Shown here in pieces: positions 1 to 37,544 of a stretch of DNA of 37,544 nt. Source of the DNA: Aquificaceae bacterium. Lineage in GTDB: Bacteria > Aquificota > Aquificia > Aquificales > Aquificaceae. Numbering within the stretch: position 1 is the stretch's first letter; the number at the start of each line of letters is the position of its first letter. The stretch covers positions 2,581 to 40,124 of the forward strand of contig JAXSMZ010000011.1 in assembly GCA_037924335.1 (NCBI GenBank). The letters run 5' to 3'. The position numbers were made by a program, and so were the translations under genes. The notes beneath the pieces were generated by a model. The model had not been told where the DNA came from. It did not search any database and worked only from the letters and a program-made list of their open reading frames with translations.

Positions 1-59
1 ACTTAAAAAACGAGGCTGAACATTGGAGCAGAGAGGCAAGCAAGTTAGGTTTCAAACCC

Positions 60-209
60 TTATAGGAACTTAAAAAACGGCTGTGGGAAAGGTGCTTGTA
101 TGGACTTAGAAGCGAGTAAGGAGTTTATATAGTCATCTGCGTATTCTAAGTCTTCTTCTACAACTGCTATTCTTTCTTTTATGTCCGCAAGCTGTGCGTA
201 GTAAGCCAT
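60..209 (-). pseudogene. 3'-truncated ORF, possibly a phage head-tail adaptor (Mu gp36/DUF1320-like N-terminus)
   Basis: Translated by hand: MAYYAQLADIKERIAVVEEDLEYADDYINSLLASKSIQAPFPQP. It then runs into the repeat and stops at TAA 62-60. The MxY..xD...A..YIxxxL....xP..P pattern resembles phage adaptor proteins. Confidence 0.5.
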
Positions 210-256
210 AAGTGTATTATGTGTCTTTACCTACTACGCTTTTGGAAAGTTTTCTA

Positions 257-574
257 TTAGTAGCACTTAACTTCTCTCAGTTGTGCTTCCAGATTTGTTA
301 CATCCGTGTTGACCGTCCCAATTGCAACAAAATCTCTTCTTTCTCTGTTTGCCACATATCTTAGATGTGCTATTGCGTCTCCAACTGTTTGCCCTGATCT
401 GCGTTTTATGAGAAAGTTGATAAACAAGTCCTTGCATTCCTTCCCGCTGTTGTTTTCTACTCTACCCTTGACATTAACAGAAGAGCCAAAGACGCCCACT
501 GACTCCACTCTTACGTCAAACTGTGCGAAGGCTACGGATACAAGCATAAGGCTTGCGATGGCTATGTTTTTCAT
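257..574 (-). CDS. Secreted small beta-sandwich protein, FxLYD-domain-like
   Basis: Signal peptide ending AFA. Pattern V.G.V.N.S.K...L.INF....G..VG.A...L......R.F. Strong RBS AAGGAGG 7 nt upstream and a double stop TAA TAG. Confidence 0.85.
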   Translation of the reverse strand: MKNIAIASLMLVSVAFAQFDVRVESVGVFGSSVNVKGRVENNSGKECKDLFINFLIKRRSGQTVGDAIAHLRYVANRERRDFVAIGTVNTDVTNLEAQLREVKCY

Positions 575-586
575 GGCGCTACCTCC

Positions 587-1015
587 TTACAAGTTTTTTA
601 ACTCCGCAGGCTTATAAACAGCCACAACCCTGCCTATTATTTTACAATCTGAATAAAGCTCTGGTGCATAGTTAGGGTTATCCGCAAAAGCCCACCACTG
701 CCCGCTTATATGTCTTAGTCTTCTTATCTTTATGCCGTTGTCCCCGCAGGCTATAAGGTAAACCGCATTGTCATATAGCTCTGTGTCTTGTCTATCAATT
801 AGCACGTATTCGTCTTCTCGAACAGTTGGCATCATGCTGTCTCCAACGACCTTAAAAGCCTCCACTTTGTAGTGTTTTAGCCTACTCCTTTCTACAAGCA
901 CATGATCTGGTGTGTATCTTACGCCCGCTCCTGCCTCTGTGATAACTGGTATTGCTACAAGCTCTGTAGGAATTAGCTCCTCTTTGGGAAGAAACATCTC
1001 CCCAGTGCCGTATTT
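587..1015 (-). pseudogene. C-terminal peptidase S24 domain of a CI/LexA-like phage repressor, HTH missing
   Basis: AGAG cleavage site, V.GDSM.P motif, ADNPNY and IIGRVV. The frame is open up to the repeat boundary (KYGTGEMFLP, the usual post-HTH linker) and the repeat supplies an in-frame TGA upstream. Confidence 0.88.
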
Positions 1016-1446
1016 GTTTCAAACCCTTATAGGAACTTAAAAAACTTCCAGTCCGCCCAATCATCATCGGAGACCTGAAGTTTCAAACCCTTATAGGAAC
1101 TTAAAAAACCATTTACCACATCCTCGGGTCTGAAAACCTTCAGCTCGTTTCAAACCCTTATAGGAACTTAAAAAACGTTGTGCTTTATGTGTTTTTACCA
1201 AACAATTCAAGTAGTTTCAAACCCTTATAGGAACTTAAAAAACGAATAGTAGAAAGAAAAATCTTTAGAACGTCTAATAACGTTTCAAACCCTTATAGGA
1301 ACTTAAAAAACCTATTTATGTTTACTCTTGCGAAAACCCTTTCCTCCTGTTTCAAACCCTTATAGGAACTTAAAAAACTTTAAGCTCAATATTGCGATAC
1401 TCATCAAGCATACGCTGTTTCAAACCCTTATAGGAACTTAAAAAAC

Positions 1447-1608
1447 CTACCTTTACGTATTCAGTTGCCAAGAACGCGCTGGGCTTGGTATACCCAGTTT
1501 TTCCTTCACTACACATTATTATAATACAGATTCACCCGGCTAAGCTATTTATCTGTCTACCTAGAATCTTGCAGAAAGCGTGGGGGATCCACAGAAAGTA
1601 AGATAGTC
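1447..1608 (-). promoter_or_regulatory. CRISPR leader
   Basis: Non-coding region between the last repeat and the cas2 stop. Minus-strand TATAAT at 1523-1518. Degenerate TCTGTCTACC...GGATCCACAGA inverted pair resembling I-B leader motifs. Confidence 0.8.
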
Positions 1609-1875
1609 CTATATTATAAAATCCTCATGAGACGGACGTTCTGTCCCAATGCTCTGCCTTTGGTAATACTGCTTGGTTCTAAACTTGTATATGAGGACAG
1701 AGTCGTAATTGAGATCAAGAACATCCTCTAATTCTTTTATGAGCTTGAGAAGTTTAGCTTCAGTTAGTTCACCTTCAAAAACTGAGTTTTGCACCCTAGT
1801 TAGATATTTCCTGCATACCTTTAGTGCCTTTCCAACTCTATCCTCTCTTACATCATAGACAAGTATCACAAACAT
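1609..1875 (-). CDS. cas2: CRISPR-associated endoribonuclease Cas2
   Basis: N-terminal VILVYDV, VQNSVFEG motif, 88 aa. Confidence 0.97.
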   Translation of the reverse strand: MFVILVYDVREDRVGKALKVCRKYLTRVQNSVFEGELTEAKLLKLIKELEDVLDLNYDSVLIYKFRTKQYYQRQSIGTERPSHEDFII

Positions 1876-1885
1876 GACTGTAGCC

Positions 1886-2872
1886 TTACCAATTGCTTAT
1901 GAAAGGTTTGTAAGGTTTCTCATCAAGAAGGTGTTTATAAAGCTTATAACACTCTATTCTTATGACACGTCTATATGAAACTTTCCCTACGTTTTTATAC
2001 CTAATCGTGGTTCTAAGTTTTTCTTCAAAAGCGTTAATAAATATCTCTCTCCCTTTTTGATTCAGATAAGCATAATTTACATCCTGTTCAAAGTGCTTGT
2101 TCTGTATCTGACCTTTATTCACAAGAGAAAATATTATTCTGTCCACTATTATAGGCTTGAAAACCTCTGCTATATCCAGATTAAGGCTAAAACTTCGCTG
2201 ATTGGTTTCGTGTAGGAATCCTATCCTCGGGTCAAGATGAGTTTTATAAATTTCACTTAAGACTACCACGTAAAGAAGTGAGTTGCCAAAGGAAAGCATG
2301 GCATTTATAGGATTCATTGGTGGACGTATGGATCGCTTTTCAAATTTGAAACCTTCTAGAAATAGGTCAAAGGCAGAATAGTAAATCTTTCTTATCTCTC
2401 CCTCTAGTTCCATAAGTGACGGTATTGATTTTTCTTTGTCTATATACTTTATAAGGTTCTCTATAGAGACTATAGCATCTTTTAACTGAGAGGTCTTACT
2501 CCTTCTATAGTAATCAAGGTTGCGAAGTATATTATTAGCCCCTCCATAAACGAAAGATTTTGCTAAGTATAGTCGTTTCTCCATATCTAAGTAGTGTTCA
2601 ACTTGCTTTAGTGTTATAATCCCAGAGTTTGTTACTTCTCTTGGATAAAAACTACCCATATAGAAACCGTAGTAATTGAAAAAATGTAGCGGTATACCGT
2701 GTTGATTGAGAAACTCAAGTGCTCTCTTGTTAAGTTCCAATTCACCAAAGACCATCAATTCGCTGACCGCATTAACGGGTATTGCCCTACTACCACTTGA
2801 AGTTGAGAAAAAGAGAGTGTTATCCTTCCTCTCCAGAGTCCCAGAAGTGAACAAATAAAGGGTTCTTTTCAT
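1886..2872 (-). CDS. cas1: CRISPR-associated endonuclease Cas1, type I-B
   Basis: KDNTL, ELEG..R..YY, NAMLSFGN, GFLHE, LDIAEVFKP motifs. Start placed at the MKRTLY ATG after the cas4 stop. Confidence 0.97.
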   Translation of the reverse strand: MKRTLYLFTSGTLERKDNTLFFSTSSGSRAIPVNAVSELMVFGELELNKRALEFLNQHGIPLHFFNYYGFYMGSFYPREVTNSGIITLKQVEHYLDMEKRLYLAKSFVYGGANNILRNLDYYRRSKTSQLKDAIVSIENLIKYIDKEKSIPSLMELEGEIRKIYYSAFDLFLEGFKFEKRSIRPPMNPINAMLSFGNSLLYVVVLSEIYKTHLDPRIGFLHETNQRSFSLNLDIAEVFKPIIVDRIIFSLVNKGQIQNKHFEQDVNYAYLNQKGREIFINAFEEKLRTTIRYKNVGKVSYRRVIRIECYKLYKHLLDEKPYKPFISNW

Positions 2873-2874
2873 GC

Positions 2875-3357
2875 CTAGCACATTTCCTTGTAGGCACAGT
2901 TTCTGCAGTAGAAAATTTTAACAGGTTCTGGAGGTCTTGAAAGGGATATTATGTGTTCTATTCTTCTGAGTATATTTTCAATTTCTCTCTCGTTTTCAGG
3001 AGTAAGCTCAATATTTATAATTCTTTTCTCCGTTGGTACAAGGATCTGACCGACTGCTACAACACCTTTTTCTTTCTTTAGATAGTAAAGGTAATAAAGT
3101 AGTTGTGCCCTTGCACCATCTAAGTTTTTACTACTAGCTTTTACTTCTGCTACCATTCCCTTGCGTTTGACAACGTCTACCTTAATCACACTATCTATGA
3201 GCATCTCCTTTGTATACCTTTCGTAGAATAGCTCGTGAATTGTTCTACCGTATTCAAGCCTTTCGTGTTCTTGAAAAGGTTCAATAGAGTGACCTATAAG
3301 CCACACCTGCCTTTCGCATATTTGGCTATACCAAATCATAGTTCCGTTTATTACCAT
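2875..3357 (-). CDS. cas4: CRISPR-associated exonuclease Cas4
   Basis: C.RQ.W, G..IHE, D...EVK, QL.YY and C-terminal C..C.Y...C Fe-S ligands. Confidence 0.96.
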   Translation of the reverse strand: MVINGTMIWYSQICERQVWLIGHSIEPFQEHERLEYGRTIHELFYERYTKEMLIDSVIKVDVVKRKGMVAEVKASSKNLDGARAQLLYYLYYLKKEKGVVAVGQILVPTEKRIINIELTPENEREIENILRRIEHIISLSRPPEPVKIFYCRNCAYKEMC

Positions 3358-5561
3358 ATCTGCTCATTAAGTTTTCCAGTGAAACCCACTTCCTCGTTAT
3401 ATAATTCTGAACCCGTAACATATATTTTTAACAGTGGGTCTTTCTGTGTGCCTTCTGGCTTTGCGTTTATCACATAGGAGTAAAAAGTGCCCTTTATAGC
3501 TTCAAATTCTCTTTTTGCCTCAAATATGTTCATTTCCCTGTCTTTTAATCTATCTGCTATGTTTCTTGCTTTTTCCAAAATTTCCCGAGCTTTATCGTCT
3601 ACACATACGAACACACTTTCTTTGTATGGTTCATCGTCTATTAAAGTAAAGTCTCTCATGCTATGGAAATTGCATTTTTGGATATGCTTGAGAAGTTCAT
3701 TACTTTCCTCTTGATAAATTCTTTGTTTGATGTCTGAGAAGTATTTTTCAAGTTCCTGCAAGAGTTGGCTCTCTGTGATTTGAGATTTGTTCTTGAGAAA
3801 ATCTTCCGTTGCAGAAAGGAGTATAATATCATATACACTTCTGGCATACTTTCCGTCGTCAAGTCTTATTACAAACACTTTTCCACCTTGTTGACTTTTG
3901 GCGTTTCTGTTAGCTCTGCCTGCTGTCTGGACTATACTATCAAGAGGTGCAAAGTCTCTTATGACCACATCAAAATCAAGGTCTACACCCGCCTCTATAA
4001 GCTGTGTGGATACAACTATCTTGTGTTTACCATCTGCTATTTCTCTTATCCTATACGCCCTGTGAACTGGAACGAGCATGGTAGAAAGATGAACCACACT
4101 AGGAAAATACTTCTTTAGCTCACTGTAAACTTCTCTTGCGGAGGCTATAGTGTTTAGAACTATCAAGTATCGCTTGTCTTGCTCGTATAAATCTTTAAAA
4201 AAGTTCACAAGTGCGTCAAGGGAGTTCACATCAAACCTCACCTCGAGGTTATATCTGTTGACGGATAATCTGAAGTGGTTTACATCTACAATTTCCCATG
4301 AGCTAGGAGTAAAGTATGGCTGAGTTGCGGTCATATACAAGACTTTACAGCTTAGTTCTTGAGTAAGAACTTCTATAGCCTTTCCTACGAGATCCCAGTA
4401 CCTAACAGGCAGTGCTTGAACTTCATCAAGGATTATGAAAGAGTTTCTTAGTCTATCTAATCTCCTTATGTAAGGGTTCTGCCAGGGGAAAATGGTATGG
4501 AAAAGTTGATAGAAAGTGGTAAGTATTATAGGAGCTCTCCAGCCTTCAACTAAAACTCTGAAAAGGTTATGGTCTTCTTCAGAATTCTCTGTGGGATATT
4601 CGGTAAGATGGTGGTGGACTACAAAGTCCTGACCTATCTTAAGCCCAAGCCTTTCTAAGTTTAAACGAACCTGTTCTATGACACTTAGAAAGGGAAGTGC
4701 ATATATTATCCTCGCAGGTTCGTGCTTAAGAGCAAAAGAAAGACCTGTTAGTGTCTTCCCCATGCCAGTAGGCAAGGTCAAAGTAAAAACTCTCCCTTGT
4801 GCTTCACTTGAGAAAACATGCCTGTATGCCTCATCCCTTAACTGCTTTAAAGGAGACTGTAGGTTCTTTGTGTATTCTTCTATGCTATCTGGAGAGAGCG
4901 GAAGGGGCAATTCTTCCAGAACACCTCTCAAGGCTGCGGAGGATTTGTCTGTATCTAAAAGTAGAGAAAACTCTGAAAGCCTACCCCAGAAGTAACCATC
5001 AGGGAAAGAAACAAAAAGAAATCTCTTTTTCATTCTATCAAATAAAGGTTTTCCAGAATTTTTTACCCACTTGAAGAAGTCATTAAGGTCAAAAAGCAGC
5101 TTCTCTTTTAGTTGATCTTCTATATCAAGGAAATCCACGAAGTGTTTGAATTGTTGATAGTCTATGCTTCTGGCTTTTTTAAGCTCTTTTTCTATCTCTC
5201 CCGAATTGAAAAGTCCATTTATACGATCTATATAGTACAAAAGATAATAGCCATGCCCGTCCCAGAAAAGGTCTGAATGATGTCTTTCTACATAAAAGAA
5301 ACTCCAAAAGCAGTCTTCATCCTTCAACTTAAATCTTTCCTTGCATACATAGAGAGTATAAAATGCTGAAAGAAGAGCGTGGGTTGTACGTTTCCCACCA
5401 TTAAGATAGTCTTGAAATTCCTTTGTTGCCTTTCCCATATCATGAAGAACCATCGCAAGAAGAAGATGGAGTGGGATGTCTTGCTTACTTTTCTTAGCAA
5501 TTCTTAGTATACGGTTTACATGGTCATGCATACATACATCAGGATGAGAATAGATACACAT
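3351..5561 (-). CDS. cas3: CRISPR-associated helicase/nuclease Cas3
   Basis: N-terminal HD domain (LHDMGK, HH), LPTGMGKT Walker A, DEVQ, TAT, TQLIEAGVD and QTAGRANR. Confidence 0.97.
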   Translation of the reverse strand: MCIYSHPDVCMHDHVNRILRIAKKSKQDIPLHLLLAMVLHDMGKATKEFQDYLNGGKRTTHALLSAFYTLYVCKERFKLKDEDCFWSFFYVERHHSDLFWDGHGYYLLYYIDRINGLFNSGEIEKELKKARSIDYQQFKHFVDFLDIEDQLKEKLLFDLNDFFKWVKNSGKPLFDRMKKRFLFVSFPDGYFWGRLSEFSLLLDTDKSSAALRGVLEELPLPLSPDSIEEYTKNLQSPLKQLRDEAYRHVFSSEAQGRVFTLTLPTGMGKTLTGLSFALKHEPARIIYALPFLSVIEQVRLNLERLGLKIGQDFVVHHHLTEYPTENSEEDHNLFRVLVEGWRAPIILTTFYQLFHTIFPWQNPYIRRLDRLRNSFIILDEVQALPVRYWDLVGKAIEVLTQELSCKVLYMTATQPYFTPSSWEIVDVNHFRLSVNRYNLEVRFDVNSLDALVNFFKDLYEQDKRYLIVLNTIASAREVYSELKKYFPSVVHLSTMLVPVHRAYRIREIADGKHKIVVSTQLIEAGVDLDFDVVIRDFAPLDSIVQTAGRANRNAKSQQGGKVFVIRLDDGKYARSVYDIILLSATEDFLKNKSQITESQLLQELEKYFSDIKQRIYQEESNELLKHIQKCNFHSMRDFTLIDDEPYKESVFVCVDDKAREILEKARNIADRLKDREMNIFEAKREFEAIKGTFYSYVINAKPEGTQKDPLLKIYVTGSELYNEEVGFTGKLNEQIW

Positions 5562-6213
5562 AGTCTACTCCTACCTTATATATGTTTATAAACTCACCAC
5601 TTAAAGGGTTATCTTTCGTTGTGTAGAAAATATCTATATAGCTGGGGCTTTTTCTGCCTTCCTGAAAGCTAATTGGTATTCTATCTTTGAAAACTGGTCT
5701 TTGCTTTAAGACTTCTATTAGATTAGAGGTGCAATCAGGAGGGAAAACTCCATAGATACAGTCTGATTTTCCCACAAATACAGCTTGTTGAAACCCGATA
5801 GGTTCAAGTCGGGCAGGGTAGGAGGTTTTTCCAAGGTATGGATGGTAATGGCTTTTGCCTTCCTGAACCATATCAGCAAATGTCTCAAACAGATCACCTT
5901 GACCACATAGGTGTATTCTGTAAGAGGGATTAATGAGAACTTGTCTGTTTGCTTGTGTGCGGACGAGTTTTTTAGGGTCTTTAATATTTAGAAGGTTTAA
6001 GCCTAAAAACATCTTTCCTTCCACCCTCTCTATCACGATACCTATATTAAATTCGCTTGTAGTCTTTATGTAATCCTCACAGCCTACTACAGCGGCGATA
6101 AGCCCCCTTATAGTTGTCGGTGGTGGAAAATCATAACTTAGGGCGGACGCAGTTGTGTAAAACTTTCTAAAGTGTCCAAGCCTTCCACTAAGCCTAAAAG
6201 AAAAGCACTTCAT
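5539..6213 (-). CDS. cas5: Cas5, type I-B
   Basis: GHFRK, SY.FPPPTT.RG, PYLG motifs and operon position. Confidence 0.95.
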   Translation of the reverse strand: MKCFSFRLSGRLGHFRKFYTTASALSYDFPPPTTIRGLIAAVVGCEDYIKTTSEFNIGIVIERVEGKMFLGLNLLNIKDPKKLVRTQANRQVLINPSYRIHLCGQGDLFETFADMVQEGKSHYHPYLGKTSYPARLEPIGFQQAVFVGKSDCIYGVFPPDCTSNLIEVLKQRPVFKDRIPISFQEGRKSPSYIDIFYTTKDNPLSGEFINIYKVGVDYVYLFSS

Positions 6214-7184
6214 TTTGTCAGATTAAACTTCTCAAGGGGCAAACCTTGAAAAGTATTCTCTAAAGGCTCTGATAGTCGTAACATAGGGTCAATCTGATAT
6301 ATCACCTTCTGTATATCTCTCTTAACCCCTTCAAGCTTATTTTTCATTGCAGAAAGGTCAAGGATAAACTCAGAAACATTCCTTATAGCTTTTTCCTCAA
6401 GCCCTTCGTCAGGAATGAGTTTAATGAAACTTATAAGGTCCCCAAGAGAGTATAGAGTGTTTTCTTGAAAAACAATGTCAATCAGAAGTTTAGGTGAATG
6501 TCCAAGCTTACTGGTGGTTTCAATAGTACTTGCACTCATATGCCCATACCACAAGGCTTTAAAGAAAAGTTCTATATCCTTTTCACTTAAGCCAGTTTTC
6601 GTTGCATTCTTGTCATTCACTACCCCATAAGTCCCTATGAAAGCGTAAGGCACTTTGTATTCTTCTGTGAAAGTCCCCACAGTCTTGCCTTCACCAGATG
6701 GCATCTCAGTAGTCCCTTTGATAAAAACCACATCCACTTTATGAAGAGACTCTCCCCATGCAATCTGCACAGGTCCCACAAAAGAAAAGGCTTTTTGTTC
6801 TTCTTTTGACTCTTCTGTATTCCCTGAACCTTTCTTCTTCTCTTTACCTCCCACCGCAAAGACACCACCAAAAAGTCGTATGTCCACGTACTTTTCCAAC
6901 ACGTACTTTTCCAACGGCATTTTAGGATCACCAATTTCTTTGCCAATTTCTTTTAACTTCTCATCCTTGGTTTTGAGGGTGCCATCTTCGTTTTGTTCTG
7001 CCTTTATGAATACTTGATGACCAAACTGCTCTAAGGCATCCCTCACCGTCCTCTTTATCCTATCGTCGGACACAAGAATTCTCTCTCTTATCTTATCTTG
7101 TCTTGGTTGGTTGTCCGCTAAAGGGTCTCCATTAGGATTTGCCCACCTAACATCGTAAAAAAAGAAAAATTCATGTCTCTTCAT
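6210..7184 (-). CDS. cas7: Cas7/Csh2, type I-B
   Basis: ANPNGDP..DN.PR, DIRLFG and GPVQ motifs. GGAGG upstream of ATG 7184. Confidence 0.96.
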   Translation of the reverse strand: MKRHEFFFFYDVRWANPNGDPLADNQPRQDKIRERILVSDDRIKRTVRDALEQFGHQVFIKAEQNEDGTLKTKDEKLKEIGKEIGDPKMPLEKYVLEKYVDIRLFGGVFAVGGKEKKKGSGNTEESKEEQKAFSFVGPVQIAWGESLHKVDVVFIKGTTEMPSGEGKTVGTFTEEYKVPYAFIGTYGVVNDKNATKTGLSEKDIELFFKALWYGHMSASTIETTSKLGHSPKLLIDIVFQENTLYSLGDLISFIKLIPDEGLEEKAIRNVSEFILDLSAMKNKLEGVKRDIQKVIYQIDPMLRLSEPLENTFQGLPLEKFNLTK

Positions 7185-7572
7185 CTTGCTCACCTCCAGA
7201 CTTAAGATTCTTACCTATTCCATAGCCGACACAAAGGGCAGTGTTTATGTCATCTCTCTTTTTCCCTCTACCCTCAAACCCCAGTCTTTTTATAGCCTTA
7301 GCATACAGGGTATAGAATTTTTCACCAAGATTGTATTTAGTAGCCTTGTTCATTAGCTCTCTCATTAACTCTTCTACCCCACGCCAATCAAGGCTAAACT
7401 CCCTAAAAAGAAGGTAAAGGTTGGGTGTGTATCCTTTTGCGTATTGAACCTTTTCCACATAAGCGACAAGAAAGCCCAAAAGGGCAAGTCCTACAAGAAC
7501 TTCGTCCTCTTTAAAGTATTTTCTAAAAAAGTCCTCAGGATTTTCTTCTTCTAACTTGTTAAACTCTGCCAT
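7171..7572 (-). CDS. cas11: Putative Cas11 small subunit translated from an internal start in cas8b (133 aa)
   Basis: In-frame ATG at 7572 preceded by GGAGG at 8-nt spacing. Helical C-terminal region. Confidence 0.65.
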   Translation of the reverse strand: MAEFNKLEEENPEDFFRKYFKEDEVLVGLALLGFLVAYVEKVQYAKGYTPNLYLLFREFSLDWRGVEELMRELMNKATKYNLGEKFYTLYAKAIKRLGFEGRGKKRDDINTALCVGYGIGKNLKSGGEQDEET

Positions 7573-8799
7573 GTTCTTTCCCTCCATAGCTTTTTTTATG
7601 AAAAGATATGAAACAACAAAATCATAGCATAAATATTTAAGATTATTGTTCTGGATTTTTCTAAACCCAGAAAGCAATATGCCTGATGGTTCTACTTTTT
7701 CCCCAAGAAAACTTGCCCTCAAGAGAGCAAAAAAACTATCTCTATCTGGTGTTAGTCTCCGTATGGTTTTGTATGAAAACTTTTCCCCAAGCGTGAATTT
7801 CTCTTCTATTTCTCTTTTCAGTTTATAAAGATAACCAAGTCTTGATGGAAATATGTCTTCAATTGAGTGAAGTATTCTTATAGCATTTTGATTTCTCTCT
7901 AAATAAAGAAGCAATACACGAAGATCATCCTCAATCCCAGATTTTTCTCTAATATATTCATTAATGTCTTCAGGATCTATATTCCCAGCTCCTAAATATG
8001 ACTTTCTTGATGTATCGTCTTTGAGAACTTCCACCAGCTCTTCTATCTTCTGCACGTTCCCTTCTGGAATAAAAAGATATTCAAAGCCCGCCATGCTGAA
8101 TTTAAACCATAGACCTGCAGCCTCAACTCCTTTCTTAACAGTTTCAAGGCAATCTGCACATGCAGGCATATGTCTGTAAGCAAGCCCTTTATCAATGTAA
8201 GGAGCATAAGCAGGGTTGTCAACCGTATAAACAGTAATGGGGAAATAATCTCCTATTACTTTCTTTTTTTGAAAGCATAGAGAACATATTCCTTCTCCTC
8301 CTTTTCTTTCTTTCTCATACCACCTTCTGATAAGATTTTCTACCTTTTCCACTACCTCTTGTATCTCACCCAAATATTTATCGTCTATTTTTATAGTAAT
8401 CAAAATCTGGTGTGCTTTATTTAAGTCTTTTACCTTCATCTTTAGGTCCTCTTTGATTTCGTCCATACTACCCTCAAGGGGCTTTCCAAACAACTGCTCT
8501 GCTGATGAGAATAGCCATTCTAGTGTTTTAGGTTTCTTCTCAGATAGCTCCTTTTTTAGCTTATCCTTTGCTTTAACTATGGTAGGCGTAAAGCCAGGGG
8601 TATTCTTTGAATTCCCCCTTTTCGCATATAGGTATTTCCATTGTTCCTCATTTTTGAAATCTTCCAGCCTAAGATCTATATAGTTTAGGTTCTTGCCGAA
8701 ACGTAAAGTAAAAACTATATCAATACCACTTAATAAGTCCCTTGCTCTTAAACCCTTATTCTCAGCTACTTTTCCAAGATCTAGAAAAGCCCTCAACAT
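7171..8799 (-). CDS. cas8b: Cas8b/Csh1 large subunit (TM1802-like)
   Basis: Two CxxC pairs (CSLC, CADC), I.DIFPSR motif, position between cas6 and cas7. Confidence 0.9.
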   Translation of the reverse strand: MLRAFLDLGKVAENKGLRARDLLSGIDIVFTLRFGKNLNYIDLRLEDFKNEEQWKYLYAKRGNSKNTPGFTPTIVKAKDKLKKELSEKKPKTLEWLFSSAEQLFGKPLEGSMDEIKEDLKMKVKDLNKAHQILITIKIDDKYLGEIQEVVEKVENLIRRWYEKERKGGEGICSLCFQKKKVIGDYFPITVYTVDNPAYAPYIDKGLAYRHMPACADCLETVKKGVEAAGLWFKFSMAGFEYLFIPEGNVQKIEELVEVLKDDTSRKSYLGAGNIDPEDINEYIREKSGIEDDLRVLLLYLERNQNAIRILHSIEDIFPSRLGYLYKLKREIEEKFTLGEKFSYKTIRRLTPDRDSFFALLRASFLGEKVEPSGILLSGFRKIQNNNLKYLCYDFVVSYLFIKKAMEGKNMAEFNKLEEENPEDFFRKYFKEDEVLVGLALLGFLVAYVEKVQYAKGYTPNLYLLFREFSLDWRGVEELMRELMNKATKYNLGEKFYTLYAKAIKRLGFEGRGKKRDDINTALCVGYGIGKNLKSGGEQDEET

Positions 8800-9524
8800 G
8801 GTTCAACCATCCCAAAGCCTGCACTGTTTTTTACACCAAGTCCTGCGTAAAGAGCTATGCACATCATGTCCTCCCCTGTTCTTATATTATACGTTCCCTC
8901 CCAGGCTTCTACAAGTGTTCCCTTAAAAACAACCTTCTTTCTGTAGCTATTTTCTATCTTGACAGGACTTATCTCTATCCCACCCTCATACTTTTTTCCA
9001 TACACTAGGTGATATTTCTTCAAAAGGTTGGACTTAAGGAGCTTATAAAAATCCTCTTGATAGGGTGTGAAGTATTCAAACCTTTTACTGCCAGCTGGAG
9101 TCCTGTAAACAGTTATAGGAGATAGACATCGCACAGAGACCTCTTTTTGAGGATTGTATTCTCTTGCGTGTATTTGCGAGAGGAAAACGTAGTTACTTCC
9201 AAGCTTTAGGCTCTGTTTTTTTAGAACTTCCTTTAATAAACTCTCGGTGAGTTTAAGAAAGGGGGAGGCAAAATGTATAACAAGAGGTGGTATAAGCTTT
9301 AAAATATCGCCCCTTTTTTCTAGTGAACTGTATCCAATTTTTGAGAAGGTAAAAAGCTTAAATTTCCTTCCTTCATATATGAATCCAGACTGGTGCAGAA
9401 ATTCTGAGAGAAGCCTGTCTATGTTCGCATAGAAAAACCCTTGAAGCACATGATTGTATGACTTTGGAAGAATAACCGGTCTGTCAGAGTCCAAAGTCAA
9501 CGTAAGAACTGCTCCCTTTCTCAT
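8793..9524 (-). CDS. cas6: CRISPR-associated endoribonuclease Cas6
   Basis: FKLFTFS, LSPI and C-terminal G-rich loop GLGVKNSAGFG. Confidence 0.97.
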   Translation of the reverse strand: MRKGAVLTLTLDSDRPVILPKSYNHVLQGFFYANIDRLLSEFLHQSGFIYEGRKFKLFTFSKIGYSSLEKRGDILKLIPPLVIHFASPFLKLTESLLKEVLKKQSLKLGSNYVFLSQIHAREYNPQKEVSVRCLSPITVYRTPAGSKRFEYFTPYQEDFYKLLKSNLLKKYHLVYGKKYEGGIEISPVKIENSYRKKVVFKGTLVEAWEGTYNIRTGEDMMCIALYAGLGVKNSAGFGMVEPC

Positions 9525-9536
9525 TGCATAAAGATC

Positions 9537-9851
9537 GCTCTGTCCAACAATAGAATAAATTTATTATACATACCTTAAACACCAACTCCTTCCTAATATT
9601 CTCAAACTTCGCATGGTTCACATACTCACCAAACCAGCGCTTAAAAACAGAAAAAAGCTCTCCACAAGCCATCGCTTGCCATAACCACTTACCCGCTTCC
9701 ATACTCTCTTCTGCATATGTTTGAATATACCAGATGGGTCAACGAGTATTTCTCCTCTTTTTACCAGCTTATCGTTATAGTCTCTGTTTGTTATGGTTTT
9801 CCTCCTGCTCTCTTAAAAGTTTATATTTAGACAAAACATGTTTGAATTAGC
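9537..9851 (-). mobile_element. Internally deleted IS5-family (IS903/ISH1-like) transposase remnant; ends approximate
   Basis: After GGAGG an ATA (dead start) leads to DYNDKLVKRGEI (N-terminal motif), joined almost directly to WKRVSGYGKRWLVESFF / SVFKRWFGE (C-terminal motif, frameshifted). Weak terminal IRs GCTCTGTCCAACA and TGTTTGAATTAGC. Confidence 0.75.
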
Positions 9852-9868
9852 ATCTAGGCTTTTATTCG

Positions 9869-10111
9869 TTGCTATTCTATTCAACAACTTTCCTTTCCCT
9901 AAGAGGTCTCACTGAGGATTTTAAGGTAGCGAAGAATACCTGTAAAGAATGTGAATTTGAGAACATTCAGAGGGTCTACTATGTAGACAGAGAGCATGTA
10001 TATGTAATTTACACTGAGTTTAAAAAGGTAGAGTGCAAAGAGCTTGTCTTTAAGTCAAAGGATGATATCACCTTCAAGGCTCAGAGGTTGCCGAAATACT
10101 GCCGAAGATAA
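9869..10111 (+). CDS. Hypothetical protein or gene remnant
   Basis: 80-codon ORF with coding-like composition but a TTG start, no RBS and no recognisable motif. Confidence 0.3.
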   Translation: MLFYSTTFLSLRGLTEDFKVAKNTCKECEFENIQRVYYVDREHVYVIYTEFKKVECKELVFKSKDDITFKAQRLPKYCRR

Positions 10112-10212
10112 AAGAGAATTTTCCACAATGAAGTGTCATGAAAAGAGGTAGAAGTGAATATAAGGAATTCCTTATATCAAATGTCTATCAAGGATTTGCT
10201 TTGATATTCACA

Positions 10213-10285
10213 TCGGGGTGAGGGGACTTGAACCCCTGACCTTCAGCTCCCGAAGCCGACGCTCTACCACCTGAGCCACACCCCG
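10213..10285 (-). tRNA. tRNA-Pro (anticodon CGG), CCA not encoded
   Basis: Cloverleaf CGGGGTG/CACCCCG acceptor stem, GCTC/GAGC D stem, TCGGC-TTCGGGA-GCTGA anticodon arm and AGGGG-TTCAAGT-CCCCT T arm. Confidence 0.97.
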
Positions 10286-10305
10286 TCGGTTATATTTTAA
10301 TATCT

Positions 10306-11844
10306 ATGGCAGACTCAGAACAAATACTCAGGAAAGTGGATATAGTGGATGTTATATCTTCATACTTAGAGCTTAAAAAGAGCGGTAGCAACTACAGTGC
10401 CAGATGTCCCTTTCATCAAGATGATACACCTTCTCTCTTCGTATCACCAACAAAGGGTATATGGAAATGTTTTGGATGCGGCGTTGGTGGAGATGCTATA
10501 AAGTTCGTAGCCCTTTACGAGAACATAAGCTATTCGGAGGCTCTTATGAAGGTCGCAAAGAAGTACAACATACCCCTAAAGCCCAAAAGACAAAAAAAGG
10601 ATGAGAAGCTTCTGAAAGCTCTTGAGCTTGTAGCCCAACTCTATATGGAAAAATTAAGAAACACACCCTTTGCGATAGACTATCTTAAAGAAAGGGTTGT
10701 ATCTTCAAGAAGTGTACATAAGTTCATGCTTGGCTTTTCAAAGTCTTCAGAGGAGCTTGTTAGATTTTTAAAAGAGAAAGGCCTTTTAGATGTTTACGAG
10801 AGGACTGGAAACATAATAAAGATAGACAATGGTATTTACAGAGACCTTTTTTTAAGCAGGCTTACAATTCCAATTAAGGATGAGAAAGGGAAAGTGATAG
10901 CCTTCGGTGGAAGGGTGCTTTATGACGGACAGCCTAAGTACATAAACTCTCCAGAGAGTGAGTTTTTTAAAAAAAGGGAGGTTATGTTTGGCTTCTACGA
11001 GGCAAAGGATTACATAAGGGAGAGGGGTCATGCCATAGTGGTTGAAGGATACTTTGATGTTATAAGCATGCATGATGAAGGCTTTAAAAACACTGTAGCT
11101 CCATTGGGGACATCACTCACAAGGGAACATGCTCAGCTCCTAAAAAGATACACAAAGGAAGTTCTGCTTCTCTTTGATGGGGACGATGCTGGCAGGAAAG
11201 CTGTATGGCAATCGTTACCCCATCTTCTCTCGGAAGGCATAAAGGTAAAGGTTGCATACCTTCCAGAAGGTAAAGATCCAGACACCATGTTAAAGAGCGA
11301 TAAGGAACACTTAAAAAAGTTGTTGAGCCAGCCTAAGGATATCTTTGACCTACTTTTAGAAAATGTTAGAGAAGGTGACAAAAAAAACCTTGAGGATACT
11401 CTCCGCTTTGTTGGATTCATAAAGGACAGCATAGAAAAGCATGACATCCTTACAAGGATAAGCAACCTTACAAACATACCCATAAGCGTTCTATATGAGG
11501 GTATTTCCAAGGTCAGTCATGAAGAGAAAGACCAAGACCTTCAGTTAACTTACTTAGAGAGGGTCTTTCTCCTCGGACTTATGAAGCTTGGTGCTGAGGA
11601 GGTGAACTTAAAGGAGATCCTTCTCTCACCCCAAGCTATGGAGATAGTTGAGTACATACTCTCTGGAGACTATCACCTTGTTCCAGAAAGCGTGAAAAAC
11701 ACAAAGGTTTATAACTTAGAATCTGCCTTTAAAGAGTGCTCTGAAATGCTAAAAATAAAGCAGGATGAGTTTAAGGAAAGCCCTAAAAGCATAAAGGAAG
11801 TGAGGGACAAAAAAGAAATTGTAAGATTCAGAAAAAGGATCTAG
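10306..11844 (+). CDS. dnaG: DNA primase
   Basis: CPFH...CFGC zinc domain, PKYINSPE, VEGYFDV and FDGDDAG TOPRIM motifs. Confidence 0.98.
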   Translation: MADSEQILRKVDIVDVISSYLELKKSGSNYSARCPFHQDDTPSLFVSPTKGIWKCFGCGVGGDAIKFVALYENISYSEALMKVAKKYNIPLKPKRQKKDEKLLKALELVAQLYMEKLRNTPFAIDYLKERVVSSRSVHKFMLGFSKSSEELVRFLKEKGLLDVYERTGNIIKIDNGIYRDLFLSRLTIPIKDEKGKVIAFGGRVLYDGQPKYINSPESEFFKKREVMFGFYEAKDYIRERGHAIVVEGYFDVISMHDEGFKNTVAPLGTSLTREHAQLLKRYTKEVLLLFDGDDAGRKAVWQSLPHLLSEGIKVKVAYLPEGKDPDTMLKSDKEHLKKLLSQPKDIFDLLLENVREGDKKNLEDTLRFVGFIKDSIEKHDILTRISNLTNIPISVLYEGISKVSHEEKDQDLQLTYLERVFLLGLMKLGAEEVNLKEILLSPQAMEIVEYILSGDYHLVPESVKNTKVYNLESAFKECSEMLKIKQDEFKESPKSIKEVRDKKEIVRFRKRI

Positions 11845-11853
11845 AATAATTAC

Positions 11854-12870
11854 ATGGGTTATAAAGTAGCTGTTTTGGGTGCAACGGGTGAAGTGGGAAG
11901 GATGTTCCTTAAGGTTCTCGAGGAGAGAGACTTTCCCGTAGATGAGCTTGAGCTCTTCGCTTCTGAGAGGTCTGAGGGAACAGAGCTGGAGTTTAAGGGA
12001 GAAAGGCTTAAGGTTCAGGACATTAAAAAGAGGAAGGACTTTAAAGGTATAGACATAGCCCTTTTTTCTGCTGGAAGTTCTGTAAGCTTAGAGTATGCCC
12101 CTAAGTTTGCAAAGGACGGTGCTGTAGTTATAGATAACTCATCAGCTTGGAGGTTAGAACCAGATGTTCCCCTCGTCGTACCGGAGGTGAACCCAGAGGA
12201 TGTAAGATGGCACAGAGGAATTATAGCAAACCCAAACTGTTCCACCATACAGATGGTAGTGGCCCTAAAACCAATACACGATGTGGCTAATATAGAAGCC
12301 ATAGTGGTCTCCACTTACCAGTCCGTCTCTGGAGCTGGAGCCAATGCCATAAGAGAGTTAAAGGAACAGACAAAGGCTTGGTGCCATGGAGAAGATATGC
12401 CTCCAAACAGAGTGCTTCCAAAGAGGATAGCCTTCAACGTAATACCCCAGATAGATGTCTTTATGGAAAATGGCTACACAAAAGAGGAGATGAAGATGTT
12501 AAGAGAAACAAGGAAGATATTGCATGACGAGAATATAAGAGTTTCCGCAACTGCAGTTAGAGTTCCAGTCTTCTATGGACACTCGGAGGCTCTAAGCGTA
12601 AAACTAAAAAAGGAACTAACTCCGGAGGAAGCCCGGGAGGTTTTAAAAAGAGCAAAGGGTGTTGTTATTATGGATGACCCTCAGTCCAGGGTTTATCCAT
12701 TGGCTGTAAACGTGGAAGGAAAGGATGAGGTGTTTGTAGGTAGGATAAGAAAGGACCTTGTGTTTGAGCCGGGCATCAGTATGTGGATAGTTGCAGACAA
12801 TATACGAAAAGGTGCTGCAACCAACGCAGTGCAGATAGCAGAACTTTTGTCCCAATTTGCCTCAGTTTGA
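11854..12870 (+). CDS. asd: Aspartate-semialdehyde dehydrogenase
   Basis: GATGEVG, NPNCST, YQSVSGAG and DNIRKGAA motifs. Confidence 0.98.
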   Translation: MGYKVAVLGATGEVGRMFLKVLEERDFPVDELELFASERSEGTELEFKGERLKVQDIKKRKDFKGIDIALFSAGSSVSLEYAPKFAKDGAVVIDNSSAWRLEPDVPLVVPEVNPEDVRWHRGIIANPNCSTIQMVVALKPIHDVANIEAIVVSTYQSVSGAGANAIRELKEQTKAWCHGEDMPPNRVLPKRIAFNVIPQIDVFMENGYTKEEMKMLRETRKILHDENIRVSATAVRVPVFYGHSEALSVKLKKELTPEEAREVLKRAKGVVIMDDPQSRVYPLAVNVEGKDEVFVGRIRKDLVFEPGISMWIVADNIRKGAATNAVQIAELLSQFASV

Positions 12871-12872
12871 AA

Positions 12873-13286
12873 ATGTTAAGAATAAGAGGAAAGGTCATTG
12901 AAAAGATCATAGCTCAGGCGGAGAGAGACTATCCATACGAAACCTGCGGGCTTCTGTTGGGAAAGTTTGAAGAGAGCGGTAGGACAGTCTTTGGTGCTTA
13001 TGAGACAAGAAACTCCAGTCATGATAGAAAAGGAGACAGGTACGAGATAGACCCAAGGGATTACATAAAGGCTGAAGAAAAGGCTAAGGAGTTTGGGCTT
13101 GATATAGTTGGAGTTTATCATTCCCATCCAGACCATCCAGACAGACCTTCCCAGTTTGACCAAGAGAGAGCCTTTGAAGGATGGTCTTACATAATACTTT
13201 CCATCGTGAAGGGAAAAGCTATCTCTTACAGAAGCTGGGAGCTTATAAACGAAAAGTTTAGAGAGGAAGATGTCTATATTTTTTAA
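12873..13286 (+). CDS. Mov34/MPN/JAB (M67) metallopeptidase
   Basis: E.CG.L.G and YHSHPDHPDRPSQFD JAMM motif. Start placed at the ATG just after the asd stop. Confidence 0.93.
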   Translation: MLRIRGKVIEKIIAQAERDYPYETCGLLLGKFEESGRTVFGAYETRNSSHDRKGDRYEIDPRDYIKAEEKAKEFGLDIVGVYHSHPDHPDRPSQFDQERAFEGWSYIILSIVKGKAISYRSWELINEKFREEDVYIF

Positions 13287-13287
13287 A

Positions 13288-13364
13288 ACCCCGCACACGG
13301 GACGGCAGGCTTACCGTTGCTCCCTTCCGGGCCTGGCGGGTTTCACCCTTTCCCGTTGCAGGGC
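13288..13364 (-). ncRNA. ffs: Signal recognition particle 4.5S RNA
   Basis: Minus strand contains CAGGCCCGGAAGGGAGCA (helix 8 with GGAA tetraloop) within a long GC-rich hairpin. Confidence 0.93.
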
Positions 13365-13367
13365 TGA

Positions 13368-14078
13368 TCAATAATTATAAACTTTTTTCCTGAAGAATAC
13401 CTTATGAAAAACATAAATACCAGAAAGGGCAAATCCTATAAAGCTTATGAAGAAGATATAAGGTCTTAATTTCTCCAAAAGGCTTTCTCTGCCCATGGCA
13501 TACTGGAGCGCCGCCTTTATGTCTTCCTTTGCAAAAACCACACCGTACAGATACTTTTTTATCTTCATCTCCGCTGAAGTAAACACTAAAAGGTTTGGAT
13601 GGACAAAATCCCTGCTTTCAGGCATGCTCATAAACCTGAAGTCTATGGCATCCATAAGCCTAAAGATGTCTTCTTTGTTTACTGCTACAGCTACGATCCA
13701 TCCCTTACCGTCTATGTTATGTTCCCTTTGAAACCTTTGAATATCTTTTATTGTATCCTTGGGGTCAAAGGAAAAACTCAAAACCCAGAAATCCCTGCCC
13801 GGTTCACCAAGCTTATAAACAACCTCTTTGATGGAGTGTGTTATTAAAGGGCAGGCAGACTGGCAATGAGTGTATATGGGGCTAAGGATCAAAGGCTTAC
13901 CTTTGAGCTCATAAAGATAAAAGGTTTTACCGTTGGAGTCCATAAGTTTCACATTGGGAAGGTAATTTCCCAAAGTCCTCGATTCATCCGGTGGTATCCC
14001 AGTGCCTTGAGAGTAAACGTATGTGAAAAAAAGAAAGAGGGGGATAAACCCCAAAAAGAAGCGCACGAGGGAACACAT
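13368..14078 (-). CDS. SCO/SenC copper chaperone for the ba3 oxidase
   Basis: YTHCQSACP CxxxC motif, SFDP, FVHP His and C-terminal TM helix. Confidence 0.92.
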   Translation of the reverse strand: MCSLVRFFLGFIPLFLFFTYVYSQGTGIPPDESRTLGNYLPNVKLMDSNGKTFYLYELKGKPLILSPIYTHCQSACPLITHSIKEVVYKLGEPGRDFWVLSFSFDPKDTIKDIQRFQREHNIDGKGWIVAVAVNKEDIFRLMDAIDFRFMSMPESRDFVHPNLLVFTSAEMKIKKYLYGVVFAKEDIKAALQYAMGRESLLEKLRPYIFFISFIGFALSGIYVFHKVFFRKKVYNY

Positions 14079-14079
14079 G

Positions 14080-15822
14080 TCACTCTACTTTTGCAGTTTC
14101 TTTACTTTTCTCCTTGCTACTTTGAGGTTTTGTTATGGGAACAGGATTTTTGTCGTTGTAGCCAGGAGAATCAAAGAAGACACCCCTTTTTGTTACATCG
14201 TAAAGGGCTGGTATGTAAGATATAACGAATAGTAAAATGCTGACAGCAAACCAAGGGGTGAGGCGGTTCAAGGCTGGTGCCTTCTCATCATGTAGGGCTT
14301 CGGCATTAGGTAGCTCCAAAATATCTTCCCTTACCCTAGGAGAAAGAAGCGTGGAAAAGAAAGATACTGCAAAGAATATAAAGCCAAGCACTATAACAAA
14401 GGCGGCAAAAGCTGAAAGCTCTGCATACCCTACCCATTCAGGTCTGTAGAGTGGAGATTCAGGGTTGAGGTAAGATATACCAGCGTTTGTTCTTCTTGGA
14501 AAGCCATGCATACCCGCAACGGACATAGCGTACTCAAATATGAGCATACCCTGCCACCATAGCCAAGGTGCTAAAACAGCAAGACCTTTAAACCTTATCT
14601 CTTTACCCATAAGCTTGGACACCAGATAGAGGGATATACCCAAGAGGGAGAGCGTAACAAGTCCACCCACTGTTGTATGAAAGTGTCCAGGTACAAAGCT
14701 CGTATTGTGAACAACAAGGTTCATGTTGTAAGATGCGTTTACTATTCCAGTTATGCCACCTACAAAGAAGAGTAAAAGCCCTGCCATAAAGTAGGAGACA
14801 AGCCATTTATCCCCCTCTAAGCTTATGTAAGGTATCCTTGCCCACCAGTAGAAGAGAGAATTCTTCACCTCTGGATATTTGGATTTTATGGAGTACTCAA
14901 GGGATGCGGCAACGGTGAAGGCTGTTAGAATGCTAGGAACAGCCACACCAAAGGTAAAGAGAGCATGTATGAGCTTGTAGTTGTTTGTTATGCCTGGTTC
15001 TGTGAACTGATGGTGAAGACCAACTGGAAAAGAAAAGATGATGAACAGAATGAAGGCAAACCTTGCAGCACTGTCTGAATAAAGCTTACCATCACCCGTC
15101 ACAATTTTAGGAAGTATGGTGTAGAGCATTGTGTAAGCTGGAAGGAGCCAAAAGTAGACAAGAGGATGACCAAAGGCCCAAAAGAGTGTCCTGCTCAAAG
15201 CTGGATTAACTTCGCTTATTAGACCCAAGGACAAGGGTATCATCTGAAAGACTACTGTTATAACAACAGGAACCAGCATTATCACCCACATGATATGGTT
15301 TACAAAAACGCCGAAAACAGCAAGAGGAACTTTTTCTCCTGGATGTTCCCTTCTCCAAGATATATAGTTGGGCGTCCAATCAAGGAAGAGAGGAACTATA
15401 GAACCAACAAGCAAAAGAGCTGCACCTATGTAAAAGAAGGGATGCGCTACCAAGGGAAGATAAAAGGTGTAAAGTACATTAGCCTTTCCTGCGAACATGG
15501 CCCATGCAGCCATCAGAGTTCCCACAACCATCATAAGAAAGCTTATCCACTGCACTGCAGGTCTTAAGGGCTTTTTCAGATGATAGAGGAATACCGCATT
15601 GCCAAAGGCCACTATAACCATAGTGGTAAAAACTACAGCATTTATAACCCCATGAAGCGTGAGCCCTTGGTAGTACTCTATACCACCAACGGACATCTCT
15701 TTTATGATACCAGCCCTGTACAGAGCTTGCATAAGCCCATGGTAGATACCAAACACCAAAAGAAGTATAGGAATAACTATCTCACCTATGATGACCCATC
15801 TGATGCTACCGCTTACTTTCAT
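14080..15822 (-). CDS. cbaA: B-family (ba3-type) cytochrome c oxidase subunit I
   Basis: YYQGLTLHG, FGHPLVY, GLHH, GHFH and PRR motifs. Confidence 0.95.
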   Translation of the reverse strand: MKVSGSIRWVIIGEIVIPILLLVFGIYHGLMQALYRAGIIKEMSVGGIEYYQGLTLHGVINAVVFTTMVIVAFGNAVFLYHLKKPLRPAVQWISFLMMVVGTLMAAWAMFAGKANVLYTFYLPLVAHPFFYIGAALLLVGSIVPLFLDWTPNYISWRREHPGEKVPLAVFGVFVNHIMWVIMLVPVVITVVFQMIPLSLGLISEVNPALSRTLFWAFGHPLVYFWLLPAYTMLYTILPKIVTGDGKLYSDSAARFAFILFIIFSFPVGLHHQFTEPGITNNYKLIHALFTFGVAVPSILTAFTVAASLEYSIKSKYPEVKNSLFYWWARIPYISLEGDKWLVSYFMAGLLLFFVGGITGIVNASYNMNLVVHNTSFVPGHFHTTVGGLVTLSLLGISLYLVSKLMGKEIRFKGLAVLAPWLWWQGMLIFEYAMSVAGMHGFPRRTNAGISYLNPESPLYRPEWVGYAELSAFAAFVIVLGFIFFAVSFFSTLLSPRVREDILELPNAEALHDEKAPALNRLTPWFAVSILLFVISYIPALYDVTKRGVFFDSPGYNDKNPVPITKPQSSKEKSKETAKVE

Positions 15823-16271
15823 TTTTGTTCACCTCCCTTTACAAGGATCTTGGTAGTCATATCCTGGTGCCCTATACCACAGTACTCGTGGCATACTATG
15901 TGATAAACACCAGGCTTGTCAAACCTCACCCTTGCATAGGTTACAGAGCCAGGAACAGCCATAAGGTTTACGTTTGTACCGTCTATTTGGAAGCCGTGTA
16001 TCACATCACCGCTTGTAAGGTATATATCCACCGTTGAGCCAACAGGAATTTCTACATCGGTAGGTTCAAAGTACCACATTTTAGCAAGGTAGTGGATCTC
16101 ATACCTGTCCGGTGCATGCTGGATCACCTGCCCCTGGGTGAAGGGTTTTACATCCGTTATGCATGTGGGGATGTCGATGTTCAAGCCCTTTGCCGCATAC
16201 ACCAAAAGACCAAAGAAGAAGCCAAGAAAAACTACCGCAGTGATAAAAGCACTCTTCTCTGCTCTATCCAT
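15819..16271 (-). CDS. cbaB: ba3-type oxidase subunit II (CuA)
   Basis: Single TM helix, DVIHGF and CHEYCGIGHQDM. Confidence 0.95.
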   Translation of the reverse strand: MDRAEKSAFITAVVFLGFFFGLLVYAAKGLNIDIPTCITDVKPFTQGQVIQHAPDRYEIHYLAKMWYFEPTDVEIPVGSTVDIYLTSGDVIHGFQIDGTNVNLMAVPGSVTYARVRFDKPGVYHIVCHEYCGIGHQDMTTKILVKGGEQK

Positions 16272-16274
16272 GGT

Positions 16275-16391
16275 TTACCCCCTTGCTAAAAGCGTAAGGT
16301 AAATGGACACCCATACAAGAGCATAGAAGGCAAGCATAAACACTAAGAAAGCTACGGCTCCTTTAGGAAAGAACTCCTCGTGACCTTCCAT
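16275..16391 (-). CDS. ba3-type oxidase subunit IIa (38 aa; absent from ORF track)
   Basis: MEGHEEFFPKGAVAFLVFMLAFYALVWVSIYLTLLARG with PKGA...W...Y.....RG signature and AAGGAGG RBS. Confidence 0.92.
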   Translation of the reverse strand: MEGHEEFFPKGAVAFLVFMLAFYALVWVSIYLTLLARG

Positions 16392-16442
16392 GTGGCACCT
16401 CCTTAATTATTTCAGCTTATAAAAATATAAGCTGTACTTATA

Positions 16443-16471
16443 ATTATATTCACATATATATAATTTGTCAA
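16443..16471 (-). promoter_or_regulatory. Sigma70 promoter of the ba3 operon
   Basis: Exact TTGACA (16471-16466), 17 nt, TATAAT (16448-16443). Confidence 0.85.
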
Positions 16472-16554
16472 TAACTTTCAAATAAGTATTATTCCATTAC
16501 CTAGTTTTCATACTATAAAATCTTTTTAACGTGTTTATACTTAGGGGACTTTAC

Positions 16555-16717
16555 GAAACATCCACAAGAAGGTTCTCCTTTTCAAAGGAGAGATGAATTG
16601 TGATAAAATAATAACACATAAATCTGTCTGGCATAGGCAGTTCTCTATGCCCTACAGTTGGACCGACGGGAAGTTAAGCCCTGAGAAAGGGAAGCTCCTT
16701 ATAGGAGAGGAGGTCAC
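16555..16717 (+). mobile_element. Non-autonomous IS200/IS605-type MITE (163 bp)
   Basis: TTAC at 16551-16554, left-end hairpin TCTCCTTT-TC-AAAGGAGA (16574-16591) followed by GATGAA, right-end hairpin CTCCT-TAT-AGGAG (16695-16707) and terminal TCAC. Confidence 0.72.
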
Positions 16718-17234
16718 TGATTAAGTTCTATCCACTTTTTTTCGCCTTTTTTGTACACTCTCTCTATCTTTTTGATTCTGAGTCTTCTTAGGTTTACATA
16801 AGCTTGGAAATCCTCTAAGAACCTTTTTAAATGTTCACAAGAATCAAAATAAAGAAGTTCATCCCCTTCTTTAGCAACGCAGTAATCATCCTCCTTTTTT
16901 ACAAAGGCACTACACACTGGACACCTTGTACCATCGGGTGGTTGAGGGGGTGGCAAAAACCTCTTTTCCCTTTTTTCCATAAAGGCATAAAAGGCTACAC
17001 TAAGCACAAGAATAAAGGCAAAGGATTCAAAGGCAAAAGAGTATTGAGTAGAAAAGGCTTTTGTAAAAAATTTATTACGGATGCAAATATACCGATAAGT
17101 GTGATACTGGCAACTATAAAGATATATCTGACGGGAATACCTTTAAAAACAAAGAGCAAGATAACACCAAAGCTGAGCATCTCAAAAACTCTTGATAGGA
17201 TAATAAGGATATGGGGAGCTACAGATGTATCCAT
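16714..17234 (-). CDS. Membrane protein with C-terminal YHS/TRASH-like metal-binding domain, split by a -1 frameshift near 17065-17070
   Basis: ORFs 16995-17234 and 16714-17007 join into one protein (…VINFFTKAFSTQYSFAFESFAFILVLSVAFY…CPVC…YFDSCEH) with a single -1 shift in a T6 run. Confidence 0.7.
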
Positions 17235-17411
17235 TTACTTTTTCTTTTCTGGAATTATGAAAGGTTTACTTCTTATGTTTTTCAATCTATCTATGAAGTA
17301 TTCTCTGTTCTTTTCTGAGAAGACCATGCTTAAAAATCCAAGCAAAAAGCCAGCCAATACTATCAACCCAAGCACTATCCCAAACAATTTGGTTTTTGTC
17401 TCTTCTCTCAT
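17235..17411 (-). CDS. Small single-TM hypothetical protein (58 aa; absent from ORF track)
   Basis: MREETKTKLFGIVLGLIVLAGFLLGFLSMVFSEKNREYFIDRLKNIRSKPFIIPEKKK. Its TAA abuts the next ATG. Confidence 0.75.
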   Translation of the reverse strand: MREETKTKLFGIVLGLIVLAGFLLGFLSMVFSEKNREYFIDRLKNIRSKPFIIPEKKK

Positions 17412-17419
17412 AGTTCTTT

Positions 17420-17440
17420 AAAAAGCCCCCAAAAGGGGGC
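17420..17440 (-). terminator. Rho-independent terminator after coxA
   Basis: GCCCCC-TTTT-GGGGGC hairpin followed by a T run on the minus strand, 7 nt after the stop. Confidence 0.8.
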
Positions 17441-17447
17441 ATATGTT

Positions 17448-19091
17448 TCATACATGGGTATGATAGCCCTTGTAGAAAGCGTATGGATGCCAATCCTCCG
17501 GAACTTCTACAGGTGTCTTTTTGAAGTTGTGTGGACCTACAGGTGTATCCGTCATAGACCATTCGAGGGATGGAGATTTCCATGGATTGTTCTCTGCCTT
17601 TGGACCACCAAGGCTCTTTATCCAGTTTATCAGAGAGAGAAGAACACCAACACCGAGTATAAGAGCCCCTACTGTTTGTATCTGATTCAATGTCACCCAT
17701 GCAGGTATGGGTGGATAATCGGCATACCTTCTCGGCTCTCCAAGGAAACCAACAGCCATCTGTAAGAAATAGAATATGTTAGCACCTATGAGCATAAGCC
17801 AGAAGCTCAGTTTCCCAAGTCCTTCTGAGTACATCCTCCCTGTAACCTTTGGATACCAGTAGTAAATACCACTGAAAGCGGCAAAGGTCAAAGCCATTCC
17901 AAGAACATAGTGAAAGTGCCCAACTATTGCCATAGAATCGGATATACCAAGGTCTATAGAAACCATTGCGTTTGGAATACCAGTAAGCCCACCTATAAGG
18001 AACATGAGTATTCCACCAAAGGTAAAGATCATGGGCGTGTTGTACCTTATAGCCGATTTGTGAAGTGTGGCAACCCAGTTAAATATCTTTATACCAGTAG
18101 GGACACCGACGAGCACAGTGGTATAAGAGAACAGTACCCTTGCCCAGTCTGGTACACCAGAAACAAACATATGATGTACCCATGTTTCAAAGCCTATTAA
18201 GGCTATGGCATATATAGCTATTGCCATGGATATGTATCCAAATATGGGTTTCCTTGCCATGGTTGCAATGACTTCTGAGAACACACCGAAGGCTGGAAGT
18301 ATCATGACGTACACAGCTGGGTGAGAGTAAAACCAGAAGATGTTTTGGTAGATAAGAGGGTCTCCCCCCAGAGCTGGGTTGAAGTAGTTCATGTGGAAGT
18401 ATTTATCAAGGAGAAGGAGGTTCACTGAACCAAGAAGAGCAGGAACTCCAAAGAGCTGTATGAGATTGGTAGCTAATATGGCATGAACAAAGAGGTTTAA
18501 GTTGGTCCATCCTATACCCTTTGCCCTCATCCTTATTATTGTTGTTATGAAGTTCACTGATCCAGCCGTTGCAGATACACCATAGAGGTTAACTATTAAC
18601 GAATAAAGCGCCGTAGGTCCTGCGTTATCGTTGAGCGAATATGGTGGATATCCTGTCCAAAGCATCTTTATCCAGTTTCCAGGTATAAGGGTAAGAAGGA
18701 CCAAAAGGCTTGCACCTAAAAATGCCCAGTAGCTGAAGGCGTTTAGCCTTGGGAAGGCAACATCCTTTGCCCCTATCATAAGGGGTACGAGAAAGTTAGA
18801 GAAGGCACCCGTCCATATAACAACGGCCCACCACAGGAGCATCACCGCACCATGCCCTGTAAGAAGGTAATTGTAAAGGTCTGCACCCTCCTGACCAAAG
18901 AGTGCCGGCATCTGTATACCTGGCTGTGTTAGCTCAAGCCTTATGAGCACGCCGAATAGTCCAGCAACAATAAAGAAGACAAGAGATGTTACAAAGTAGA
19001 GCATTCCTATCTTTTTGTGGTCAGTTGTAAAGATCCACTCCTTTAGAGTTGCTCCGTACCATGTTCCGCTTGGTGCATGTACTACAGCCAT
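17448..19091 (-). CDS. coxA: A-family (A2-type) cytochrome c oxidase subunit I
   Basis: TTDHKKIG, DVAFPRLN, WFYSHPAVY (YS motif of type A2), WVHHMF, HFHYV and PRRY. Confidence 0.96.
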   Translation of the reverse strand: MAVVHAPSGTWYGATLKEWIFTTDHKKIGMLYFVTSLVFFIVAGLFGVLIRLELTQPGIQMPALFGQEGADLYNYLLTGHGAVMLLWWAVVIWTGAFSNFLVPLMIGAKDVAFPRLNAFSYWAFLGASLLVLLTLIPGNWIKMLWTGYPPYSLNDNAGPTALYSLIVNLYGVSATAGSVNFITTIIRMRAKGIGWTNLNLFVHAILATNLIQLFGVPALLGSVNLLLLDKYFHMNYFNPALGGDPLIYQNIFWFYSHPAVYVMILPAFGVFSEVIATMARKPIFGYISMAIAIYAIALIGFETWVHHMFVSGVPDWARVLFSYTTVLVGVPTGIKIFNWVATLHKSAIRYNTPMIFTFGGILMFLIGGLTGIPNAMVSIDLGISDSMAIVGHFHYVLGMALTFAAFSGIYYWYPKVTGRMYSEGLGKLSFWLMLIGANIFYFLQMAVGFLGEPRRYADYPPIPAWVTLNQIQTVGALILGVGVLLSLINWIKSLGGPKAENNPWKSPSLEWSMTDTPVGPHNFKKTPVEVPEDWHPYAFYKGYHTHV

Positions 19092-19103
19092 GATTACACC
19101 TCC

Positions 19104-19829
19104 TTACTGTTGAATTGGTTGTTCTTTGGTTGCTCCAGAGCCAAGCCATGCGTTAAATTCAGACTCAGGAACAACCTTAAGAGTGGCAAACATACGAGAA
19201 TGCCATGTGCCGCAAAACTCCCTGCAGAGCACGTAGTACTCTCCTGGCTTGTTTATCTGAAACCAAAGATGGGTTATCCTACCTGGAACTGCGTCCTCAG
19301 TTATCATAGCTGGCAGTACAAAGAAGGAATGTATCACATCCCTTGACGTAAGTATAACTTTTATGGGTTTACCAGCAGGTATGTAAGCCTTTTGCTCTTC
19401 CGAAGCTGTGTATCCCTGTGGATTGAAGAAGGAGTAAACTTTCTTTCCGTTGGGATATTCAAACTCCCATCCCCACATGAAACCTACCACTTTTATCTCC
19501 ATGGATCCTTCTGGTGCATTTCTCTGTTTGACAAAGTTAGCAAAAGAGTACGTAGCCAAGAAAAGAACAAGAATCGTAGGAATAACAGTCCAGACAACTT
19601 CAACGGCTGTATTGCCCTCTATGTGCTCTCCCTCTTCGTGTACTCCAGCTCTGTACTTGTACTTGATCATAAAGTATATGGCGGGTATAGCAACGATTAT
19701 GTATATAGCAACAGCTACCGCGAGCCATACATTAAAAGAGTTCTCCCAGTAAGCCCTGGGATAAGCTAGCACTTCCTCTGAGAAGGCACTTCCTGCAATT
19801 AAAAACAAAAGAGCAAAGATATTTCTCAT
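19104..19829 (-). CDS. coxB: Cytochrome c oxidase subunit II
   Basis: EVVWTVIP, W.WEFEY, DVIHSF and CREFCGTWHSRM CuA site. Confidence 0.96.
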   Translation of the reverse strand: MRNIFALLFLIAGSAFSEEVLAYPRAYWENSFNVWLAVAVAIYIIVAIPAIYFMIKYKYRAGVHEEGEHIEGNTAVEVVWTVIPTILVLFLATYSFANFVKQRNAPEGSMEIKVVGFMWGWEFEYPNGKKVYSFFNPQGYTASEEQKAYIPAGKPIKVILTSRDVIHSFFVLPAMITEDAVPGRITHLWFQINKPGEYYVLCREFCGTWHSRMFATLKVVPESEFNAWLGSGATKEQPIQQ

Positions 19830-20599
19830 GTTTTGACCCCCTTTTTAGGTTTTAGAAAAGCATAAGCAAGGGTAAGACTTACAAGTCCAAAGCCCACAAG
19901 CCCAAAGAAAATGGTTGGATTCGTTCTGTACGTTCCAGTGTTTGGGTCGTACCTATAGCATGCCAGAAAGGCAAGGTCAACAAGAGAATTTTTTGTGACC
20001 TTTGAATCGTTTGCCTCTGCAAGAGCAAGGCTCATATCCCTCTCCTTTGGACTAATGCCGTAAATGTACCTTACTATCTCTCCCTTTGGTGATAGGAAAG
20101 TTACAACGTTTGGATGGACAAAAACTCTGTCCCTATGGGAGTAGAAGAATCTAAAACCTATGGAAGATGTGAGTCTCTTTATATCCTCCTCTTTCATTAT
20201 TCCAAAGGTCCAGTTGGGTGGAACGTCACCAATCTTAGATCTGAATGCCTTTAAACTTTCAAGGGTATCGTATCTATCAAAAGAAAGAACAAGCACTCTG
20301 TAGTCTCTGTTTATACTCCTTGAGGCCCTCAGAGTACCCCTTACCACAAGAGGACAGGCAGAATCGCACGTGTAGTAGGCAAGTATGAGAGCTGTAGGCT
20401 TTCCTTTTATAAACTCTCTGAGCTTGTGGCTCTTCCCTTGCTCATCGATGAAAGGAACGTCTGCCACGTAATTACCTAAATGCTTAGCCTCGTCTATCTT
20501 GAGTATGGAGGCATCGAAAAAGCTTGGACCTTCTTCACTCCTTATTCCTGGCATGCCATAGACAAGAGCAAAGAGGAAAAGGACAAGCAGTGTTAACAT
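19826..20599 (-). CDS. SCO family protein
   Basis: YYTCDSACP, FVHP, CYRYDP and C-terminal TM helix. Confidence 0.9.
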   Translation of the reverse strand: MLTLLVLFLFALVYGMPGIRSEEGPSFFDASILKIDEAKHLGNYVADVPFIDEQGKSHKLREFIKGKPTALILAYYTCDSACPLVVRGTLRASRSINRDYRVLVLSFDRYDTLESLKAFRSKIGDVPPNWTFGIMKEEDIKRLTSSIGFRFFYSHRDRVFVHPNVVTFLSPKGEIVRYIYGISPKERDMSLALAEANDSKVTKNSLVDLAFLACYRYDPNTGTYRTNPTIFFGLVGFGLVSLTLAYAFLKPKKGVKT

Positions 20600-20602
20600 A
20601 GC

Positions 20603-21379
20603 TTAAAAAGTTCCGTAGGAACCAACTATGTAAGCAGTACCAGCAACAAGCAGCCAAGCGATGTCTACAAAATGCCAGTAATAGCTTGCAGCTTTTATGG
20701 GTGTTATTTTACCTAAGGCTCTTGAGCTGTTGAGCAAAAGGACCAATTGCATGAGCACTCCAAGCAGGACGTGAGAAGCGTGAACTCCTGTCAACGAATA
20801 AAAACCAGTCCCATACATGTTGGAACTGAAGGTAAATCCCTTTTCCCACAGGTGCCTCCACTCAATGGCATGCAAGACAAGGAAGGCTGTTCCTAAAACC
20901 ATGGTAGCTATCAACCAGGTTCTATATCCGCCAAGGTCACCGTGCTCCAAAGAACCTTCTGCTTTGAGTATGGTAAAGCTGGATGCCCAAAGTATCAGGG
21001 TAAGGAGCCCAACTAAGGCAAGGTTCATCCCTCCTTCTGGTATCCATTTGGGCCATTCGCTTGCATGAGTAGCCCTTGCAGTCCAGAAAGCAGTGAACAA
21101 ACTGCCGAATATTATCACTTCAGCGAAGACGAACCATACTATACCCCAAAAACCAAGACCCTCGTCCTTCCCTTTGGAGAAGTACTCGTTAGCCCATCCA
21201 CCTATACCAACTGCCAAAAGAGCCAAGCCCAAGCCACCCGTCAAAACAGCAAGGAGGGGTATCTTCCATGCGAAGAAAGCTAAAAAAGCAACGGATAGAA
21301 AGAATACAGAAAGACCTGCAGGTAAGGACCACACGCTTACCTCATGATGTACTACATGGTGTGTTCCCTCGTGCGCCAT
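20603..21379 (-). CDS. coxC: Cytochrome c oxidase subunit III
   Basis: F.FAE...F, LTGVHASHV and YWHFVD. Start at MAHEG after AGGAGG. Confidence 0.94.
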   Translation of the reverse strand: MAHEGTHHVVHHEVSVWSLPAGLSVFFLSVAFLAFFAWKIPLLAVLTGGLGLALLAVGIGGWANEYFSKGKDEGLGFWGIVWFVFAEVIIFGSLFTAFWTARATHASEWPKWIPEGGMNLALVGLLTLILWASSFTILKAEGSLEHGDLGGYRTWLIATMVLGTAFLVLHAIEWRHLWEKGFTFSSNMYGTGFYSLTGVHASHVLLGVLMQLVLLLNSSRALGKITPIKAASYYWHFVDIAWLLVAGTAYIVGSYGTF

Positions 21380-21516
21380 CTTATCACCTCCTTTTAAATT
21401 ATGACCTATATAAATGATATATATCATTTTTCTTCACCTGTCAAGAGTTATCAATTGATAACATTTATTTATGAATAGGTTTCAAAATAAAATAGTTATA
21501 AAATCATTTTTATCCC

Positions 21517-22374
21517 TCAACCTCCCAGCAGTCTATCCAGAGCCACAACAAAGAAAAAAAGGATGCTTACAAAACCATTTACAGTGAAAAAGGCTTTGTT
21601 TATATTTGAAAGGTTTGATTTTCTCACAAGGTAATGTTCGTAAAAAAGAAGGCTTGCAAGGATAAAAAGCCCTATCATGTACACACTGCCAGCCTTGGAA
21701 GACAAAAAACCAACAGAGAGAAGGGATAAAAAGGTGATAACATGGAAGAGCCTGCTTATGATCAACGCTTTTCCTACACCAAACCTTGTTGGTATAGATT
21801 TAAGTCCCATGCTTCTGTCAAACTCATAGTCTTGAAGTGAATAGAGAACATCAAAACCAGCCACCCAAAAAGCCATGGCTGTACCCAAAAAAAGAGCTAC
21901 AAAGGATATTCTCTCGTTCAGAGCAACATCTACTCCCAAAGGTATGAGAAAGTAAACAGTTCCAAGGAAAAGATGGGGAAAGTAAGTAAACCTTTTAGAG
22001 TACGGATAGAGCCAGAGTAAGAATAGGACAACTGGTGATAGGAGCAGGGCGTAAAGATTTATGAAGTAAGTTGACAGAATGAAGATGAAAGAAGACAGAG
22101 CTATCAGGAGAAATATGTCTACTCTTGATACTCTGCCAGAGACATGTACCCAGTCTTTCGTTCTTGGGTTTTCTCTATCAAAGGGAAGGTCTATAAGTCT
22201 GTTTAGAGCCATGCCTGCAGTCCTTGCACTTATGAGGGCTATCAAAATCCAGAGAACCTTCCAGAAGGTGGGGAACGTCTCATAAAGCAACACCAAAGAT
22301 GCCAGAGCAAAAGGAAGGGCAAAGATAGTATGCTCAAACTTTACAAGCTCGGCGTAGTTTTTTATCCTCTGCAT
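21517..22374 (-). CDS. UbiA-family polyprenyltransferase (MqnP-like)
   Basis: KFEHTIFALPF, NRLID..FD..NPRT and GFD..Y..QD..FD motifs. The upstream ORF extension is antisense to hemH and was trimmed. Confidence 0.92.
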   Translation of the reverse strand: MQRIKNYAELVKFEHTIFALPFALASLVLLYETFPTFWKVLWILIALISARTAGMALNRLIDLPFDRENPRTKDWVHVSGRVSRVDIFLLIALSSFIFILSTYFINLYALLLSPVVLFLLWLYPYSKRFTYFPHLFLGTVYFLIPLGVDVALNERISFVALFLGTAMAFWVAGFDVLYSLQDYEFDRSMGLKSIPTRFGVGKALIISRLFHVITFLSLLSVGFLSSKAGSVYMIGLFILASLLFYEHYLVRKSNLSNINKAFFTVNGFVSILFFFVVALDRLLGG

Positions 22375-22386
22375 ATTTTTAAATGT

Positions 22387-23373
22387 ATGAAAAAAATAGG
22401 CGTTTTGCTTCTGAATATGGGCGGACCTGACAGCTTGGAAAGTGTACAACCCTTTCTTTACAACCTCTTTTCTGACCACGATATAGTACAGATACCGAGG
22501 ATCATTCAAAGACCAACGGCTTGGCTCATATCCCATCTGAGGACAAGAAAGACAAGGCATTACTACGAGGTTATGGGGGGGAAGTCTCCCCAGAGAGAGC
22601 AGACCCAAGAACAGGCAAGGAGACTTCAGGAACTGCTGGGAAAGGACTTTAAAGTTTCATTAGCCCTAAGGTACTGGCATCCCTTCACAGAGGAAGCCCT
22701 TATAAAACTCTTTGAAGATGATATACAGAATATTGTTTTGCTCCCCATGTATCCCCAGTACAGCAAGACTACCACTGGTTCTTCCTTCAGAGAGTTTGAC
22801 AGAGTTTTCAAAAACTTTCCTCAAGTACCCGTAATAAGAATAAGCTCCTATCATAACCATACCACATACATAAGAGCCATGGTGGAAAACATTAAGGAGA
22901 ATATCAAAGACCCCGAGGATTACTTTTTCCTCTTTACAGCTCACAGCCTGCCCGTTAGCGTCATAAAGTCTGGAGACCCATACAAAAAACAGACGGAAGA
23001 GACAGTAAGTCTCATAATGGAACACTTTCCCAACGTAAAGCACACCCTTGGCTATCAGAGTAAGATAGGTCCAGTAAAGTGGATTGAACCCTTCACGGAC
23101 AAACTTTTAAGAGACCTTTTAAAGTCCGGAGTTAAGAAGATAGCCCTTATCCCTGTGTCCTTTGTGTGTGAACACTCAGAAACCCTTTATGAGCTTGACC
23201 ATCTTTACGCAAGCCTGGCAGAAAGGATGGGAGTTGAAAGCTTTGTGAGAGTTCCAACATTGATGGATCATCCTACCTTTATCAACGCCTTAAAAGAACT
23301 TGTTCTTTACGCCGTGGATAATTTTAACAAAACTTTTCATGGGCATGGGTTCACTGAGATAAAAACCCTGTAG
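22387..23373 (+). CDS. hemH: Ferrochelatase
   Basis: GVLLLNMGGP, GGKSP, PMYPQYS, TAHSLP, YQSK.GP..W and EHSETLYELD. Confidence 0.97.
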   Translation: MKKIGVLLLNMGGPDSLESVQPFLYNLFSDHDIVQIPRIIQRPTAWLISHLRTRKTRHYYEVMGGKSPQREQTQEQARRLQELLGKDFKVSLALRYWHPFTEEALIKLFEDDIQNIVLLPMYPQYSKTTTGSSFREFDRVFKNFPQVPVIRISSYHNHTTYIRAMVENIKENIKDPEDYFFLFTAHSLPVSVIKSGDPYKKQTEETVSLIMEHFPNVKHTLGYQSKIGPVKWIEPFTDKLLRDLLKSGVKKIALIPVSFVCEHSETLYELDHLYASLAERMGVESFVRVPTLMDHPTFINALKELVLYAVDNFNKTFHGHGFTEIKTL

Positions 23374-25917
23374 GTAGTTACATCCTATCTCCCTTAGTAT
23401 CTCCATCTGTCTTTGGGTTTCAACGCCCTCTGCTATTGTCTCCGCCCCAATTAACCTAGCCAGTTCCGTTATAAAGATAACTAATTGCAAAACCTTATCG
23501 CTCTCCTCTATACTTTTTACAAAAGACTTGTCTATCTTTATGTAATCAAACGGAAGGTTTGAAAGGAGAGAGAGGGAAGAGTACTTTATCCCAAAATCAT
23601 CCAAAGTTATGGAAATACTATGCTCTCTGAGCTGGTGTATCAACCTTTTTACTTGCTCTACGTTCTCCATTAGGGTTTCTTCTGTGATCTCTATGTTTAT
23701 CAACCTTGGGTTTATGTTATATTCTTGGATATAACTCAATATCCTTTCTGCAAAATTTTCCTTATTAAGATGAGATGGAGAGAAGTTTATGGAAAGCTTT
23801 ATGTTTAAGTTATGCTCCTTGAAGAACTTCAAACAACTCTCAACCACCCAATCTTCCATATCGAATATAAGCCCTTTACTTTCAAGCAAGGGTATAAACA
23901 CATATGGCTCAACCATACCAAACACAGGTGAATTCCACCTCAGGAGCTCCTCTACGCCAACCAAACTGAAGTCGCTTGACCTGTAGTAAGGCTGAAAGTA
24001 GACCAAAAACTCCCTATTTTTCAACGCATCAGAAAGGTGAGCCAGCATTCTGGCTTTTTTCAAAAACTCTTCCTCTTTAGCCCTGTTGTAGAAGGCTACA
24101 GAACCACGGGGTCCCTTCTTTGCTTCCCGGAGCGCATATATGGCTTTTTGGATGAGCTCTTCCGCATCTGTGGCATCGTTAGGGTAGATAGAAACACCCA
24201 TCATTAAGTCCAGCTTTATTGATAGTCCATCTGTTCTTACATGAGTGACTTTATCAATATAGCTTATAAGGTTGTATAAATTGGCAGGGTCCTCAAGTTC
24301 CTTAAAAACTAAAAATTCATCGTCCCCATACCGTCCACAAAAGCCAGGAATTTCAGAGAGTCCTTTTGCAAAGGATATAAGAACTTTATCCCCAACAGCC
24401 TGTCCGTATAAGGAATTTATAGAGTTAAAATCGTGTATATCCAAAGAGATGACAACAACACTTTTTCCAGAATTTAAAGCATCTTCAAGTTTCTTTGTAA
24501 AGTAGATTCTGTTAGGAATGTTTGTAAGTAGGTCATAGTTCATAAGCTTAAAGAGCTTGTTCTGTAAATCTCTCATTTCTGTTATGTCGCTTCCTACTGA
24601 TAAAAAGTTTGTTATGTTTCCGTGCTCATCCTTTATAGGTACAATAGTTTGATCAACGTAAAATAGGCTACCATCTTTTCTTCTGTTTATAAAAACAGCA
24701 TGAAAGTCTTCACCTGAGAGTATGGTCTTCCATAAATCCTCGTAGAACTCCTTAGGATGTAAACTAGACTTCCACAGAGATGGCTTTTTACCTATTATCT
24801 CCTCCTTTTTGTATCCTGACATTTCTTCTACCGCAGGGTTTGAATACTCTATAAGTCCCTCCTTATCTGTTATAAGAATCCACTCACTGCCTTGCTCTAT
24901 AGCGGTGTAAAGCAACTTTTCTTTTTTTTTGACCTCTAGATATTCTAAGCTAAAAGATAGGTTTTCTCCTAACCTTTCTATCAGCTTTAGGACTTCATCT
25001 GTAAAAAACCCCTTCTCAGAATGGTAAAAGTTAATGGTCCCAATCACTTTATTCCTTAATCTTATTGGATAGGCACAGCTCGATAGATAACCTCTTTTTA
25101 ACATCTCTTTACGGAATGGAAGAAGCTCTGGATTTGTTTCAGTATCGTTGTTCACCTGAACTTTACCTTCTATTATGGCGCGCCCAGATGGACCTTTGGA
25201 AAGCCTTTCGTCGTATATGTTTAGTTTAAGCCAATCGAGATAGCCCTCCACCTGACCAGCACTACAAACTGGCTTAAGGTCCCCCTGACTATCAACAAGC
25301 CCTATCCACACCATCCTAAAAACTCCCTCATCCACTCCTATACGGCACACCAAGCTAAAAGCCTCTTCTTTACTTTGGACTCTTTGCAGAGCATTCTCGA
25401 TGGAACTTAAAATTTGGAACATACTGGTGAAAAACTTCTTTCTTTGAATTTCATAAATCAGGGATAAAAGGCTTGCAGAGTACATAGGTAAGAATGTATC
25501 AAGCCTTTCTTTGCTAACAAACTCGTAAAGGAGAAATCCAACTATCTTACCTTCATGAGAAACTGCAACGCCGATGACAGAGCTTGTACCCACAAACTTC
25601 AAGTAATCTACCATGCATCCTTTTAGCCTCTCATCCTGTTCAACGCTTGAACTCTCAAATAAAAGCTTATCCTCCAAGGCTCTCAGATAACCTGCACACT
25701 CCTCCCTATTGAGGATAAGACCACCTATAAAGCTTTTTTCACTTCTTATGTACATATGCTCACAAAACACGCTATCATTCTTTAGAAGCCATAGGCTCGC
25801 TCTTTCAGCCTTTAAAGCCTCTGCAGAAACCCTCAGAATATGCTTAATAGCCTTCTCAAATTCAAGTTGGACACCGGCATAGAGGTCTTTAAATATGCTT
25901 TGCGTACTCAAACCCAA
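23290..25917 (-). CDS. GAF-GAF-PAS-GGDEF-EAL c-di-GMP signalling protein
   Basis: Two GAF-like regions, PAS (NPA.E.MSGY..EEIIG), D.LT.IPNR, RYGDDEF, EELLRW, DDFG..YSS, KIDKSF and AEGVE. Confidence 0.93.
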   Translation of the reverse strand: MGLSTQSIFKDLYAGVQLEFEKAIKHILRVSAEALKAERASLWLLKNDSVFCEHMYIRSEKSFIGGLILNREECAGYLRALEDKLLFESSSVEQDERLKGCMVDYLKFVGTSSVIGVAVSHEGKIVGFLLYEFVSKERLDTFLPMYSASLLSLIYEIQRKKFFTSMFQILSSIENALQRVQSKEEAFSLVCRIGVDEGVFRMVWIGLVDSQGDLKPVCSAGQVEGYLDWLKLNIYDERLSKGPSGRAIIEGKVQVNNDTETNPELLPFRKEMLKRGYLSSCAYPIRLRNKVIGTINFYHSEKGFFTDEVLKLIERLGENLSFSLEYLEVKKKEKLLYTAIEQGSEWILITDKEGLIEYSNPAVEEMSGYKKEEIIGKKPSLWKSSLHPKEFYEDLWKTILSGEDFHAVFINRRKDGSLFYVDQTIVPIKDEHGNITNFLSVGSDITEMRDLQNKLFKLMNYDLLTNIPNRIYFTKKLEDALNSGKSVVVISLDIHDFNSINSLYGQAVGDKVLISFAKGLSEIPGFCGRYGDDEFLVFKELEDPANLYNLISYIDKVTHVRTDGLSIKLDLMMGVSIYPNDATDAEELIQKAIYALREAKKGPRGSVAFYNRAKEEEFLKKARMLAHLSDALKNREFLVYFQPYYRSSDFSLVGVEELLRWNSPVFGMVEPYVFIPLLESKGLIFDMEDWVVESCLKFFKEHNLNIKLSINFSPSHLNKENFAERILSYIQEYNINPRLINIEITEETLMENVEQVKRLIHQLREHSISITLDDFGIKYSSLSLLSNLPFDYIKIDKSFVKSIEESDKVLQLVIFITELARLIGAETIAEGVETQRQMEILREIGCNYLQGFYLSEPMPMKSFVKIIHGVKNKFF

Positions 25918-26030
25918 CCCTCAACGACTAAAAATAATACTTTTTCGTTTAATGATCAAGTAATAAAAATTGATTTATCGATATTTTGATCATTTTTAAT
26001 TTATCAGAAATTATACAAAGAGGACTTGAT

Positions 26031-26073
26031 ACGAAGGAACTTACACTTCCCAAAAAGGTGGATGGTAGTTCAC
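26031..26073 (+). mobile_element. Eroded IS200/IS605-type right-end remnant
   Basis: CACTTCCCAAAAAGGTGGATGGTAGTTCAC resembles IS605/IS1341 right ends. Its TCAC overlaps the mogA stop. Confidence 0.4.
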
Positions 26074-26600
26074 TTAGGCCTGAAGGTTTTAACCTTCCTC
26101 TCATCCGTTGTGATATATGGCCCCCCTATTAGGTCTATGCAGTAGGGTATGGCAGGAAAGACAGCATCCAAGCATACTTTTATGGATTGAGGTTTGCCAG
26201 GAAGGTTAACTATAAGGGTCTTTCCTCTTATCCCAGCCGTCTGCCTTGACAGAATGGCCGTTGGAACCTGTCCTAAAGAGACTGTTCTCATGAGCTCACC
26301 AAAGCCTGGAAGTATCTTTTGACATACTCTCTCCGTAGCCTCTGGAGTCACATCCCTTGGAGCTGGACCCGTTCCGCCCGTTGTGAGTATAAGACAGCAC
26401 CCTTCAACATCAGACATATTTATCAGGGCACCCTCTATGATGTCCAGCTCGTCTGGAATTATCCTGTATACTATTTCAAAGGGAGATGTTAAAACATCTT
26501 TTATGTACTCTACTATGTACTTACCGCTTATGTCTTCGTACTCTCCCCTGCTTGCCCTGTCAGATATAGTCAGAACTCCTACCTTTGCCTTTTGCTCCAT
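26070..26600 (-). CDS. mogA: Molybdopterin adenylyltransferase
   Basis: SDRAS.G.YED.SG, TTGGTGPAPRDVTPEAT, LSRQ.AG and NLPGKP. Confidence 0.96.
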   Translation of the reverse strand: MEQKAKVGVLTISDRASRGEYEDISGKYIVEYIKDVLTSPFEIVYRIIPDELDIIEGALINMSDVEGCCLILTTGGTGPAPRDVTPEATERVCQKILPGFGELMRTVSLGQVPTAILSRQTAGIRGKTLIVNLPGKPQSIKVCLDAVFPAIPYCIDLIGGPYITTDERKVKTFRPK

Positions 26601-26756
26601 GCTTAATTAGTATACAATATCTCGTGTGAGAGATTCCTTACTTTAAAATACCAAGCACTTTGGCTATGAATTCTAAAGCACCTTGGTTCAAAAATAAGTA
26701 TACTTCAATTCATGGAACTTTCCAGTCTTTCTAGTATACTATGTTAAAATAGCCTT

Positions 26757-28070
26757 GTGGAGGACATAAAGAGTACAGTCTCAAGGTACGTGAAGGGAGA
26801 GTTTGAGTACGAGATATACGTAGAGTCGGTAGAAAGAACGCTCGTAGAAACGTCCAACGAGAAGCTTGAAAACGTATCCCAATCCAAGGAGATGGGAGTT
26901 GGTATCAGAGCTCTAAAAGGGAGTAGGATGGGCTTTGCCTACACCTCTGATATAAAAGAACAAGCTTTGAGGGAGTGTGTAGAAAGAGCTATGGAGATAT
27001 GTAACATCATGCCAAGGGATGAAGGGTTTTGTTTTAACTGCAATACCCACCTTAGCAGAGTGGAAGATAAGGAAGATGTGAACATGCCCGTTGGAGATAG
27101 GATAGAATTCTTAATATCCTTGGAGAAGCTGGCAAAGAGTATGGATAGCAGAATAAAGGGGGTTAGAAAAACGAGCTTGGAACAAAGGGTAGTTGATGTA
27201 TACTGTTATAATTCTTGCGGGCTTGAGTATTCGCACAGGTCCATTTACTATACTTCTTCCATAGCCACACTGGCAGAGCATGGAGATGACTCTTCCATAT
27301 CTTATGGGTTTAGGGGGGCAAGAAGGTTTGAAAGCTTAGGCTCTTATGATATGGTTAAAGACACGGTCTTTAAGGCAACTTCCCTTCTGAACTCTACATC
27401 TTACGAGACAAAGGTTATGCCTGTGGTCTTTTTCCGTGAAGCCTTTGCTATGCTAATTGAAACCTTTAGCTATGCTTTTTTGGGAGATGCTCTTGTAAGA
27501 AACAAGACCCCCTTGAAAGATAAAGTGGGAGAGCCTGTAGCCTCACATGTGGTTAGCCTGATAGACAATGCAACGCTGGAAGGAGGTTTTATGAGCCATC
27601 CTTACGACGCCGATGGGGCAAAAACTAGGAAGAATACGATCATAGATAGGGGTTTGTTTCGTAGTTTTCTTCATAGCCTATATACCTCTAAAAAGCTCAA
27701 AGAGGACCAGACAGGAAACTCTGTAAGAAGTAGTTACAAAAACACACCCACATCTGGAATAACTAATTTGTATATTGAGAAAGGTAGCGTGGGGCTTGAA
27801 GAGATGATAAGGGCTTACGATGAAGTTCTTCTTGTTCTAGACCTTATGGGCTTACATACATCAGACCCCATATCCGGTGATTTTTCTCTTGGTGCCTCTG
27901 GTATAATTTACAAAGGAGGAAAGGAGAAAAAAAGTGTGAGGGGTATTACTATAAGCGGCAATGTATGGGATGTTTTTAAAAATATCGTTAGCGTGGGGAA
28001 AGACCTGACCTTTTATGCCAACGTAGGGTCTCCATCCATAATGGTGGAGAGATTAACAGTGGGGGCTTAG
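26757..28070 (+). CDS. pmbA: TldE/PmbA family protein
   Basis: G.GIR....RMGFAYT, PYD.DG, SGDFS.GA.G and SPSI. Lacks the HExxxH of TldD. Confidence 0.92.
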   Translation: MEDIKSTVSRYVKGEFEYEIYVESVERTLVETSNEKLENVSQSKEMGVGIRALKGSRMGFAYTSDIKEQALRECVERAMEICNIMPRDEGFCFNCNTHLSRVEDKEDVNMPVGDRIEFLISLEKLAKSMDSRIKGVRKTSLEQRVVDVYCYNSCGLEYSHRSIYYTSSIATLAEHGDDSSISYGFRGARRFESLGSYDMVKDTVFKATSLLNSTSYETKVMPVVFFREAFAMLIETFSYAFLGDALVRNKTPLKDKVGEPVASHVVSLIDNATLEGGFMSHPYDADGAKTRKNTIIDRGLFRSFLHSLYTSKKLKEDQTGNSVRSSYKNTPTSGITNLYIEKGSVGLEEMIRAYDEVLLVLDLMGLHTSDPISGDFSLGASGIIYKGGKEKKSVRGITISGNVWDVFKNIVSVGKDLTFYANVGSPSIMVERLTVGA

Positions 28071-28071
28071 C

Positions 28072-28665
28072 ATGAAAAAGGTTTTGGGGCTTGCGTTTTC
28101 TTTGCTCGGTTTGTTTTTGTTGCTTGTCGGACTTTATGCATCCCTTGATGTTTATATAAATAAAAGACAAGCCAGGATCAACAAAAACATAGCTAAGTTC
28201 ATAGTGGATATACACAGCAGAGCTCCTTCTTCCAAACTTCCTTATTCTGAAGACTCTTTGATAATATTAAAAACAGAGGATGGAAGGGTTATAACTACGG
28301 AAAATGCATTTAAACCTATGGACCCAAACCTTTACTCTTCAAGTTTGTACAAAGATAGTAAAGGTAACGAAGTTTACATATACACAAAAGAACCAACCCT
28401 TGGAAACTACCTCTATTTTCTCTTTGAAGAACCATTCTCATCGGGCATAATGATATCTGGAGTCGTTATTTTCGCTACAGGAATTTTTCTTCTGTACATA
28501 CTCAGCAGAGGAGAGCAGGGTATAAGGTCTGTGGATGAATCTATGCTCAACAGTCTAAAGGCTTTAAGGGTCATGTTGGCCACCTCAAAAGTGCTACCCG
28601 AAAGCTTAGAGAGAGCAAAAAGTACGCTTGATATTATACTTAAAAAGTATGGAGGTAAAACATGA
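28072..28665 (+). CDS. Two-TM membrane protein of unknown function
   Basis: Two hydrophobic helices flanking a periplasmic-sized loop. Translationally coupled to its neighbours. Confidence 0.8.
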   Translation: MKKVLGLAFSLLGLFLLLVGLYASLDVYINKRQARINKNIAKFIVDIHSRAPSSKLPYSEDSLIILKTEDGRVITTENAFKPMDPNLYSSSLYKDSKGNEVYIYTKEPTLGNYLYFLFEEPFSSGIMISGVVIFATGIFLLYILSRGEQGIRSVDESMLNSLKALRVMLATSKVLPESLERAKSTLDIILKKYGGKT

Positions 28666-29888
28666 AGATACTGCTTGTTTCCTTTGATAAGACCTTAGTA
28701 AAGAAGATAAAAGAAGTACTAAAAGAGTACGAAGTTGTAGATGTAAAGAATGGGGAAGAAGCTATAAACACCGTATCACCCAATGTTGACTTGGTGATCT
28801 ACGATGCCATATCAGGCAGCATATCGGAAGAGGACATTAACAACATGTATCAAAAAAAGTTTAAAGACGCTAAGTACATAATTCTGGTCGATGAGCTCTT
28901 TCCAGTTGATATGGCAAACATAAAGGTTGAAAAGAAGGTAAAGCTCATAAGAGATGAAGCAGTCCATAAGATAAAACAGGCCATCATAGAGGAACCCACA
29001 GTAGAGGAAATGCCCGCTCTGGGAAGCTTTCAGCTTGAAACTCCGTACATTGAAACACATTACCAGGAGGAAAAGCCTGCTCCCATGGCTCAAGGGACAA
29101 AAGTCCTGGTGGTTTCTTTTGACAATAACCTTATAGACAAAATAAGGATGGCATTGGGTAATGAGTATGACTTGATCATAACCAAGAACGCCAAAGAGGC
29201 AATGGAAAAGGCAAAGGATGCTTCGGTGATCATCTACGACACCATATCTGGGATGATCGCTCAAAAGGCACTCTCAGATATGGCCACTAAGGAAGAGACA
29301 TCCGAAAAACCTTACGTGATCCTCTTAGATGACCTGTTTGCCATTGATGTAGACAAAATACCCTTAAGAAACAAATACTCTTTTTCGAGGGAGGCTGAGC
29401 TTGCAAGAGCCATGGAGAAGGTTAAAGAGCTATCTGAGAAACCACAAGCCATTGAGGCTCCGATTGTAGAGATGTCTACCTTTGAACCAATTACGGAGCA
29501 AAAAGTTGAAGAACCGTCGGGAGAGGTCTTGGAACTCTTAGATGAGCTTTTAAAGGAAAAAGAGGAGACTAAAGAGGAACTACCTTCAGAGGTTGAACCA
29601 ACAGTTCAAGAAATTCCAACTGAAAAGATGCCTGCAGAGGAGCTCAGTTTTGAGATTAAACCCATTATAGAGAAAAAGGTAGCGGACAGTATAAAGGAGG
29701 TTCTTTCTCAAAAACTAATTGAGGATGCTCTTTTAGAAAGCTTAAAGGGTATACCCATCCTTCAAACCGTTGAAAAGACCATAAAGGAAGAGATATCAAA
29801 ACAGTTATCTTTGATAGACATAAACTCTATAATAAGGGAGGAGGTTTCCAGGATACTTAACGAAAGGTTGAGAGAGCTGATCACTTAA
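28662..29888 (+). CDS. Protein with two atypical receiver-like domains and an acidic linker
   Basis: Internal duplication KILLVSFD…VIYD / KVLVVSFD…IIYD, Glu/Pro-rich linker, helical C-terminus and GGAGG RBS. Confidence 0.8.
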   Translation: MKILLVSFDKTLVKKIKEVLKEYEVVDVKNGEEAINTVSPNVDLVIYDAISGSISEEDINNMYQKKFKDAKYIILVDELFPVDMANIKVEKKVKLIRDEAVHKIKQAIIEEPTVEEMPALGSFQLETPYIETHYQEEKPAPMAQGTKVLVVSFDNNLIDKIRMALGNEYDLIITKNAKEAMEKAKDASVIIYDTISGMIAQKALSDMATKEETSEKPYVILLDDLFAIDVDKIPLRNKYSFSREAELARAMEKVKELSEKPQAIEAPIVEMSTFEPITEQKVEEPSGEVLELLDELLKEKEETKEELPSEVEPTVQEIPTEKMPAEELSFEIKPIIEKKVADSIKEVLSQKLIEDALLESLKGIPILQTVEKTIKEEISKQLSLIDINSIIREEVSRILNERLRELIT

Positions 29889-31635
29889 CGTATAGCATCT
29901 CGCTCCTGTACCATCCCCATACAGTAGGAAAAAAGTTTTCAAACTTGGGATAAGCGGATAACATGCTCTTAGGTGTAGTTATGAATACCATTGGTTGCTC
30001 GTATGTTATAATTCGGAAAGCTTCCTTGTAAAGTAAGACCCTTTTGTTAGAGTCCCTCTCTTTTGCTCCGTTGTCAAAAAATCTGTCAACCTCTTCCTCC
30101 CAATGGGTGGAAGGTTTTTCTTGCATTGGATTCCATATATGGAGTGTTCCGGAGGAATGCCATACGTTCCTTCCAAAATGTGGGTCCATAGAGCCAGTAA
30201 GTCCAAGAAGCACGGCTTCCCATTCGTAGGGTGGGGAAGAGACCTTCGATACGAGCGTGTTAAAATCTATAGGTCTGAATATAACACTCACGCCTATCTT
30301 TTCTAAGTCTTCTTTTATTATGTTCCCAATGGTCTCCCTCTCTTTGTTGCCCGCATTGGTAAGAAGAACTATCTCAAGCTTGTGTCCTTCCTTGTCTTCC
30401 AGCACACCATCCTTATCCCTGTCTTTAAAGCCTATACTCTCAAGCAGTTCTTTGGCTTTTTCCAAGTTATAATCATACTTAGGATAATAACGTTCGTCGT
30501 AGTAGGGCCTGTTGGCTGGAGTTATGGGCGTGTAAAGAGGCTCTGCCAAGCCATTGTAAACTAAATAGCATATACCTTCTCTGTCTATTGCGTGCGATAT
30601 GGCTACTCTGAATGTCCTTTTTTGAAACCATTTTACCTTGTAAGATAGTATCTTTGCCCTTGGGTTCTGATTAAAAACTAAAAAAGTGGTAGAAGGTGTG
30701 GGTCCAAGGTCATAGACCTGTGCAGACCTTATCTTTGAAAGAAACATAAGGTCCTGTGGTCTTACACCTATAAAGTCCACGCTTTTTGTGGAGAACTTCA
30801 AAAGCGCCGTGTCTGGGTCTTGGACTATCATCCCCACAAGCTCCTTTATGTAAGGTAAGGGTCTTCCTTCCTTGTCTTTTTCGTAGTAATAGGGGTTGGC
30901 TTTGAACTCTACAAGCTGGCCTTTTATGTACCTCTTTATTGTATAAGGACCAGTTCCCACTATTTCCTTTGGGTCTGTGTTTACGTTCCAAGCAGTTGGA
31001 AAGTTTCCTTCTCTGACGTACTTGTAGAGTTTATGCTTTGGTAAAACTGGGGCTGAAAGAACGTTGAGAAAGGGAGCAAAGGAAGATGGAAGTCTAAACT
31101 CTACAGTGCCATCATCTACCTTTTTTACAAAATTGTTTATCTCCTCCTCTGTCCTCAACAGACCCCTCAGCATATCTGCAGTGGAATTCGGTATATCTTT
31201 ATTTAAGTACAGCTCTCTGTATGTGAAAACTATATCATCAGCAGTTAAGGGTTTACCATCGCTCCATCTTACGCCTTTTTTGAGATAGAACACATACCTT
31301 TTGCCACCATCGTACTCTTTCCATCCTTCTGCCAAGTCCGGAACTGGCCTCATAGTCTTTACATCTACCTTTGTCAATCCAGTAAAGAGATAATCTAAAA
31401 CAGCCGTGGATGTTGTCTCTTGGGCAACGACTGGGTTAAATGTCTTTGGGTCACCGTTCAGTATAAAGTACATGCTTCCTCCTTCCTTACCCGTCTTTGC
31501 TTCAAACTCTGAGGGATTCAGCCTTATGAGCCTGACGCTTCCAGCCGGAGGGGATGAAGAGAGATAAAAGGGTAAAAAGGCTCCCAACACAAAGAGTATA
31601 GCAAGGACAACTCCCATCATTCTAAATATTATCAT
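29881..31635 (-). CDS. ABC transporter substrate-binding protein, peptide/nickel family 5
   Basis: DPKTFNP, PDLAE.W, WSDG.PLTADD, VGTGPY and FR.AIS.AIDR. Confidence 0.93.
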   Translation of the reverse strand: MIIFRMMGVVLAILFVLGAFLPFYLSSSPPAGSVRLIRLNPSEFEAKTGKEGGSMYFILNGDPKTFNPVVAQETTSTAVLDYLFTGLTKVDVKTMRPVPDLAEGWKEYDGGKRYVFYLKKGVRWSDGKPLTADDIVFTYRELYLNKDIPNSTADMLRGLLRTEEEINNFVKKVDDGTVEFRLPSSFAPFLNVLSAPVLPKHKLYKYVREGNFPTAWNVNTDPKEIVGTGPYTIKRYIKGQLVEFKANPYYYEKDKEGRPLPYIKELVGMIVQDPDTALLKFSTKSVDFIGVRPQDLMFLSKIRSAQVYDLGPTPSTTFLVFNQNPRAKILSYKVKWFQKRTFRVAISHAIDREGICYLVYNGLAEPLYTPITPANRPYYDERYYPKYDYNLEKAKELLESIGFKDRDKDGVLEDKEGHKLEIVLLTNAGNKERETIGNIIKEDLEKIGVSVIFRPIDFNTLVSKVSSPPYEWEAVLLGLTGSMDPHFGRNVWHSSGTLHIWNPMQEKPSTHWEEEVDRFFDNGAKERDSNKRVLLYKEAFRIITYEQPMVFITTPKSMLSAYPKFENFFPTVWGWYRSEMLYVK

Positions 31636-31730
31636 ATGATCTTGATCTTTTCTCTTACCTATTGTTTTTATAGTTTTTAATCGTATATTATTAATAACTT
31701 AACACTTTAGGTCGTTATAAGGAGGATAGC

Positions 31731-33554
31731 ATGACCTTTGATTTGACTGTTAAGATTGGTGGTGAAGGCGGAGAAGGTGTCATTTCTGCCGGTGATTTTT
31801 TGACCGAAGCCGCTGCAAGAGCTGGTTATTATGTGGTTAATTTTAAAAGCTTTCCTGCCGAGATAAAAGGCGGCTACGCTCAGTCAACGGTTAGAGTTTC
31901 AGACAAAAAACTTTATACAACGGGCGATAGCTTTGACATTCTATGCTGTTTCAATGGAGAAGCTTACGAATTCAACAAAAAACATCTAAAACCTGGTACA
32001 GTCCTTGTTTACGACTCTTCCGATTTTGAACCAGAGGAACACGATGGTGTAATGATTTACCCAGTTCCCCTATCCTACTTGGCAAAGGACGTTATGAAGG
32101 CATACATAACAAAGAACGTAATAGCTCTTGGTGTTCTGTGCGAGCTTTTCCGTATACCGGTACAATCAATAAAGGACTCTATAAAGGCTAAGTTTATAAG
32201 AAAGGGTGAGCAGGTTGTGGATTTAAACTACAAGGCAATTGAGTTAGGGGTGAATTATGTTAGAGAGAACCTAAAAAAGGTCGATGAGTACCTGTTCCCA
32301 CCTCCAGGAGAGCCAAAAAATGTGGTCATAATGGAGGGGAACCAAGCAGTGGCAAAGGGTGCCGTGGTTGCAGGTTGCAAGTTCTATGCGGCCTATCCCA
32401 TAACACCAGCGACAACAGTTGGAAATTACATAGTTGAAGACATAATAAGAGCTGGTGGATGGCTCTATCAGGCTGAGGATGAGATAGCATCTTTGGGGAT
32501 GGCTCTTGGTGCTTCCTTTGCTGGTGTAAAAGCTATGACTTCAACTTCTGGACCTGGGCTATGTCTCATGACAGAGTTCCTTTCCTATGCTGGGATGACA
32601 GAGCTTCCGGTGGTCATAGTGGATGTTCAGAGAGCTGGACCAGCAACTGGCATGCCAACAAAGCATGAGCAAGGGGATCTATACCATGCTATCTACTCTG
32701 GCCATGGAGAAATACCAAGAGCGGTTCTTGCTCCAACAAACGTTGAGGAGAGCTTTTATCTAACGGTAGAAGCTTTTAACCTTGCAGAAAAGTATCAGAT
32801 ACCAGTTATAGTTTTGACGGATGCATCCCTTTCTCTCAGAGCGGAAGCTTTCCCAACGCCAGCAGTTAAGGACATAAAAGTGATAGACAGGTGGGTTTAC
32901 AGGGCAGAAGAGGACCCAGAGGGCACGTTCAGAAGGGCTGGAAGGTTCCTAAGGTACTCTCTATCTACGGAGGATGGAATAACACCCATGGGTATACCGG
33001 GAGACCCAAAGGCCATACATGCCATAACGGGGCTTGAAAGGCAGGAGAACTCAGATCCAAGGAACAGGCCAGACATAAGGACTTGGCAGATGGAGAAAAG
33101 GTTCAGAAAGGTCAAAAAGCTTCTTGAAGAGGATGCAGAGAGGTTTTATGAGATGGATGCTCCCTTTGAGAGATCCTACATAGGAGTCATCGCATGGGGT
33201 CTTACGGCATCAGCTACAAAGGAAGCTGTAGAAAGGCTCAGGAGCAAAGGTAAAAGGATAAATGCTCTGTATCCTAAGCTTCTTTGGCCTCTAAAGGTTT
33301 CCGTTGTACAGGATTTCGCAAAGAGGTGTGAAAGAATAGTTATACCAGAGAGCAACTGGAGCGGTCAGTTGGCAACCCTTCTTAAGGCAGAAGCTAACGT
33401 TAGGCCAATAAGCTACTGCGTATACAGGGGTGAGCCTTTTATACCAAAGGAGATAGAGGAGTTTATCGAATATGTTCTTGAGAATCCAAGCCTTGAAGAG
33501 GGAGTGTTAACACCGTCAGACCTTTACGGTGAGAAAGCTTATGGATTAATATGA
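31731..33554 (+). CDS. korA: 2-oxoglutarate:ferredoxin oxidoreductase alpha subunit
   Basis: GGEGGEG, AEIKGG, YPITP, QAEDE, TSGPG and QR.GP.TGMPT. AAGGAGG RBS. Confidence 0.92.
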   Translation: MTFDLTVKIGGEGGEGVISAGDFLTEAAARAGYYVVNFKSFPAEIKGGYAQSTVRVSDKKLYTTGDSFDILCCFNGEAYEFNKKHLKPGTVLVYDSSDFEPEEHDGVMIYPVPLSYLAKDVMKAYITKNVIALGVLCELFRIPVQSIKDSIKAKFIRKGEQVVDLNYKAIELGVNYVRENLKKVDEYLFPPPGEPKNVVIMEGNQAVAKGAVVAGCKFYAAYPITPATTVGNYIVEDIIRAGGWLYQAEDEIASLGMALGASFAGVKAMTSTSGPGLCLMTEFLSYAGMTELPVVIVDVQRAGPATGMPTKHEQGDLYHAIYSGHGEIPRAVLAPTNVEESFYLTVEAFNLAEKYQIPVIVLTDASLSLRAEAFPTPAVKDIKVIDRWVYRAEEDPEGTFRRAGRFLRYSLSTEDGITPMGIPGDPKAIHAITGLERQENSDPRNRPDIRTWQMEKRFRKVKKLLEEDAERFYEMDAPFERSYIGVIAWGLTASATKEAVERLRSKGKRINALYPKLLWPLKVSVVQDFAKRCERIVIPESNWSGQLATLLKAEANVRPISYCVYRGEPFIPKEIEEFIEYVLENPSLEEGVLTPSDLYGEKAYGLI

Positions 33555-33567
33555 AAGGAGGTAAAAG

Positions 33568-34455
33568 ATGGTAGAACTTCAGCTAAAACCGGCAGATTAC
33601 AAAAGCGATGTGGAACCGACATGGTGTTCAGGTTGCGGAGACTTTGGCGTTGTGGCAGCCTTGACAAGAACCTTCTCAGAGCTTGGTCTCAAACCTGAGA
33701 ACATAGTTTCTGTTTCTGGAATAGGATGTTCCTCAAGACTTCCCCTCTTTGTGAAAAATTACTCCGTTCATACTCTTCATGGAAGGGCCATACCGGTTGC
33801 GATAGGTATTAAGTTAGCAAGGCCAGACTTAACAGTTATAGTGGAGACTGGAGATGGGGACATGTTTTCCATAGGCGCTGGGCACAATCCCCATGCTGCA
33901 AGGAGGAACATAGACATAACCGTCATCTGTATGGACAATCAGGTGTATGGTCTTACAAAGAACCAAGTTTCCCCCACTTCAAGGGAAGGGCTTTACGGTT
34001 CTTTAACACCCTACGGTTCTATAGACAGACCAGTAAACCCAGTAGCAACGATGCTATCTTACGGTGCCACATTTGTAGCACAGACCTATGCAGGAAACTT
34101 AAAGCATATGACAGATACCATAAAAAAGGCTATACAGCATAAAGGCTTTTCCTTCGTAAACGTGATATCTCCCTGCCCAACCTTTAACAAGGTGGACACT
34201 TTCCAGTATTACAAAGGGAAGGTAAAGGATATAAACGAACAAGGGCATGACCCATCTGATTACAGAAAAGCTCTTGATCTGGCCTTTCATGATTTGGACC
34301 ATTACTACGACCCAAACGCACCCGTACCCATAGGTGTGTTCTACTCCTCCCAAACGGAAACTTACGATGATAGGATGATGTCTGTGAAGAAGAGATACAA
34401 ACAAGTAGAAGACCTGCAGAGCTTTGTAGACGCTTGCAAGCCAAAAGCAATATGA
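33568..34455 (+). CDS. korB: 2-oxoglutarate:ferredoxin oxidoreductase beta subunit
   Basis: WCSGCG, SGIGCS, LHGR, GDGD…N..YGLTK and SPC.TFN. Confidence 0.92.
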   Translation: MVELQLKPADYKSDVEPTWCSGCGDFGVVAALTRTFSELGLKPENIVSVSGIGCSSRLPLFVKNYSVHTLHGRAIPVAIGIKLARPDLTVIVETGDGDMFSIGAGHNPHAARRNIDITVICMDNQVYGLTKNQVSPTSREGLYGSLTPYGSIDRPVNPVATMLSYGATFVAQTYAGNLKHMTDTIKKAIQHKGFSFVNVISPCPTFNKVDTFQYYKGKVKDINEQGHDPSDYRKALDLAFHDLDHYYDPNAPVPIGVFYSSQTETYDDRMMSVKKRYKQVEDLQSFVDACKPKAI

Positions 34456-35030
34456 ACTATGAAGATTTAGACCTTTCCTTTAAAGATTTTTTTGGAGAGA
34501 GCTTTGATACTACAAGCTTTATGGGCTCTACTCTAACCTGTGCAAGGTTCGTTGAATGCTCCTTCCTTAACGTGGATTTCTCCAACGCCTTTCTTGGAGA
34601 GGCTATATTTGAAAACTGTACCATTGAAAGAGGCAGTTTTAATAATACCAACTTACAAAGGGCTAAGTTCAAAGGTACTATCATCAAGTCATCCGTATTC
34701 TCCGGATCCTTCCTCGGTCAGGCTCTCTTCGAAAGATGCACCATTGGAAATACAGACTTTTCTAACTGTCAACTTCCGGACGTTCAGTTCCTCTCCTCTT
34801 CCCTTCTCTCCATATCCTTTAGAGACTCTTATGCAAAAGGATCAAGTTTTGAGTTATCAAGTCTTGAAGATATAGATTTCAATAACGCAGACTTAAGGAA
34901 AGTCTCCTTTAGGGATACGAGATTTCTAAACATACTTGACGATGGTGTGCTCTTCTACGGTAAAAAACCCTGGGATGGTAAATCTACAAATCGATCGTGG
35001 AATGAGTTTGAAAGTCATGGGATTGACTGA
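34452..35030 (+). CDS. Pentapeptide repeat protein
   Basis: Five-residue periodicity (ARFVE CSFLN VDFSN AFLGE AIFEN). ATGA overlap with the korB stop. Confidence 0.9.
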   Translation: MNYEDLDLSFKDFFGESFDTTSFMGSTLTCARFVECSFLNVDFSNAFLGEAIFENCTIERGSFNNTNLQRAKFKGTIIKSSVFSGSFLGQALFERCTIGNTDFSNCQLPDVQFLSSSLLSISFRDSYAKGSSFELSSLEDIDFNNADLRKVSFRDTRFLNILDDGVLFYGKKPWDGKSTNRSWNEFESHGID

Positions 35031-35100
35031 GGCTGTGTATAAAAAAAAATCTAAAACACCCTAACGGATAAAGTTGGCAAGAATGGTATAATTTATCTCG

Positions 35101-35955
35101 ATGGAACAGGTCAGCCCAATAGTATACTTCCTTAACTACATTTGGGTTTTCCTCATCATTCTCTTTGTGATCCTTCCCGTATGGAGAAAATTCATACTCA
35201 GTAAGGCAAGAGAGGCTATTATAAGAAGGTTAGAAAGGCAGAGAAACAGCAGGGTAATAACTCTCATACACAGACAAGAAAGCTTAGCCCTTTTAGGCAT
35301 TCCCATATTTAGGTTTATAAACATAGAAGATTCTGAGCAGGTCCTTAGAGCTATAAGGATGACACCGGAAGATATGCCCATAGACCTAATAGTTCATACT
35401 CCAGGAGGTTTAGCCCTTGCAGCCACACAGATAGCCAACGCCCTTTCGAGACATAAAGCACCAGTAAGGGTGATAATTCCCCATTATGCTATGTCTGGTG
35501 GAACCCTTATAGCACTTGCCGCCGATGAGATCATTATGGATCCCAACGCTGTTCTTGGCCCAGTTGACCCACAACTTGGACAGATGCCAGCATCTTCCAT
35601 TATTAAAGTGCTTGAAACTAAAAAGCCAGAAGATATAGACGACCAGACGATCATTCTTGCTGATGTGGCAAAGAAGGCAATAAACCAGATGATAGAGTAC
35701 TTGGTAAATCTACTGATGAGCAATGGGGTGAAAGAAGAAAAAGCAAGGACCATAGCAATGGAGCTGTCTACGGGCAAATACACGCACGACTATCCCTTGA
35801 GCGTTGAGAGATTAAAAAGCTTAGGACTCAACATAAGTACAGAAGTGCCTGAGGATGTTTACGCACTTATGGAACTTTTCCCACAGCCTATGGGGTCTCA
35901 AGTACCATCTGTCCAGTATATACCAGTGCCCTACAGAACGCATGGAGGTAAATAA
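35101..35955 (+). CDS. SDH-family Clp-fold serine protease (DUF114-like)
   Basis: N-terminal TM helix, HTPGG, AMSGGT, LGPVDPQ and THDYP. Confidence 0.9.
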   Translation: MEQVSPIVYFLNYIWVFLIILFVILPVWRKFILSKAREAIIRRLERQRNSRVITLIHRQESLALLGIPIFRFINIEDSEQVLRAIRMTPEDMPIDLIVHTPGGLALAATQIANALSRHKAPVRVIIPHYAMSGGTLIALAADEIIMDPNAVLGPVDPQLGQMPASSIIKVLETKKPEDIDDQTIILADVAKKAINQMIEYLVNLLMSNGVKEEKARTIAMELSTGKYTHDYPLSVERLKSLGLNISTEVPEDVYALMELFPQPMGSQVPSVQYIPVPYRTHGGK

Positions 35956-35958
35956 GTT

Positions 35959-37263
35959 GTGAAAATAAAGGTTGGTATAGTAGGTTGTGGTGTTGTAGGG
36001 ACTGGAACAGTCAAGCTGCTTTTAGAGAACGCCTCTTTGATAAATAAAAGGACTGGTATTCAAGTGCTTTTGACAAAGGTGGCTGACAAAGATTGGGAAA
36101 GGGAAAGGGAAATAGATGTCCCCAAAAGCCTAAGGACTGAAGACTACAGGGAAGTTATAGAAAGCAGCGACATAGTTGTGGAGCTTGTAGGAGGGAAGAC
36201 CTTCGCCAAAGACCTAATTCTGGAGGTTCTTGAGAGGAGAAAGCACGTTGTAACTGCCAACAAACGCCTTTTGGCTGAGGATGGTTTTGAAATATTCAAA
36301 AAAGCCAAAGAAAAGGGTCTATACATAGGTTTTGAAGCATCCGTCGGTGGAGGCATACCCATAGTTAAAGCTCTCAAAGAAGGACTTTCGGCAAACAGGA
36401 TAGAGAGCATACATGGGATACTGAACGGAACTACAAACTATATACTCACCCAGATGCTGGAGGAAGATATGGACTTTTCCCATGCTCTTGAAATGGCCCA
36501 GAAGAAAGGTTATGCAGAGGCAGACCCATCCCTTGACATAGATGGTTGGGATTCGGCGCATAAGCTTTGCATACTTTCCATGATAGCTTTTGGGAAATAC
36601 ATCCCTTTTGAAGAGGTCTACGTTGGAGGTATAAGAAACATAGACCTTCTTGATGTGGAGCTTGGTAAAGAGATAGGCTACACTCTTAAGCTCCTTGCCA
36701 TATCAAAACATAAGGAAGGAGAGCTGGAGATAAGGGTTCACCCTACCTTTATAAGGTCTGAAGATGCTCTGGCAAAGGTTTCGGACGTTTACAATGCCAT
36801 AATGGTGGAAGGCGACTTTGTTGGCAAGACCATGTTTTACGGTAAAGGTGCTGGTTCACATCCAACAGCCTCGGCCGTAGTCTCTGACATAATAGACATA
36901 TCAAAGAAGGTTCTGTTTTGCAAAAAGAGCGATGAAAATCTTGAGTGGGAAACTAAGGACATAAGAATAAACAAGAATTTTTACAGTAGATATTACCTGA
37001 GGTTTGACGTTCCAGATAGACCAGGGGTCTTAGCAAGCGTCTCTAAAGTCTTGGCAGACCAGAACATAAGCATAGCGAGCGTTCTGCAGAAGGAAAAGGT
37101 TTGCAAAATGGCTGGTAGGGAGAATGAGCACGTTGTCCCCCTCGTAATACTTACACACAAAGCTTATGAAAAGAGTATGCAGTCAGCTCTTGAAGAGATA
37201 AAGAAACTACCGGTTATAGTAGGTGAGCCCATAGTTATCAGAGTAGAAGAGGAGGCAGACTGA
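35959..37263 (+). CDS. hom: Homoserine dehydrogenase with ACT domain
   Basis: G.G.VG, VVTANK, EASVGGGIP, GILNGTTN, GYAEADP..D and D.PGVLA ACT domain. Confidence 0.97.
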   Translation: MKIKVGIVGCGVVGTGTVKLLLENASLINKRTGIQVLLTKVADKDWEREREIDVPKSLRTEDYREVIESSDIVVELVGGKTFAKDLILEVLERRKHVVTANKRLLAEDGFEIFKKAKEKGLYIGFEASVGGGIPIVKALKEGLSANRIESIHGILNGTTNYILTQMLEEDMDFSHALEMAQKKGYAEADPSLDIDGWDSAHKLCILSMIAFGKYIPFEEVYVGGIRNIDLLDVELGKEIGYTLKLLAISKHKEGELEIRVHPTFIRSEDALAKVSDVYNAIMVEGDFVGKTMFYGKGAGSHPTASAVVSDIIDISKKVLFCKKSDENLEWETKDIRINKNFYSRYYLRFDVPDRPGVLASVSKVLADQNISIASVLQKEKVCKMAGRENEHVVPLVILTHKAYEKSMQSALEEIKKLPVIVGEPIVIRVEEEAD

Positions 37264-37366
37264 TCTTATAGATGATACTAGAGAGAGTTCAAGAGTATTA
37301 GAAACTAATCACTGAATGTATAGAAATCTATTGACGTATATAGAAGTTTAGAAATATAGAGACCTC

Positions 37367-37395
37367 TTGACGCTTATAGAAGCGGACATTACAAT
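37367..37395 (+). promoter_or_regulatory. Sigma70-like promoter for the terminal ORF
   Basis: TTGACG (37367-37372), 17 nt, TACAAT (37390-37395). Confidence 0.65.
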
Positions 37396-37406
37396 GTTAA
37401 TCTGCT

Positions 37407-37544
37407 ATGCAAAGTAGCATCAAAAGAAGTCTGCTTTTCTCTCTGGACTTTGCAAACACAGGCAAGTTAGACTTCCTTGAAAACCTTTGGCAAGAATATC
37501 AAAAGGCATGCCAACATTTTATAGATGTGGGCTATGAAACTAAA
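37407..37544 (+). CDS. Partial ORF, possibly a TnpB/Cas12f-like N-terminus
   Basis: MQSSIKRSLLFSLDFANTGKLDFLENLWQEYQKACQHFIDVGYETK, open to the window edge. Beta-strand plus long helix pattern as in TnpB N-termini. RuvC domain not visible. Confidence 0.5.
   Translation, partial: MQSSIKRSLLFSLDFANTGKLDFLENLWQEYQKACQHFIDVGYETK

Follow-up and report, generated by a model that had tools for sequence, protein, structure and literature searches.

A CRISPR array of an Aquificaceae bacterium holds, in the position of a single spacer, a 937-bp fragment of a Mu-like phage. The fragment occupies positions 79..1015 (minus strand) of the window, by which we mean the whole stretch of 37,544 nucleotides that was analysed (G000:C11:2581-40124), and it lies between two perfect repeats of a type I-B1 locus. 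It belongs to a rare known kind of element, the pseudo-spacer, and we conclude with fair confidence that it is real. The explanation that we favour, to which we give about an even chance, is that the insert is a real chromosomal pseudo-spacer formed when Cas4-Cas1-Cas2 integrated a long fragment that had escaped trimming. In addition, three further gene-sized inserts in the same family, one of them in a single-contig genome, are described here as new.

All features of the array and of the cas locus are given for the minus strand. The contig carries nine copies of one 30-nt repeat, eight of which are perfect and lie within the window, and the intervals between the copies are 204, 937, 34, 37, 37, 38, 37 and 38 nt. 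In agreement with the first-pass annotation of this DNA, the 937 bp are flanked exactly by the perfect repeats at 49..78 (leader-distal) and 1016..1045 (leader-proximal), and six ordinary spacers of 34, 37, 37, 38, 37 and 38 nt, with six repeats, are located on the leader side (1046..1446). Repeat mapping places one ordinary 37-nt spacer on the trailer side (12..48), next to a partial repeat (1..11) that borders a 10-N scaffold gap in front of the window. The 204-nt interval is thus composed of 146 bp, the 10-N gap, part of a repeat and this 37-nt spacer. The earlier statement that all other spacers measure 34-38 bp holds within the window but not just upstream of it, where at least 146 bp of phage-like DNA follow the trailer repeat. 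This upstream stretch (G000:C11:2425-2570; L001:1345-1490), which runs into the gap, is 74% alike to a small gene that the G017 Mu-like prophage carries at its left edge, and is either a second overlong interval or a misjoin; exact contigs leave it uncovered in all four sequencing runs described below, an absence that is uninformative by the coverage rule.

The leader is located between cas2 and the first repeat (1447..1608) and the sole degenerate repeat is found at the far, trailer end, and the array is therefore probably read on the minus strand. Full-length cas2, cas1 and cas4 (1609..3357) are accompanied by cas3, cas5, cas7, cas8b1 (TM1802 family) and cas6, which make up a type I-B interference module (3351..9524). 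Each of the eight genes matches its own Pfam family, as expected for type I-B1, the match of the Cas3 HD domain being weak (E 0.03). A dead Cas4 as the cause of the insert receives no support from the sequence; the protein is full length and retains four cysteines (14, 151, 154 and 160). One CRISPR repeat family occurs in 18 of the 90 genomes of the host's family, its carriers being Thermocrinis, Hydrogenobacter and Aquificaceae. Further along the window (13368-22608) there are, judged from ORF translations only, two adjacent heme-copper oxidase-like gene clusters with SCO-like genes. Like a canonical spacer the insert has a whole, identical repeat on either side; its length of 937 bp, however, compares with about 34-40 nt for a canonical spacer and with 32-50 nt for 686 spacers of relatives, a departure not attributable to chance.

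The insert contains three ORFs, all on the minus strand. It had been described as carrying genes, which is correct for one whole ORF of 105 aa, whereas the other two are truncated, and both ends do cut through ORFs as had been proposed. At the leader-side end, a cI-like repressor gene is open at 1015: positions 587..1015 encode its C-terminal S24 domain (PF00717) without the Helix-Turn-Helix (HTH), with an in-frame start at residue 68 of 210. This part is 90% identical at the amino acid level to a full 210-aa repressor on metagenome contig L050, in which the HTH corresponds to residues 14-67, so that the insert starts directly after it. At the other end (79..209), the repeat cuts a gene for a Mu gp36-like head-tail adaptor, of which 43 codons out of about 114, corresponding to the initial third of Mu gp36, are kept; this part shows 96% nucleotide identity to the full 114-aa gene in G106:C56, a PF07030 match. 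Homology to phage runs to the very first base of the insert (96%, G106:C56) and to base 937 (88%, L050). The insert is, then, a gene-sized, collinear fragment of a mobile element between perfect repeats without extra bases, as in the archaeal pseudo-spacer SiL-E1 discussed below. The proposal of a phage genome fragment is thereby supported and can be narrowed by homology to the Mu-like family, the fragment being joined cleanly to two intact repeats. Likewise in line with the earlier reading, no transposase, integrase or terminal inverted repeat is present, and the insert lacks the features by which a self-bounded mobile element such as an IS, MITE or prophage is recognised (transposase or integrase, terminal repeats and a split target).

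The intact 105-aa ORF (257..574) occupies an accessory (moron-type) slot behind the repressor, as judged from the fact that the gene in the middle differs in every relative examined. A strong Shine-Dalgarno site is located 6 nt upstream of it, and the start of the predicted protein resembles a signal peptide, which may point to a secreted type. No Pfam or PHROG family matched it; searches of two protein libraries returned only the protein itself and no distant homolog, and a single-sequence structure model (pLDDT 55) gave no fold match. Its Atlas neighbours are unnamed at 0.92, and the named ones, at 0.85 or below, are leads only. Variants with 97% and 94% identity are present on other public contigs of up to 9,078 bp, and the gene therefore probably exists outside arrays too. 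A scan of the insert for a promoter or terminator gave nothing above shuffled sequences.

Relatives of the donor include a prophage on G106:C17 with phrog_310, phrog_296 and PF09299 (weak), and the related prophages encode a DDE transposase, an AAA transposition protein, a terminase and a RecT/Bet protein. Arrays of other hosts contain ordinary spacers that match the insert at window positions 626-661 and 705-740, indicating that its phage circulates and is targeted. Two spacers of the window's own array (1110-1146 and 1177-1213) also match Mu-like prophages of relatives. Scans of viral contigs with the repressor and with the 105-aa ORF yielded nothing useful, that with gp36 yielded one weak 1.2-kb match, and a distant blastn search of cultured phages did not recover the donor phage genome or anything else of use; a metagenome scan for the donor produced one 3.7-kb relative. 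The insert was unmatched in 60 other genomes searched for the same array, in which repeats or cas2 only were found. Elsewhere in the host genome there are pieces of a Mu-like prophage, namely G000:C21:1-2300, where capsid-region genes 93% alike to the G017 prophage are joined to host genes, and G000:C8:52371-52467, where a prophage right end 98% alike to the G017 prophage lies at the contig end; the middle of this prophage is absent from the assembly.

A survey of arrays in relatives covered 196 overlapping repeat loci, leaving aside N-containing intervals and 95 loci on viral contigs, and had flanks of 1.5-2.5 kb, which limit the size of insert that can be seen. The viral loci were single matches from repeat scans, treated as chance, and none concerned the window's repeat. 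Besides the 686 distinct ordinary spacers (32-50 nt), ten other intervals were found, of which eight exceed 50 nt. A search for repeat-flanked inserts above 200 bp had been suggested, and it did return further gene-sized cases: four intervals are longer than 800 bp, those of the window (937 bp), G106 (1,323 bp), G026 (836 bp) and G024 (1,342 bp). Each of the four contains a complete ORF that is oriented with the array transcript, an arrangement with a chance of 1 in 16 (one-sided, post hoc). A 444-bp interval was discarded as a leader and a 290-bp interval because its repeats are of another type. Shorter overlong intervals of 139 bp (G004:C57; L062:1230-1368) and 274 bp (L230) are located near trailer ends.

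The repressor had a match in 16 of 148 genomes searched. One of these led to G106:C56:8738-10060 (L037), from another genus, where repeats of another family enclose 1,323 bp of the phage locus represented in the window; this piece carries a different, whole 199-aa accessory gene together with a whole gp36, and is known from contig data of a fragmented assembly. As this case was found by searching with the window's repressor, we do not count the capture of the same phage locus twice as independent evidence. Both phage inserts are located near the trailer end of their array. An ordinary G017 spacer matches the accessory gene on G106:C56 perfectly, with PAM CCG.

The other two inserts are not of phage type. 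In the single-contig genome G026 (C1:1306650-1307620; L053:2170-3114), a whole gene of 836 bp lies between repeats: the leader and a repeat are followed by 20 nt that contain a TATAAT box, then by a variant repeat, the insert and another repeat; in four sister genomes the same flanks enclose ordinary arrays, with 4-16 repeats. The array copy is the only copy of this gene found in G026. Its product, which has no Pfam match, reads as possibly outer-membrane-like. The same gene is present without repeats in G086, and the insert covers it from the base at which transcription is predicted to start, behind a -35/-10 pair, up to where a terminator hairpin ends, so that its ends look as if derived from an mRNA. 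An RNA origin by way of a reverse transcriptase was rejected, PF00078 not being found in any of the five genomes searched. On G024:C5 (L292:5410-6811), the order is leader, repeat, 1,342 bp, repeat; this insert (34% GC, non-phage) would encode a cytochrome c peroxidase-like protein with a promoter of its own, judging from the sequence. In the sister genome G113, that leader is followed by one repeat only. In another single-contig genome (G005:C1:1122610-1124900; L058), an array contains several duplicated spacer blocks, a sign of repeat-mediated recombination in these arrays.

The ends of the inserts were compared with PAMs. Outside the leader-side end, beyond 1015, the flank is CTA in three of four alignable phage relatives and CTC in the fourth, and it is also CTA in the phage of sequencing run X1. 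The PAM of a Thermotoga I-B1 system is given as YYD (PMC13199841), and the flanks of the matched spacers of the window's own array are TTG, CTT, TTA and TTA. A check for a PAM beyond 1015 had been suggested: this end is PAM-compatible in the relatives, whose CTA fits YYD as well as the flanks of the array's own spacers, but the chance of this at a single position is 0.22 and the relatives differ from the donor by 7-12%. For the G106 insert, the leader-side end falls at a Pro codon (CCN) in three of three relatives (single-position chance 0.05); among 16 matched spacers of the G106-type repeat family CCN is the commonest PAM (9), and CYN accounts for 15. The corresponding flank of the G026 insert is CAT, which is not a PAM. 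PAM-like triplets are also present inside the leader-distal ends at about one spacer length: TTA at 38 nt in the window (117..119), CCN at 35-37 nt in G106 and TTA at 37 nt in G024. The chance of such an internal triplet is 0.43-0.62 for the repeat family of the window, making the TTA at 117..119 a weak signal, and 0.18 for CCN; no internal PAM at spacer distance was present in the 139- and 274-bp intervals. Together, these observations suggest, modestly, that the ends of the insert were made by Cas proteins. We dropped the idea that the first base of the next repeat derives from the PAM, since among 16 family-A spacers it held for 4, and in three of these the base was simply G. Within arrays of the G106-type family (L059, L060, L062 and L064), blocks of repeats differ in their first base (G, A or C), and the PAM offers no explanation for this.

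We favour capture by Cas4-Cas1-Cas2, whose steps beyond the junctions, the phage origin and the intact cas genes are what we infer. In type I-C, Cas4-Cas1-Cas2 is described as integrating the non-PAM end first, with Cas4 acting slowly at the PAM (10.1101/2022.05.30.494039). In the array studied here, the non-PAM end of a long phage fragment would likewise have been integrated first, Cas4 would have failed to cut at the PAM about 38 nt further in, and the far end would have been trimmed at a second PAM and then joined across the repeat. The repeat would thus have been duplicated around 937 bp rather than 37, and six later spacers would have moved the insert towards the trailer. On transcription of the array, Cas6 would be expected to free the RNA of the insert as one long piece, from which the 105-aa ORF might be translated. 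Direct integration, which would also account for non-phage inserts beside a leader, is favoured by the G024 locus, in which a leader and repeat are followed by 1,342 bp of non-phage DNA and another repeat, against the single repeat of G113, as no prior spacers are needed for it. What counts against it is the lack of a PAM at the leader-side end of the G026 insert, and our literature search found no report of full-site integration of a kilobase fragment by Cas1-Cas2 in cells.

The main alternative, possible but less likely, is a double crossover in which two old spacers (about 79-116 and 979-1015) recombined with the phage by means of a single-strand annealing protein, the intervening phage sequence replacing the units between them. 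Such recombination between two spacers predicts the same end geometry as direct integration, and it is in keeping with the PAM-like triplets that lie inwards of the distal ends by 38 nt in the window and by 35-37 nt in G106. In agreement with this route, the phage relatives encode RecT/Bet proteins (PF03837, E 1e-28 and 1e-24), two of the seven ordinary spacers of the window's array match the same phage family, and both phage inserts lie near the trailer end. Recombination between spacers and phages by promiscuous phage recombinases has been reported (Varble et al. 2019, as cited in 10.1101/2020.10.09.333658), and resembles the present case in combining spacer-phage homology with phage recombinases, of which the donor family encodes RecT; as cited there, however, the outcome is the movement of CRISPR loci by transduction and not a stable gene-sized insert in a spacer slot. 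The route has also been named for SiL-E1 (PMC3718332). Against it, neither end of the insert was found as an ordinary spacer among the 686 spacers of relatives, and no break occurs in the contigs at the points where such spacers would be expected to branch off, with no joints among those listed. The crRNA of the distal spacer would, moreover, be expected to target the new chromosomal copy with its PAM and so cause a brief autoimmunity, and such a crossover does not readily account for the inserts that adjoin the leader in G024 and G026, which are not of phage type.

The 10-N gap and the second phage-like stretch beside the array first raised the suspicion of an assembly chimera, in which a walk from spacer to protospacer entered a co-occurring phage or prophage and left it through a second spacer. 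Twenty sequencing runs hold part of window positions 1-1700, and four of these were examined, as assembled contigs; 14 runs with small word shares, as well as X5 and X6, were left out of the junction evidence. X1-X3 belong to one study, and one of them may be the source sample of the assembly. A junction was taken as bridged when a contig held 31 letters on each side. By this rule the right junction alone is bridged, by a 553-bp contig of X2 that runs from the insert through the whole right repeat and one further base (31 letters past the junction) with no differences. Across the left junction, one 613-bp contig of X1 joins 29 nt of the repeat to 584 nt of the insert and a 614-bp contig of X3 runs from 30 letters of the repeat into the insert, both again with no differences. 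These 29-30 letters are about the maximum, since the contigs, presumably built from words of 31 letters, reach here into a shared 30-nt repeat. Three pieces from X2, likewise with no differences, together cover the whole insert, and no piece runs across all of it. No joints were found at the junctions among those listed, neither a continuation of the phage at 79 nor a branch from spacer to repeat.

Comparing the coverage of the insert with that of the chromosome had also been suggested, and on contigs it came out at about chromosome depth, unlike that of a co-occurring abundant phage. The left-junction contig has a depth of 17.3 in X1 (19.7 at cas1) and of 6.78 in X3 (5.93 at cas1), and the right-junction contig of X2 has a depth of 4.47 (against 5.8); the insert-to-chromosome ratios in the four runs are 0.88, 0.78, 1.14 and 0.46, contig depth not being a copy number. 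A phage 93% alike is present at depths of 94 (X1) and 70 (X3), where it takes the place of the right part of the insert. This phage would offer material for a chimera, as would the partly assembled Mu-like prophage of the host (C21 start, C8 end); furthermore, the genome is fragmented (39 contigs, with the 10-N gap beside the array), the upstream stretch of at least 146 bp that enters the gap has no exact contig cover in the four runs, and the G106 case also comes from a fragmented assembly. A chimera is nevertheless improbable. Among the pieces listed of a second assembly, made for three samples, the junctions are crossed by single contigs without branches; in depth the insert tracks the chromosome rather than the abundant phage; the repressor region of the G017-type prophage is a different one; and a gene-sized insert is present between repeats in single-contig G026. 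Checks on reads are needed all the same, because spacer-to-phage chimeras look identical to real inserts.

Mu-like phages insert at many sites, and the host has a Mu-type end elsewhere, which would suit the entry into the array of a Mu-like prophage, or of other DNA, that was larger at first and was then pared down by deletion, or a Cas-independent illegitimate joining. Although phages that integrate into repeats are known as well (10.1101/2020.10.09.333658), such an origin is unlikely, as both repeats are complete and unsplit, the ends of the insert are internal phage sequence and neither Mu ends nor att sites, an integrase is lacking, and deletions would have had to stop exactly at both repeat borders.

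The closest known case is SiL-E1, a pseudo-spacer of about 2 kb of conjugative plasmid in CRISPR_2 of Sulfolobus islandicus LAL14/1 (PMC3718332). As described there, it resembles the window insert in that a kilobase piece of a mobile element sits between a pair of identical repeats and precedes ordinary units without unaccounted bases at the borders, and in that direct integration and spacer recombination were both left open, as here. SiL-E1 is plasmid DNA in an archaeon, whereas the array of the window is bacterial, of type I-B1, and its 937-bp insert stems from a Mu-like phage; beyond what is known of SiL-E1, the present case has the support of independent contigs and of ends compatible with a PAM, and it has three companions in the family. 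Locus F of S. solfataricus contains an 899-bp pNOB8-like fragment between repeats (PMC4390879); this is likewise foreign DNA between two repeats and of similar size, but archaeal and of plasmid origin, and its size is reported as near a whole number of units. The window insert shows no such fit, since 937 bp plus one repeat correspond to 14.4 units of 67 bp. Phage DNA is also found inside an array in the case of prophage phiAP1.1 (10.1101/2020.10.09.333658), which, however, is given as a whole prophage with an integrase that uses the repeat as attB, whereas the window holds an internal fragment without integrase between whole repeats. Our literature search, which extended to few subscription journals, revealed no pseudo-spacer in a bacterial I-B array or in Aquificaceae. 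The first-pass annotation had likened the array to an integron. An integron consists of intI, attI and excisable cassettes bounded by attC. The likeness lies in a whole ORF that has a ribosome site but no promoter of its own, is oriented behind a promoter of the host and is bounded by repeated sites; unlike in integrons, the ends of the insert cut through genes, the borders are CRISPR repeats, and neither stacking nor excision of cassettes was seen.

The sense orientation of the 105-aa ORF and its Shine-Dalgarno site make storage of a gene in the array possible. Extended to the four loci, the idea is that leader-plus-repeat sites serve as points of gene capture, where Cas1-Cas2 occasionally inserts gene-sized DNA and whole ORFs in sense orientation are kept through their expression. 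We put this forward tentatively and consider it rather unlikely; the presence of a whole sense ORF in all four inserts above 800 bp keeps it alive. The examples would be two phage accessory genes, possibly for superinfection exclusion, the peroxidase-like gene and the outer-membrane-like gene. The repressor domain without HTH might, in addition, poison the repressor of an incoming phage.

The origin of kilobase pseudo-spacers was left open when SiL-E1 was described (PMC3718332). The two routes proposed for them can now be distinguished, because there are testable end signatures, a PAM outside the leader-side end and a PAM one spacer length inside the other end, and a donor family with RecT. 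Array-calling tools split or discard such loci. If the inserts are expressed and selected, Cas1-Cas2 would integrate gene-sized DNA in nature, and CRISPR arrays, besides their role as a memory, would offer a path by which genes are gained horizontally.

Follow-up and report, generated by a model that had tools for sequence, protein, structure and literature searches.

The window analysed here is a 37,544-nt stretch of an Aquificaceae assembly (G000:C11:2581-40124, G000 being the source genome) that begins straight after a 10-N scaffold gap. At its start lies a CRISPR array whose crRNA strand is the minus strand and in which a 30-nt repeat occurs in eight perfect copies (49-78, 1016-1045 and then every 64-68 nt up to 1446). 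Seven spacers in the window measure 34-38 nt; one, at 79-1015, is 937 nt long—about 25 times a normal spacer and outside the 34-38 nt unit length—and full repeats form both of its borders, exact to the base. Leader and array adjoin a full type I-B set (cas6, cas8b, cas7b, cas5b, cas3, cas4, cas1b and cas2; Table 1). Its Cas7, Cas5 and Cas1 products exceeded type I-B profile cut-offs, and Cas8b scored above the Pfam TM1802 cut-off but below those of NCBIfam. Cas4, likewise above its profile cut-off, has four cysteines and the nuclease motifs in place and, judged from its sequence, looks intact. The exact 30-nt repeat was absent from the 89 family genomes and the GTDB contigs searched, and promoter and terminator predictions across the array region gave no more than chance level. 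Sequencing runs with contigs matching the window came from hot-spring samples; by this and by the Hydrogenobacter name of one repressor relative, the host is probably a thermophile of the Aquificales.

Table 1 Features of the array, the insert and the cas operon, in positions of the window. X1 and X2 are sequencing runs; G106 is a genome of another genus.
Feature	Position	Strand	Remark
Partial repeat	1..11	-	Adjoins the 10-N scaffold gap G000:C11:2571-2580
Ordinary 37-nt spacer, leader-distal neighbour of the insert	12..48	-	No protospacer match
Perfect 30-nt type I-B repeat, leader-distal border of the insert	49..78	-	Joined to the insert in X2 record 8
937-nt over-long spacer (insert), collinear piece of a Mu-like temperate phage	79..1015	-	
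Putative former spacer B (last 38 nt of the insert)	79..116	-	Within the head-tail adaptor gene
TTA, likely PAM of the system	117..119	-	Directly 5′ of the last 38 nt
5′ part of head-tail adaptor gene (phrog_195), truncated by the repeat	79..209	-	114 aa in G106
Intact 105-aa gene, variable cargo slot behind the repressor	257..574	-	Ribosome-binding site, hydrophobic N-terminus, FxLYD domain
3′ part (S24 domain) of CI-like repressor, without the HTH part	587..1015	-	
Putative former spacer A (first 37 nt of the insert)	979..1015	-	Phage triplet 5′ of it is CTA in 4/4 relatives
Perfect repeat, leader-proximal border of the insert	1016..1045	-	Bridged by X1 record 4
Six ordinary spacers (34-38 nt) and six repeats	1046..1446	-	1110-1146 and 1177-1213 match the Mu-like phage family of the insert
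Leader	1447..1608 (about)	-	Assigned from its place between cas2 and the first repeat
Type I-B operon cas6, cas8b, cas7, cas5, cas3, cas4, cas1, cas2	1609..9524	-	All open

Gene content and phage source of the insert

Both ends of the insert fall within conserved phage genes, the repressor on the leader side and the adaptor, of which the first 131 nt are inside, on the other. The slot between them held a different hydrophobic protein in every phage relative examined. The same order of repressor, cargo slot and adaptor is found in G106:C56, where the copy is itself a long spacer, and other relatives carry different genes behind the cargo slot. Full-length relatives of the repressor share 90-95% identity, one of them bearing a Hydrogenobacter name. 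Logan contigs, the longest of 9,078 nt, encode variants of the 105-aa protein at 97% and 94%; as far as these matches go, they are in keeping with a phage origin. The protein has no relatives outside its own cluster, and the protein Atlas returned only unnamed clusters; its location behind the repressor and its hydrophobic N-terminus are the two features by which it may be a candidate for an exclusion role.

With respect to the phage itself, the relatives encode cro-like and CII-like proteins, a Bet/RecT annealing protein, a transposase and a transposition ATPase, and on these grounds we class them as Mu-like and temperate. The predicted Bet/RecT protein matched its profile with an E value of 1.9e-39 in one relative (L002), and homologous open reading frames occur in further ones. 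In the Mu-like prophages L060, L065 and L002 the Bet/RecT gene lies beside the immunity region, upstream of the transposase, and the repressor lies mid-genome; neither IMG/VR nor INPHARED held close relatives of these three.

No second copy of the insert exists in the source genome. However, the end of its contig C8 (C8:52371-52467) is a prophage end with 97-98% identity to two relatives, and C21:1-2350 carries head genes of the same phage family that join host genes in mid-phage. These two parts represent a partly assembled or partly deleted prophage, implying that a donor of the insert's family is or was present in the host. The exact source phage did not surface: IMG/VR gave no match to the 105-aa gene, the S24 part or the repressor alignment and a single weak one to the adaptor, the 105-aa gene was unmatched in JGI metagenomes, GTDB contigs yielded only distant matches, INPHARED and PLSDB none, and there was no DNA match across 60 relatives.

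Contig support for the insert

A first-pass annotation of this DNA had proposed that the insert arose by recombination, or else by mis-assembly, between two spacers and their phage protospacers. In the second case, the assembler would have passed from one spacer (A, at the leader-proximal end) via a co-occurring phage or prophage to another (B, at the opposite end). Several features of the material would suit such a chimera: it predicts a PAM at both ends, the array stops at a scaffold gap, and the host has an unassembled prophage of the insert's family. Contigs of four out of 20 runs (X1, X2, X4 and X5) were compared with window positions 1-1700; runs X7-X20 hold small shares.

Contigs of two runs crossed the junctions unbranched, which speaks against a mis-assembly. 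On the left, X2 record 8 spans 50-662 with 0 differences at a depth of 17.3 (k=31 contigs), comparable to records of ordinary spacers (13.6-18) and the leader contig (19.7) in that run. On the right, X1 record 4 spans 494-1046, again with 0 differences, at a depth of 4.47 as against 5.8 for the cas2 contig, and three X1 records tile 78-1046 at depths of 2.2-5.8. X4 and X5, from a second study, contain interior parts of the insert without differences and neither junction. Contig depth is no measure of copy number in any of these comparisons.

This support has its limits. Each junction was observed in one run only, the right one being absent from the X2 contigs; X1 is shallow; and either X1 or X2 may be the source sample. 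X2 record 8 has just 29 letters on the repeat side, below the 31-letter rule, but ordinary spacer contigs of 92-97 nt likewise have 29. The G106 assembly, which holds the comparable case, is also fragmented, and its long spacer is known from the assembly alone. On the other side, a chimera requires an identical phage path running on beyond 79 and beyond 1015, and none was present among the matches listed, the two junction contigs being unbroken there. Nor does the abundant free phage in X2 (depth 94-109) provide such a path: it is a different allele, with 27 differences in 633-1011 and other DNA than the insert behind the repressor stop. Taken with the lack of a second copy in G000, the insert looks to be real DNA in the array, and we regard a mis-assembly as improbable.

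By bin depth, spacers 12-48 and 1046-1079 were uncovered in X2 and the left part of the insert and five other spacers were covered, suggesting array variants to coexist.

Insert ends, PAM and further over-long pieces

As the first-pass annotation had noticed, TTA (119-117) does precede the terminal 38 nt of the insert (116-79), an ordinary spacer length, when the minus strand is read. Among terminal lengths of 33-40 nt, TTA precedes only this one. Within the phage adaptor gene this triplet encodes Leu, and the G106 relative has it as well. That a 3-nt match is weak evidence by itself was borne out: across 177,526 positions of related prophage DNA, TTA precedes the terminal 34-38 nt of an arbitrary end in 9.4% of cases and the terminal 37-38 nt in 3.8%. 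It weighs more because TTA is independently supported as the PAM of the system.

This independent support comes from protospacers of the other spacers, four of seven of which had matches. Two of the four, 1379-1416 (in two phage variants) and 1177-1213 (at 7 mismatches), showed a TTA flank, in line with the earlier suggestion; the other two did not. Flanks for spacer 1110-1146 were TTG (2 mismatches), CTT (4), GGT (7) and CTT (10), the TTG and CTT triplets being Leu codons, so that the actual source may have had TTA, and the flank for 1046-1079 was ACA. One additional TTA flank, at 7 mismatches, came from a related repeat family, and spacers 12-48, 1244-1281 and 1312-1348 gave no protospacers. 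On the best reading of these few, imperfect matches, TTA is the likeliest PAM.

At the opposite end, the triplet 5′ of the insert is CTA in all four relatives (L002, L009, L025 and the X2 phage), which are relatives of the source and not the source itself. The chance of TTA or CTA at a single site is 3.3%. In the type I-B system of Parageobacillus, the accessible text of PMC10551041 gives TTA as the best PAM and CTA as about 100-fold worse. At end B, a mosaic was not significant (3/38 versus 2/94 mismatches, p 0.14). We also rejected the idea that the insert spans a whole number of array units: with one repeat it amounts to 14.5 units, and the G106 spacer to 20.2.

The insert is not the only over-long piece. 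On the far side of the scaffold gap, between it and the terminal repeat, C11:2425-2570 (L001:1267-1412) is a second one of at least 146 nt, with 74% identity to an Arc-like gene at the end of a Mu-like prophage in G017. It has no TTA 34-38 nt from its end—AAT, CAA, TCA, CTC and CCT precede its last 34-38 nt, with TCA at 36—and its junction was not among the run-contig matches listed. In X2, a loose end at window position 1015 leads from the repeat into other DNA, of which there are at least 255 nt. The final 30 nt of this DNA, which were the letters compared, match the phage CII-like gene in three relatives with 5-7 mismatches, where the 5′ flanks are TTA, CTA and TTG; in L002 the match and the insert start share a strand, the match lying about 830 nt further upstream. 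This piece may be a third long spacer or else a longer version of the 937-nt insert.

The closest parallel comes from another genus. In G106, a 1,323-nt spacer (L057:8738-10060, in G106:C56) lies among 37-nt spacers of another repeat family and covers the phage region of our insert: the repressor end, an intact 199-aa cargo gene, the whole adaptor gene and 78 nt more. On a 32-kb phage, two inserts would overlap by chance in about 7% of cases. The PAM of this array is CCN, as given by the best match of each spacer with matches at no more than 4 mismatches (6/8), and an additional X1 spacer of the CCN family matches 705-740 behind CCG. The G106 insert is flanked on its 5′ side by CCA, CCA and CCG in three relatives and has CCN before its last 35, 36 and 37 nt, for which the chance is 11.9-18.5%. 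No identical copy of the 1,323-nt spacer was found elsewhere in G106. A G017 spacer (L248, G017:C1:1615536-1615573) matches the G106 cargo gene with 0 mismatches behind CCG, so this cargo exists or existed as free phage DNA.

A survey of long spacers, covering arrays in the fetched regions only, retained 2 long N-free gaps against 179 and 125 ordinary spacers. Gaps in L072 and L075 were dropped as N-filled, the same gaps reading as 100 and 132 nt, and so was a 444-nt gap in G045, which had no phage match and a leader-like reading. In the complete genome G026, an 836-nt non-phage piece (L179:4750-5585) sits between two CRISPR repeats and contains a whole 255-aa outer-membrane-like gene; PAM signatures were absent at modal lengths. 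In G086 (L254), the same gene occurs at 93% without repeats; there the start of the G026 piece falls 7 nt behind a promoter match (TTGACA-17-TATAGT) and its end at the terminator hairpin, and the piece thus corresponds to a whole predicted transcript. No reverse transcriptase (PF00078) turned up in any of five genomes searched, and none was found in G026.

Possible routes of phage DNA into the array

Spacer length is thought to be set by an integrase ruler, and kilobase spacers are usually discarded as artefacts. In the present case, contigs support the insert at each of its junctions, and an unrelated array that uses another PAM also has a piece of this phage region. Either phage genes can be drawn into the chromosome with spacers as homology arms, or kilobase DNA can be integrated by Cas4-Cas1-Cas2.

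Our leading reading, which we rate at just short of an even chance, is a double crossover between the array, with two spacers, and the Mu-like phage, helped by the phage's Bet/RecT protein. In the ancestral array there would have been two spacers against the same phage strand: B (116-79), with TTA as its PAM, and A (1015 to about 979), newer and closer to the leader, with the weak PAM CTA and a target about 860 nt upstream. Such a layout could result from priming by spacer B. The phage recombinase would then have annealed to both spacers a stretch of phage DNA reaching from A to B, which may have been a single strand remaining after Cas3 action, and this stretch would have taken the place of the repeat or repeats between them. 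The product would be a single 937-nt spacer in which an intact phage cargo gene runs in the direction of array transcription and of which probably no more than the first ~37 nt could serve as a guide.

In favour of the double crossover, the insert is collinear phage DNA placed exactly between perfect repeats, the phage family has Bet/RecT, and TTA lies 38 nt from the 3′ end. The G106 insert, with PAM signatures at both ends, amounts to a replicate in another genus, repeat family and PAM. Recombination of spacers with phages by phage recombinases, which the first-pass annotation had called documented, is stated as such in bioRxiv 10.1101/2020.10.09.333658 and PMC8616872. In the accessible parts of both papers, it takes the form of transduction and not of a retained double crossover. 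The comparison with spacer-protospacer recombination (Varble et al. 2019, as cited in these two sources) is thus close in one respect, short spacer homology and a phage recombinase joining array and phage DNA, and distant in another: there the CRISPR locus is transduced, whereas here a kilobase of phage would have been retained in a chromosomal array.

Other observations count against it. The 5′ flank is CTA, the weak variant, and C11:2425-2570 has no 3′ TTA. A pair of crossovers, each confined to ~37 nt, should seldom happen, and still as many as four such inserts were observed. Stand-alone versions of A or B, which the first-pass annotation had suggested looking for in reads and sister genomes, did not turn up. 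For the four runs, 31 pieces (of 48) and 17 loose ends (of 19) were listed; neither 79-116 nor ~979-1015 stood on its own in any of them, no joint was listed, and none of 125 spacers of related arrays matched the insert within 10 mismatches. This search had little power, the exact repeat being found in no other genome, and a recombinant may have swept. The idea of two former spacers is partly supported, by the TTA, the collinear phage piece, Bet/RecT and the G106 replicate; the missing stand-alone ends, the CTA flank and the TTA-less second piece lend it no support.

PAM-like 5′ flanks in all three testable inserts suggest 5′ ends to be made by Cas proteins, acting either on the long piece itself or on an earlier spacer. 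The 3′ PAM pattern, seen in two of three phage-derived inserts of which one is the discovery case (leaving one of two independent tests, at a chance of 20-26%), favours without proving routes in which both ends are spacer-like. One such route has no need of earlier spacers. Cas4-Cas1-Cas2 at the TTA (119-117) would trim and integrate the non-PAM end 38 nt away, the PAM side would keep ~900 nt of phage DNA, and the far end, cut at a second PAM (CTA), would complete the integration. This would produce the two-PAM pattern and account for the absence of stand-alone A or B, and it is consistent with the PAM-like 5′ flanks of all three inserts. For type I-C, bioRxiv 10.1101/2022.05.30.494039 describes integration that begins with the non-PAM end, the PAM being cleaved only later. 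That work concerns type I-C and not I-B, the step with two complexes is our own extension of it, two-ended integration was nowhere demonstrated in the literature consulted, and C11:2425-2570 again lacks the 3′ TTA. We consider this route unlikely.

Alternatively, the PAM may define the 5′ end only, with an arbitrary 3′ end and a TTA at 119-117 that is there by chance, as is expected at 9.4% of ends. Such a simple over-long acquisition would explain the recurrence, with a second piece of at least 146 nt in the array and a probable third one, 255 nt or longer, in X2, as well as the G026 piece between repeats, with its lack of PAM signatures at modal lengths; an 899-bp fragment in Sulfolobus offers a precedent. 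Against it, both the TTA in the window and the CCN in G106 must then be chance, the other spacers keep to 34-38 nt, and Cas4 appears intact as far as its sequence tells. We hold it to be slightly less likely still. Both forms of over-long Cas4-Cas1-Cas2 acquisition taken together are a real but doubtful possibility. Recombination remains the best reading, yet it is so far inseparable from over-long acquisition.

A further option is that a prophage entered the array, by Mu-type transposition or by integration at a repeat, and was later deleted down to the insert. The phage is transposable, given its transposase and transposition ATPase, and PhiAP1.1 is a known example of a prophage that integrates into repeats (bioRxiv 10.1101/2020.10.09.333658). 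In that case, as described there, phage DNA likewise lies within an array, but as a whole prophage at an att site in a repeat, in contrast to the internal fragment between intact repeats seen here. Both ends of the insert meet perfect repeats to the base and lie inside phage genes, far from the phage termini; the relatives show no repeat homology at these ends, and neither termini nor att sites were found at the borders. The exact repeat borders largely refute a prophage remnant, which we deem highly improbable; explanations other than those named here seem barely probable.

Among the nearest known systems is CRISPR locus F of Sulfolobus solfataricus, in which a pNOB8-like plasmid fragment of 899 bp lies between two repeats (PMC4390879). 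In both cases, some 0.9 kb of a mobile element separates two repeats in an array that is ordinary in other respects. According to the accessible text, however, the Sulfolobus fragment has the length of about 13 repeats plus 14 spacers and its locus is leaderless and inactive, whereas our insert amounts to 14.5 units and comes with a leader and a full type I-B operon; the fragment there is plasmid-like, the insert here stems from a temperate phage and has a parallel in another genus. Canonical type I-B adaptation, as described for Parageobacillus in PMC10551041, shares the full operon, the PAM-like 5′ triplet, the exact repeat borders and a likely preference for TTA. The insert differs from canonical Cas4-Cas1-Cas2 adaptation in being 25 times the normal spacer length and in its 5′ flank, the weak CTA in relatives. 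Our searches, made mostly without subscription papers, yielded no account of kilobase phage spacers that recur and are bounded by PAMs in complete type I systems. The accessible parts of PMC8860600, PMC6546412 and bioRxiv 10.1101/2024.03.22.586370 contain nothing on kilobase spacers, and those of PMC5821089 brought nothing further.

Either route would give arrays a role in gene uptake, and recombination would let an array acquire a whole phage gene. We raise, as a speculation that probably does not hold, that arrays of these thermophiles could serve as landing pads for phage gene modules: spacers to conserved genes flanking a variable cargo slot would guide recombination, and the cargo gene would be moved in and transcribed from the leader. 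Arrays of two genera would then have taken up this slot, each with another cargo gene that is intact and co-oriented, so that the captures may be selected, for example as a domesticated superinfection-exclusion gene.

Within window 701-740, a spacer of another array family in run X1 targets 705-740 behind a CCG PAM, and the abundant X2 phage differs at 701 and 702, which alters this PAM.

Follow-up and report, generated by a model that had tools for sequence, protein, structure and literature searches.

The window (the whole stretch of 37,544 nucleotides that was analysed) carries a CRISPR array and, adjoining it on the minus strand, a complete type I-B operon identified by profile matches. 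The operon extends over positions 1609 to 9524 with cas6-cas8b-cas7-cas5-cas3-cas4-cas1-cas2, all of which are open. The matches of cas1_HMARI, Csh2 and Cas5h were above their cut-offs and place the system in type I-B; the large subunit matched Pfam TM1802 above the cut-off and NCBIfam TIGR02556/Csh1 below theirs. Cas4 aligned with its relatives over the full length, and Cas6 carries a glycine loop that we take to be the one typical of Cas6 proteins. The array, also on the minus strand, contains eight exact 30-nt repeats across positions 49 to 1446. Seven spacers in the window are 34 to 38 nt long, and one is 937 nt (79 to 1015); the length reference, 187 related spacers in the 30-46 bin, ranged from 34 to 43 nt, and the 937-nt insert lies far outside this range. 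It is nevertheless bounded by whole, exact repeats at 49 to 78 (trailer side) and 1016 to 1045. Seven exact repeats and six normal spacers (34-38 nt) occupy positions 1016 to 1446, and a normal 37-nt spacer with a partial repeat occupies positions 1 to 48. Left of the window, the contig continues with an N gap, followed by another oversize insert and by a terminal repeat that carries a single mismatch. The names attached to relatives of the repressor described below place the host in the Aquificaceae.

The 162 nt between the array and cas2 (1447 to 1608, minus strand) form a leader region with a TATAAT at 1523-1518 and no clear -35 element. The repeat ending in GAAAC, this gap with its TATAAT, the degenerate terminal repeat at the far end, and the PAM-like triplets 5' of the minus-strand protospacers suggest that the array is transcribed on the minus strand. 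Two results count weakly against this direction: Rfam CRISPR-DR2 matched the array on the plus strand, under its gathering score, and the promoter scan gave no minus-strand promoter in the leader. No terminator-like site was found in positions 1 to 1900. With this direction the 937-nt insert lies near the old (trailer) end of the array and is transcribed in sense. The exact repeat was not found in the genome or viral contigs searched, and an 18-nt spacer scan returned three partial matches, which were not protospacers. The leader-side spacer at 1110-1146 matched, with two mismatches, a prophage of the same phage family as the insert.

The insert contains three coding parts on the minus strand. 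The 3' part of a cI repressor gene (587 to 1015) encodes the linker and the S24 domain, and its HTH half is missing. A complete gene of 105 aa follows (257 to 574), with a hydrophobic leader, an FxLYD domain and the residues Cys47 and Cys104. The last part is the beginning of a Mu gp36 gene (PF07030; 79 to 209), cut by the repeat after 43 of 112 codons. The sequence-only reading had described the 105-aa gene as the only complete gene in the insert, with AAGGAGG 7 nt before its ATG, two Cys, a double stop and the sense of leader-driven transcription, and these points were confirmed, the last within the direction proposed above. The AAGGAGG (588-582) shares bases with the TAA stop of cI; the 105-aa gene itself ends in TAA TAG, with the second stop at 256-254. 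Of the signal peptide that had also been claimed, hydropathy supports the N-terminal hydrophobic stretch; the cleavage between AFA and Q is presumed from general signal-peptide rules. The guess of an FxLYD fold agreed with a match to NCBIfam FxLYD_dom (NF038353), at 31.2 bits against a cut-off of 23 over residues 32-93 (about 481-296). An FxLYD domain would be expected to fold as a beta-sandwich. The duplex of the AAGGAGG with an assumed anti-SD motif was calculated at -13.4 kcal/mol, compared with -7.2 for the S24 ATG, -2.8 for the tail ORF and -3.7 for cas2, and this ribosome site is independent of upstream translation.

The FxLYD_dom match and the existence of two variants of the protein, with 3 and 6 mostly conservative changes, put the 105-aa ORF above chance. 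No close homologues were found beyond these two variants, and no other match to NF038353 above the cut-off was found in the 177 other genomes of the phylum. The searches of 5.8 billion and 1.84 billion proteins returned the protein itself only, and those of IMG/VR, GenBank phages, plasmids and Pfam returned no homologue. The best E value against solved structures was 0.07. PADLOC gave no match and PHROG none better than E 0.013. The structure models were of low confidence (pLDDT 57 and 53), with an uninformative best fold match of Z 5.2, and the Atlas neighbours with an assigned family scored 0.85 or less. The literature search gave no FxLYD protein with a described function.

Judged from its sequence, the insert is DNA of a Mu-like temperate phage, comprising the 3' part of cI, the complete FxLYD gene and the 5' part of gp36. 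A related context is locus L003, the immunity region of a temperate phage with cI, cro, cII-like, RecT-like and ParB-like genes; it shows 88% identity to the insert over the stretch between the insert's first base and the start codon of the cargo gene. The cI gene of L003 is complete and ends in the same combination of stop and ribosome site, after which another membrane protein is encoded. Prophages of this phage family in G017, G106:C4 and L189 have a Mu-type transposase, head and tail genes, and again other membrane cargo after cI. The same AAGGAGG context precedes other cargo genes in L003 and G106:C56. Since relatives carry different genes after cI, the 105-aa gene is read as one allele of a variable envelope-cargo slot, and all six cargo proteins examined have a signal-like or membrane segment by hydropathy. 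The earlier proposals of an origin directly downstream of a temperate-phage repressor and of envelope-type proteins in that place thus held, the former through the cI-cargo order of L003. The gene occupies the repressor operon of a temperate phage, as superinfection-exclusion genes often do. The phage gene order cI-FxLYD-gp36 is presumed from FxLYD variants and gp36 variants, which occur on Logan contigs of matching lengths (1,187 and 9,078 nt). The insert DNA itself was found neither in phages nor in 60 relatives (a set without G106).

Two further observations concern this phage family. A head and capsid segment at G000:C21:1-2350, in the same genome as the window, is 93% identical to the G017 prophage over 1,679 nt; it begins mid-gene beside a host transporter and runs off the contig, and may be read as a remnant or an unassembled prophage. 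An ordinary 36-nt spacer of another array type, seen in sequencing run X2, matches the cI fragment at window positions 705-740 with one mismatch, so that the insert could itself be a target of that system.

The insert was also compared with four hot-spring sequencing runs over window positions 1-1700. Runs X1, X2 and X3 come from a single study, X5 from a different one, and the source sample may be among them. The left junction and position 116 lie inside two unbroken records, 50-662 (X1) and 49-662 (X3); these contain 29 and 30 repeat letters, which is just under the 31-letter rule. The right junction is bridged by record 494-1046 (X2) with 31 repeat letters. The junction records in X1, X2 and X3 contain 0 other letters. 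Across X1, X2 and X3 the depth of the insert stayed close to that of the cas2 flank (17.3 vs 19.7, 6.8 vs 5.9 and 2.2-5.8 vs 5.8); X5 gave inner pieces only, at 3.5-4.5 vs 8.65, and record depth does not equal the share of cells. A phage relative 93% identical to the insert is present beside the host in X1 and X3 at 70-94x, and it has yet another sequence beyond the cI stop, which is also seen after cI in X5.

These records make an assembly artefact behind the 937-nt insert unlikely. An assembly path from a spacer into a phage contig and back via a second spacer would be expected to give a distal PAM, which is described below; no record spanning the entire insert was among those listed in the four runs, and the left-junction records stay under the 31-letter rule. 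Such a chimera is very improbable, since both junctions are present in records with 0 other letters at host-like depth; the abundant phage relative shows about 7% divergence, and its sequence after cI is a different one. A 937-nt piece of phage DNA with the variable cargo slot after cI is thus written into the array as one oversize spacer.

A second case was found with the tail ORF as the query in 178 genomes of the phylum. In the assembly of G106:C56, of another genus, an insert of 1,323 nt is flanked by repeats of another type; it occupies the second place from the trailer end and has the same sense. Its contents are the 3' portion of the same repressor gene (cI; 95% identity across 234 nt), a complete cargo gene for a membrane-anchored protein of 199 aa with AAGGAGG (-12.1 kcal/mol), and a complete gp36. 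A Logan variant of the G106 cargo protein exists. By sequence comparison, the same cargo slot of the phage was captured twice independently, in different genera and next to different repeat types, which adds support that the sequence-only reading could not have had. The discovery was biased, because the insert's own ORF served as the query. Counter-searches were made with L003 in 178 genomes and with about 29.6 kb of the G017 prophage in 90 genomes, with 2-3 candidates per genome scored; no further kilobase insert between repeats was found among the loci returned.

The scan of the arrays for long gaps found 20, of which 12 have degenerate repeats and two match the phage, both in the window's array; the scan is not exhaustive and missed the G106 insert. 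The second phage match is the oversize insert left of the window, at G000:C11:2425-2570 (L001:1267-1412), which is at least 146 nt long and cut by the N gap. This insert consists of the tail end of an RHH-like gene with 74% identity to the G017 prophage, and it is not cargo. Two of the three oversize phage inserts seen, including both kilobase ones, therefore cover the cargo slot. No report of a natural kilobase spacer with an intact phage gene was found in the literature, although subscription papers and supplements may hold one; the accessible part of 10.64898/2026.05.08.723854 contained nothing of relevance.

Several other arrangements were observed in the survey. In the complete genome G026 (C1:1306671-1307614; L398:2172-3114), a conserved CRISPR leader is followed by a repeat, a 20-nt spacer, a degenerate repeat, a gene and a repeat. 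This gene encodes a whole 255-aa secreted protein that ends in Phe, is outer-membrane-like by eye and has no Pfam match; it has its own ribosome site and a hairpin, and its DNA was not found in five genus relatives. At G000:C11:1595-2424 (L001:434-1266) lies an additional copy of a gene that we take to be ygfZ-like, in which roughly the first 30 codons have given way to the terminal repeat. This copy is only 55% identical to the genome's other copy on C7, and the junction is also present in X1 and X5. An 871-nt gap between repeats at L090:9085-9955 (G041:C92) contains a pair of overlapping genes in antisense, for 75 and 185 aa, which look toxin-antitoxin-like by eye and have no Pfam match; the repeats may belong to two separate arrays. 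Related type I-B arrays have gaps of 253, 253 and 654 nt (L079:15368-15620, L081 near 3582 and L062 near 283), which gave no match to the insert's phage family. In one array that is otherwise regular (L091:7330-9200; G166), an extended series of repeats contains indels, possibly from sequencing error or decay.

The start of the insert resembles that of an ordinary spacer. CTA lies directly upstream of it in three relatives (L003 and those in X1 and X3), on the 5' side of the protospacer. The normal spacers have the PAM-like triplets TTG, CTT and TTA, with one miss (ACA, with CTA 3 nt further). CTA fits the YYD given for T. maritima I-B1 in the available text of PMC13199841, and PMC10551041, in its available part, lists TTA, CTA and TTG for P. 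thermoglucosidasius, with CTA weakly active. The G106 insert is preceded by CCA in relatives, and CCN was found at four of the seven matched spacers of a closely similar repeat family. A triplet was also found about one spacer length from the far ends. In the window, the distal 38 nt (116-79) are preceded by TTA (119-117), and this segment (79 to 119, minus strand) might be a former ordinary spacer; such a triplet would occur at 18% of end positions by chance, or 33% under YYD. The far end of the G106 insert has CCN at 35-37 nt, with a chance of 11%, or 22% under YCN. This test is post hoc and covers n=2 kilobase inserts. The 146-nt insert has, by eye, no YT(A/G) triplet 36-38 nt from its far end.

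The distal PAMs are expected if phage DNA bridged two ordinary spacers, and are not expected if one long fragment was integrated. In the former route, two ordinary same-strand spacers from the phage would have served as homology arms, and a phage RecT/Bet-like protein would have exchanged the repeat separating them for the phage DNA in between. The phage family has RecT/Bet-like genes, and the accessible part of 10.1101/2020.10.09.333658 states that phage recombinases recombine spacers with phage genomes. No joint or loose end of the ancestral array with the two predicted spacers was among the records listed for the four runs. The other route would be over-long Cas1-Cas2 integration after PAM processing at one end. 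We put recombinational fill-in against over-long integration at about 55:45. A defective Cas4 as the cause of the oversize spacer was discarded, because Cas4 is of full length and the seven other spacers in the window are normal.

The insert might also be left over from a prophage that entered a repeat by integration or transposition and was subsequently lost through deletion. A transposase of the Mu type occurs in the phage family, the same genome holds another fragment of the family (the C21 segment above), and prophage integration into CRISPR repeats is described in the available text of 10.1101/2020.10.09.333658, as for S. pyogenes phage AP1.1. This origin is scarcely credible here, as the flanking repeats are exact and whole, and the junctions cut within cI and gp36 rather than at phage ends or att sites; neither a split repeat (attL/attR) nor phage ends were found at the junctions. 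A prophage remnant and an artefact, even taken together, have a very small probability.

The reading that we prefer, with a probability of roughly 0.55, is that a real phage capture was inherited at the old end of the array and that its gene is a tolerated passenger. Spacers at the trailer end persist without selection. The cargo (2 of 105, with two comparators) and the dead flanks (3 of 142 and 1 of 43) have similar rates of private amino-acid changes, within the range of live phage proteins (0-5), and no extra constraint on the cargo is apparent. The intactness of the ORF does not argue for selection, because the dead fragments of cI and gp36 are just as open. The same array also has the second, non-cargo oversize insert of the same phage family. 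Genes of the lysogeny module would be harmless to the host, so that inserts carrying them may survive, and fill-ins with lytic genes would be purged. Against a passenger stands that both kilobase inserts span the whole cargo slot in sense; the rough chance of this for the second is 1-2%, assuming uniform capture from about 32 kb. Protein-based immunity stored in the array would explain why the same slot was kept twice, and it is possible, if doubtful, that the gene was captured under selection, with the array transcript expressing an envelope protein that blocks adsorption or DNA entry of related phages. The 937- and 1,323-nt inserts each carry a complete and different cargo gene with AAGGAGG, in sense and without an intact cI, and the signal-like or membrane segments of six of six cargo proteins would suit such a role; Ltp, a superinfection-exclusion lipoprotein, also sits downstream of a repressor, within the lysogeny module, as the available part of PMC3952083 describes. 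The insert depth is like that of the cas2 flank in X1, X2 and X3, and the G026 array has a whole secreted-protein gene between repeats behind a conserved leader. However, the absence of a described FxLYD function and of PADLOC or better PHROG matches in the searches above, as well as the fact that no extra constraint is apparent, speak against selection; moreover, G106 was found with the insert's own ORF, and survivor bias also explains the convergence. The leader-side spacer still targets the same phage family, and the 93%-identical relative is abundant beside the host, so any protection would be partial.

The 105-aa gene brought along a ribosome site of its own and is probably transcribed as part of the pre-crRNA; its orientation, the strong ribosome site and the lack of a terminator-like site make some translation plausible, and some 105-aa protein may be made. 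The RNA of about 967 nt that Cas6 had been predicted to release is right in its arithmetic (8+937+22). A stable guide-plus-mRNA of this length is uncertain, because a fraction of the Haloferax I-B crRNAs, which have 8- and 22-nt handles, is 3'-trimmed according to the available text of PMC6546412. The insert might then have been kept as a guide, with Cascade on the 8-nt handle and the first ~37 nt, the 3' remainder trimmed and the ORF effectively silent. These ~37 nt target the conserved cI linker next to CTA, a triplet compatible with the published PAMs cited above. Haloferax I-B can do without the 3' handle, and 3' ends that are exposed may be trimmed there (PMC6546412, available part). In the X3 relative the first 35 nt are identical and CTA is preserved; whereas in the X1 relative two of the first four positions are mismatched, the pattern expected of an escape variant. 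Retention as a guide is improbable, as it gives no account of why both inserts span the cargo gene, and the perfectly matching variant is abundant in X3 (depth 70). A more general proposal, that hot-spring Aquificaceae arrays repeatedly capture the cargo slot via two spacer arms and express the envelope gene as an integron-cassette-like exclusion system, is rather unlikely.

CRISPR memory is usually taken as a fixed-length guide sequence. Two independent captures in different genera and repeat types show that arrays can take up whole phage genes together with their ribosome sites. If such genes are expressed and protective, they would be a second kind of heritable immunity stored in the array. 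If they are passive, they point to a route for kilobase spacers, namely spacer-templated recombination by phage annealing proteins. The cases are also a warning that array callers split arrays with such oversize inserts.

Comparison of the locus with known systems showed similarities in part. As in canonical type I-B acquisition by Cas1-Cas2-Cas4, the repeats are exact, a PAM-like triplet lies 5' of the proximal end and the adaptation genes are intact; whereas the insert, at 937 nt, far exceeds 34-38 nt, contains an entire gene and has a PAM also one spacer length from the far end. The normal spacer size is 36-38 bp in the available text of PMC5737086. The accessible descriptions of Ltp of S. 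thermophilus TP-J34 also concern a small envelope protein in a variable slot downstream of the repressor; no sequence similarity to the 105-aa protein was found, and the latter has an FxLYD domain, no lipobox seen and a location in a host array. Spacer-phage recombination (Varble et al. 2019, as cited in the accessible part of 10.1101/2020.10.09.333658) shares the spacer homology, and the phage here encodes a RecT/Bet-like protein; the outcome described there is CRISPR loci transduced by phage, whereas here phage DNA would enter the array between spacers. S. pyogenes phage AP1.1, as far as the same source describes it, likewise places temperate-phage genes inside an array; it is a whole prophage that splits a repeat into attL and attR, whereas the insert reported here is an internal phage fragment between whole repeats.
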